A stretch of DNA of 64,000 nucleotides from contig CDPCPM010000114.1 of the NCBI GenBank assembly GCA_976551045.1, positions 24,056,001-24,120,000 of the forward strand. Direction: 5' to 3'. Shown here piece after piece: positions 1 to 64,000 of the stretch (position 1 is its first letter; each line of letters opens with the position of its first letter). The translations under genes and the position numbers were made by a program. This stretch comes from Glaucostegus cemiculus (lineage: Eukaryota). The notes below the pieces were generated by a model. That model was not told the DNA's origin. It did no database searches and saw nothing but the letters and a program-made list of their open reading frames with translations.

Positions 1-129
1 GCTCCACTCCCTGGAATGCATTTGGCACTGACACATCTAATATTAATGCTCAGTTGTTACTGGAATAGGTTAAACACAATTTATGGAATGAAGTAATAGT
101 GATACAGAAGTGCTATAGAACTAAATTGT

Positions 130-830
130 TTGCTACACAGGAATGCCAATTTATCCCACGTCTGTTGTTTGAAGAATAGTTACCCAACTTAATCCCACCT
201 TCCAGTACTTGGCTAGTGGACCAGCAGGTTACAGTTCTTCAAGTACACATTCAAGTACTGTTTAATGTGAGGGAAGGTCTCCGCCTCAACTATCCAAATG
301 GATGATACTAGACTTCAAGAACTACTCTTTGAGTATATTTGCCTGAGGCACTTGCAGATGCATAAGCCTTATACCAATTACTTTCATTCTATTCCCCACT
401 GTTTCTTTTTATTCCTCAGCATAGGAAAATGGGTTCTTCCAGATTATTTAGGCTCTTTATATTTTTATACACCTCAATTGTCTTCCTTCAGCCTCCTCTA
501 CTTCATGGAAAACAGTCCTATCAGGAAAACCTCAAGGCTTTCTATTTCTTTCTGGAAAACAGACCCAATCAGTTCCCTTCCACCACCACACTCTTCTGCC
601 TAGCAGAACTTGTGCTTGTCCTCAATAGTTTCCAACCCCAATCTCTCCAATCTTTCAACATAGCTACAGTTTTCCAGTCCTTGCAACGTCCTTATGAACC
701 CCCTCTGCAGTGTCTCCAATGCACTCTTATCTCTCCGGGAACATGGTGATCAGTGCTCTGCAGTACCCAAGCAGTGGTCTATCTAGCCTTGTATACATTT
801 CAACATGACTTTCTAGTTGTTATATGTTCT
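130..830 (-). mobile_element. Old degraded CR1 LINE 3' portion
   Basis: Resembles other CR1 3' ends in the window (e.g. ggtgatcagtgctctgcagtacccaagcagtggtct vs ggtgactaaaactgtacacagtattccaggtgtggcct near 3490). Confidence 0.55.
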
Positions 831-1401
831 CTCTGTTGTCGGTTAGGATTGAAAATGATGGACAGAGCCTCCACAGTTTCCTCTCTTGCTGTTTTTAACG
901 ATCTGTGATATGTTTCATCTGTACCTGGTAGTTCATTCACATTCACAGGTGCTATCTCTCAATATCTCCTTTGATATTTACCCCATCCACTGCTTCACAC
1001 TCTTCCTCCTCAACTACAACACACCATCATCCACTATTGTGATGACAGCTCATTGTCCTTTTTTCCAACACACACTACCTTTTGGTGCCAAATATCCTTT
1101 GCTATGCCACTGAAGCAGTTGTAAATTTTATTTGTCATTATATTTAAGGCCCTTTCTTTGCTTTTCTCATTTTCCTTTTAAATTTACGCATACACTTTAT
1201 ATACTCTTTATTTCCTGCAGTTATTGAGCTTTGTCTGACAAGCTTCCTTTTTGGTGCCATTTATCTACCACGTATTCATCCTATTTCTAACCTCTGTTTA
1301 GCATAGGGTGTAATTCAGAGATTACTATCTTGTGAGACACTGCTTAATTTATTTCCCAACTCCCTAAAGTCTGTTGGCAGGACTGCTTCCCTTTTACTGT
1401 C

Positions 1402-1500
1402 TAGTCCAGATGAATGGTCTCAACCCGAAACATTAACTGTCCATTTCCCTCCATACATGCTGCGTGACCCACTAAGTTCCTCCAGCACTTTGTGCATTGC
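1402..1500 (+). mobile_element. Penelope-derived short repeat with decayed hammerhead-like core
   Basis: tagtc-CAGATGA-atggtctcaaccc-GAAAC-ATT-aactg followed by the family block tgctgcgtgacccactaagttcctccagca. Confidence 0.65.
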
Positions 1501-1539
1501 TTTCTTTTACTAATGGATTTCGGCCACAATTTCTAGCTA

Positions 1540-1900
1540 TTCACCCTTCCCTCTAGAATGTTCTACAGCTGCTTGGTGATATCATTGATCCTTGGTATCA
1601 GGAGGCAATGATGCCATTTGGGAATTACATCTGCAACTGCAGATCTTTCTGCTGTCCTATCTGTAGAATCCCCTTAACCGTTGGTCTCTTGACCCTTTTC
1701 CTTGCTCCTGAGACACTGGTGCTGCATTCCACAGGGGACTCTCCCCATCAATATTTAGAACCCTTGGGACTCTCCTGGACTGTCCATATGGCAGTCATCT
1801 AAAACCTCTGCCTGCACTTGGAACACAGAGTGACCACCTCCTGAAACATGCAATGCAAGAAAATCTCAACCTTGTTGATGCTCCTGCTGGAGTTCATCTA
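1540..1900 (-). mobile_element. CR1 ORF1 (SGNH esterase) relic
   Basis: Minus strand shows remnants resembling the GDS..RG.DRR.C and CLPGAR motifs typical of CR1 ORF1; heavily mutated. Confidence 0.4.
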
Positions 1901-2242
1901 GCTATTGATGCTCTGTTCACCTGGGGTTATCCAGGACATGGCAGCAATTTTGGAGTTCCCATGTGGCTCTGGATGATGGGCGTGCAGAGCCCCTTCATGC
2001 CTCTGTTTATTGTTAACATTAAGCAGAAGTGAAGCATCAGAACAGTGCCTCTTTCCCCACTTCACCAAAACCCCAAGTTTCATACTATGTAGAATGAGGA
2101 TTCATAGAGTAAAAGAGCACGAAACTGGCCATTTTGGCCAAACTCATCCATACTAACCAAGATGTCCATCTAAGCTAGTTCCATTGTCCATGTTTGTCCC
2201 ATATCCCTCTAAACCTTTCCTAACCATGTACTTATCCAAGCA

Positions 2243-3116
2243 TTGGTTTATTATTGTTACTTGTACCGAGTTACAGTGAAAAACTTGTCTTGCATACCGT
2301 TCGTACAGATTAATTCATCACACAGTGCATTGAGGTAGTACAGGTAAAAACAATAACAGAATACTGTGTAAAGTGTCACAGCTACAGGGGCGTGCTTTGC
2401 AGGTAGACAATAAGGTGCAAGGTCATAAGAAGGTAGATTGTGAACGTCAGGAGTCCATCTCATCATTATAAGGGAACCGTTTAATAGTCTTATCACAGTG
2501 CAATAGAAGCTGTCCTTGAGCCTGGTGGTATGTGCCCTCAGGCTGATGCCTGATGGGAGAAGAGAGAATGACCTGGATGACTGTGGTCATTGATTACATT
2601 GGCTGCTTCACCAAGGTATCTAGAGGTATAGACAGAGTCCATGGAGGGGAGGCTGGTTTCTGTGACGCACTGGGTTGTGCCCACAACTCTCTGCAGTTTC
2701 TTGCAGTCCTGGGCAGAGCAGTTGCCGTACCAAGCAATGATGCATCCAGATAGGATGCTTTCTGTGGTGCATTGATAAAAATTGGTGAGTGTCAAAGGGA
2801 GTCATGCCAAATTTTTTAGCCTCCTGAGGAAGTAGAGGTGCTGGTGAACATTCTTGGCCATGGTGTCTGTGGTTGGACCAGGAAGGCCTGTCTTGAACTT
2901 GAAGCTGTTGACCTCGGCACCATTGATATAAACAGGAGCATGTCCACCAGCTCCCTTCCTGAAGTCAATGACCAGCTCTTTTGTTTTGCTGACATTGAGG
3001 GAAAGGTTGTCTTCATGACACCATGTCACTAAGCTATCTCCTTCCTGTACTATGACTCATCGTTATTTGAGTTGTGGCCTGCCATGGTGGTATCATCTGC
3101 AAACTTGTAGATGGAT
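2243..3116 (-). mobile_element. Rex1/Babar LINE 3' fragment
   Basis: [31 protein letters not shown] and ESILSGCIIAWYGN motifs; aataataaaccaa tail. Confidence 0.9.
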
Positions 3117-3635
3117 TTTAAAATATCTTAAATGTTATTATTATACCTGCTCTACTACTTTCTCTGGCAGCTTGGTTCATTTACGCACCACAGTCTGCAT
3201 GAAGAAGTTGTCCCTCGGGTCCCTATTTCTTTCTCCTCTCACCTTAAACTTATGCCCTTGATTTTGGTTTCTTTTCACTGGGAAAAAGACAGTGTGCATT
3301 CACCCTATCTATTCGCCCCTCGATTTTATACACCTCTATAATGTCACCACTCAGGCTCCTATTTTTCAAGAAATAAAGTCCTAGCCTGCTCAACCTCTCC
3401 CTATAATTCAGGCTCTTGAGTCTTGGCAACATTCTTGTAAATTTTCTTTGCAGTCTTTATAGCTTAATGATGTCTTTCCTATAACAGGGTGACTAAAACT
3501 GTACACAGTATTCCAGGTGTGGCCTCACCAATGTCTTGTAGAACTGCAACATAATGTCCCTATTCCTAAACTCGATGTCATGACTGATGAAGGCTAGTGT
3601 ACCAAATGCCATCTTCAACCCCCTGTCTACCTGTG

Positions 3636-4683
3636 GTAAATTGGTTTATTATTGTCACATGTACTGAGGTACAGTTAAAAACTTTGTTTTACTTGCCATC
3701 CTTACAGATTATATCATTACAACGATTGAGGTAGTACAAGGGAAAACTATAATAGAATCCAGAATAAAGTGTTAGAGTTACAGAGAAAGTGCAGGCAGAC
3801 AACAAGGTGCAAGACCATAACAAGGTAGATTATGAGGTCAAGAGTCCATCTTATTGTACTGAAGACCATTCAATAGTTTTCTAACAATGGGATAGAGATA
3901 GAGGAAGTCCTTGAGCCTGGTGGAACGTGCTTTCAGGCTCTTGTATCTTCTGCCTGATGAGAGGGGGGAGAAGAGAGAATGTCCAGGGTGGGTGGGGTCT
4001 TTTATTATGTTGTCTGCTTTACCGAGGCAGCAATAAGTGTAGACAAGGGTCCATGCAGTGGATGCTGGTTTCTGTGATGTGCTGAGCTGTGTCCACAACT
4101 CTCTGCAGTCTTGGGGAGAGCAGTTGTCATGCCAGGCTATGATGCATCTGGAAAGGATGCTTTCCACGATGCATCGATTAAAAAAATTGGTGAGGGTCAA
4201 AGGGGACATGCCAAATTTCTTTAGCTTCCTGAGGAAGTAGAGGTGCAGCTGCACATTCTTGGCCATGGCATCTATGTGGTTGGACTAGGGCAGGCTATTG
4301 GTGATGTTAACTCCTGGAAACTTGAAACTCTCAACCCTCTCAACCTCAGCACTATTGATGTTAAATGGGAATGTGTGCACGCCCCACCCCCATCCCCCTT
4401 CCTGAAGTCAATGATCAGCTTTTTTTGTGTAGCTGACATTGCGGGAAAGGTTGTTTTCATGACACCATCCCACTAGGCTATCAATCTCCTTCCTGTACTC
4501 CAACTCATCATTATTTGAAATTCAGCCTACTTATGGTGGTTTCATCTGCAAACTTGTAGATGGATTTAGAGCAGAATCTGACCATGTTGTCATGAGTGTA
4601 TGGGTGTAAAGGGCTGAGTATGTAGCCTTGTGGGGCACCAGTGTTGAGGATAATCATGGCAGAGGTGTTGCTGCCTATACTTA
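3636..4683 (-). mobile_element. Rex1/Babar LINE 3' fragment
   Basis: IYKFAD RT motif near 4541-4562; LYFLRKLKKFG, ESILSRCIIAW and IIKDPTHPGHSLFSPLSSGRRY motifs; same tail. Confidence 0.9.
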
Positions 4684-5464
4684 TTGTGATGACACCACTT
4701 TTGAGGAACTATGTACTTGTACTTCTAGGTACCCCTGTTCCACAATGCTCCCCAGGGCTCTACCATTCACTGTATGAGTCCTACCCTGGTCCTTGGCCCA
4801 CTTACCCAGCTTATCAAGATCCTTCTGTAATTTTTGATAACTTTCTTCAGTGGAACTAGATTCCAAGTGACTTACTCCTCTGATACCGATTACTTTATAA
4901 ATAGCCTGGAATGTTTATTTCACCTGCACTGCACCAGAACTGCCAGTTTCTGAGCACAAGGTACCAAGTGTAAGCCAATCTTGTACTTTGTATTTTTCGT
5001 GTACAGATTCAATGGGACATGAAGAGTAAGTCCACACCAAATTGCAATTTGCATGACTGGAACTTCAAACAGGTCTTCCCTGGGTTACGACAGGGTTCTA
5101 TTTCTGTGAGCTATTCATAACCCAGACAGTTCACAAGTCAGAATTATTCCTGTAAACAGAGTCCCCACACAGCAGAAGATCCCCATGGCAGCTGGCAACC
5201 ATTCCACTAGTCTCCCAAATGCTTGTTTGTATGCACGGGCTGGACATAAGTTGGGCATTTGTAACCTGCGGAGGACCTGTAGTGTCCTACAGGGAGAAAG
5301 TTCTGGAGAAAATATCTGATCACAGCTTGTTAATTTTCTACATGATTGATCGTTCAGCCTCCACAGGTTGCAAGTATTTGTCCTTGCATCAATTAAATAG
5401 TGCTGCAGTTGCGTGCAATTTGTTTCCCCTATTTTAAATTTTCTCTCCATGTGCCTGACACCCT

Positions 5465-5489
5465 TGACTCACTGCTGCCCCCTGGAGGT
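5465..5489 (-). promoter_or_regulatory. CTCF-like motif adjacent to an AP-1 site
   Basis: Minus strand reads CCTCCAGGGGGCAGCA (~5473-5488), close to the CTCF core; TGACTCA at 5465-5471. Confidence 0.45.
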
Positions 5490-5517
5490 AGATGAACCTT
5501 CAACCAGGCTCTGCTGA

Positions 5518-5693
5518 TCATGCAAGAATAGTTTGCGTTGATAATCTCCTGTTCTGCCCTCCCTCCTCTGCCACTCTTTCTGATTGACCAGATAAGAGTG
5601 AGAACATAGTGTACAGACCTAAGCCTTAATTGCTTTAAAACGCATATTGATGCACCAGCAGGAAGTGCCACAAAACAGTCTTCTTAAAGTGAA
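5518..5693 (+). repeat. Source copy of a ~170-bp local duplication (partner 7280-7441)
   Basis: Collinear similarity catgcaagaatagtttgc...agtgtacagacct...catattgatgcaccagcaggaag...ttcttaaagtgaa in both copies. Confidence 0.9.
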
Positions 5694-6552
5694 ACTCTCA
5701 TCATTGCCTTAAAATAGCTGGTGTATAATCATAGGTGGCTATACACAGTGATGCCTTGAATTTATTTACTTTACACTTTCATTGTGATAGCACTTTTTGC
5801 TAGCTGGAAAGTTTGCTTTTGGAAATAAGGTTTGCTAGTTATACTAAGTCCAAGCAATATGTTGGAGATGAGTTAGAGAAACTGATTTTCTGCACATCGA
5901 CAACAAAATCTACATACGACCCCAGGTTAGTCATTAATAGCTAGTGCTTAAGACTTTATATGAAGGATAATTAAATTGATTGTTGCAGGTTTAATTGTAC
6001 TTTTGTCCATATTTTTGAACAATTAATTACACTGCAGTTATAGCACCTATTATTATATTTAAACTCCTTACAGTAAAACTATATTGAATAAATGAATTTA
6101 CAGCATTGCACTTCCAACTATGGTTTTTTTCTCCATTTCTGTGATTATTTTTGGGGGGTCATTGTGGAGGAAAGGATTTCTGAAGTTTTGAAGTTTTAAT
6201 GGCTGCTCAGTGGGAGGTGGGGACGGGAGATTGGGAGAGGAAGGAAGAGAAGTTTGTGGCAAGATGACAGAGCAAAATAAAACTGCTACTGAAATAAACC
6301 ATAAAAGCTGGAGCAGAACTATTAAATCTGATTTTGTGCTTCCAAGTTAGAGTAATAAATGGTTGGTTGCTCACTCTGTCGTTTTTGACTGATCGATCTG
6401 ATAGGCAGTTGTAATTTGTCCCTGTGAAAACTCGTAGGTGGATTGAAACAAACAAGGAACTGGCATATTATTACTGAACTCTTAGAATGTTTCAGATGAG
6501 CAAGCAGGGCTCATTGCAGGGCCCTTTCACATTTGATAGCTGGCAGTATTTA

Positions 6553-6756
6553 TTGGTATTGGTTTATTATTGTCACCTGTACCGAGGTACAGTGAAAAGC
6601 TTGTCTTAGATAGGATGCTTTCTATGGTACATTGGTTAAAGTTGGTGAGAGTCAAAGGGGACAAACCAAATTTCTTTAGCCTCCTGAGGAAGTGGAGGCA
6701 CTGGTGAGCTCTCTTGGCCGTGGCATTTATGTGATTTGACCAGGACAGGCTGTTGT
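6553..6756 (-). mobile_element. Internally deleted Rex1 fragment
   Basis: Rex1 3' tail joined directly (~6607) to the ESIL/LRRLKKFG coding region. Confidence 0.8.
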
Positions 6757-7124
6757 CTTCCTCTCAGCCAGAATTTTTGGATTTCAGTTGACCTGCAGAG
6801 AGTGTAAGTGGAGACAGGGTAGGACTTGAATTTCCTCACTCTGCTCCCTCGTTCCTCTGGCTGCCATTGTGTAAAATCAGTTTTGGGTTGACCTTTGGAG
6901 AGGAATATACATGGTGGGAACTGCAGGAGCAGACATGACATAAAATTGGAAGTGGACATCCTCCCTACTCTTCTCATGGAATCACTTTGTTTTTTGCTCA
7001 TATGACAAGATGCAAGTATTGCTAGAAAGACCTGCATTTATTGCAAATGTGTAAATGAGGTGATGGTGAGTTGCTGCCTCAAGCTGTTGCAGTGTTTGGT
7101 GAAGGTATCTGCTCACTCAGTGGT

Positions 7125-7585
7125 GTACCTCTTTTGTTTTAAATTCTCATTCTTGTTTTCAAGTGACTCTGTAACCAAACTACTCAGTATCCCTGTAATC
7201 TTTTAAGCTACAACACACTGAGCACCCAGTTTTCACTACTTCCTCATTGGCTGTTGTGTCTTCAGCTGCCTGAACCTGACCATGCAAGAATAGTTTGCAT
7301 TGATACCTGTTTTTCCCTCCCTCCCTCCTGATTGACTAGGTAAGAGTGAAGACACAGTGTACAGACCTGAGCCTCATTGTTTTAAAGCACATATTGATGC
7401 ACCAGCAGGAAGCGCCTCAAAAGCAGTGTTCTTAAAGTGAATTCTCCTTACTTTTTTTGTTTCAGTGAGATGCTTCTCAAAACCTAGTTGCTTAACCAAG
7501 CTTTTTGTCCTCGATCCTGCTATTACCTTGTGTGTGGACATTTTACTACATTAAAGGTGTTCTACAAATGCAGGTTGTTGTTGCA
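7125..7585 (+). mobile_element. L2-type LINE 3' end containing the inserted duplicate 7280-7441
   Basis: ttttaaattctcattcttgttttcaag...ttcagctgcctg...aaaacct...ccaagctttt...actacattaaaggtg..caaatgcaggttgttgttg tail; similar to 34950-35145. Confidence 0.65.
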
Positions 7586-10500
7586 CATGCCCTTGAGGAT
7601 AAATAAAACAAGACCATGAACCTGCATTTGAAAAATCTTGCTTTTCTATTAGCAGAAAGTGCTGCCTTCTGTTAATTTTGGGTACTGGACCAAAAATGTA
7701 CTGGAGCTGAGTTTTATTTTATAAATTGAACAAGTTTCCAAATAAATTTAATTCTCAGCAAAGCACCTTTAGTTACAGGAGTTATTATGACGGTTTGTAG
7801 ATCTCTGCTCACTGGGTTGTATAATCGCTCATCCTAAAGATTCTAATCTCTGGTGATGGTTTATGTAACAGTGTGTCAGGTGATCGAAATCCAGTGACGT
7901 CATTGCCTGACTCTTGTTTTTTTTCACACTTGCCAGTACTCAGCTGGGAGTGTGTGGAACAATCTTGCGTGTAAGAAGCAAATAAGCTTAGCAGTACACT
8001 GAAAACCTGCAGGCATTACTGCGTGTGTGTTCTAGATATTACAGCCTACTTGTGTTTCCTGATTGCACCGTGAAATGCATAGTGTTGTTCCTTAGAGAAT
8101 GCTGGATTGTATCTCAGAAATAGGTTCATTGGAGTTATTGGTGATTTTTTTCCTTGGATCATGCAACGTAAGACTTTATCAATGAAAAATACAGTTCTCC
8201 TTGCTCGAGGCCGAGACAGAATGGCCATCAAAGTACTATTTTGGGAGTTGGAGCAACATTTGAAGAGGTATTTCTGGAACAGTCTTATAGTCTTTAAAAC
8301 TCGTATGAAATTACAAAAATCTGTTTTTTTTAATTGGTAAATTTGTTTTAAAAAAACCTGCAGGCATTACTGCAAAAAAACAAATTTACAATTGTAGGGC
8401 AATTCCATTTTGATGAAGCAATACGGTTGCCAAGTTTGAATGTGGATTTCATATTGCACATGTTGATTTGGAGTAGTTTACTGCTTGAGTCAGTAATGTG
8501 CTTTTAATCTATTTTTGACATTACGTACTGAATCATATCCCTATTTCTGGGAGTGGATTACTCCCAGCTAGAGTAGGTTAATTCATATTGACAAGTTTGC
8601 ATTTGTTACATCTTTCGCTGTATTTCTGGGGAAACAAACAGAGGTTGCTCTTCTCTCGAGGCTGCTAGCAATGCCCTTTGTCGCTAATTGCGTGTCAATT
8701 GTGTTATAAGCAATTCAAGAAGAGCTTGGCTGCAATAAAATGGGGGAAAGCTGGAGTTTCTTTTTCAAACTGCTTCATGTTGTTGCAGTGCTTTTGAACA
8801 AAAAAACTTCAACATACTTGATGTTTGAGTTGCCCACAAAAGGGCATTTTAAATAACTAATTTCAGTGGCTTTGTATACAGCACATTTACATTCATTTAC
8901 ATGCACTTGCTATACTGCTAAACTAAATAGTTTTCATTACACATCCAGATTACATGGCCCTATGGTCTACATTGCATTCAGGTTGTGCAGTGTATAGTAT
9001 TTGTACAAAGTATCAGTTGTTTTGGTCAGAAGTCATTCCATACTGTGTACATGCAGTTAGATTTGGTGTGTTAACAGTGCAGCTTTTAAAAAGAAAGAAA
9101 TTTGGTAAATAAATATGATGAAAGTCATTGAAGACCATTTGTGCATTGATGTGAATATTATATTGACCATACCCTGTAGTGGCTAATTTGCACCCACTGT
9201 TTTGTTGAATACCTGAACATAAAGCCTTCACCCTCCTCTTGTTCAAGCCTATACATACATGTGCAGCTTAGTCTGTTTTCTCTGTTGTTTTTAAGGATCT
9301 TGGCTTGATAATGAACATTCCTTAAGGGCTTTGGAATTTATTATACAGTTCCTGCCTTTCGAGTCTATCCACCCTGTTTGTTATGCAATGCACCTGAATC
9401 TGCCCTAATGTTGACTGCTTTGTACATTAAATGTTCTTACAGAGTCCAAAGGTAAATGGTGACTGCAGCTACTGAAAGTGTGAAATGCTTGCTAAAGCAG
9501 GAATGAGTTTTTCCAAACTTTCTACTGTGTAAAAATTCTTTGTGTAAAAATTTCGACAATGGCCACTACCAAGTTCATTTACATTGCATGTTTCAAATAA
9601 CAAGTCTTAAGGCACTTTGAGAGGCAAGCAGTGGTTGTCTCACAGAAAATAGCAGAGAAATTAGACACTGTTTATTGAAATTTTTCCTCTCTGCAGACAG
9701 TGCACAATTTTATTTTTTCCTCCACTGTTGCCTCCCCCTGAGAAATACTTCATGGGCTGTGCCTTAACAAAGGTTTATGGCAGAGAGTTGCACAATGTAA
9801 TCACCCTTGATACAAATTAAAAATCTTCCTAACCCAGCCTTGTTTGGCCACTATATTCTCAAAAATTTCTGCAACAGCTTTTCGTCATGTTAGATACATA
9901 TGAAGTACCTATGATGAAGTACCTAATGCTGTATGCAACTATCGTGTACAAGTTCAACAAAGCCACATCATTTTATAATTTATGTCTCTTGACCCCAAAC
10001 CAAGGATTCTATTATGTTCTCATTTGCCCTTATCTGTTGTATATTAATTTGAAAACTAAGATGATTTTGAACTGGGATATTGACAATAGATTAGTGAAAG
10101 TAGGTTGAAATGTGCATGGCTCAAGGTATCGGTTGAAGTTTCACAGGCAAAGAAAGTTTTAGAAAAGTTGACCCTTAAGATGAAAGTATTGATAAGATGT
10201 GAAAAGTTGATCAAAGCATAGCAGAGTTAGATGGGCATGGTCCTGAAGGTAAAAATAAGCAGTTTATATCATAGATCATATATGGATTTTGAAGCACAAT
10301 TTAGCTTTTGCTTGGTGATACTCAACTAATACCTATTCAAAGCAAACTAACACTTTATAAATTTGAAATGTGTGAATATAACTGATTCTTCTGTATATGG
10401 AGGAAGATATGTTGTCAAAAAAACATGCTATTATTCCCCCCCCCCCCAACTTCCTCAAGTCATTTGAGCTGAAATCCAGCCCTATTGTAAAGTTCCAGAC

Positions 10501-12284
10501 ACCAAGCTCAGTTTTTAAGTGCTTCAAGATGACAGTTACATAAATTTAAAACTGGCTCCCTTTGCAAGGAACTGGTGTAGTCAAAATCAAAGCTGTGTAA
10601 TTAGTAGCTTTAAAAAAAAGAATAGAAGTTGCTTTTAACTGTGCAAGTTTTCCATGGCTGGTCTTTGTGCAAACTTTTTTGCCTTCAACTTGCTCGCTTT
10701 CTAAATGGATATGATGCTAGTTGCAGGTCTGGGTTCAGATAGTTATAGATGTGGGAGCAAAATAATGTACACCACATGGAAAGGGCAAGTTGTGATCAAG
10801 TGGCATCAAAAAAGAAAACACATGCTGCTTAAGTGAAGTCTGAAAGCAATGGGAATGTGACCCAGCCCCAGCTTGTGGAATGTGGTTTGGTGTCATGAAA
10901 GCAACTTTCCTGTCTTCAAATAGCAGCCAAGCAACTAATAACACAGTGATGCTTTAAAAGCCAGCTTATATATGATTGAAATTGAAGTTGGATGATTGTT
11001 GCTTGGGCAGCTAAATTTATTGGTGTAGATCATGTTGATAGGCAAATTATAATCCTGTCAATGTTCTGTTTTAATCTGTTGGATGCTCAGAGGCAATGCA
11101 ATGCTTTTGCACTTTCCACTTGCCCAAATCTAGTTCTTAAGAATTTTTTTCACTTTTGGGGTTAGCATTTTAATCATTTGTGAATGATTAAAAGCCTCTT
11201 TGCATTTTGGAATTGTTATATACTTTATGTAGGATTTATGGTCAATGCACATGAGTAAAGTGAAGATGATATGCCTAGAATCATGTATTCCTACTGAAAG
11301 CCATTTACCACTGGAGAGAGTTTGCCTTGCTGCCGGTGGTGCTTCACAACAGAGACATTTGGGGGGGGGGCGGGGGGTCCGTCCTAAAACCCTCCAGTTA
11401 TCATTTATGCTGGAAGGTGCAGCTTACATTGTTGAGGTGCCAAATGGTATTCAGTTATCAGTTAGATCATTAAAGTGGGTAATAACAGATTGATTTTGAG
11501 CAGGATTTAACTTCGACTATGACTGATGAAGTTTACTGGAATTTGTTTGGGACTAGCTATTGGTGATTGACCCCCTCACTACTATTTCTGTTAAAAAAAA
11601 ACACAAAAATAAGTTGCTTGCTTTCTGCTGAACAAAAGGCATATAAATGATTTTTATAGTGTCTAATGATCATTGGATCCAAATAAGACAGAAGAAATTT
11701 CTTCTGAAGACTTGGTATGTGTGCATGATAACAATGGAACAAAAATTAAAACAAATATTCATTATTTGTTTTTCCTTTGGTGTCAATGTATTAGACTATA
11801 CTACAGATTCACTGTTTCTCATGTCTTAAATGTGTCAGATGATTCTGGACAATGCAAGACGAACTTAAAATCAAACTTTCACAATGTAGTATGCTCAATT
11901 TATTTTGTGTTCCAAATCCATGTGAATGAAAACTGGCTAATCTCAATTTGCACACTGGTATCTTAGTTCAATCAAATCACAGTCACTAATGACCCCCCCC
12001 CCCCCCGCTCTCATTGTCCTCAGTCTCTCTACAACGTGTTGACATGATCGACTACATCACTTTCAGGCTGCTCCATTTCCATCTGAGCCAGACATTTTGG
12101 ATGGTGCTATTCTTGCCTGTTGAATCAGAACTGATGAATTTCCTGCAGTGGCTTCCCGCTATGCTCCAAGATGACTTTCTCTGAGGTCCCATTCAATCTA
12201 TTCTATTAGACCTTCCCTTATTTCCCATCAATGTGTTGCCCAACAGTAACATCATCCAAAACATGGCTGGTACTACATGTATAC

Positions 12285-13050
12285 TAGACACACGAGACTG
12301 CAAATGCTGGAATCCGGAGCAAAAAGACAAACTGCTGGAGGAACTCAGTGGGTCAGGCAGCATCTGTGGAGGCAAAGGGATAGTCAATATTTCTGGTTGA
12401 GACCAGATATCAGAACTGAGAATGTGAAGGGGAGAAAGCTAGCATAAAGAGGTGAGGGGGTGGAGTCAGGCAGCAAAAGCTGGATCCAGGTGAGGAGGGG
12501 TTAAAGGACAGATGAAGCACCCTCACTGTTCCTTTCTCTCTCCTTCTGAACCTCCTAAGTCTTCTCTCACACACCCTTCTTTCCAGGGCCCCTACCAGCC
12601 CTCTGTTACCCAGTTTCTATCCCCTTCAATACCTGGCTCCATCTGCCTATCACCCACATACTCAACGTGCTGGTCCCCTAAACCCTCACACTACTGTCCC
12701 ATCTGCCCGTCCGTTCCTTACCTGCTTCCACTCACCACCTTCCTTTCCTATCAGATTCCATAATCTGCAGCCCTTTGTTGTCTCCACCAATCACCTCCCA
12801 GCCTCTGCTGCTGTCTCCATCCTCCCCTCCCCACCTGACTCCATCTGTCCATTAATCCCTCCTCTCCTGGAGCCACCTATTGCTTGTCAGCTCTTGCCCC
12901 ACCCCTTCCCCTCGCCCTTTTGTATTGTCTATCTTCCCTTTAAACTCTGTCCTGATGTAGGCTCTCGACCTGAAATGTCGACCATCCCTTTACCCCCGTA
13001 GATACTGCCTAACCCATTAAGTTCCTCCAGCAGCTCTTTTTTTTTTTGCA
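12285..13050. mobile_element. Penelope-derived element with inverted arms, each carrying a decayed hammerhead-like core
   Basis: Left arm gctggaggaactcagtgggtcaggcagcatct... is the reverse complement of right arm ...gatactgcctaacccattaagttcctccagc. Cores at 12381-12418 (-) and ~12947-12984 (+). Confidence 0.75.
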
Positions 13051-13179
13051 CCACATGCATCCCAGTGCTTCAAAACTATCCCCTTCCTTGGTCCCTATCC
13101 CTTCATGCTGTTTGTTTGAAATCCAACCTTGCATGAATAAAAACAAATGTGGCAGAGTTCATAGTAAAGGTGGTGGAGG

Positions 13180-13820
13180 GAATGGCAATTAAGAATTGCC
13201 TTATCCTGGATGGCCTTGAACTTGAAGCATCTATAGAGTTATTATATTCACCCAGCTAAGTGGAGTACTTCATTGGGTTCCCAAAAGGTAGTGGAAGACT
13301 TTGGGACTCTGGAGGTGAACTATGACACAGAATATATGACTTCTTCACTAAATGGTACAAAATATGGTGCATTCAACAAATATCCCTACTTTTGAACTTG
13401 TCATGGAGAGAAGGTGAATCAATTCATGATGGCTCATTCTGGCCTGCTGCGTTTTGGAGGGTGGAGGTGACTAAGTTCCAACAGTGGCAACCTTATTCTT
13501 TGGGCAAAATATGACTCCAGTCAGTGTAGAGAAATCCCCTTGTTTCCATTGACTTTGCTGTGATGTCTTGATGTCTAGGGCAGTTACTATTATTTTACCT
13601 TGGAACTCCGCTCTTGTTTATGTTTTTGGAATAAGCCTGTTATGAGGTCGGAGGCCAAGTGTTATTTCAAGAATTCAAATAGGGCATTGGTAAGCCAATT
13701 ATTGATCAGTGCTGTTTGTTAGCACAGTCAATTGAGTATAGACTTGGTGAAGAGAAGGACTGGATTTGTTGGAAGCATGTACGTGGGTAATTTCCACATT
13801 GTTGGGTAAAAGCTAGTATT
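13180..13820 (-). mobile_element. Old CR1-clade LINE relic
   Basis: Degenerate; probably the lineage also seen at 29340-30480 and 61310-61960. Confidence 0.35.
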
Positions 13821-13864
13821 TTATCTGTAATAATGCATTTTGGCTCAACCCTGAGGTTGATTCA

Positions 13865-14220
13865 GAGGGTATGGACTAGTATCTGGGACAGTTCATTTGG
13901 TGAAGAGAGTTCAAATCCCACCATGGCAGTTGAGAAATTTAAATTCATCAAATTCAGTAAACATCTGAAACCAAATATTGTGGTATTGGTGACCATGAAA
14001 ATATCAGATTGTCCTTAAGAAATCTGTCTGGTTCACTAAAATCCTTCAAGGAAGGAAATGGGCCATCATTAACCAGTCGTGTCTATCTGTGACTCCAGGC
14101 CCACCAATGCAGCTGATTCTTGTATCCTCTAAAAGGCTCAGATTGCCACTTCAGGGGGCATTTAGGGATGGACAATAAATTTAAGCCTTACCACAGCATA
14201 AATATCCCATTAACAAATAT
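13865..14220 (+). mobile_element. tRNA-derived SINE (unnamed elasmobranch family); further copies ~17690-18000, ~32215-32375, ~34295-34750
   Basis: B-box-like gagttcaaatccc; shared blocks ctggttcact..ccttcaaggaaggaaat and gggatggacaataaat across the copies. Confidence 0.7.
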
Positions 14221-17200
14221 GTAAAACTAAATCTCAAGGCCTGTTATAGCTTTCATTTATTTGTGTGTGGCTGTCTCTGATCAGGAAAAAGTCAGCATAT
14301 TTTTGTATAGCACTAAACCTCACTGTTCACTAACGTGTACTTTGGCCATACATGACTGAATGTTTGTTCACAGAGATAAGGGGTATTTACAAGGATAATT
14401 GACTCTCTGTGATGTGTATATAATGTCAAGGTGCGAACTTGAAATCTTTATCGAAGTCCATTTTTTATAGGAAAATATGACTGATTGCTCAAGCAGTGCC
14501 CTATAGCTGGTACAGTGGCATCCCTTTGAACATTTTGCTTTTTGTACCATTTCTGTGCTTTGGTAAAGTTATCTTGATCAAGTGGAAGGGCAAATTAGTC
14601 TAATGACTTATTACAGTGCAATTAGTTTTTCTGTTAAGCAAATTTTTAAGAAAGCCATGTTGGATAGTTTAGAACTGATTGGTGTAAAATGGAATAACTG
14701 GCACATCTGTACATTAAAGAAACATTTTTCTTTTGGCACTCTTCTTTAGGAATGAATCAAACTATGGTTAATTTCTTTGTGGCATACTCCAAGAATGCAT
14801 CTTCTGTAAAAAAAAAAAGCTCTTCTCATTCTGCGTTTCTACCTGCCACTTTCACCTATTTGTTATCCTTTGCCCAAGTTGAGGTTCCAGAAATATTATT
14901 TCACAGCTAACAGAATGGGAAGGCAGACTAGTTTGCCAGAGTGCTGGATCACTAATGGGTTACTTGAGTGATTTGGCCCAGTTTTGTTCTGTTATTTAAA
15001 AGGATTGTGCTGGATCTGGTCAGTTGCCTGGATTTCCTGCCCATGATCCCACGTGCCCGCACTTTGCTGGATGAGATGTAAAGGGCCTGTGTCACTGATC
15101 CTTTGCACCCACATATCAGGTGCAGAGGTCCAGATGATGACTGGGCCTCCAGTGTTGCCTTCAGAACACCTTTTACTGGCTTTATCAGGAGGTAAAGCTG
15201 GGCGAAGAGCTTTGCTAGCTCTCAAACTTGTAGATGCTTTAAATATCTCTGACATTCGGACACATTTAAAAAAAATTAAAATTGAAGTAAATAACTAAAA
15301 TAAGAAAGCACTTAGCATTTAAAGTAAAATTAGCTAATTAAAAGAGTAAGTTTCCCATTTGCTTCCTAATCTGCAAGCATAGAATTCCTATTGGTGTTAT
15401 CAGAAATTCAGATCCTAGGCTAGGTCTGAATGGCATAAGAACTGGGAGGTGCTATCCCTAGCATAAATTAGAAATACCAGCAAATTTCTGTCATATCGCT
15501 GCACTGTGCAGCTTGAGTGCTAACACCTGGATGCTGGCATTTTCCCTTAATTACTATCCTCAGCCAACAAGATTCTTCCAATATTTAAAATGATCTGCAC
15601 TGAATCTAGTAGTACACATGATGCTATTCCAGTTTCCTTTCTCCAAATTCTGCAGCTAATTTTGGGAACTAGGTATGAGCCACAGAGAATATTGGCTCCT
15701 CAACACTGAGTGTTTGTCATGCTCCCTTTCCCACTGTTTCATTTCTGCACAGACACGGAGGTGGAGGGGGGTAGGAAACATAGACACTGTTTTGAACTGT
15801 GTAAAGAACTAGGTCCATGGTCGACACACAGACCATGTAGAGGTATCATAGATCCTCGAGTAAATCCTGATTCAGTGCTTAAATCACTTTTGATGGAGCA
15901 GGTCCAATAGTGTAATTATTTTGTGCTTGGATATTTATATGGGATTCTGTTTGCTTGATTAACAGAACTGGTGGTGTGTTTCAGCATAAAAACAAAAGCA
16001 TATGCATGAAGTTAAGGAGGTGGGTGGTCTAGTGAGGTGGAAACTAGGGAATCCCTGTGTCTAAAAATGTGCTGTGTTGGTAATGTCTGACAATTTGTAT
16101 CTGAATTAGAGTCTGAATCACTGTTTACCTGGGGTTTTACTTCTGAAACCTGTAGTAGATTGTGATGTGCGCTTTCTATAATATGGTAATTTGCAGTGAA
16201 TCTTATAACAGTATTCATCGTAAGAATTCTGTAAAACTCTCCGATGTTTGCATACTGAGCTCCCAAGTGAAAACCTGCAAGTCATTGAACCACCAATACA
16301 TAATCTCAATTGCCTTGTATTATCTTTCCTTGAAACATATCCAAGAACTAAGTTTGCTTTATATTTTTTTGTTGATGCATTCCATTGTTCAGATTTGCAT
16401 TATACAAATTCAGGTTTACTGCTGTCATATGTGCTGTGTAAATTCATGCAATCCTAGATTATGCAGTTAAAATAACCCAAGGGTAGATCATTAGTATGTT
16501 GCTGTGATTTGAGCTGAAAATCCACACCTTTCATTTGTAATTCAATCTTTTTGAAGATGGACAAACAGGTGATTCAGATGTGCCCAGATAAAATCAATTA
16601 AGCTGTTTTATTTCGCAGTATGATTATATAAAGAATTATAATATTATACTCGGGTACATTTTCCTCACGTCAGTGGATTGCCCGCTTGATTTAAGCAAAA
16701 TAACCAACTTGCAAGTTTTCCTTAAGTCTTCAGGAGGTTTTCACTTGCATATTTATGCTTTTAAAAACTCTCTCGCATTTTAACTTGTGAATTGATGACC
16801 AATCCCTTGTTAGAACAAAAAATCAGAGACGTTATGCAACACAACACAATAGTTGGGGCGTTAATGGATTAAAGAAGCAAATCAACAAATTATTTGTTAC
16901 GTTCAGTACCTAGGGATATGATAATAGCATCTTATTCATTCATGTCTTTTTAAAAGAAGAACTTTTCATGAATGCACTTTTTGTTGAGGCACAACTCAAA
17001 TGTAATTCTCTTTCTAAAACTTAAGGGGAAAACCTTTAAAGATGCTGACATGTAAGTTTATTTATTGTAATTAGCTTGACTATCTATTTCCTTTCTCTTC
17101 AGGCCCCCCCCCCCCCACCCCACCCCATTTGACCATTATAATAACATCCAATTCCCTGTAAATAAGGTTCTGTATATCAGCCTTCCCTTTCACAGAGCAC

Positions 17201-17689
17201 TTTTCTATTTTGGTTAATTACTCTTTGATTCCTCAAGTGTTTCAGTTCTCCTATTAAAGTTGTATCATAGTTTCTGGAAATCTATCATATGAAATTCATT
17301 GTAATTCCTCCCTCCTGCAACCTTTGAAACAGCCCCCTATGCATCTATAAGATAGATTGCTATGTATCAAAAAAATGTATTAATATAGACAAGTGGGTGT
17401 CACTGATAATGCCAGTATTTACTGTATAAACCTAATTGTTTTTGGTGAGTTGATTTCACCTGCTGAAGGTCAAGGTAATTCCCTTAGTACCTCTAGATAT
17501 GAAGTTCCAGGATTTTGACCCAGTCAATAAAATGGTATATTTTGCAAGTCAGGATGGAATTGACGTTCCCCTGTGTCTCATGCGCTGTCCTTCTACAAGG
17601 TAGATGTTGTAGGTTAAGGAGGTGTTATGAAAAAGCTATTTTTCCTGTAATTGGGTATTGAAGCTTAACGTGTAGAAGTGAATGTAGTG

Positions 17690-18000
17690 ATTAGACTGGT
17701 GGACCAGTGGCAGAGTTGTGGACCACTGTACCAGAAACACAAGTTTGAATCCCACCATGGCTGAGGGGATATTAACTTTAAATAATATTTATAAAATGTT
17801 AGTCTTTGTAGTGACAATCTTAGAACTACTGGATTGTTATTAAAAACTGAACTGGTTCATTATTGTTCTTCAAGGAAAGAAATCTGCCATTCCTACCCAG
17901 TCTGGACCTACTGTGGGATGACTCTTACCTGCCTCATTTCAGGGGCACCTGGGGATGGACAATAAATGCTGGCATTTCCAGTAACACTCATATCCCATGT
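17690..18000 (+). mobile_element. Second copy of the same SINE family
   Basis: gtttgaatcccaccatggc...ctggttcat...cttcaaggaaagaaatctgccat...gggatggacaataaatgctggc. Confidence 0.7.
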
Positions 18001-18229
18001 TTCACACCAATTCATGGTGATCCATAAAAAACATTTTAAAAACTGCAGATGCTGGAATTCTGAAATAAAAACTACCGGTAATGGTCAGTAGATAAAGCAT
18101 TATCTGTGAAAAGAGAAACGAGTAATATTTTGGTTAAAGCCCCTTCATCTTATTTGAGTAGCCTTCCCAGTCTCCTATGGAATGCCATCCAGTGCACTGG
18201 AAAGCACTAATGACAAGTGTCCAGATTTC

Positions 18230-18700
18230 TACATTCACTTGACAGAGTTACACATGAAAGGCTATTACTTGCACACAAAACTATGGGGATCCAGGTAAAC
18301 CTTGGTAAGTGAATAAGAAACTGGCTGCAGGTTAGAAAGGAAAATGCCTTCATTAGAGGAATTAGGAAGTGGAGGAGTGGTGAATGTAATCTGTGTTAAA
18401 GTCTGAAAGTTTAGGCTACTGTTTCTAATTTATATTACTGACTTAACTAGGCTGCAATGCTTTTTAAATGCAAGCTTGCTGTTACAAACCCAGGAGAGGC
18501 ATCGGATTGAAACACAGTTCAGAAATTACAGAACAACCTGCAGTAACTATTTGTTTTTTTGGTGGGGGGGGGGGGGGGATAAAATGAGGAAGATGAATGT
18601 TAATGCAGTGAAAGTATACAGGAATGAAATAAAGTTGCACACAAACTCCAGCAAGTGCACAGAAATAGCTCAAGATATACTTAAAAAGAATGGGGATCGT
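18230..18700 (+). mobile_element. Degraded CR1 RT fragment
   Basis: Remnant of the FD.V.H.RLL...GI.G....WI.NWL..RK pattern. Confidence 0.5.
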
Positions 18701-18789
18701 AATACATTTGATGCTTAATGTTCAACCTACGCAGAGCAATGATCAACGAGACCTAATATCAATAAATATTATTAACTTAAATCGGCCAA

Positions 18790-19085
18790 GTCTCAGTCAG
18801 TGCTACTTTTGCCTCTGAGCCCACAAGGTTGTGAATCTATGGCCACACTCCAAAGACTCCAGCACAGAAATCTAGGCCAGGTTGAGATGTTAAAACCAAA
18901 GCCCCATCTGTTCTCCCAGCTGGACTGCCATGGCATTTTTTCTTGAATAAAAACAGGGATTTCATCCCTTATATCGGTTAATCAACATTTTAAAAATAGA
19001 TTACCTAGTTATTCTGTGCACAAGTGGTTGTTATGCTTTTTACATCTCATCAGTGACTTCAGAAAGGGATTTCATCAGTTAATTG
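18790..19085 (+). mobile_element. Deu-domain SINE (SacSINE1-like), degraded
   Basis: ttgcctctgag..aaggttgtg..ccacactccaaagact..agcac..aatctaggc..gagatgttaaa..gccccatctg..ccatggcat blocks. Confidence 0.6.
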
Positions 19086-19439
19086 TGGGAGATAGAGAAA
19101 AGGTGAATTTGATCCCAGTTCTAAGGGGGTGTAGATAATGAAATGGTTACTGCTATTGTGATTAACTCTGCTTTCAAGATGGAGTAATAAGGTTGCTCAT
19201 TAATATGGCACATTTGACATATCAACATGCTCCAGAGTTCTTCAAACCCATGTTATCAAAGAAAATTTGATGCAGAACCACAGATATTAGGACAGGTGTT
19301 AAGGTGTGGTAGGTTTTGCAGAGCATCTCAGAAGGAGAGAGGTCATAAAGAGCTTAGAGAGGGAATTCTAGAGCTTGGGGAAATAAGTATACAAGAAACA
19401 TTGCTGCTGCATATCTTTTACATGACAGCTAAATTCATA

Positions 19440-19660
19440 CTCGTATAGCACAGAAACAGGCCCTTTGGCCCACCATGTCCAATCGTTGCATCCATCTATA
19501 CTAATCCCATTCACCCACATTAGGTCCATAATCTTCTGTCCCTTGGTGATTCAAGTTGCTGTTCTAGATACTTTAAATATTGTGAGTATATCTGCCTCTA
19601 TCACCTACTTGGGCAGCACATTCCAGATTCCAACCACTGTCCATGTAAATAACCTAACAA
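19440..19660 (-). mobile_element. CR1 3' tail fragment
   Basis: agcacagaaacaggccctttggcccaccatgtcc terminal motif. Confidence 0.7.
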
Positions 19661-20869
19661 GATCCCAGTGACTGAAAAGCCCGACTATTACACTTTTTTT
19701 TCATTTAGCCTCAGTTTTTGACTGGGCTCTTTACAGCCTTCTGTCCTTATAACTTTGCCTTAATGAAAGTTCCTATTTTCTCTCTCTCTAACAATGTGGG
19801 ATGATGGCTACCTATGTTTTCAGAAATAGGAGCAGCAAGTAGGTTAATGTTAGGGTGTTAGGACCGCCACCCTATCTTCCCCTCATGCATCAGTGGAATG
19901 AACCATTCCTTTTGGACCTTCTCCTTCCATAAACTTTTGGGCCATTCGAGCCTGCTTCACTTTGCCTGACTTTCACATTTTTAATTACATTTGTTATTTG
20001 TATTTCCTCTCTTCAAGGACTCTGTCTTGTAAATGATTTGATGTCACTCATTTTGTTTCCTGGGCCTGTCACTCCTATCCTTTAACCAATTTGCGAATCC
20101 CATCTTCGTATCTTTTTGTGTGGTCTTTCTGATTGCACCTGTTTCCCCTTTCCTCTCTGTTTCTTCTTCCTTAATTGCTATTTATCGATATATCCTTCGC
20201 TTCTGCTTGAAGATTTTATAACTTGAACCGCAATTGTGTTATATTTTATGCACTGATATTACCTGATTTGTTGAGTATCTCCCAGCATTTTGTGTTTCAG
20301 ATTCTCAGTATTATCAATTTGTTCTTGTTCCATTCTATTTAAAGCTGTACTAAAGCCTTTGAATGTGATTGGGCAGGTTTGGGACACTTACTGCAGAAAT
20401 TCTTCAGTACGTTTAAGCTTGATACTAACCAGATTACACGTGTTGGGCAAAAAAAGAGGACTTCAACCATGTACAATTGTTACATCAAATTAGTGAAAGC
20501 CTTTTCCTGAATAAATGTTTCACATTATTATGGCTTGCAAGAAATAAGCTTTTCTGTCAACTAATTCATTCTATTTGCCGTATTCAAATAATTGTCTTTC
20601 TTCTCCTCTGTAATTATTTGACCTTAAAATGATCTGCTTGTTTTAACCTAAACAAGTCATTTGATAGTGTGGTATTTATAGCCACTCAGAGGGCAAAAGA
20701 CAATGAGCATGAGGTGAATAAAATAAAAACCCTGCATCCTTTAGTGTGTTTTTTCACTTGTATATGAGGATACAGTTCTGGTTTATAAGTAATTTTGATC
20801 TGCCTATGGAAGGTTTTTTTCCCTAGGAATATGATGTGGAGGGATCCAAATTATAACATCAGTGTTGAT

Positions 20870-21335
20870 CAACAAGATGTTATTAAACTGGAAACAATGC
20901 AGAAAATAGTTACATGTATGTTGCCAGGACTTTAGCGATTGTTATAGGGAGAGGTTGGACAGGCTAGGACTTTATTCCCTGGTGTGTAGGAAACTAAGAT
21001 GATTTTATAAAGGTGTATAAGATTATGAGGGGCATAGATAGGGTGAATGCACTCGGTCTTTTTCCCAGGGTTGGGGAATCAAGAACTAGAGAGCATAGTT
21101 TTGTGAGAGTGGAAAGGCTTAATGGAACTTGAGGGGCAACTTTTTTTTACACAAAGGGAGGTACTTATGTGGAATGGTCTGCCAAAGGAAGTGGTTAAGG
21201 CAAGTACAATAACAACTTCTAAAAGACAGTTGGACAGGTATGTGGATTGGAAGGGTTTAGAAGGTTATGGACCAAATGCTTTCAAATGGGACTAGCTTGG
21301 ATGGGGCATCTTGGGAAGCATGGACCAGTTGACTT
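20870..21335 (+). mobile_element. CR1 3' fragment
   Basis: KDVIKLE..Q....MLPGL / YRERL.RLGL / VYKIMRG.DRV / FFTQR remnant plus tail. Confidence 0.85.
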
Positions 21336-23747
21336 TATAACACTTGGCAAGATAGACCTGTGTTAATACCTGGACAGTATTGTAAATTATAATAAGTGTG
21401 GAAGGAGCAATAGTTCCACCCATTTGGGACTCTAGAAGTATCATATATTGTCTGGCTTGCTGGATTAATGCTTATTCTGTTTCCAGCTGCATTCTGCAGG
21501 TAATTTTCATCTATGGTTGAGATGTTTGTCTCACTGGGAAAGGGGTTTTGCCTTTTGAAGAATTCATAGAAAATCTTCGGTGAAAAATGTGGATTTAACA
21601 GAATTGTTTTGATACCACCACATTTCTGCTCAATTACTGATTAATGTTTTGTGGGTAGTGGTGGGAAAGTGAGTTTGGAGGCTGGGAAGAAGTTGAGATC
21701 ATAACTATAGTAAATCAGTGTGATAAGAAATTATCGCTCATTTGATTATTTTATTGATGTGTGTGCACTTTGACCCTATATTAGTTGTAATAGGCAGCAT
21801 GTTAATAGTGTCTAGGTGGGTTGATAACTATGCAGAAATCACCAACTTCAAAACCTATGTTCCAAGGTGTTATTGGATCCCTTGTGGATTTAACTGATTT
21901 TTCTGCCTCCTGTATCTTGCTACCTTAAACTGGCACAGTGACGTGGCTCAAAGGCTACCACTTCTCCATTCCGCAAAGCATTGGTTTAGTTACAAAAATA
22001 TTTAGATTTGCTTTTGAGGTAAGCTGATGAAAGAGTGTAGGACTACATCAGAACAGATTAGCAAGTGGGGATTTCTCAGTTCAACTAAGTGAGCATTTTT
22101 TTAATTGAAAGCGATCAAATGCTATAAAAATTGGTAATTTTTCTTTGTGGATAAATAGCAACCTGATGTAGGATGAGGAAAATTCATGCTGAGGCTCTCT
22201 ACAATAATGTTTCACACCTCATCAGCACTAAGTATTAAAGCCATAAAACTGAATGCATTGTTTGGTAACCTGAAAACAGTGTCACGGTAAAATTAGCTAT
22301 TTGTTATAACTAAGTATTGAGCACTAAAAAGGGCATGGGATCAGGATGGAGCCAAATAAGCCCTTTAAGAAGACTGGTGACGTGATATATTAAGGCGCTT
22401 GCATTATCTTTAGTCCGATTACTTAAATGACTTCTAAAATAGGTTATTGTTGGCTTCCAGAAATAAATTGGATATAGGACTCTCAAGCTCTTTCACATTA
22501 TTCTCTCCCCTGAGAGATTTTTTTAATGACCTCCTAAGTTTACCATTACCTAGCTAATTTAGTTAAGGTGCATTAAAAATGCTTAAGGGAGGTTATCTTC
22601 ATCATTCACGCTTTGTTTTGTCATTTTGTTCATAATATAGTGCCACTGCCTGCTTTTGCTATGGAATGAATTCCTCACTGGGTCTTCACGTGCCCAGATG
22701 TAATTTGTTTTTCATTAAGGTGGGTATAAACCTTGGTTTGTGGACCAATTGTTCTGTGAACCCAGCCATTTGTACATGGCATTTTACCACATCGTTTGTC
22801 CTCCTTGAATTTCATTGGCTTGGGCATTTGGGAAGAACTGTTGCCTCTGCGATCAGGTCATTTAAAATTCTTTATATCAGTAGTTTGACATATGCATATT
22901 AATGGATTCTTAAAACCTTGTGTGGTATCCAAAGACTTCTCGGGTGTGAACCTAAGTGGTCCTTGAAGGCAAAGAGCATAGATATTCTTATTTTAGAAGG
23001 AAACGGTGCACATTGTTTGCAGCCCCTGCTACCTGGAAATGCATGTTCAATCTCCAGCTATTGGACTGCAGCCAAGTTCAAATGATTCCAGAATGTGAGC
23101 CTGATAACCAAATCTGAATGAGCTTGGCAGACTTCATTTTCCCATGCTTCATTTCCAAACCAATCTCCAAGACAGTATTGAACTTGTCAGAGCTGTCTTT
23201 TATCTACCTCTTACAAAAATCACTGCAAATCAATCCTGAAATTATAAGTCAGTCAATTTAAGACACTATTTGAATATTCCTTATTGCTTTTACTTATTTT
23301 CTTATGTGAATGAATAAACAAGTGCTACATTACCAGCTCATTATTCCCTTTCATTAGATCTAATGATACAGCTGGTACGATTCACAATCTCTTGTATATA
23401 TTCTGCCAATTAGATCTGATATCTCAAACCATCAGTTGTTTCCTGAAATTTTTATCTGCTGATAGTTCTCATGAATTTGTTATTAGAGTTATAAAATCCA
23501 ACTTTTATTGTTATAGAAAAATATTATTGCTCTTTTTGATTTTCCAATGCCTGGCAATTTTGGTCCTTTGCCAAATCATGCACTCAGAGCTTTCTCTTAT
23601 ATCATCCGGATACTGTTTGATTTGAATAAATATTCGCTTTATGGTTCAATTTTCTGCTCCATTTCTAACCTCCATAATTAAAAAAAACTTTTATTTGGTT
23701 GAAATCAAATTTTATTTTTACTTGGCTTATGATGACATTCAAACCAT

Positions 23748-24363
23748 GTTGCAAGCAGGTGGATAGGGTAGTTAAGAAAGCATATGGGATGTTAGCTTTC
23801 ATAAGTCATGGGATCAAGTTTAAGAGCCGTGAAGTAATGATGGAGCTTTACAAAACTCTGGTTAGACCACACTTAGAGTACTGTGTCTATTTCTGGTCAC
23901 CTCATTATAGGAAGGATGTGGAGGCATTGGATTGGAAAGTATGGATTATGAGGAGAGACTAAAGGAGCTTAGGGCTTTACTCATTGGAGAGAAGGAGGAT
24001 GAGGGTAGACATGATAGAGGTATACAAAATATTAAGAGGAATGGACAGCCAGTGCCTCTTTCCCAGGGCACCGATGCTCAATACAAGAGGGCATGGCTTT
24101 AAGGTAATGGGTGGGAGGTTCAAGAGAGATGTCAGAGAGAGGTTTATCACCCAGAGAGTGGTTGGTGCATGGAATGTGCTGCATGGGGTGGTGGTGGAGG
24201 CTGATATGTTGGTTAAGTTCAAGAGATTGTTAGATAAGCATATGGAGGAATTTAAGATAGAGGGATATGTGGAAGGAAGGGGTTAGATAGTCTCAGGTGT
24301 GGTTTGAAGGTCGGCACAACATGGTGAGCTGAAGGGCCTGTACTGTGCTGTATTGTTCTATGG
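23748..24363 (+). mobile_element. CR1 3' fragment (relatively young)
   Basis: ORFs LYKTLVRPHLEYCVYFWSPHYRKD and ERRRMRVDMIEVYKI...TRGHGFK...TQRVVGAWN; gggcctgtactgtgctgtattgttctatg tail. Confidence 0.92.
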
Positions 24364-25829
24364 AAATTCAGAGAGTGAGTCTTGATCGGAACTTTCTATC
24401 ATCCTGTGACCCTGCAAGTTTGTGTTTGTTCTTTGCCATTTACTCTAGATTAGTCTTGCCTTCAGCTTAGTTATTTGCCATGTTCAGCTGATGCAAGTTG
24501 ATCACTGTTATCTTTATGCTGGTATTCTCTAGTTATGGAGGATTGATCAAATTACCTGCAACTACTCCTCTGTCTACTTCACTACCCGTTCCTATTTAAT
24601 CCATGAATGTTGCTTTTTCGTGACATGGTCTGCTAACAATCTGCTCACCATTGTTTTACCTTCCTTGAATTCTAGCCTTCAACACTTCGTGGTCATTATT
24701 GTATTGGACAGGATCTGGAATTGTGTATGTATTGTTGCCTGGCTTTGGACCAAACTCATCATACCTGTCCTCATCTGGCTTCTCTGTAGATTGTAGCTCT
24801 TAACTTTTTCTTCTATTGAACTTGCAGTGGCTTCACAGAGACCCACTTTCCATCAAGTCACATAATCAATCTCTTTGTAATACCAAATTCAAACATTGCT
24901 GACCACCTGCTTTGTGCTTTGAAATGATCATATTTCTGGGGAATTTAACTTCTTCCTTAAACTTCTGATTTATCTTAAATTATTCTTAACTGTCATTGTT
25001 TCTGCCCTCACTGTCCACTCAAATGGAGCTTTCACTCTTATGGAAGTTTCCTTCAAGGTCTTTTTCTCTTTTTGAGATGTTAATGGGAAAGAGTGGGTTT
25101 AGGAGGTGATAAATGTATGTCTATGGAAGTGTTGTATCATGCTGGGAAACATTAGGCTAGTTGAAGGTTGCCATATGACCAAGAGGAGGAGTGGCAGGAT
25201 GGGGGTAGTTGATGCTGCAGCCAGTCAAGGTGCTACTTCTAGGTCTGTATGAAGAGTTTTGCAGAGCAGTGGAGGTAACATTTGAAGAAACATTAGCTTG
25301 GGCTTTCTATTTGGGTCTCTAATTCTAGTCAAGCAACTAAGAGTGGTCACCCATTTACTGTGGTAAAGGTAACTTCATTCTTGTAGTTTATAAAACTGTT
25401 TAAAGATGTAAAGGTTCCCAGATATATACAAAAGATGAAGCTTAGAAGAGTAATTCCAAGTGAAGAGAGGGACTAGTATTAAGTTGCATTGTGTTGACTG
25501 CAAGGCTGTTTTCTGAAAGCAAAACCACGGGCCTCATAAAGATTCATCCTGTAGATTACGCAGTTGTTTTCTGAAAACCACCATGCTCTCAGTGACTGAG
25601 CACAATTATGTGGTTGGAGGAAAGTAATTCTGTTCACTTTCTGGTAGTGTTTTAGAATTTCTCATTTTGACCCTATGTTCTTTTCACCACAAAGCATTCA
25701 TCAATTTTACATTTCGTCTCTGTCTTCACTTCACCTACCTCTGCTTCTGCAGTCTTTATTTGCTGGGAATGAATTACACAGCTTGTGCAGTGTACAGGTA
25801 CAGCACAGCAGCAGCACCCAAATATTTAA

Positions 25830-26150
25830 TGCCATTAAGAGGACAGTTATCAAACAAAGGAAAAGGAAATGATGCTGAGCCTTGTAAGGAGATGGCAGAG
25901 AAGGTGACCAGCAACTTAGTCAGAGTTGTAGGTTTTAAGTGCTTTATAGGAGGAAAGATTGGTAGAGAGGTGTAGGAGGGAATTCTGGAGCTTGGGGCCT
26001 TAGCAATGGGGTATTCAGGGTATAAGACTTCAGGGCTAGTATATTAGAATTAGCTTGAAGGGTTACTGAGATGAAGGGGATTGGAAGAATATTGGGACAG
26101 ACAAGATCATGAAGAGATGAAAACAAGTTGAATATTAAGCTCCTTAGGAA
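25830..26150 (-). mobile_element. L2-type 3' end relic; similar pieces ~19230-19380 (-), ~34950-35145 (+), ~36890-37200 (+), ~40790-41270 (-)
   Basis: Shared blocks gtaggttttaag...ggagg...gagggaattctggagcttggggcct. Confidence 0.55.
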
Positions 26151-29100
26151 AAAAAAAGTTGTTCTTTTTGAAGTGTGCTACTTCGCTTTATGGAAAATCC
26201 CATTGTACATACTGTTTGGCTGTGTCCGTTTGATTTCATTTAATGGATGTTGGTGATTTTAGGATAAGTTAGATTGCTCACGAGCAGAAGTTCTAAATCT
26301 GGAGATGATATGGGCAACTTAGAGATGATTTGTGATTAACTCTGGTCACAACCGAAAGAAAAAGTAGAGTACTGAGAATAGAGAAATATATTTTAAAATT
26401 TATACTTTTCTGTTTTCTTTGCCCTTTTAAAACCTTTGTGGGAGGTGATTTCATGAAGTAGTTCAAGCAATTTTGAGTTGCAATGATGAATTTTTCAAAG
26501 GAATATTACAAGATGGGATGTTTAATGCAATACCTATAATGTAGATAGCAAGAAGCATTGTACTTTTTTCCTGGGATCTAATTTTAAACTTTATTTTTGA
26601 ATATCTGTGTGACTGGTTGAGAGTTTACCTAATAGCACCCAGTAGCATTCCCACCTTTTTAAAAACAAAGCACCTTTACACAAAGTTGATTCCCAGTGGC
26701 AATTTGGAATCCAAATCATACTTGCACCCAAAAGTGGATTGAAAATGGTTGTTCATTATAGTATATTAAGGAATTTAATTTACCCATCAACGTATGAATA
26801 TCTAGTTGCCTTGTTGGGTGAACAGTCAGGAGGTGAGCAGATAGCTAGTGGCAAACACCCAGTGTAATATGTGAAGAAAAAAGGTAATGAAGACATTTGG
26901 ATTGCAAGGCCCAGTTCATCTACAGCTTGGCACGATTTTAGCGGGAAGAATTATAGATGAGGTAAATCTTAAGTTACCAGTATTCTTGCATTAGAAAATG
27001 GAATTCAGAGTGAACGAAAAGTTAAACTTTGTTTTTGATGTAGTGACTTGGTTTCATTCAACTGCCATTTGCTTTTGTTTAGTTTAAACCAGACCTTTAC
27101 CTGAGAGGCAATATTCCAAGTCTGGCATCATATCAAGTGCTATTTCTCACAGTTGTCCAACCCAGTGAGAGGGAAGTTGTATTTATTCTCAATTCTCAGC
27201 AATCTGGTGAAGGAGCTCTATTATGATCAGTTCTCACAGTGCAAGTGGACCGAAAGTGAAGATATTTCTGGAGAAACCATTTTAACATTTTATTTTAAAT
27301 CATTCTGCTTCCAAGTTTTAGTTTATTTCAAAACAAAGTAGGTTCATGCCTAGAAATTTAGTTAAATTTAAAGAAAAACAATTTTGCTGTCCTCTTACAG
27401 TTTATATATTTGCAAAAGCTGTTTGATCTTTAAGGTGATGAATTTCAGGAAGTGTCATCTCTCTTCCAGTCATGATCTTTTACTACTATAGAAGAGCTAC
27501 GCATTGTAATAGATTCATTTAATTTAACTTTTTCATTGCATGTTGAGTGTGCTCCCTTTTTAATTTAGAAAATTTAATGACATTGTCTTTTTCTGATATA
27601 CAATCTCATAAATTAACCTCCAGTGCAAACATTATTAATGTGAAAAGTGGTGTTAAAATTCATTTGGAAATCCATTTGCTCAAGAGAATTTCTAATAACC
27701 AAAGCACAATTGCTAATAGTGGTCTGAAATCTACACAAAGTCATGATCTTTGCATGGAACTGTTGGCTTTTACCTCTGTATCTCTTCAGGTCTCCTGCTG
27801 GAATGAACTCCCTCAATCTTCTTTGTTTCACTTTGCGGTTTAAAAGCTGCTTTAAATCTCAGCTTTTCGACTAAGAGCTCAGTCATTTCTAATCCCCCTC
27901 TCCAACTCTTATATAAAGGCAAGTTGAATATTGCACTGTTTAATTTTTAGTGCAGGGGAAGTATTGTACAATTACTACAAGATCAGGCAATGTAAAGTAC
28001 AAAGCTTGTGTGCAAGGGATAAGGTTCTCTTGCAGAAATTCGTGAAGCTGTTGGACAGTAAAAGGAACTTATAGAAAATTTAAACCATGGCAACCACTAT
28101 GATCTGATTTGCCATTTCCTTTCCCAGCCCTTCTCATAACCTTTGTGAGGAAGATTACTTATTCAGTGCCAGACTGTGGTCAGATTTTTTTGGTGTGTTC
28201 CAACTAGGAATATTATGAATTCATTTTGAGAAAAGTTCTTGTGCCCATTTCATCTTGAACTAAATCCAAGTATATGTCTTCTAGGGTAGCAGGTGTGACA
28301 GTGATTTAATTTGGAGTTGAATGTTTGTTGCCCCTCCTTGATCTGATTGTGGGTTTGAAACTGGGCACCGATTCAGCAGTTTCAAACAGGACATGGAAAC
28401 GCAGAACAATCACTGTGAACTTGGCTCTTGTGAAATGCGGCAGTTAAAAACTGGGCTCTGTGTCCAGCTTTCATTCCCCCCGACTCTCAAACAAGTGGCA
28501 TTTTGCTGCTCATCTAGTGACAGCCATCACGTCCTCTGAAATTCAGTGTCTCCTCAAGTCAGTATCTTGCTTGACTGTTGAGTAATCATTAATGCAGGTT
28601 GGATTAATGCAGTTTTATTTAAATATTCTTCATCACGCTATGCAACTCTCTGAGAGTCCATGGATACTCTCAAGTCTTTACAGTCTCACTCTGACCATGT
28701 GAGTTGATTTATCCTTCAATTTTCCCTCTTTCTATGAAATACCATAGCCATTTTTATGTTAAGATCTGTGGTTCATCCCAATAGTGGTCCAGACTGTAAG
28801 TACAGTGCTACAACTCATCCCACCAATTCTTTCCTGTATTATTTGAAATGCTCATTTGCAATTTGGATTTTATTGCAAACCTTCCCGAAGTCAGTGAATA
28901 GAAACATAATAGAAAATCAAATATTTGGCTGCCTGAGGCCATCCAAAGTGATGGGCCATATTGCTTTAATTGAAGGCAGCAAGTGGAGCGACCAGTGTGG
29001 CGTGATACCAGCCTCTCATTAAATGTAAACACACAAGCAACAAGATAGAGATGCTTCATTTTTACTTGACAAGACTGCTATTGTAATTGGGACTAAGTAC

Positions 29101-29339
29101 CAAATGTAACATCCAGTAAATAACCCTGCACTGTGAACATGCTATTGCAGTGGAAGATAGTTTAATAAGAAGTTTCTAATGGTAGCATACTTGTATTTTA
29201 ATTATAATGGGAGTACTTGAAATCACTTTGAACTTTGCTGTGCTGTGCAGAAATGATGCAAGGGGAGTCTATCAAAACATTTTTAAAAATTACATTAACT
29301 ATTTCCACTTCTCCTGAAATATGAACCAAGTGAACTGAG

Positions 29340-30480
29340 CACCAGTAAAGTAGACACATCAACAGGATACCCAGACTCTGACCTGCGCTGTTAGCCACAG
29401 TATTTCTGTGACTGGTCTAGTTAAGTTTTTGATTAGTGGTCACCAGATGTTGATGCTGATGGATTTGACAATGGTAATGCTATTGAATGTCAAAGGGAGA
29501 TGGTTAAGCTGACTTTTGTTGATCATTGTATGACGAAAATGTTACATTTATGGACAAAAGATGGACTTCGTCATGGTTACGCCCTTCACAGACTGCTTCA
29601 GGATGAGGAGCTGCAGAAGAAACTGACCACTTCAATCCACAGTGAATATCTCCACCTCTGACAAGATGCAGGGCTGGACATTAGTGTAGCAGCTGAAAGA
29701 TGGCCCGTAGAAAGTCCTGCATCAAAGTCAAAGGTCTAAGATGAGTCTGGAGCCAAATTGTGACAATACTGCCGATTTGTCCTCAGTTCCTCAAGTATGC
29801 CTTGCTTGATTCATTCTGAATCTGTCCCATTCAGCTTGGTGATAGTGCCCCAACATGATGAAACGTACCTTCAATGTGCAGAGAGAATATAAGACCACAC
29901 AGAAATGGTGCAATGGTCACTCCTACTTATAGGACAGATTGGTAAAGATAGTGTCAAGTAGGCTCCCCCCCCCCCAACACAGTCTCCCCTCTTGTTTCTT
30001 TAAGCTCATCAGGTCTCAGTCAACTTGCTATAGTGCTTCTCCCAAACTTCCCTTGTAATTTTCCTCCATCAAAAGTGCATTCTTTATCCTTGCTATTCTG
30101 TGCTTCTCCCAAGTGGTGGTCAACATGGAGAAATACTGATTCATCAAATGAAGGGAGTGGTAGGTGCTGGCAAAAGGTTTCCTTCCCACTGTTTGACCTG
30201 AAGTTTGACCTTGATGGGGTCCAGAATCAATGTTGATTTCCAGGGCCACTCCTTTCCAACTGCAAAGCACTGTGCTTGCTACCTTTGCGTTTCTCCTGAC
30301 TGTGGGATAGGACGTACCCAGTGCTGGGGGGTAGTAACAGAGGAGCCTGGAATGTTGGATTGGGTTAGCAAGGGGGACTTTGCAGGTTTGATGTCTGGGT
30401 GTCCCTTTGTTACATTTGAATCTAATGATCATTATCAGTGTTGGATGATGTGCTCTGTGTTGTTATAGTTCCTTGTAATG
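29340..30480 (-). mobile_element. Old CR1-clade LINE relic (same family as 61310-61960)
   Basis: 29390-29510 is the degenerate reverse complement of 61730-61860. Confidence 0.55.
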
Positions 30481-30774
30481 ACTTTACTGTGCATTTCTAA
30501 TAAATAAATGTGGAAATTGATAGAAATGCCACAATAAATCGAGGAAGGAAAAGGAAGGGGCTGATATTAGCTAAATCAAGATGATGAAAAGGGAGTGGGG
30601 TAGTTGGAACTCTGTCAGAGTCTTTTAGTTTTACTGAGGCAAAATCTATCAGAACAAAGTTTTGACTCTGCAAAGACTCTTGCAGGATGTACTCAGTCAT
30701 TGAGGTCATTTAAACCTAGAAATGAAAGATTAATAGACTAAAGGAATGAAGGAATATGGAGATAGGGAAAAACA

Positions 30775-30985
30775 AAATAAGTTTTATTGTCACTTCTATA
30801 TACACATTCAACATGCATGGGAGCAAAATACCAAACTCCACAGATCAAGGTGCTGGTCACATTAAAAAAAAACGAGAGACACAAAGACAGAAAGACATTA
30901 ACGACTTTGGGACCACAAAAATTAAATAGAGACTCGAAAAACAGTCTTAGAGTGAGCGTACTGAGGCAGAAAAAAACCAAGTGAT
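30775..30985 (-). mobile_element. 3' end of an unclassified non-LTR element; related copies 43133-43320 (-) and 62270-62376 (+)
   Basis: Shared ttttattgtcact..tatatacac...ggagc.aaatac...ctccacag.tcaaggtgc; the copy at 62350-62376 ends in a (TGATTC)n tail after AATAAA. Confidence 0.6.
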
Positions 30986-31021
30986 AACAGGAAACTCTCT
31001 AACACCATCAATGAAAAAGAC

Positions 31022-32068
31022 TTGAATTCAAATCCCAATGATTGGGAAATTGAACTCCAGATTTCTATATCCATAGAGACTTGGAAGAAAATTCTTCATT
31101 TAGTTAATACATCCTCAATGTGTGCCAGACATTCATTGATACAGTTTAAAGTTGTGCACAGGGCCTATATGTCCAAAGATAAGCTAGCTCATTTTTATGA
31201 TCGTATAAACCCTATATGTGACAGATGTAAATCAAACGTGGCTTCTTTGTCACATATGTTCTGGTCTTGTCCTAATTTGGAAAAATATTGGAAAGACATT
31301 TTTAATATTATTTCAGATGTATTGAAGATCGATTTACAACCTCACCCTATTACTGCAATTTTTGGATTACCATGGATAAAGTCTGGCCATTTACCTGCTT
31401 CTGCTAATCGTATGATTGCTTTTGTTACATTGATGGCCAAACGAGCCATCCTGCTCAAATGGAAGGATCCAATACCCCCTACCACTTTTCAATGGTTCTC
31501 TCAAACTATTTCATGTCTTAATTTGGAAAAAATTAGGAGTGGTACTGTTGATTCTTCGCTTAAATTTGAAGATGTTTGGAGTCCATTTATTCAATACTTT
31601 CATACAATGTAGTCTCCCCTTCTATAACTTTTTTTTTAAATTTAGAGAAATGGAGCTGACGACATTATATTGTTCTATTTCTATTGAATTTTAGCCCAGT
31701 TTTTTTTTCTTCTTGTTTTGTTTTTTTTTTCCCTTTTATTTTAAATTCATTTTTGGTTTAATTTACTCTATATTATTATGATTTTTTAAATTGTTTTTTC
31801 TTAAAAAATTGTTTTGGGGTTTTTTTTGTTTTGTTTTTTCTTCTAATTATATAACAAATCTTTTTCTTTTTTATCTTTTATATTACACTTATGAACCGAG
31901 ATATTGTTGGAATTATTTCTTTTATATACATTATACTTTATTGCTTTTTTTATGATTATCTATGATTTATTTGATATTTATATAATACATGTGTAAACAT
32001 TGTTGTTATATATCTTAACCTATAATGATTTGTTATCAATAAAAAGATTGAAAAAGAAAAGAAAGAAA
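31022..32068 (+). mobile_element. 5'-truncated L1 LINE: ORF2 C-terminus with CCHC knuckle, T-rich 3'UTR, A-rich tail
   Basis: 196-codon open frame with QFKVVHRAY, CDRC..SLSHMFWSC and AKRAILLKWK; AATAAA 32038-32043; A-rich tail to 32068. Confidence 0.92.
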
Positions 32069-32079
32069 TCCCACCTTAG

Positions 32080-32220
32080 TGACATACAACACGGATCAGG
32101 CTCTTCAACCCACTGAATCTGTACTGATTGCGAGCCACCCATTTATACCAATCTTACATTAATCCTTTCATTTTCCCCACCTTCTCATCAACTTCCCCCA
32201 GATTCTACCTAGCTAGGGGA
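32080..32220 (-). mobile_element. HE1-type V-SINE 3' fragment
   Basis: Collinear with 62820-62960. Confidence 0.65.
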
Positions 32221-32442
32221 TTTAAAGTCAGATCACAAATAAATTGAAAGTAAAATGCTTCTATCAACAGAATTATTACAAAACTGGATTGGGTTCATTA
32301 ATTCCTTAGAGAATAAATCTGCCCAGTCTGAACCATATGTGGTGTTAGAGCCACAGCAATATTGTTGCAACTTGTATCAAAAGTGCTGGAAGAAGCTATA
32401 ATATGGAATGTACTCTAGTGCTTTGACCAGGGCATGGCTTTA

Positions 32443-33042
32443 ATTGGAACTTGGAACAGAACAGCACAGGAGCAGGCCCTTCATCCCACCATGTTGTACC
32501 AAACTGATTAAACTAATGGCACCTAATCCCTTCTGCCTGCTCATGGTCTATATCCCTGTATTCTCTGCACATTCATGTGCCTATCTAAGAGCCTCTTACA
32601 CATCTCTATCGTATGTGCCTCCACTGCTACCCATTGGAAGCACATTCCAGGCACCCACCACATTCTCTGTGTAAAAAGATACTTGCCCCACACATCTCCT
32701 TTGAACTTGCCCCTTTTTGCCTTCAATGCATGCCCTCTATTATTAGACATTTTGACCCTGGGAAAATGTCAGGGTCTACTCTTTCTATGCCTCTCATAAT
32801 TTTATAAATTTCTATCAGGTCTTCTCTCAACCTCCGCTGCCCCAGAGAAAACAACCCTAGTTTGTCCAACCTCTCCTTATAGCTCATTCCCTCTAATCCA
32901 ACCTCTTCTGAACCCTCTCCATAGACTCCACATCCTTCCTACAATAGGGCAACCAGAACTAAATGCAATACTCCAGATGTAGCCTCACCAAAGTTTTATA
33001 AAGCTGCAACATAACTTCCAGACCCTTGAAATCAGTTCCTCA
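32443..33042 (-). mobile_element. CR1 3' fragment
   Basis: NNRGHALKAKRGKFKGDV...FTQR motif; acagcacaggagcaggccctt tail. Confidence 0.88.
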
Positions 33043-33093
33043 AATTGTGATAAAGATTCACCCAGTCCAGTAGACCTCAATATCTAGGGGTAT

Positions 33094-33471
33094 GGCTCAG
33101 TTGGTAGTACTGTTGATTGTAGGTTGTTGTCCTAGTGCAGGGACAATATGCTCCCAGTGCACTAAAATGTGCTGTACCTGAACCATCAAACTGAGGCCGC
33201 GCATATGTTCTTGGCTGGATATAAAAGACATGACATTTCGAAGAGTTATTCCTCCTGTCCTGGCCAATATTTATTCCTCAATTATTGAATTCCTCATCTC
33301 TGAATGAGATTATGTGATCATTATCAGACCTTTTACTTTTGTGAGACTGAAGCTTGCAAATTGATGGCAATGTTTCCTACTTTTCATCAGTAACTGCACC
33401 TCAAAATATTGGCTGTAGAGTACTTTGGAAAGTTCTGAATTTGTGCAAGGTGCTGCAGAAATACAAGACTT
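33094..33471 (+). mobile_element. Deu-domain SINE (SacSINE1/AmnSINE1-related), near full length
   Basis: A-box-like ggctcagttggtag; Deu-like blocks aaactgaggcc, tgtcctggccaatatttattcctcaa, gattatgtgatcattatcag, gcaaattg..gc..tgtttcctac; tail attggctgtagagtactttgg. Confidence 0.75.
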
Positions 33472-35629
33472 CAATTTGCTCCCTAATGTGACCCAAGGCC
33501 ACAAGTATGTGTAATCTTTCTCAATTTTCATTCCTATTAAAGACCTTTCCCTTTTGTTCTTACGTTCCCCATAACTTTTTTCTCCCTCTGTGGATAGTGC
33601 ATGACCTATTTCTATACTTCAAGTTTTCAATATCTACAATACTTTGCTTTTGTTGAGTTATGCAAGTTTTTGTTTTGTTTTCCAAGGCAAGATTAAAATC
33701 TATAAGAACAAAGATTCAACTCCTACTAAATTAACTCCATTCCAAAATATTCCTTTTTTTCTGTGGTTTAAGAGTCACGGTTTCACAGTCAAGTCATTTC
33801 AATATTTTGAGATACCATTTTGAATGTCTATCTGCAAGTTGTTTATTTTGAATGATACTAGACGTGCAGCTGAAATGAAGCAGAAACCCCCTAGCTGCAT
33901 TGATGAGGGATCTCACCTATTACTACATGTTATTCTTTAAGTTATTTATGCATTTGTTTCAGATTCCCAATATTTGTGTTTTTTATATTTGCTTCTATTT
34001 ATCTGATGAGTTGATCCAAAATTTAGCAAGAGGCACAGCATTTGATGGGAAACATTTATGAATTAAGAAAGATTTTAGAGGCTTTGTTTCCAGTAACAAA
34101 AATTTTAATTTCCGTTTTTTTACCCCTGGAATTGGGTATGCCATTATTCTACACTGGTAGAAAGTTGAATCTGCAGCTTTCTTATACAAGAAACCAACAA
34201 AATGATTATTTTGAATATGAAATTGCAAAAGCCACAAATTGAGACAATCCTCACTGTGGTATGTTCCATTTGATGCAATAATTTAAAAGGTGATTGATCA
34301 GTGTTGCTAGTCTAGCTTGAATCTTTAGAACAGGAATTCAAATCCCAACAGCAGTTTAAGAATTGCCGTTCAGGATTTTTGAGAAAGCAACTGGAAACTT
34401 TAGAGGTTGACGTCAATAAAAATTATCATAAAGGTGTCAGATTGTAGAGAAAGTTCATCTGACTCTGTAAGGAGAAGGAAACCTATCAGCCTTATCTAGT
34501 TTTGCTTGTGTGTGACTTCTAATGTGGACAGCCATTTGCTCTGGTGGGGAGTCAGCCACTCTCAATTCTATCAAATCACCACAAAGAATGGTCTGCATCT
34601 TTATTAAGTCAAAATCTTAGCATCACTGTGGGAGCACCTTCAAAACACATTAGAATGGTTTGAAAAGGAAACTTACTACCACCACCTCAGGACAATTTGC
34701 AATGGGCACTAATTTCTGGCCTTGCTGGTAAGGCCCAAATTCCAAAACTGAATTTGTTTACCAGTTTTTGATGATGGATTTGTAATCAAACTTCCATTTC
34801 TTGCTGAGTCCTCTGATATTGTCCTCCATTTGATATTTTGTTTTCTGTATTTTTGATCAGCTTATTAATTTCTCCTTTTAGAATCCTGCAGCCACTTGTG
34901 CAGTGCTGATTTTCAGCACTCCATAATTGCTAGCTATGTTTTTAACTACATTGGCCTTGAGCTCTGACATTTTCTCCCTGAAACCCTCTGTCACCCTCTC
35001 TTACCTTTTAAGGATGCTCCTCAACACTTACTGCTTTGACCAAGCTTTTAGTCTTCTCTGTTTATCTCTGTGTGAATTGGTGTCAAAAATGTTTTCAATG
35101 ATGAACCTTTTAATATGCATTGTGAGATATTACATATAAATATGCAGTGAAGAAAATTGATTCTTGCCTTTCTCCTCGGTGGAAGCATTAAAGACCATTA
35201 ATAACTTCATGGGAAATTCTGAAAATGTTCAGTAGAACCCCGTCTCATTTTCTGCCACCTTCCAAGATGAGCATAGTTTCTGTGGAAGTAGAATGCTCCA
35301 CTTAATGAATTTGAGCAATGTTTGCATATTTAGTAGCTATTCTGGTAAGCTGTTGCATGTTATTACCAGAGGTGAACAGTAGGGGACAGTATATTTGTAT
35401 ATTAAAGCCCAGTGATTGAATATGGTGTTTAATTTACACCCACTAATATTACAGGAAAATATGCAAAGCAAGAGCATAATATAGATCTCTCTTTGTAAAG
35501 TTAGTACAGGACATTTGTGCTGCAGTTTATCGTAAACACGTAATTACCAGCTTTATTTCTGTTACTATGCAGTTTATTTTTTGTCTGATTTAACAGCAGG
35601 TATATAGAGAATCATGTTTCCACAAGAAA

Positions 35630-36745
35630 AATACAGAATCAAAGAATGGTTACAGCAGGTAGAGAGGCCATTTGGCCCGTCAAGTCTGTACTAGGTCCAT
35701 GTTGAGTAATCCAGTGAATCCCACTTCTCTTCCCATAACCTTGCAAATCCCTTCCTTTCAGATACTTAACCAGCTCTCTTTATAAAGCTACAATTGAGTC
35801 TGCCATTAGAACCACCCCTGGCAGTCATTGAAGACCCTCCTTTGTTTTCTGTGTAAGATTCGGACCTTTTGCCAGTTATTTTCATGCTGTGTCCCTTGGT
35901 ATGACTCTTTTGCCAAGGGAACAGTTTCTCTCTATCTACCCAGTTTATAACCTTCATGATTTTAAATCTCTGTATCCTATCACCTCACAACCTCGGTTCC
36001 AAGAAGAACCACCCTAGTTTCTCCAGTCTTTCCACAGAACTAGAACCTTCACATCTTTCCTGGTGGTGCCCAGAACTGTACATAACACTGCAGCTGTTGC
36101 TGAACCAGGGTTCCTCGTGGCTACTTTGCTGTTATGCTGCATAAGCTCTATGTACAAATCCCAGGATCCCCAGTGCATTTTTAACCAGCAAACCTGCCTT
36201 GCCACTTCCACTGAACTATGCACATATACCCCCAGATCCCCCTTCTTGAATCTGTTTTAGAATTGTATGCTGTTATATTCCTCTTTTCAATCTTGCATCC
36301 AAAAAGCAACACTTCACATTTCTCAATGTCTATCTGCCCATTCTACCAGTCTGCCTATATCTCTGTGAAGGCTGTCACTGTCCTCCTCACAGTTCACTGC
36401 ACCTTCAAGAAATAGTGCCCTGCATACTTCGATCAAGGTCATTAGTACACATTATGAAATGCAGTGATCCTTGTACTGACCCCAAGGGAGCTGTACTGTA
36501 TACTTCCCTTCAGAAAAACAAACTTCCATTATTACTTTGTTTCCTGTTGGCTCACCATTTTACTATCCCTGCTGCTCCATTCCTTTTATTCCAAGGTATT
36601 CAATCTGATAACAAGTCTATTACATAGCATATCCAAAGCCTTTTGGGAGTATGCATGGACATTAAACGTGTTTCCCTCCATCTACCTTCTCTGTTATTTA
36701 AACAAAAATCTCTCACGTTAGTTGGACACAATTTGCCTATAACAA
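35630..36745 (-). mobile_element. Older CR1 fragment
   Basis: VDREKLFP..T.GH..K motif; gaggccatttggcccgtcaagtc tail. Confidence 0.8.
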
Positions 36746-37289
36746 AAGATTTTTCAAACCAGGCACAAATAATTTGGTAATATTTTTGTAAAATGCAATT
36801 TTTAGGTCTAATTTCTATATCTTAATGATTTTAATTGAACTATTATTAGCAAGGAAGTCCTAATACAGTTATCGTGTATAGAGAACTAAGTGACCTAAAT
36901 CCAGAATTATGCCATTGGTCACTATATTGTTCTGGCATTTAAGTCAGCATGTAACTCTTACTCCAAGTATCTTAGAGCATAAAGGGCTATATCTCTGCAT
37001 ATATCTAGTTGTGTTCTTGAGTACATCCCAATTTCTCTCCATAAATTTTTGCATTCAGTTGTCCGGGTCCAAATATTTACCACTTTAACCGTGCTATAGG
37101 TCAGGTATCCAAATATTTCCTTGTGTGGCTTTGTCTCATTTAGTTTTATAGATCTGTGGAACACCCTATAAATGTTAAATACGTACATGGTTACACCAAG
37201 CGTCTGTTGATATATTCTGGAAATCTCAGGCATGGCTTTTGGCAGGGTGTTTTGACCGTGGGTCCACAGTGGTACAATATATATTTAAA

Positions 37290-37855
37290 AAAAATAGAAA
37301 ATGCTGGAAATACTCAATCCTTGCAGAGAGAAGTGTTAACTTTTCAGGTTGATGACCTTTCATCAGAACACTTGCAATCAAAACGGGTTACAGAAATATC
37401 CTAGAGATGAGGTTCAGGAATGATTTAGTTTAATTATTACAATAATTAAGGATATTTTAGGAATTAGCCTGAGAACTACAGTTTTCCTTGGTATGGAAAT
37501 CTAAATCAATAGAGATAATTCCCTGATTAGTTTTAATATTAGAATTGAGATTGAAAAGAATTGAATAGCTGACAAGATGGCGAATTTGCCTCTGGATTGA
37601 ATTGCCAATTCTCATGCGCTTTGCAAATTATTTAAACACACCCTTTGGTGCAAATCTAGATGTATATCATATGCAGGAGTTTATTTTCGGCTGTCGGATA
37701 CTTACAAAACCAGCCAGTAGTATCTCTTCAGCAGGACATGTAGAGTCGGTCTACATTGACCCTTCATCAAACTGAAACATTGACTGTGTTCCCTCTTCAC
37801 AGATGCTACCCAACCCTCTGAGTGTTTCTAGTATTTTCTATTTTTCATCGGATTT
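37290..37855. mobile_element. Inverted pair of Penelope-derived repeat relics (37290-37370 minus; 37755-37855 plus)
   Basis: Minus core gtt-CTGATGA-aaggtcatcaacct-GAAA-agtt-aac at 37335-37369; plus copy GAAACATTGACTG...cacagatgct...ctgagtgtttctagtatttt. Confidence 0.6.
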
Positions 37856-38049
37856 GTAATGGGCGCTATTTTTAGATTTTAGTTCGTTCTGAAACTGTTA
37901 TTTTCAATCTATTGGGATTGTGTTATCCTGTACTTTACAACGATACGGAGGCTCCATGTCGTTTTAAGAGTGCAGTACAGGATAACAGTCACATTGGTTT
38001 CATTTTCCTTCATTATTCCCCATGCAGTTTATTTTCATGCAAGCCGTAA

Positions 38050-38510
38050 GTAGTCATGTTATATAATAAGCAGAGGGAACTGAGTTCTAAGCCATCAGTT
38101 TATTGCAACCTGTGCCCTACCTGCGCCTGGACCTGACACTGGGCGTTCCTGTGCGTGTAACCTTGTATGTGGAAATTATGGAAATCGGGCCCGCTGAACC
38201 TGTGCGGTTGCGGTTTTGTACGTATATATTATGCTAATGAAGATCAGGTGAGCCAATGGGCGGCGCAGCTGGTGCCGTTCTTTGCATGTATTATGCTGAT
38301 GAGCGTGCCGTGGGGTTTTGTGGAGGAGCGGCGGCGGGCGCTGTTTGTCACCATCACAGGGTTCTTTGTGGAGCGGTGGAGGTGGCTCTCCAGGTTCACT
38401 AGCACTCCCAGACAAAATCCACACTAACCCTCACTTCACTCATTCTGCGGCGACCGGGCAGTCACAGGCAGCAAAGCACCGTTTCTCCAGCATCTTTCTT
38501 TTGAAATAGC
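38050..38510 (+). promoter_or_regulatory. CpG-rich proximal promoter and 5'UTR of the TSC22D1 short isoform
   Basis: CpG retained relative to the CpG-poor flanks; CCAAT at 38253-38257; GC-rich stretches; directly upstream of ATG 38511. Confidence 0.7.
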
Positions 38511-38635
38511 ATGAATGCTGAATATTATAAGTCACTGGCGATGGAGCTTGGGGTTTACCAGCTGAGGAATTTCTCGATTTCATTCCTTTCCTCTTTGCTT
38601 GGAACAGAAAACGCCTCCGTGAAATTAGACAGTAG
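38511..38635 (+). CDS. TSC22D1: TSC22 domain family member 1, short-isoform first coding exon ([41 protein letters not shown])
   Basis: Manual translation from ATG 38511 closely matches the short TSC-22 N-terminus (human ...[32 protein letters not shown]). Ends in phase 2 at AG/GTAAAT (GT at 38636). Confidence 0.93.
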
Positions 38636-39306
38636 GTAAATGTCGGTGGTTGTATTTTATTTTGGAGCAGTGCAAGGTCGCTTCTGTTTGAGGCAGTCAG
38701 ATACAGTACAGCAAATGCCTCTTGTATTGCAACAGTCTGCGATGCTAAAGGCGGTGACAGCTTCTTCGAAGTCTTGGGCTCTTTGTGGGAAGGGGGTGCG
38801 GGGGGAGGGTGGATTTCTGGGGAAAGCGAGTTTGTTTTTTCCATGTTTGCTGGGTCCCGGGAGCTCCTGCTTGAATATGTGCCCCTGGAAATATTGTCGA
38901 GCAATGCAGGGAAAAAAATGGCTGGCGTCGTCTCACCGGCTTGTTATTTTGCCGCATTACAGCGGGGGACCCCGGAGTCAGCAAAAAGTGAAGATAACGG
39001 CGTGTTTTTTTGTTCAAAGCTCGACCCTACACATGGAGCAAAATGGGTTTAAATTCTTAAAAACAGAATTGCTGGGGTCGGGACGTTGGAGACCGCCGTG
39101 TTGCATACCTTGCAAGCTGCTCGCACGGGAGGGGGAGGAGTGAATATAATGCATCAGATATCACAAAAACAAGGCTATTATCAGGTTTCAGCTCTACATT
39201 AGATCTTGGCAGGGGCTTGATTTGGCTGTTATTCGCCTGTTTGTTTTTTTTTCGAGCATCAGTCGGATTGCTGCCTTAATCTTGTTTTCTTGTGTTTCTT
39301 TTGCAG

Positions 39307-39358
39307 TTCTTCTGGTGCCAGTGTGGTAGCCATAGACAACAAGATCGAGCAAGCCATG
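39307..39358 (+). CDS. TSC22D1: TSC22D1 shared 52-nt exon (SSSGASVVAIDNKIEQAM, first half of TSC box)
   Basis: Polypyrimidine tract and TTGCAG acceptor ending at 39306; donor ATG/GTAAGT at 39359. Phase fits both neighbouring exons; canonical TSC-box peptide VAIDNKIEQAM. Confidence 0.96.
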
Positions 39359-39869
39359 GTAAGTGGAGCCAAATATTTATGTGGTTATGGGGAAGGGTGT
39401 TATTTATTAGTCGTCCAGTAATGTCACGAAAGGGGGAAACAAGTCGATTCTTTGATGAGCCCTTGGGTGTAGGAGTTGTGGGAGGGGGAGAAAGAGAGAG
39501 GGCAATGTTTTAGTGGGACTATGCCAAGGAAGCAGGACCAGGAATAGAAATAATTCCCAAATCACAGGTGTAATAAGGCAGCTCTGGCATTCGCTGTACA
39601 GTGTGTTTAATGTTTCCACCGCTAGTCCTCCGTGTCAGAGGACATTTATTGTTCATTCGCTTGCGAATCAATGCAAAGATGCTCAAGGTGAACCAGAGAC
39701 AGCGTCTTACTTGTCTGCATCTGTCTTGTGCAGCGTGACCTCGGGCAGAAATTATCTCTGCAGGGCGAGGCTAAATGTTCGTGTTTATAATTCGAAGTGA
39801 TTTAAAATCCTATTTCACGTTACTGAAACGCCAGCAGATCGAGTAAATATTTTCCCTGCTTGCATATCT

Positions 39870-40620
39870 CAAATGTCAAGCTTATTTTGTCGTGCTCGTT
39901 CCGGGGTGCCCTGGAGGTCTGGGGATGGCATGGATTTACAGCCCAACCTGGCAGTGGGTGAGAGAATGTGTGGTATAGGACACTGGGCTACTAGTGTCTG
40001 CAACAGCAGTGCAGTGGGCAGCAGTCGGGGCCTCTTGTATATTGCGGCTGTAGGAGGCGGTAGAGGGTTGAGTGCCCCGCGGGTGAGAAATGTGCCAGAA
40101 CTTGCTAGAAACATCGAGGCTAACGGACGGGTGGAGATCGGGGTCACTCTGCTCCTCTCTCCACGCATGCTGCTCGGTCCACTGGGGATCTGTTGATCCA
40201 CTGTGATTGGACTGCGCGGAGGTGGCCGGCTCTGGATCAGTGTCCAACGGCCAGCCCGCCGCACGGTGGAGCCGGGGCCTGAGCCCCCGGAGGCTGGAGT
40301 GGGTGTAGAGGCCGAGCCCCAGTGCGTCTCCTCCGCCGCTTGCACCGATCTTCCGGCTGCTGCCAGACGATCGCAAACCTTAAACCCGGGCTATAAATAA
40401 CTCCGCCACCGATTGGCCGGGGCCGATGACGTGGCGCAGTCTGTGGGTTTCGGTGACGTCAGCAGTTGTTAGGAGCGGGAGACGACGGAAGTGGGAAGGA
40501 GGGGGCGGCGCCAAGCGTGGACGCCCCGCGACTGCCGCCGGAGCCAAATGGTAGCTGCTGGTAGCGCAGCCGCCCGACCCGCGCAGGAGCTCCTCCATGC
40601 AATGAACGCATTCCCCATGT
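39870..40620. promoter_or_regulatory. Intronic CpG island with promoter-type motif cluster (MEF2/TATA-like, CCAAT, CRE/UPRE, CRE, ETS, GC box)
   Basis: CTATAAATAA 40391-40400; ATTGG 40412-40416; TGACGTGG 40427-40434; TGACGTCA 40454-40461; CGGAAGTG 40486-40493; GGAGGGGGCGG 40498-40508; high CpG density. Confidence 0.7.
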
Positions 40621-40898
40621 CCCAAATATTTAATGCATTTGGCACAAAAGTTCAACGGCCTTCGGCTACTATGTATTTAAAATTCTGGCAAGCACTGCTA
40701 AACTTTCTGCATTCAGCAGACATGAATGATTGATGCATAAAGCAGCGCTTGTCATCAGTAGTAATCTCTAATACGGTAAAACGGACCACGGCACTTCAAA
40801 TGAGAGGAGTTATTGAGCAGAATTTGACATAAGGACAGATATCCTCGTGGTTAGTTAAGGAGGCAGGTTTTGTCGTAAGGTAGGACTTCCAGAGATCA

Positions 40899-40961
40899 AC
40901 TGAAGCCGCAACTAGTGTCCCCCACCTGTCCACTAGTTGCGGCTTCAGTGTCCCCCACCTG
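40899..40961. repeat. Perfect 19-bp inverted repeat plus 15-bp direct repeat
   Basis: actgaagccgcaactagtg 40899-40917 and cactagttgcggcttcagt 40931-40949; agtgtcccccacctg at 40914-40928 and 40947-40961. Confidence 0.95.
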
Positions 40962-41294
40962 AAGCAATGCAAACCAGAAAGAGAATTTTTAAACTAATAC
41001 TGGATCAGAAACCGATGTAACTGAGTGAGCAGAAGGATGATGAGTAGTTAAGTGGAGTGCTGTGGAAGTTAGGATATGGTCAGTCAGATTTTGGCTGTGT
41101 TGTTTACAAGTGTAGACTAGGCAGGATAGTGTTGGAGTTAGAGGTAAGCAGCACAGGCATGGGTTTCAGCAGTGGATAAGCTGAAGTAAGCAATGCTGTG
41201 CAGGTAGAGAACTTGGTTACTGAGGGAATGGAGTTCAGAATCTCAGCTCAGCTTTCAATAGAAGATCAATAATGCCTCGACCATGGCAAGAGAT

Positions 41295-42110
41295 AATTGT
41301 ACAGGGGTCTTCTGGCTCACATCCACGCCAGCCAAAAGTGGAGCCTTGTTGGTTTCTCCCACTTCTCGTCTCTTGATCAATATCTATGTTGGTTACCTTC
41401 TCGTGTGCATCAGTTTTAAATGTGATAGGTTTCTGTGTCTACCTTCCTTTTGGACTCTGTCATTCTGGCGAAAATTATTTTCCTTTGATCTTGCTATCTC
41501 ATACCATAAATCCATTTCCTCTAGTATTGACATTAATTTCAAGGAAAATAGGTCCAGTGTACACCCAGTGTGATTTAGCATAATTTTACACACGCAGTTA
41601 AATCTTCCCTCAGCCTCCTTTTTGTCCCAAAGAAAACAACAAGTCTCCACTCATAACTAAACTTCTGCAGCCTGGCAGCATTTCTCCTAATCTTTACGCT
41701 CGCTTTAGTGCTACCACAACCATCCTCTAGTGTGGTGAACAGAACTGTACACTCAACTCTAGTTGTAGCTTAACTGGCATTTAATACTGCCCCAGCGTGA
41801 CTTCCCTACTCTTATAATCTGTGCCAGTCAAGGCAAGCATCACAAATGCCGCCTTAACGCCTTATCTAGCCTGCTGCCTTTTGTCATCGGTGGATGTGCG
41901 CTCCAAGATCCTGCTGTTCCTCCAAACTGTTCAATACTCTACCATGCATTGTGCATTTTCTCACCTTGTTTCACACTTGTGGATTAGATTCCATTTGCCA
42001 GTTTACGTGCATATAACCAGTCCATTGGTATCTTACTGCAGTTTATAAGTTTCTTCCTTGCTGTCAAGCACTATTTTGGTGCCTGAGTAAAATATTCTTA
42101 ACCATTGGGT
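41295..42110 (-). mobile_element. Old CR1 3' fragment in TSC22D1 intron 2
   Basis: ccctcagcctcctt..aaagaaaacaac..ctggcagcatt..tggtgaacagaactgtacac blocks shared with other CR1 copies. Confidence 0.7.
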
Positions 42111-43585
42111 CTTCATTTATTTCTAAGGCCAAACAGTGAAAACCAGGAGGCTTGGTAATGAGACACACTGCATGCAGCCCTCATTCAGAGGACTGGAAAA
42201 TGATAGTTCGTTGGGGCCTGTGCTACTGGGATACTTGGCATTTGGGCCCAGCAGTGTTTCCATTTGTAAACTTACCAGACCCTTCACAGTGTCCTCTTTG
42301 TTCTTTCCAATACTTAACATTTTTCCTCTTCAATGTCAATGGTGTTCATCTCGTGCTCTCTTCTGCAAACTCAGACATAAAGTAACCACTTAGAGCTGTA
42401 CTTTTCGCTGTACTTTTCATCTGTCTCCATGTCCTGCTTACTCTTAGTCGATTTTGGGCTGATTTGACCACAATAGTGCGGACTTTGTGCCAGAGATGCT
42501 GCTTGCTGATATTTAATTGGTGAAAACCCAGTTTATCCACAAACTGGTGACAGGTCAGAAGCTCATGGGTGCAGTAGGGTGCTATTGGCAAACATATGGA
42601 ATGATGTATGAAGGGGGAGGAAGATGAAATAGAAGGAGTTAACTATGGGATAGCTTAGCCATGCAGATAATTATTCACCTACTACTGGATGCAACTAGTT
42701 GAGAGCAATCCACTTTAAACATCTGCTGAGGAGAGGTGTTGGTCAGTATTTTTAAAGACTGCGGGTAGGTTGTGAAGGATGAGGAGTGAGAGTTTACCAC
42801 ATGCATAGTTACATGTTACATTTGGTGCTACTTCATTGGAAAGGTTATTTTAAGGGCAAGGATTTGATACTATGTTCTTGTGAGGAAAAGGTTGGAAATC
42901 ACATGGGCAACAGGTGTAGGCCATTGCCCCCTCACACCTGCTCCAGCTGATGATTCACCTCAGCTCCCCTTTCCTGCACTAACCTCACAGTTTATGATTT
43001 CCTTAACATTCACAAACCCATCGATCTATCTTGAATATTCTCCCAACGTGGGAGCTTGCCAACATATTGCAAAGAATGCATTTTCCTGATTTTACACATC
43101 ATTTGAAATTTCAACATTGAGGGTTTTTCCTATTATCAGAATCAGTTTTTATTGTCACTACTATATACACATACAGTATACATAGGAGCGAAATACTGTA
43201 CTCCACAGGTCAAGGTGCACGTCATATTAAAAAAAGAAACAAACACTGGGAGACAAAGACAGAGAGGCACTAAAAACATTGGAACCACAAAACTTAAATA
43301 ATACAACTTAAATATTGCTTCTTTACAAAAATTGATAATCATTGTATTAATAAATCAGAACTTTTAATTTAATGGAAGATTGGGGATACTTGGAACAGCT
43401 TTAATGTACTACAGAGCTGATTTGTCCTCGGCAAATATTAAATTAATATCAAATGAGCAGAAAAGGTCAGTTGAATGCCTCAATAAATTGTGGTTCTTTT
43501 TTAAAGGTTCAGTAGATAAATGCTTAAGTGTGTGGTTTTGTAGTGTACAATATAACTATCTTTAATATAAATCTTTGTTTTGTAG

Positions 43586-43834
43586 GATCTGGTGAAGAGT
43601 CACTTGATGTATGCAGTGAGGGAGGAAGTGGAGGTCCTTAAGGAACAGATCAAAGAACTGGTGGAGAGAAACTCTCAGTTGGAACAGGAGAACAACCTGC
43701 TGAAGACTCTGGCTAGTCCTGAGCAGTTAGCTCAGTTTCAGGCACAGCTCCAGACAACTGGCTGTTCTCCGCCAGTGTCTCAATCAGGACAAACCACTCA
43801 ACCCACACCACCCAATGGCGGATCATCAGCTTAA
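43586..43834 (+). CDS. TSC22D1: TSC22D1 last coding exon ([56 protein letters not shown]...; leucine zipper)
   Basis: TTTTGTAG acceptor ending at 43585, TAA at 43832-43834. The [23 protein letters not shown] segment is TSC22D1-like rather than TSC22D3-like. Spliced CDS 125+52+249=426 nt, 141 aa. Confidence 0.96.
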
Positions 43835-45270
43835 AGTCCAGGCTGTACAAACCACTGGGGGCCATCGGGCTTTGCAGAGAAGAGAAATAAATCTGTCATA
43901 TCAATCATCATGTAATATTTCATCGCACACCGATAATTCCTAATTGGTTACAGGAACTAGAGTTGTATAAAGTCAGAAAGAAACTCTCTTCAGTGTTAAG
44001 ACAGTTGTCTTTGGCTAAAGGAGTTTGCTTTGGAGGTGTGGAATGAAACGTTCTCAAAGAGAGTGGTTGTATGCACAAAAGAGGAGAAGCTGTCATGCAG
44101 CCCTGAGTGCAGGTTACCGATCATTGCTCATGCTATGAGAATGCGTGCAGTTTTATTTCATTCAGCACGCCTGTATCCGTGTGTGCATGCGCATGTATGT
44201 GTGCGCACTAATATAACCGCTTCCTGACAATGTTGAGGAAGATGTGGATCAGAGGCAATCAGATACTCTGTGGAGTAGAGGGGGCCGTGCCCTCCTTTAC
44301 AGCGCTATAGGCCACTTTGAATTATAAATGAGCTATGAAGACAAAACGGGAGTATGAAGTCAAAGCTGAGCAGTATTTAACTTGAACTATAGAACTGTCA
44401 CCTTGGACCTTAAATTGACAAGTTTGCTTTGTTTACACTTCTTCTCCAGGATGTGGAGAGGGGTAGATTTTTCAATTTAGATGTGACTCTAAAGATCTGT
44501 GGCAATCCGAAAGGTTGTTCATCTAATGTATATTGTGTATGTAGTGTAAGTATTGTGTAATATAGAGCTGTAACTATTAGGTTGTACAGATTGAAATCTT
44601 GCTGTTTCACTGATCCAATTGCATTTGGACATTTTTTATGCTGTTGAACAGAAAATAGCATTCATGAACAATTATGCTGTTTGAAGATGCTGCAGACCTG
44701 GAAGTTTTTTTTTTGTAAGTTAATGGTACGTGACAGGTAATAATAGAAAGTAAGTGGTCCACTGGTCCCATTTCTATCAAGGTAAAGCAGTGGCAAATGC
44801 TACACTTTAGATGCACTGACAGAAGTGGTCTCTCAGTCAGAAATAGCACTGAGAGGTGAGAGTCCCTGGGTTCCAGTGGAATTGATTCTTTGTGATGCTG
44901 TTGGTTCAGTAGTCTTTGGTCTGTCAAAACCTATACTGTAATGGTTAGATTCCTGTAGGTTCCAGGAGCAATAGATTCATCCAGCCTGGGTATATTTGTT
45001 GCTTCTAGCTGTTGGTTGAATACCTCCTGAGAAAATTGTATTCAACAGTAGTAAAATATTTAGAACACCCACAAGAGTGTGTTTCATAATTAAGCACTCC
45101 AGACCTGGAAAATTCTGTTAGCAGCTCTGATTTCTGCTATGGGTTTCACATTAACAGTGTTGCTTATGTTCTGGTGCATGTTCTGAAACAGTTATAACAC
45201 ATTCAATTATACTCGACTGCTGCACAACTTCTAAACTTTCAATAAACTCATGTTGGTAAATAATTGACTG
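43835..45270 (+). other. TSC22D1: TSC22D1 3'UTR with likely poly(A) signal AATAAA at 45241-45246
   Basis: No recognisable TE relic after the stop codon; AATAAA followed by GU/U-rich sequence. The 3' end is inferred. Confidence 0.6.
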
Positions 45271-46529
45271 TCGAATTCAGTGTTGCTTTTAACTATAAAC
45301 TGCAGCATTATGTGGGATGGGATTGTTTGAAAGAAATCGTATTATTCAGAACAGATTTCTGTTCCATTTATCACCATCCTAGCAGCTGAATCCCAAGTTA
45401 TGATGGCCACTAATGCTCGGCAATGAGAATCAGTACCATAAAACAAACAAATCCTCAGTTGGGGGCTTTACCATTTTATGTTCTTTTTTTGTTAGAGAAG
45501 CAAACCTATTTTAAGCCAAAATTGTACAGACTTAGAGTATTTCTTTTCACAAGTCACAGTAATTTCTGTGCAGTCAAGTCTGTTACTTTCTACATGGCTG
45601 ATGAAGGTTGTGATTCTCTGCTTCATCTATACAGCTGGGGTTCTCGCAACCTGGCCATTCAAAAATGAGATGGACTTGATAATTGGCATTGAGTTTGATC
45701 TTGTTATAAATCAGTATAACTTAAGCAGTTGCTCCAAATTCTGATTTTACATCTTTAACTCGACCTTTTCCTTCCCAACCATCATCTTTTATTTAAGATG
45801 TAGGATGAGCAAGATTTGACTTGAACAGCTTACCTCAGTAGTACATGCCTGTGGATGTGATGACAGTAGCTGTAGGGAGCTACAGTGTTTGAATTCTCAC
45901 AGCTATTCACAATACAATCTGTTTCTGTCCATGAAGGGTTTTACAAATTGCCATGTTAAACATCTTTATTGCTACAAATGCTTTGCCTCATCTCCACTGA
46001 ACCTCTAAGGTGCTTGTGCACCCATCATATTGTAATAATTGTAAAAAATATTTAAAACATACTGCAAGTTGGCTACTAAAATAAAAACAGAAAATGCTGG
46101 AAATAGTTTAGGCCATATCTTTTGTAAGAGAAACAGAGTTAACATTTCAGACAGAAGACCTGTTGTCTGCTGACTGAGTTGGCTACTAATTTCTTTAAAA
46201 CTCTGTGCCCCGAACTTAGTCTTTGCAACTTGTTGAAACTCTGAAAAATTAGAAACAATGTGAATGAATTTAAGACCAAAAATTCAACATTTCTATGGTA
46301 TAACACTTGGTAAAGATCATCAGATCCTAAAGCATCTGCTGGAGTTGATAATATCCACAAAAATTGTCAGTTTTTTTTTGGAGGGGGGGGAGTATTTTCT
46401 GAAACTTAATATGCAGCCCTTCCTACATTAGTTTTGATAATGTCTCGGTTTAAATAGAAACTTGTGCAAATGATAAAATGTACTCAGTCCTGCATTCACT
46501 GTTAATCAAGGTGGCATTACATGGACCAG

Positions 46530-46672
46530 GAAAAAAATACTGGAAATAGCAGGTTGATGACCTTTCATTAGAAAGGTGAAACATTAACTATTTCTTCACA
46601 AAAGCTGCCTGACCCGCTGAGTAGTTCCAGCATTTTCTATTTCAGATTTCCAACATCTGCAAGGTTTTTTGC
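46530..46672. mobile_element. Internally collapsed inverted Penelope-derived repeat (another relic at ~46075-46160)
   Basis: ctggaaata..aggttgatgacctttcat joined to gaaacattaac..gctgcctgacccgctgagtagttccagcatttt..cagatttccaacatctgca. Confidence 0.6.
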
Positions 46673-46931
46673 TCTTGGAGCCTGGAGGTGTGACCCATCA
46701 GGCTCTGGATTACACAGGCATCTCTTCAGGTGGATAAAATGGAGATGGGAAAAACTGTTTAAGAAGAATTGTTTAAATCAGAACTTGGTTAAGATGAAGA
46801 ATTTCAGGTACACCTTTTCTACAGGAGTCTTCTGTCCCCTGATGCAGTAAGTGACTGCAAATATGTGAACTCTAAGTCAGTGTGGGTGCAAAGGATAGCA
46901 AAATCTCAAGATACTACCACCTGTTTGCACT

Positions 46932-49703
46932 TTATAGAGTCTTACAGCACAGAAACAGGCCTTTGGCCCAACTGGTCCACGCTGACCAAGATTCTCATCT
47001 AAGCTACTCCTATTTACCCACATTTGGCCCAGTTTCCTATCCGTATACCTGCCTCAACAACTTCCTCTGGCAGCTCATTCCATATACTGACCACCCTCTG
47101 GGTGAAGAGGTTGCCCCTCCAGGTTCCTATTAAATCTCTCCCCTCTCACCCTAAACCTATGCCCTCCAGTTCTTGAGTCCCTAACCCTGGTGAAAAAGAC
47201 TGTGTGCATTCACCCCATCTATGTCCCTCATGATTTTATACACCTCTATAATATCACCCCTCATTCTCCTACATTGCAATAAAAGTCCCAACCTCTCTCT
47301 ATAACTCAGTCCCTCAAGCCCCAGCAACACCCACGTAAATCTCCTTTGCACTCTTCCCAGCTTAATGGCATCTTTCCTAGAGCAAGGTGACCAAAACTGA
47401 ACACAATATTCCAAATGTGGCCTCACCAACATCTTGTACAACTGTAAAATAACATCCCAACTTCTATACTCAATGCCCTGACTGATGAAGCACACCTCCT
47501 CCACCCAGTGTACCTGCAATACCACTTTCAGGGAACCATGTACTTGAATTCCAAGGTCCCTTTGTTCTACAACACTCCCCAGGGTCCTATCATTTGTTTT
47601 CCCAAAATGCAAAACCTTGCACTTACCTGAATTAAACTTCATTTGCTATTCCTTAGCCCACTTACCCAGCTGCTCAAGATCCCTCTGTAAATCTGATGAC
47701 CATCTTCACTGTCTATAACACCTATTTTAGTGTCATCTGCAAACTTGCTAACCATGCCTTGCACATTCCCATCCAAATCACTGAGCTAGATGACAAATTA
47801 TGGGCCCATCACTGACCCCTGGGGAACACTGCTAGTCATGAGCCTCCAGTCTGAAAAACAACCCTCCATTATCACCCTCTGCTTCTTACCATCAAGCCAA
47901 CTGTGTATCCAATTAGCCAGCTCTCCCTGAATCCCATGCAATCTAACTTTCCATCACAACCTACTACACAGAACCTTATAAAAGACCTTACTGAACTCCA
48001 CATAGAATATGTATAAAGCCCTGTTCTCATCAACCTTCTTGGTTACTTCTTCAAAAAAAAATTTGTGATCCCCATGTACAAAGCTATGCTGACTATCCCC
48101 AATCAACCAACCCCTTTCTTTCCAAATGGTCATATCTCATTCCTCAGAATTCCCACTAGTAACTTACCTACCACAGATGTTAAGCTTACTGGTCTATAGT
48201 TCCCAGTTCTTTCTTTGCAGCCCTTCTTAAAGAGGCAACATTAGCCACCCTCCAGTCTTCCAGCATTTTACCCATGGCTAACAATAATGCATAAATCTCA
48301 GACAGAGCTCCTGCAATTTATTTTCTAGCTTCCCACATTGTTCTTGGATATACTTGATCAAGCCCTGGAGATATATTTACCTTCATATGTTTTAAGACAT
48401 TCAGTCTCTTCCCCATCCACCCCCCCCCCCCCAGCTGTTCTGTAGACTATCCCCAAGACATCTCTATGAACTATCTGAAGTTCTGAAGTCTTCATGTCCT
48501 TCATGGTAAAAACAGAAGAAATATTCATTGACCACCTCTCCCATATCCTGCAGCTACACACAAAAGGCACGATAGCATAGCGGTTAGCACAGCGCTGTTA
48601 CAGCGCCAGTGATCGGGATTCGATTCCTGTCGTTGACTGTAAGGAGTTTGTATGTTCTCCTGTGTCTGTGTAGGTTTCCTCCAGGTGCTCCAGTTTCCTC
48701 CCACATTCTAAAGACGTACAGGTAGGTTAATTTGGGGGTTTAAAATGGGCGGCACAGACTTGTTGGGCTGAAAGGGCCTGTTACCACGCTGTAAGTAAAT
48801 AAATAAATACAATTTCCACTTTGGTCTTTGAGGGGCCCTATTTTATTCCTGGTTACTCTTTATCCCTTAATGTACACAAGATCTCTTTGAATTCTCCTTA
48901 ATCTTCTCTGCTAAAGCTATCTCATGCCTCATTTTGCCCTTCTCTTCCTTACATGTACACATGCATCGTCTATACTGCTCCAGGGATTCACTTGATTCCA
49001 CCTGCCTGTATCTGACCCATGCTGCCTCCTTTTTCCTGACTAGAGTCTTGCTATCCCTTGTCATCCAGGGTTCTCTACTCCTGCCAGCTTTTTCCTTCAC
49101 TTTAACAGGAATATGCAGACCCTGGACATTATGTCTCATTCCTAAGAGCCTCCCACTTGCCAGATGACCCTTTGCCTGCAAGCAACCTACTCCAATCAAC
49201 TCTTGCAACTTCCTATCTAATACCATCAAAATTTGCCTTGCTCCAATTTAGAACTTTGTTGACCAGATCTGTGTCTTTCCATAACTAATTTAAAACTATA
49301 CAACTATGGTCACTGATCTCAAAGTTCACCTCAACTGATACCTCAGTCACTTGCCCCAAGAGTAGGTCAAGCTTTGCCCTCTCCCTAGTAGGGTCTTCTA
49401 TATATTGAAACTTTCCTGAACACACTTACTAAATTCCACCCCATCTAAGCCCTTGGCACAATGGCAGACCCAGTCAATATTAGGAAAGTTAAGATCCTCT
49501 ACTAGGACAGCCCTATTATTCTTGCAACTCTCTGCAATCTCCCGTAGCTTTGTTCTTCTAATTCCCGTTTGCTACTGGGGGGCATGTACTACAATCCCAA
49601 CAAGGTGACCATCCCATTTTTATTTCTCAGTTCCACCTTTCAAGCCTCACTGGACAATCCCTCAGTAATTTCATCTCCCACTACTACTGTGATGTTCTCC
49701 TTT
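46932..49703 (-). mobile_element. Long CR1 LINE fragment (endonuclease end through RT to 3' tail), inactivated
   Basis: MKFNSGKCKVLHFG, LYKMLVRPHLEYCVQFWSP and REPWMTRD motifs; VTLLGLY..P endonuclease remnant near 49580-49610; many frameshifts. Confidence 0.92.
48566..48809 (+). mobile_element. Short V-SINE nested in CR1
   Basis: A-box tagcatagcgg, B-box gattcgattcc (48617-48627), V-domain ggagtttgtatgttctcc..ggtttcctccaggtgctccagtttcctcccaca, (TAAA)n tail. Confidence 0.88.
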
Positions 49704-50137
49704 GTGGAGGTTAATGAGGTAACTTAGAATTGCAGGTCAGTTGTAAATGTCAATTCAGTGAGATCTTAAAACATGTTTAGCTTTGGCTAAAACTTTGGTG
49801 GAGTGAATTGTTGACCTGAAGAGCAACAGAAATTCTAAAGGCAAGTGTGTATTGGGGGTGGGGGGGGGGGGGAAGAGAAGGGTGTTGAAGAGATGAGAGA
49901 ACAGGATAATCTAGAATGTGTGCCAATAATTAATAGGCATTTATCACCCACCTTAATTGCCCTGAAGTAGTGTCCTGCTGCCTTGAACAGTTGCAGTCTC
50001 CATGAAGATACCTTAATCTATTTCCAAGTTGTGGAGGGAAATCTGCTGGTTCCTATTTGCTCGCAGTTGTCTTTGGATAGTGGAGGTCATTAGTGCAGAA
50101 GTGCTGATGAAGAAGCCTTATTGACTTGCTACAGTGC

Positions 50138-51402
50138 ATACAGAACATGGGACAGTGCAGCACAGGAACAGGCCCTTCAACCCACAATGTCTGCACCCAA
50201 CATATTGCCAAATTAAATTAATTCTCTTCTGTCAGTACATGATTCATATCCCTCCATTCCCTGCATATCCATGTCTCTAACAGCTTCTTAAACACCACTG
50301 TTGTATCTGCTTCCACCACTCCTCCCGGCAGTGCATTCCAGGCACCCACCACTCTCAGTTTAAAAAGAAACTTGCCTCACATATCTCCTTTAAACTTTCC
50401 CCCTCTCATCTTAAATGCATGTCCTCTAATATTTGATATTTTTACACTGGGAGAAAGATTCTGACTATATTCATCTCTCATAATCTTATCAACCTTTATC
50501 AGGTCTCCCCTCAGCCTCTGACACTCCAGAGAAAACAACCCAAGTTTGTCCAACTTCTCCTTGTACCTAATGCCCTCCAATCTAGGCAGCATCCTGGTGA
50601 ACCTCCTCGTCACCCTCTCCACAGCCTCCACGTCCTTCCTATAATGGGGTGATCAGAATTGCACACAGTACTCCAAGTGAGGTCTAACTAAAAGTTTTAA
50701 GGAGCTGCAACACAACTTCCTGATTCTTATACTCAATGCCCTGACCAATGACATCAAGCATGTCAAATGCCTTCTTTACCACCCTATCTACTTGTGTGGC
50801 CACTTTCACCCAGTATGGACTTTGACTACAAGATCCCTCTGAACATCAATGCTGTTCAGGGTCATGCCATTAACTATATACTGTCCCCTTACATTAGACC
50901 TCCCAAAGTGCAACACTTCACACTTGTTTGGATTAAACTCCATACGCCATTTCTCCATCCATATCCCACTGCATCTTTGATCGTCCTCTACTCTGTCCAC
51001 AACTCCACCAACCTTTGTGTCATCTGCAAACTTTTCATTTTCATCCAAGTCCTTATATTTATTTGGCCCCAGTACTGATCCCTGTGGGATACCACTGGTC
51101 ACAAACTTCCAACCAGAACAACACTACCTTCGACCACTACCCTCTGTCTTCCATGGGCAAGCCAATCCTGAATCCAAACTACCAAGTCACTGTGGATCCC
51201 AAGCATCTTAATCTTCTGGATGAGCCTACCATGAGGGACCTTGTCAAATGCCCTACTAAAATCCATATAGACAACATCCACTGTCCTACCCTACACTCAC
51301 CAATCACCTTCTCAAATAACTCAATCAAGTTGGTAAGACATGACCTGCCCTGCACAAATCTATGCTGACTGTCCCTAATCAGGCCATGTTTCTCCAAATG
51401 CC
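50138..51402 (-). mobile_element. CR1 RT and 3' fragment
   Basis: QHRFVQGRSCLTNL, DVVYMDFSRAFDKVPHGRL, SGIPQGSVLGP, KFADDTK and MEFNPNKCEVLHFG motifs. Confidence 0.93.
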
Positions 51403-52019
51403 TGCAAAAATGTATTTGGTAGATAAATATCAACCATTTGTTTGATTAAATGCTGATGACACCTCCGCCTCCCCTCCACCACACCACTGCCCCCAAACCT
51501 CCCCAGCCAAAAATTGTGATTTATACTTAAAGTGAGAATCAGGTTGAGGACAGCTGTACGTTGGCAATTGACCTTGCAGCTCTTTATGAGTGTTGTTACT
51601 TTTCAGTCCAAGGGTGAACACTGTCCGGGTCTTGCTCCTGCAGGCATAGAGTGCTTCAGTATCGGGCGAGCAGTAAATGGAACTGAGAGCACAGTCCTTG
51701 TCCTGCAATACATGAAAAGTCACTGATGAATGGCTGGACTTGGGACCCTGGACATCCTGCAGCCATGTCCTGGGGCTGAGATGACCGACCTCCTACACTC
51801 GCGGCCAACATTCAGCAATCAATGTATTCTTCCACTGAGACACACAGCACCTTGCCTCACTGAAGCAGCCCTTGGAGGAACACAGTTTTGCCGCCCTTCC
51901 AAGGCACACAGTGATTGTTCAATGATTGCCAGTTGTGAACATTCACTGTGTACAAGTTAAACCATGGCACATAGGGAGTAATCCTCAGTATCGACCTTTC
52001 CTCCTTCACATTTCTGTCA

Positions 52020-52546
52020 GATCTGCTTTTTATTTTGAGATTTTTCATATTTCAGTGTAAACCAGTCATTAAAAAATATACAAAACATACAGAGAAGCAG
52101 ATTTCTTTACATTCATGATGTGGTTCAGTCAAGACATTCACGGTGTTATTGGTTCTAATAAGTTGGAAGTCTGACCACATTGCCACCTTTGTGGCCCCCT
52201 TTGGGTGACACCAAATTTCCAGAGTGCGGGAGGCTTTCACCCAGGGCTTTGTCCCTCAGTGTCTAGTGGCAGAAGGACCTTAGGCTGCTGTTCTTCCCCA
52301 CAAGCCCGATGCATTGGCTGCACCAAGCTTCAGTGCATCCCTCAGTGTGTACTCCTGCAACCCGGAATGTGTCAGTCAGCAGAGTTCCATTATGGACATC
52401 CTATCGTTCTGGAAGACCAACAAGTTTCAGGCAGACCAAAGAATGTCCTTCACTGAGTTGAAGATCTTCTAGCAGCACTCGGGGTCTGTCTCAGTGTGTG
52501 TCCCTGTGACCAATCCAGAGATCAGAGAGCCCTCTGTCACGCAGCT
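52020..52546 (-). mobile_element. Tx1-clade LINE 3' end
   Basis: Manual minus-strand translation of 52546-52280: ...GTHTETDPECC*KIFNSVKDILWSA*NLLVFQ...LQEYTLRDALKLGAANASGLWG, the Tx1-type ORF2 C-terminus; AATAAA-containing 3' end near 52030. Confidence 0.75.
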
Positions 52547-52944
52547 ACCTTTTTATTTTGAGCTAAACCCTTTCTCACCTCAGGCCCCTGGAATCAAGGA
52601 TCAGCCTCGTGGTCTTTATTTCATTCCCATGACTCAAAGCTTTCCTATAGTGTGGGTGAGAATACTGAACACAACATTCAAGGCCCTGTCCTGAAATTCT
52701 GGGATTTTGCAATGTTATCGGCAGACTTGCAAATAACAAATGTAACAAAATATCATTAATTTTGGCTGCGGTCACAATGGAAACTCTTATTGCAACTTCC
52801 TCACTCTCTGCCACATCCTTGGCTAACCTACAGTGTAGACTGAGTATCTCTGCCCAATTCCCCATCCTTTTCCTGTTCCTTTGCAATTTCACTAGACTCA
52901 GCAGATCAGAAACATTGCCTTCTAGAAACCCTGGAACCACCAGT

Positions 52945-53300
52945 GGTAGTATCCACAGGAGATGCTGCCTCAACAAGGCAACATCTATCAAAGATCCCCA
53001 CCATTCCAGGCCATGCCATCTTCTCGCAGCTACCATCAAGCAGGAGGTACCTGAAGTCCCACACCACCAGGTTCAAGAACAGCTACTTCCCTTCAACCAT
53101 TCGGTTCTTGAACCAACCTGCACAACCCTAATCATTACCTCAGTACAGCAGCACCATAACCACTTTGCAATACACTGGACTTTTTTTTGTTCTGTGTTTT
53201 CTTGAAAAAATAATAGTGTATGATTTGTTTTTTCTTGTAAGTGCTGCTGCAAGTAAGTTTTTCATTGGACCTGTACATATGGCAATAAACTCGACTTTGA
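52945..53300 (+). mobile_element. Rex1 3' fragment (second subfamily)
   Basis: IKDPHH.GHAIFSQLPSSRRY...TTRFKNSYFPSTIRFLN motif; caataaac tail. Confidence 0.85.
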
Positions 53301-53559
53301 CGTTTTACGCTACACAATCCCAGTCAACAATAAAGCCCAAATGAGTGCCTGCTGCTTTCCACTCTTGTTCACTACCCAGGATGCTCAGTGCACATTGCCT
53401 GTTGGTAACCCTAAATATGGATCACAATTCAAAATTTTGTGACTTAATGGAGGAAGACATTAAAAAAAAGACCTAGAAATGGTGGGGGACAGGTCAAGAG
53501 TGAGTGAGGAGCTCAGAAGAAACACAAGTATTCAATAAATCTCCAATTACTTACATTTT

Positions 53560-54120
53560 ATGGTTTTGAAGGAGGTGGCTGTGGAGATAGTGGATGCAGT
53601 GGTTGTCGTTCTGTGAGCTTCCATCCATTCTAGAGCGGTTCCCACGGACTGGAAGGCAGTAAATGTAACCCCACTGTGTAAGGAGATGGAGGGAGTGACA
53701 TTGGTACTGGGGAAATTGATGGAATCGATTACGAAGGATGCAGAGAGACTTCAGTGGTGAGTGGTGCACACAATCTGATTGGGAGATGACATAACAGATG
53801 GAATATAATCAGGAAAAATGTGGGATCACATAGTGGTGGAAAAGCCTTGGCTGAGGTGTCTAGAACCAGGACTTACAATCTCAGATTAAGGGGTCAGTCA
53901 TTCAGAACTGAAATGAGAAGAGACCTCTTCACCCAGAGGGTGGTAAACCTCTCTACCTAAGAGGGCTGTGGAGATCCGGTCACTATATTGAAGACAGGGA
54001 TCAATAGGAATTAATATGCCAAGGTAAAATGGCACTGAGATCAACAATCAGCCATGATTGTCCTAAAAGTGGGGCAGGTATGAAGGGCTGAATGGTTTGC
54101 TCCTTGCATTTCCTGTGTGC
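53560..54120 (+). mobile_element. Internally deleted CR1 relic
   Basis: KEVAVEIVDA...VP.DWKAVNVTPL and FTQRVVNL motifs; gaagggctgaatgg..tgctcct tail. Confidence 0.7.
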
Positions 54121-54989
54121 AAAATCCTGATGCACTGCAGTACTTCACCACATCAAGCAAATGCTTGTTCAGACACTGGTCTCCTGTCTTCAAAAGTAAT
54201 GATAGCTGTTGTTTTCCAGGTCACATTCAGATAGCTAATCCTTAATATTATTCCTCATCCACTGTAGAATCGTGCTTGTCATCAAACCAAAGCTACTAAA
54301 ATTAAGATGTGTTGTATCATTTCTTTTGAAAATACGTTGTGTTTTTCTGCAGTGGGACCTCCAAGTTCTTTGGTTGTTATCACTTTCCAAGTGTTGTTAA
54401 ACCAACATGCCTCAGATGTTCCTGAAAACTCCTTTTAGGCGGTTTTAGGATCTGATTGTAAAGAAATTTGGCTGTTCCCTTTGACCCTCACCAATTTTTA
54501 ATCGATGCACCACAGAAAGCATCCTACCTGGATTGCATCACAGCTTGGTATGGCAACTGTTCTGCCTGAGGCCACAAGAAACTGCAGAGAGTTGTGGGCA
54601 CAGCTCAGCGCATCATGGAAACCAGCCTCCCCACCATGGACTCTGTCTATACCTCTTGCTGCCTTGGTGAAGCAGCCAGTATAATCAAAGACCCCACCCA
54701 CCCCAGACATTCTCTCTTCTATCCTCTCCTATCAAGCAGAAGACACAAAAGCCTGAAAGCACATTCCACCTGGCTCGGACAGCTTCTATCCTGCCATTAT
54801 AAGACTATTGAACAGTTCCCTAGTACAATAAGATGGACTCTTGACCTCAGAATCTACCTCATCATGACCTTGCACCTTTTGTCTGCTTGCTCTGCACTTC
54901 CTCTGTAACTGTACATTCTGCATTCTTTTATTGGTTTCCCTTGTACTACTTCAATGCAGTGTTGTAATGAATTGATCTGCATGGATGGC

Positions 54990-55473
54990 TGTTGTGAGAA
55001 ATCAACATGGCTGTCATGTGACAGTAATGACACTGACCCCCGCTGACCAGAGGGCAGCATTGCTCCTCTGATTGGAAGTGACACTACTGTCAATCAAGGT
55101 GTGGCTCCACCCACCCCTCAGGTGTGGGTGTATCTCTTGACTCTGAACCTGCCTGACCAGTTCCCTTTGTCTCTGGACTCATTTGTCCATTGGCTGTGGC
55201 AGAGACCTTTGTCTTTGACCTCCCCACTAGTGACTTATTCAAATCACAACAGTGAGGCTCCACCCAGCCTCTCAGCATCATAAAAAGGGCTGAACTCCAT
55301 AGCCCTATCTCTTTAATGACTCCCAGAAGTAGTGAGACAATGCTGCAGAGATGACCGGTAAGAGTGCATCACCACATGGTCAGGGAGTGTTCTACTCAGA
55401 CTCTGGGTAGTTTTAGAGCCAATGTCAGGGTGGGCCAGCATTGTGTTATACCCTGAAGTTGTACATTGTTATT

Positions 55474-55509
<36 letters not shown>

Positions 55510-55687
55510 ACTACCCCAGTTGTGATCCCTCCCTCGTGTTCATGGTACCCTACATGAGTGAGTGTGTGTCTGTTCCCGTCCATTCTGTCCCTGTCTTTGT
55601 CTTTGTGATTAAACTAGTTTTGATCTACAAAGCTCGTGTCCTGATTCCTCTATCCTTAAGAAAGTGAAAGAACCATTTCACACAACA
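54990..55687 (+). mobile_element. Solo LTR (698 bp) with 5-bp target-site duplication
   Basis: Termini TGTTGTG...CACAACA (perfect 7-bp inverted, TG..CA); TSD ATGGC at 54985-54989 and 55688-55692; TATA-like CATAAAAA 55279-55286; ATTAAA 55608-55613. Confidence 0.88.
55476..55507. repeat. (GT)16 microsatellite within the LTR
   Basis: Direct read. Confidence 0.95.
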
Positions 55688-56258
55688 ATGGCATGCAAAA
55701 CAAAGTTTTTCTCTGTACCTCAGTACATGTGATAATAATAGTAAACCAATTTACCCCCAATTTAAACAATTTTTTTATCAGTAATCATTCAGTACACTGG
55801 CCTAACCTGTTGAGAAAGTATTATATTTACTTTTAGTTGGGTTCTTGAACAAAATTGGCCAGTTTAGACCCATCCCCATATTCTCTTAAATCCATTTACT
55901 CCATCCCAGTGGCTGCTTTTACTGCTATTGTTATACTTAGTAACTTTCTTCTGCCGCACATTACTGTAGTTTAAAATTATAATATTTACAGTAAATACTA
56001 CAGCAACATTTACAGTATCAGTTTTCACTCTATGACTTTGTTGTTTTTGTTTCTGAGTGACAGCAAATATCAAACTTGCACTTTCAGTTGATGTGGAACC
56101 TTGCAACTAACCTCAGGTTACAGTAACAACACGGCCTTGATACTGTGACTGGACTAAGGCCTCATACCATACACAGATCTGTTCCAGCTCTTTTATTTCA
56201 ACATTGGCTGGAGTGTTGTAGAGTAAGAATGTTCCAGAATTTGGTGCTGGGTTATTGT

Positions 56259-56597
56259 GGGTCACAGTGGTGCAGCTAGTAGAGCCGCTGCCCGACAGTC
56301 CCAGGGACATGGGTTCAATCCTGAATTCCGGCACTGTCTGTGTGGAGTTTGCACGTGCTCCCTGTGACTGTGTGAGTTCCCCTGGGTGCTCCGGTTTCCT
56401 CCCACATCCCAAAATTCTGGGGGTTGGTGGGTTAATTGGCAGCTGTAAATTTTCCCTGGTGTACAGGTGAGTGGTAGAAACTGGGGTGGGGTTGATGGGA
56501 ATGTGGGGAGAATGATTAGGTTAGGATCAGTGTAAGTGAATGGTCAATGGACAGACTGTATGGACTGAAAGGCCTGTTTCCATGCTGTGTCCCTCCA
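56259..56597 (+). mobile_element. Full-length HE1-type V-SINE
   Basis: A-box tggtgcagctag, B-box ggttcaatcc (56312-56321), V-domain gtgtggagtttgcacgt..gggtgctccggtttcctcccacatcccaaa, CR1-like tail ggcctgtttccatgctgt. Confidence 0.92.
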
Positions 56598-56683
56598 CGA
56601 CTCCGTTCCTTCCTTTCTTTCACACTCACAGTAACAAGTGGACCTCTACCTCCTCCCTGCTCCTGCCCATCCACTGCCTGTTC

Positions 56684-56772
56684 CATAGAACAATACAGCA
56701 CAATACAGGCCCTTCGGCCCACCATGTTGTGCCAACCTTTAAACCACACCTAAGACTACCTAACCCCTCTCA
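56684..56772 (-). mobile_element. CR1 extreme 3' tail (same subfamily as 24280-24363)
   Basis: Close reverse complement of 24278-24362. Confidence 0.8.
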
Positions 56773-57129
56773 CTGACCTCTGCTGCTTCCTATCACCAAA
56801 GTGTTCAAAACCCTTGTGGCCTTGCTCCATCTCACCTCTGTAACTTCACCCAACGTTGCATCAGTCGTCTGCAGACTCCTGCTCCTCTCTTGCCCTCAGG
56901 ACGACCCTCTCCCAACCCCCTGCCTCTGCTCTGCCACTGAGTTCCGCACACAAGATGCCCAAGGTTTTGTGTGCTCTGACCTAGCCAGGAGGGAGGGGGA
57001 GAGAAAGCTCATGGAGAGGGTAAGTATTCTTGATGCCTGAGCTGCAAAAGTCTCGAGTCATGTGTTTTATTTCAGAGACCGACAGCGAGGAGGCGGAGTA
57101 CAGAGATGGCAGAGGAAGAAGGTGGAATC

Positions 57130-57430
57130 AAGGAGACATGAGACTGCAGATGCTGGAGTGCAGAGCAACAAACAACCCGCTGGAGGAACAAGCAGCATCC
57201 GTGGGGAGGAAGGAACAGTCAATGTTTCAGGTTGAGACCCTGCATCAATACTGAGAGTGGAGGGGTGGGGGAGGTGGTCAGTATAAAGAAGTGGGGAGTG
57301 GCGAGCCCAGACCCGGAGGTGATGTGTGGATTGAGGAGGGGTGCAAGATGACGGGCAGGTTGCGCCAGGTAGGGGTGGAATCAAGGACGGATTCACGGGG
57401 AACGGTTGTTGATGGCAGGCAGTGCTGGGA
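57130..57430 (-). mobile_element. Penelope-derived repeat with decayed hammerhead-like core at 57216-57253
   Basis: Minus strand cagta-TTGATGC-agggtctcaacct-GAAAC-ATT-gactg; same terminal block as 12285. Confidence 0.7.
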
Positions 57431-57779
57431 CCGTGCTGTCTGCTCACACTTAACCCGGCAAAGGCAGGCATGTGGCTGCATCACAAGAGGCAAGAGGATC
57501 CCATGTACGAAATGTTACAGAGATTTGGAAGAGGATAAATGAGGGGCAAGGCAAAATAACTATGACAGTCTCACAACTGGCCAGTTTGTGTGGTTGGTAA
57601 AGAAACCAATAGATCTGAATGGGGAGCTTAAGAGATGGGGAAGGAAATGGCAGGGAGCATCATATTTAAAATAAAAGGAGAGGAAAAGGAGGGCAGAGGA
57701 TGGGGAAGAGTTGGCCAGCAATAGTTGTTTTCTTTAGAGGAGTGGCTGTCAGGAAAAGGAAAACACCAGGGAAAAAGTA

Positions 57780-57938
57780 ATTAAGAGGCCCGTAGACAGG
57801 CACATGAATATGCAGAGAATGGAGGAATATGGACCATGTGCCGGCAGAAAAGATTAGTTAGGTGCATTGGCTTAGTTATTGTGGCACAACACGACGGGCC
57901 GAATGGCCTGTTCCTCTGCTGTACTGTTCTCTGTTCTA
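57780..57938 (+). mobile_element. CR1 3' tail
   Basis: agacaggcacatgaat...gggccgaatggcctgttcctctgctgtactgttct. Confidence 0.8.
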
Positions 57939-58782
57939 AAATGAGCTTTGGACAACATACTGGGCAAGAGCCAGAAGGAGTTATTAATTGAAAGGGAGGG
58001 GAGAGAAACAGGGGCAAGCCTCACGGCAAAGATCCTGTGCAGTGGAATGATTACAGAGAAATTAGACTCAAAAGTTATTTAGAATGATCTCAGTGCTTAC
58101 TGAGGCATACAAAAGCTCTGCTTAAGCCAGCTGGTCTACAGCCAAACATTATTGGAGGTGAGTGTTCACTGTGAATGCAACTAGTCAGTCCCTACTGCAC
58201 TATTTTATAGAGCTCATTTGGCCAACTTTAATAATTTGTGTGACCTATTTCCTTCATTTAAAGTAGAACCGTGCTTCTGTTGTGGACTGATGTGTTATAA
58301 GGCTGGAAAGGAACTAAATCTCATCCAACCTGTGTTGTCGGAGCATCGGGAAACCAGTTTCCATCCCTGAATGTTTTAAGATAATCTCCTGTTTTTAAGG
58401 CAACAGAAACTGCGTCAGATGCAACAACATGCACTCTGCAACATTTCATAACCAGTTGTGCAAACTCCCAATAAACCAGAACATTGTTTACAGTTGTAGC
58501 TCTGAGGAGCAGACCACATCCTTGGCACAAAGCTGCAGGTGGAGTATTTTTCTACATGAGACAAACAAGTTTAATATCTGCAAAAAAAAAAACGGGCAGG
58601 AATTGACAAGTGAAACAATTAAAGTGGATCAAAAGGCTTGCAAGATGAGCTCATGAGACTTGGTTCAAGGTTGATGAGGGTGAAGGTAAATAAATGTGAT
58701 GGGTTATAAAATGTGCACCAACCATAAAGAAAATGTAGATACGAAGATAGATCCTACACAACCTCATCTGTACACTTTGGTT

Positions 58783-58942
58783 ACAGAGTCATACAGCACA
58801 GAAACAGGCCTTTCAGCCCAGTGGTCCATGCTGACCAAGGTTCCTACCTAAGCTAGTCCCATTTGCCCATGTTGGGCCCATATCCCACTAAACCTTTCCT
58901 ATCCATGTACCTGTCCAAGTGCCTTTTAAATGTTGTTAATGT
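58783..58942 (-). mobile_element. CR1 3' tail
   Basis: Collinear with 2103-2241 and 46932-47050. Confidence 0.82.
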
Positions 58943-59554
58943 GGTCATTATTAAATCTACATGCAAAATTCTTTCTGTATCACACAGACACTAAGTTTCA
59001 CTTCCATGCAATTAGTAGGTTTAGATAAAGTAACGCCTGGAGTAAAAACAAACAATTGGGAAATTCAACAAATTAGGAATGAAGAAACAGAAGCAAGTGC
59101 CAGCTACCATTAATGGAGGGGAAGGTTGCTGCTGCATGACATGCTTGTTCACACACACCTGACCCACTTACCTTCTATCCGCTGTGTTTCATTCCAGGCA
59201 AGTTTATTCTGAACAAGTTTCCAGTGATTTAGATACAAATTATAGCTTAATCATTCTGAAAACAAAAGATTGCCAGTAATTCTGGAATTGCATTAAAAAT
59301 CTCAAACGATGAAGAACAGACAAAATGGTGCATCTGCAAACTAACCAGAACTGTCCCACTTCAGAAGAGAGGGAAATTAATGAACCCACCTGAACCTGAA
59401 GCCGGAATGATAATTAAACTTGGTGCTTCACAACTGCCTCATCAATTTCCAATTACCCCCAAGCCAACATCTAAAGGGACACAGTCCACCTTGGCACCAG
59501 AATTATATATTACTTGTTCAATTACTGTCTTAATAAAACAGGGCATCATTTGAC

Positions 59555-61115
59555 GTGAACATGAGGAAAGCACCTGGCCCAGATGGTGTCGTGGTCGCGT
59601 GCTCAGATCTTGTGCTGACCAGCTGGCAGAAGTATTTGCGGACATATTCAACCTCTCCCTGCTTCAAACTCAGGTTCCCTCCTGTTTTAAGAAGACCACT
59701 ATCATCCTGATACCAAAGAAAAGTAAGGTACCATGCCTCAATGACTACTGACCAGTGGCTCTGACATCCACCATCATGAAGTGTTCTGAGAGGTTGGTCA
59801 TGGCACATATCAACTCCAGCCTCCCAGGCAACCTGGACCCGTTGCAATTCACCTACTGGTGAAACAGGTCTACAGCAGGTGCCATCTCCCTGGCCATCAG
59901 CTCTGGAGCATCTGGACAAGAAAGACACGTATGTTAGACTATTGTTTATTGACTACAGCTCTGCCTTCAATACGATAATTCCAAGCAAGTTTTTCACCAA
60001 ACTCCAAGACCTAGTTCTCAGCTCCTCCCTCTGCAACTGGATTCTTGACTTTCTAGCCAACAGACTGCAATCAGTGAGGATAGGCAGCAATACCTCTGGC
60101 ACAATTATTCTCAGCACTGGTGCCCCACAAGGCTGCGTCCTCAGCCCTCTACTCTCCTCCCTATACACTCACGACTGTGTGGCCAGATTCTGCTCCAACT
60201 CCACCTACAAGTTTGCAGATGATACCACTGTTGTGGGCCGTATCTCCAACAGCGATGAGTCAGAGTACAGGAAGGAGATAGAGTACTTAGTGGAATGGTG
60301 TCATGACAACAACCTTTCCCTCAATGTCAACAAAATGAAAGAGTTGGTCATTGACTTCAGGAAAGGGGGCGGTGTACATGCACCTGTCTACATTGCTGAG
60401 GTCGAGAGGGTGGAGAGCTTCAAGTTCCTGGGTGTGAACATCACCAACAGCCTGTCCTGATCTAACCACATAGATGCCACAGCTAAGAAAACTCACCAGC
60501 GCCTCTACTTCCTCAGGAGGCTGAAGAAATTTGGTTTGTCCCCTTCGACTCTCACCAACTTTTACTGATTCACCATAGAAAGCATCCTATCTGGTTGTGT
60601 CACGGCTTGGTATGGCAACTGCTCTGTCCAGGCCCACAAGAAGCTGCAGAGAGTTATGGACACAGCCCAGTGCATCACGGACACCAGCCTCCCCTCCTTG
60701 GACTCTGTCTTGGTGTAGCAGCCAACATAATCAAAGACCCCACTCATCCGGGACATTCCCTCTTCTCTCCTCTTCCATCGGGTAGAAGATACAGGTGCCT
60801 GAGGGCACATACCACCAGACTTAAAGACAGCTTCTTCCCCACTGTGATAAGACTATTGAACGGTCCCCTTGTACAATGAGATGGTCTGTGACTTCACATT
60901 CTACCTTATGTGACCTTGCACCTTATTGCACTGTACTTTCTCTGTAGCTCTGACACTTTATTCTGTACTGTTACTGTTATTCACTGTACTACAATGCACC
61001 TTGTACTAACTATGTAACTGCACTGTGTGGTAAATTGACCTGTACGAATGGTTTGTAAGACAAACTTTTCACTGTACCTCGGTTCAAGTGACAATAATAA
61101 ACCAATACCAATACA
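59555..61115 (+). mobile_element. Rex1/Babar LINE, 5'-truncated, whole RT domain but inactivated
   Basis: [37 protein letters not shown] and [11 protein letters not shown] motifs; in-frame stops (e.g. 60458-60460); aataataaaccaatacc tail. Confidence 0.95.
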
Positions 61116-61309
61116 TGAGAGTACAATGTTGTAAGAAATCTGCTTGTCTTATAGTTTATACCTTTGTTGGTTTGCAATGGATCAGTGTCGAGTGAACTTT
61201 GAGTTTGTGTTGCTGGCAGCTGTACCTGCCAATTCACAATGAACACTGACAAGTCATGGTGTGAAGTGAAGATTATGCCAACCACCAACATTTCAAACTA
61301 ATGTCCTCT

Positions 61310-61960
61310 GCACACACATCCCTCATCCAAACAAAGCAGGACAAACCCAGTCAGTCTGGAGAGTGATGGGAGAAGCCATTGACCATGCCATCAGACAGCA
61401 CCTACTCTTCAATAATCTGCTCTCTGTTGCCTGGTTTGAGTTTTGCCAGGACCACTGGGCTCCAGAACAGGGTTAATCATCCCAGATCATCACTGCAGGA
61501 GCTCCTTGGGGGAGTGCCCTAGGCCCAAGAATCTTTTGCTGCTTCATCAATGACTTTCCCTCTGTCATGACAGAAGTGGGGATGTCAGCTAATAATTGCA
61601 CAATGTTTAATTCCATTTGCAACTCCTTAGCAAATGAAGCAGTCAATGCCTGTCTGCAGCAAGACCTAGATGACACTCAAGTTTGGGCTGATAAGGGGCA
61701 AGCAACACTTGAACATTACCATCTCCAACAAGAGAGTGTAACCACCTACCCTTGATGTATAATGTCATTACTATCGCTGAGTCCTCGCCACCAACACCCT
61801 GGGAGCTACCATTAACCACAAATTCAGCTGATCAGCCACATCAATATTGTGCCTGCATGAGCAAGTCAGGGACTGGGTACGCAGCAGCAACTAACTCACC
61901 TCCTGACACTGTGAAGCCTTTTCCACCATCTACGTGGCAAATTAGGTCTGTAATGGTTTG
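61310..61960 (+). mobile_element. CR1-clade RT relic (distinct family)
   Basis: AGAP.GSALGP.IFCCFINDFPS..EVGM.A.NCTMF...LQQDLDDTQVWADK. Confidence 0.8.
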
Positions 61961-62559
61961 ATCCGTCCCACCCACAGTGAGAGGTCCACAGGTGCAGCAG
62001 ATCAACATAAGGACTACACGCTTCTGGGCCTGTCCCTTGGATCTCCTCCAAATTTTCCAGCTTGTGTAAGGGCAACCTCTCTGTCTCTCTCCATCCTTGG
62101 CTAATGGCTGAGTGTGAGGTCACCAACATCTACATCCATGTCTGTAAGTGTAACCAACCCTAACAATTAACATCCTTGAGAAAAATGGATTGACAGAGTT
62201 TCAGAAGCACAAAGGTGGCAAGTGTGACACCAAGGACCAAGTGTGTATGTGTGTCTCTGATGGCTGTTATGTTATTTTTATGGGACGAGCACCTGAGGAG
62301 GACGGTATCTCGCTCCTATGCATACTATGTATGTATATGGTTGTGACAATAAAACTGATTCTGATTCTGATTCTGAAGGACGTGGGATGGGGCCTTTAAA
62401 GGGGAATTTAAAGGAAAGCAAACAAAGTTGAGTTTCTAGATGCTGTTGTTAGGTCGAGTGAGCCTGCTCCACCATTTAAATTAGATAGTCACCTCAACTC
62501 TGCATACCTGTCTACCGAGAGTAACCTTTCACCACTTTTGCTAATCAAAAATTTATCTG

Positions 62560-62713
62560 TGGAGACTCAAGAGATTGCAGATGCTGGGATCTGGGTTTTG
62601 ACCTGAAACGTCGGCAGTTCCTTTCCTCCCACAGATGCTACTCGACCCGCTGAGTTCCTCCAGCAGATTGTTTCTTGCTCCAGACTCCAGCATCTGTGGT
62701 CTCTTCTGTCTTC
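62560..62713. mobile_element. MITE-like Penelope-derived repeat with inverted termini
   Basis: gagactcaagagattgcagatgctgg...ccagcatctgtggtctcttctgtcttc; intact GAAACGTC at 62605-62612. Confidence 0.7.
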
Positions 62714-62794
62714 AAGAAATTCACCTTAGCTCTTTCCTAAATAGGTGACACTTTATTTTTAAACAGTAACCCCAGCTCTAAATTTTCACACAGT

Positions 62795-63123
62795 AGAATC
62801 ATGGAGTCACAAAGGCACAGCACGAAACAGGCCCTTCAGCCCACCAAGTCCATGCTGACCACCAAGCACCCATTTACAGTAATCCTACACTAATCCCATT
62901 TCATTCTTCCCACATTCTCATCAACACCTCCCCACACTCCACCAGTCACCTACACACTAGGGACAATTTACAGCAGCCAATTAACCTACCAACCTGCATG
63001 TCTTTGGAATGTGAGAGGAAACCAGAGTACCTGGAGGAAGTCCACATGGTCACAGGGAAAACGTGCAAACCCTACCCAGACAGTGCCCAAGATGGGAATT
63101 GAATCTGGATCGCTTGGATTGTA
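62795..63123 (-). mobile_element. HE1-type V-SINE
   Basis: Reverse-complement similarity to 56259-56597 across the V-domain and tail. Confidence 0.9.
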
Positions 63124-64000
63124 AAGAGGAAACATCCTCTCCATATTCACCCCGTCAAAACCCCTCAGGATCTTACATATTGCAATCAAGTCTCCTCTCA
63201 CTATTCTAAACTCCAGGTGATACAAGCCTAGCCTGTCCAACCTTTCCTCACGACACAACCCATCCACTACAGTTATGAGCTGGTTAAGTTGGAATAATGT
63301 GTGTAGTTTCTGTTACCTCTCATGGGAAAGACACTGGAGCTGTCGATCAGATCTGCAACAAATCACCAAAGTTATGCAAGGAATGAGGTAGAATGTTTGA
63401 AAGAAAGGTTGAAACAAAAGACGGGCGAGGAGCAATCTGGCCCAGTATTCAAACTATGAAAGGTGTTTAGTGGGTTAACAGAAGAAGCTGGGAACAAGGT
63501 CAACTGACTGAGGACTACACTGGAAGAACAAATAGGGAAATTGGAACAAATATTTTGCACGCCAGGAGTTATTACAACAAGGAATGCTTTGCCACAAGAG
63601 ACCATTGAGACAAAGATTAGAACTAACAGAATTTAAAAGGAAATTAGATGAGTTTTAGGTAAGGAAAATTGAAAAAGGAAATGTAATTAGAGTGGATTGA
63701 GTTTAATGGTCAGCAGGGACACATGCTCTGCACAGGCATTGTTTCAATGATCCATACAGCCAATATTCTGAATGTGTACTAGCTGCAGGGAGCCTTGCCC
63801 TCCAGTCACACAAACTGGCAAACTTGGACAAGCTTCCTGTCCATTTCCAACTAGTCAGTAAATAAAATGGGAAGCCAAGGATGTCCCAAGGTCCATACTG
63901 AAGGCTTCCTCTTCCAGTATCAGTCTGGTTCTCACCATCAAACAGAAGCTTCTGTATTCAAGTCCCACTCAAACAGTAAGGCCAGCAGCCCCCTGCAGGA

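Follow-up and report, generated by a model that had tools for sequence, protein, structure and literature searches.

A fold-back repeat unit that very probably joins two 3′ ends of a Penelope-like retrotransposon, each with a decayed minimal hammerhead

The fold-back unit and related repeats in the window

The window (the whole stretch of 64,000 nucleotides that was analysed) contains a fold-back unit at 12286–13049, which consists of two repeat copies on opposite strands and is itself devoid of coding sequence. The left arm (12286–12517, minus strand) is a 5′-truncated copy comprising ∼100 nt of 3′-UTR, a hammerhead remnant, the pLTR core, and a tail of 30–40 nt; it matches the repeat profile at 12289–12418 (model positions 3–133) and is 75% alike to ORF-linked copies of subfamily B2 (see below) up to 12517. 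The right arm (12519–13049, plus strand) is likewise a 5′-truncated B2 copy, with a nearly whole C/T-rich 3′-UTR, a hammerhead remnant, and the pLTR core, and matches the copies at loci L052, L058, L060, and L062 at 75–77% over 470–540 nt (model positions 3–106). It begins just after the position of the stop codon in ORF-linked sister copies, whereas the left arm covers just the 3′-terminal 230 nt of this element. The tail is present on the left arm (to model position 133) and absent from the right arm, which ends at model position 106. Between 12321–12420 and 12945–13044 the arms are 77% complementary, and over a longer span of about 216 nt they still match in inverted orientation at 73%; the unit folds to −268 kcal/mol, compared with −174 kcal/mol for 10 shuffles. 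The unit is flanked by a possible, decayed target-site duplication (12272–12285 and 13050–13063) that agrees at 10 of 14 letters. As the same agreement was reached by 107 of 441 shuffled pairings, it lies within the control range and is suggestive only.

Both arms carry the decayed remnant of a minimal hammerhead, at 12381–12418(−) and 12947–12984(+). On the left, G8, position 9, the extra base, and positions 10.1, 11.1, 15.2, 16.2, and 17 are changed; on the right, helix II and positions 11.1 and 15.2 are changed and the GUC is kept. With T at position 9 and the further core changes, neither arm has A9 or an intact core.

The original prediction had quoted seven copies of a shared core from this window. 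Those at 1402(+), 12381(−), and 12947(+) read as quoted, those at 37335(−), 37770(+), 57216(−), and 62605(+) are matches of the profile, and the seven are a mix of subfamilies rather than a single lineage. The iterated profile found 11 copies in the window and none in the reversed window. Beside the two arms, these are a solo pLTR copy of subfamily A2 with a broken core (U4 changed to A; 1383–1501(+)), an old copy of subfamily D (18041–18149(−)), a weak fragment without the hammerhead part (20251–20300(+), 18 bits), a second old D copy with an internal deletion (37290–37369(−)), a copy truncated inside helix II (37767–37845(+), by profile match), an old decayed copy (46073–46162(−), also by profile match), and a copy of subfamily B1 with C at position 9, a tail, and a little 3′-UTR (57138–57289(−)). 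The remaining two belong to small fold-back units. That at 46530–46670 consists of a plus-strand copy matched by the profile (46578–46670) and, just before it, a deleted minus-strand arm read by eye, the boundary of which is approximate. In that at 62563–62708, an inverted tail (about 62563–62594), also read by eye, is followed by a plus-strand copy truncated in helix II, taken from the profile. The earlier statement that no copy in the window is intact is nearly true: the copy at 37290–37369(−) alone keeps CUGANGA, GAAA, and UH, but has lost the 15.2–16.2 pair. An Rfam scan of the window at E values up to 10 gave no match to a hammerhead family and five chance matches.

In a 464-kb sample (the window plus 40 stretches of 10 kb at round coordinates or adjoining the window), the profile gave 102 matches, and none in the same DNA reversed. 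CUGANGA, GAAA, and UH were kept together in 4 of 48 sampled copies spanning the motif, and the 15.2–16.2 pair in addition in only one. Most copies of the repeat are unpaired and lack coding DNA. Genome-wide, the 28-nt core of the original prediction has 231 exact matches and a degenerate pattern for a fully intact hammerhead 1,433, with none in the respective controls. Re-scanning the 36 stretches at round coordinates (360 kb) gave 78 matches, which extrapolates to roughly 600,000 pLTR ends in 2.85 Gb; as the sampled stretches came from large contigs, this figure is an order of magnitude.

The window also contains many LINE-type fragments (2242–4760, 6550–6760, 32520–33040, 47060–47600, 50320–50880, 54530–54780, and 59780–61120), with matches to RVT_1 at 59780–60457(+) (E = 8e-22) and to ALKBH8_N at 3841–4284(−). 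An open frame of 215 aa at 30965–31612(+) matches zf-RVT (E = 3e-5) and is the 3′ end of another non-LTR retroelement. At 38001–42000, GC content rises to 48–50% and several open frames overlap, the three of which that were scanned had no Pfam match; this is possibly a CpG island or promoter region.

The parent Penelope-like element

Using a 94-aa piece of reverse transcriptase (RT) as the query, 150 of 12,772 candidates were scored. The RT-anchored loci that were read numbered 45 or, minus the query and two duplicates, 42 distinct ones. In 36 of these 42, the pLTR repeat was found 900–1,500 nt downstream of the RT on the same strand; on the opposite strand it was found in none. The link to Penelope-like elements (PLEs) drawn in the original prediction is borne out. 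The hammerhead motif sits in the pLTR, 250–445 nt after the stop of the frame encoding RT and GIY-YIG endonuclease, and the frames upstream of intact copies carry motifs of both domains. At L091, L099, and L101, the RT motif YIDD, a CX4CXXC linker, and a GIY-YIG domain with CxxC were seen. Flanking coding sequence, which had been named as the thing to look for, thus exists in sister copies, although none of the 45 loci has an intact ORF. Sequence like that of the right arm continues into GIY-YIG coding sequence at L052, L058, L060, and L062, and at L058 also into RT. Pfam domains matched these decayed frames weakly (RVT_1, E = 0.003; GIY-YIG, E = 0.01–0.05; all below the cut-offs). The frames align at 43–63% with proteins of ∼900 aa that bear PF00078, PF26215, and PF01541, the closest named ones being from rays and sharks, consistent with the elasmobranch host that had been thought likely. 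Pieced together from decayed copies, the element has a single ORF with RT and, at its C-terminus, a GIY-YIG domain bearing CCHH.

The most complete layout, at L104, consists of a pLTR piece, an ORF from its ATG, a 3′-UTR, and a second pLTR. The locus matches residues 1–868 of protein P0013 (904 aa), beginning about 40 nt after the 5′ pLTR piece, and is the only one with a pLTR on both sides of the ORF; its 5′ pLTR is partial, being cut off after the hammerhead. The upstream pLTRs of L067, L083, L101, and L107 were rejected as 5′ pLTRs, since none of the four continues into the beginning of the ORF. All of the subfamilies A, B, C, and D include copies with adjoining coding sequence. Because of the linkage to RT and GIY-YIG, the linker, and the layout of L104, the repeat is assigned as the pLTR of an endonuclease-positive PLE. 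A CX2-5CxxC linker between RT and endonuclease is present in L101, P0008, P0013, P0015, and P0036. This linker, the C-terminal GIY-YIG domain, and the ORF length of about 900 aa are shared with Neptune and Nematis (PMC8557442), and by these marks in the predicted protein the element is of Neptune/Nematis type, the two clades not being told apart. An isolated RT coding fragment of the same element lies in the window at 517–632(+) (77–85% DNA identity to L092, L104, and L107; tblastn E = 3e-8); it measures ∼110 nt and precedes the solo pLTR copy (1383–1501) by 750 nt, with which it may form a single deleted insertion.

In ORF-linked copies (for example L192:1070–1351(−) and L032:1142–1497(+)), the C/T-rich 3′-UTR is bounded by GT, at the ORF stop, and by YAG, at helix I. 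Of 39 copies, 28 have the GT near the stop and 31 have the YAG preceding helix I; the stop codon and helix I offer other explanations for the two motifs. An intron of Penelope from D. virilis also ends at helix I (PMC4209133). A candidate intron spanning this interval had no corresponding splice joint among the joints listed (15 of 19 and 15 of 92) from RNA runs that possibly stem from another species, their reads being mostly less than 95% alike. The reads of these runs (X4–X6) cover both strands of the repeat family and reveal no position at which many molecules begin or end, ordinary RNA-seq being a poor test of cleavage. At L181:860–1800 and L192:1015–1420, they differ by A>G and T>C at many places and also by G>A at many; as there are thousands of diverged copies, editing is inseparable from copy differences in these reads.

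Inverted pairs, short copies, and the insertion mechanism

The arrangement of the focal unit recurs in the family. In the 464-kb sample, 19 pairs of copies lie on opposite strands no more than 1 kb apart, and in 17 of them the 3′ ends face outward (p = 0.0007); 12 further neighbouring pairs within 1 kb are on the same strand. Exactly one arm carries the tail in 57 of 78 outward pairs, and in 22 of 75 at least 12 of 14 flanking letters agree, compared with 1 of 441 shuffled pairings, the duplications being 13–15 nt long. Insertions of endonuclease-positive PLEs show the same 5′ truncation, head-to-head inverted copy, tail of 30–40 nt at one end, and duplication (Craig et al, 2021, PMC8557442; PMC3846280). 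Nothing essential differs from these published units; the density of pLTR copies is high here. The unit at 12286–13049 is very probably a head-to-head pair of 5′-truncated 3′ ends, derived from a Penelope-like retrotransposon of high copy number and likely deposited in one insertion, each with a decayed and likely inactive hammerhead.

The original prediction had put forward, as a possibility, a separate, non-autonomous, MITE-like ribozyme retroelement, which was not supported. Inverted arms of 100–216 nt at both ends would suit a MITE-like DNA element that a transposase mobilises by its terminal inverted repeats. However, arm length varies between units, most copies are unpaired, the duplications measure 13–15 nt, and only one arm bears the tail. 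The notion is contradicted by the sequence between the arms, which is the 3′-UTR of the PLE and runs into the GIY-YIG/RT frame in sister copies; an element of this kind is scarcely credible here.

A second alternative, namely a distinct short element (similar to a SINE or retrozyme) that starts at helix I and is moved in trans by the Penelope protein, would give many short copies. Coding DNA is absent from most copies, and the 5′ ends fall at the start of helix I (−5 to +8) in 6 of 26 copies of subfamilies A, B, and C in the 464-kb sample, five of them exactly at +4, and in 33 of 94 pattern-picked copies. Moreover, hammerhead-bearing retrozymes derived from pLTRs have been reported, one chondrichthyan included (Li et al, 2026, bioRxiv 10.64898/2026.07.22.740005). 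These non-LTR retrozymes resemble the present copies in being pLTR-derived and non-coding and in carrying a type I hammerhead, but form head-to-tail tandem arrays, whereas the copies here are dispersed or inverted. Tandem units had been named as something to look for, but no head-to-tail array of hammerhead units exists in the window, and identity with retrozymes was rejected on this ground. The other 20 of the 26 copies have different starting points, of which 18 lie upstream and grade continuously into the UTR, and the focal unit itself carries 430 nt of UTR. The cluster at helix I is equally explained by copying from internal start sites to the normal 5′ end of a PLE transcript. Taken together, a separate short element is unlikely. 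Under the preferred reading as ordinary PLE 3′ ends, the copies that start at helix I likely arose when copying reached the 5′ terminus of an RNA beginning at TCAGTCC, which we take to be an initiator-like sequence. The 5′-end cluster at the A of TCAGTCC would then make the first base of helix I the point at which transcription starts. The cleavage site was considered as another source of 5′ ends and rejected, only 3 of 63 lying there, without a cluster.

From published work on other PLEs, the following course of events may be envisaged. The protein of the element would nick the target DNA via its GIY-YIG domain, and reverse transcription would begin at either of two internal sites of the RNA, giving ends with or without the tail. 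Copying that halts early would leave the copy 5′-truncated, and a second, inverted copy joined before repair would complete the head-to-head unit. In PAc, a Poseidon element of Anolis, the hammerhead likewise lies in the pLTR and two 3′ ends define the tail; its hammerhead is protein-assisted and was dispensable for insertion in vitro (Frangieh et al, 2024, PMC11167929). The two elements differ in the ORF start, which lies inside the hammerhead in PAc, whereas in L104 about 160 nt separate the beginning of helix I from the ATG downstream.

The hammerhead core and its possible activity

When the copies were clustered by their sequence downstream of the hammerhead motif, six subfamilies were resolved. 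The youngest, C (6 copies), has a non-CpG divergence of 5%, an A at position 7, and a GUU site, and the oldest, D (20 copies), has a non-CpG divergence of 20%. The majorities of A and A2 equal the ancestor reconstructed in the original prediction, although the focal unit descends from B2, with C at position 9 and a helix I of 3 bp. The attribution of many copy differences to CpG decay was supported; the same decay obscures the pairing of helix II and blurs positions 11.1 and 16.2 of D.

The predicted geometry of a minimal type I hammerhead was recovered in the majorities of A, A2, and C, which have helices I and II, an extra base between 9 and 10.1, G10.1-C11.1, and a palindromic 15.2–16.2. 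The core CUGANGA, GAAA, and UH is present in the majorities of A, A2, C, and D, in keeping with the consensus that had been expected, but B lacks A9. Minimal hammerheads are known from the pLTRs of metazoan PLEs, among them the fish elements Xena, Poseidon, and Neptune (Cervera and De la Pena, 2014, PMC4209133). With these, the present family shares the palindromic 15.2–16.2 without further helix III, the short helix I, the extra base between 9 and 10.1, and G10.1-C11.1, and also the prevalence of solo copies with some opposite-strand pairs 100–700 bp apart and several families per genome (PMC4209133). Helix II differs, having 4–5 bp here and 7–8 bp in Schistosoma (PMC4209133). The host differs as well, being likely an elasmobranch, whereas two supplement files of that study hold no shark or skate term. 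The head-to-head layout, the minimal hammerhead, and the extra base after position 9 have all already been published for PLEs.

Ten positions (C3, U4, G5, A6, G8, G12, A13, A14, A15.1, and U16.1) are invariant across the six majorities, and variation is found at N7, loop II, position 17, and outer helix I, that is, at the places a hammerhead leaves free. This pattern fits selection acting on the master copies, as far as six related sequences and one compensatory event can indicate. The latter is the 2.1-1.1 pair of helix I, which is switched from C-G to U-A in D (TA in 15 and CG in none of 33 copies). Of the compensatory pairing that had been sought, this single change stands; in helix II, including 10.1-11.1, candidate covariation was set aside because it is inseparable from CpG decay. 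In 93 copies, core columns decayed slightly less than those downstream (68 of 901, 7.5%, versus 358 of 3,593, 10.0%; p = 0.026), which could be selection on the copies, which had to show a recognisable hammerhead end to be counted.

Alternatively, the likeness to a hammerhead may be a chance feature of the pLTR palindrome, which never worked as a ribozyme in this family. In line with this notion, B1 and B2 spread although their position 9 is C and their helix I has 3 bp. For the majorities of A and B, moreover, the fold of lowest energy is one in which the core is paired with the GUC side; it lies 2.2 kcal/mol below the hammerhead shape. It would also agree with the scarcity of 5′ ends at the cut site and with covariation amounting to one event. 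Such a coincidence is improbable, however, given the ten unchanging core positions, the restriction of variation to permissive places, the switched pair in D, and the presence of all marks of published PLE minimal hammerheads (PMC4209133). Judged from these alignments, the hammerhead reading holds at the level of the family, and the copies in the window are likely inactive.

Subfamilies B1 and B2 deserve separate consideration. C at position 9 was found in 27 of 32 B1 and 16 of 22 B2 copies, none of which had been picked by the hammerhead pattern, and helix I has 3 bp. In the hammerhead, A9 pairs with G12, and changing A9 strongly slows cleavage. B1 and B2 make up 10 of 48 sampled copies, and the fact that about a fifth of the copies belong to B hints that cleavage is not needed for spreading. 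It is conceivable, though rather doubtful, that B1 and B2 (amplified from masters with CUGAUGC and a 3-bp helix I; perhaps 100,000 copies in the genome) represent either massive spread with a dead ribozyme or an undescribed active variant in which C9 is combined with the extra A. Were the ribozyme dead, B1 and B2 would constitute a natural test that cleavage is dispensable. Neither a C9 hammerhead core nor this repeat family was found reported in the literature covered (outside subscription journals, figures, Repbase, and Dfam). Among the matches listed, CUGAUGC had no occurrence, and cleavage with A9C and G12 was not found in that literature; the available parts of PMC3088659 contain neither “A9C” nor “position 9,” and those of PMC4209133 do not mention the C at position 9 typical of B1 and B2. 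Where hammerhead, Penelope, and shark were searched together, the only match to “shark” refers to the shape of the animal's head.

Monomers of PLE minimal hammerheads did not cleave, and dimer cleavage was low (PMC4209133). In the parent RNA of the present family, cleavage 3′ of GUC or GUU would be expected only where two pLTRs on the same strand dimerise or where the protein of the element assists. Two such pLTRs could pair their ACGU palindromes into a helix III, the duplex having a predicted energy of −3.1 kcal/mol (−4.1 kcal/mol for subfamily C). Inverted arms, which are the normal layout of a Penelope insertion, cannot form a same-strand dimer; as the motifs of the focal unit lie on opposite strands, read-through RNA would fold into one long hairpin instead.

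The focal locus, being decayed retrotransposon debris, matters little by itself. The family, by contrast, constitutes a large natural series of Penelope hammerheads spanning the divergence from C to D, and supplies test sequences for the role of PLE hammerheads: subfamily A has GUC, C has GUU, and B lacks A9, and each of the three has spread widely. It also accounts for many MITE-looking fold-back hairpins in shark and ray genomes.

Two further observations concern sequences related to the family. The ray proteins P0002, P0003, and P0112, which are named as isoforms of host genes, consist largely of the RT of this PLE, which suggests exonised or mis-annotated PLE pieces. Four copies with intact cores (L022–L025) lie on one contig and share at least 0.75–1.5 kb of upstream DNA at 76–99% identity, without a match to PLE protein; this shared DNA is a local duplication or captured flank.
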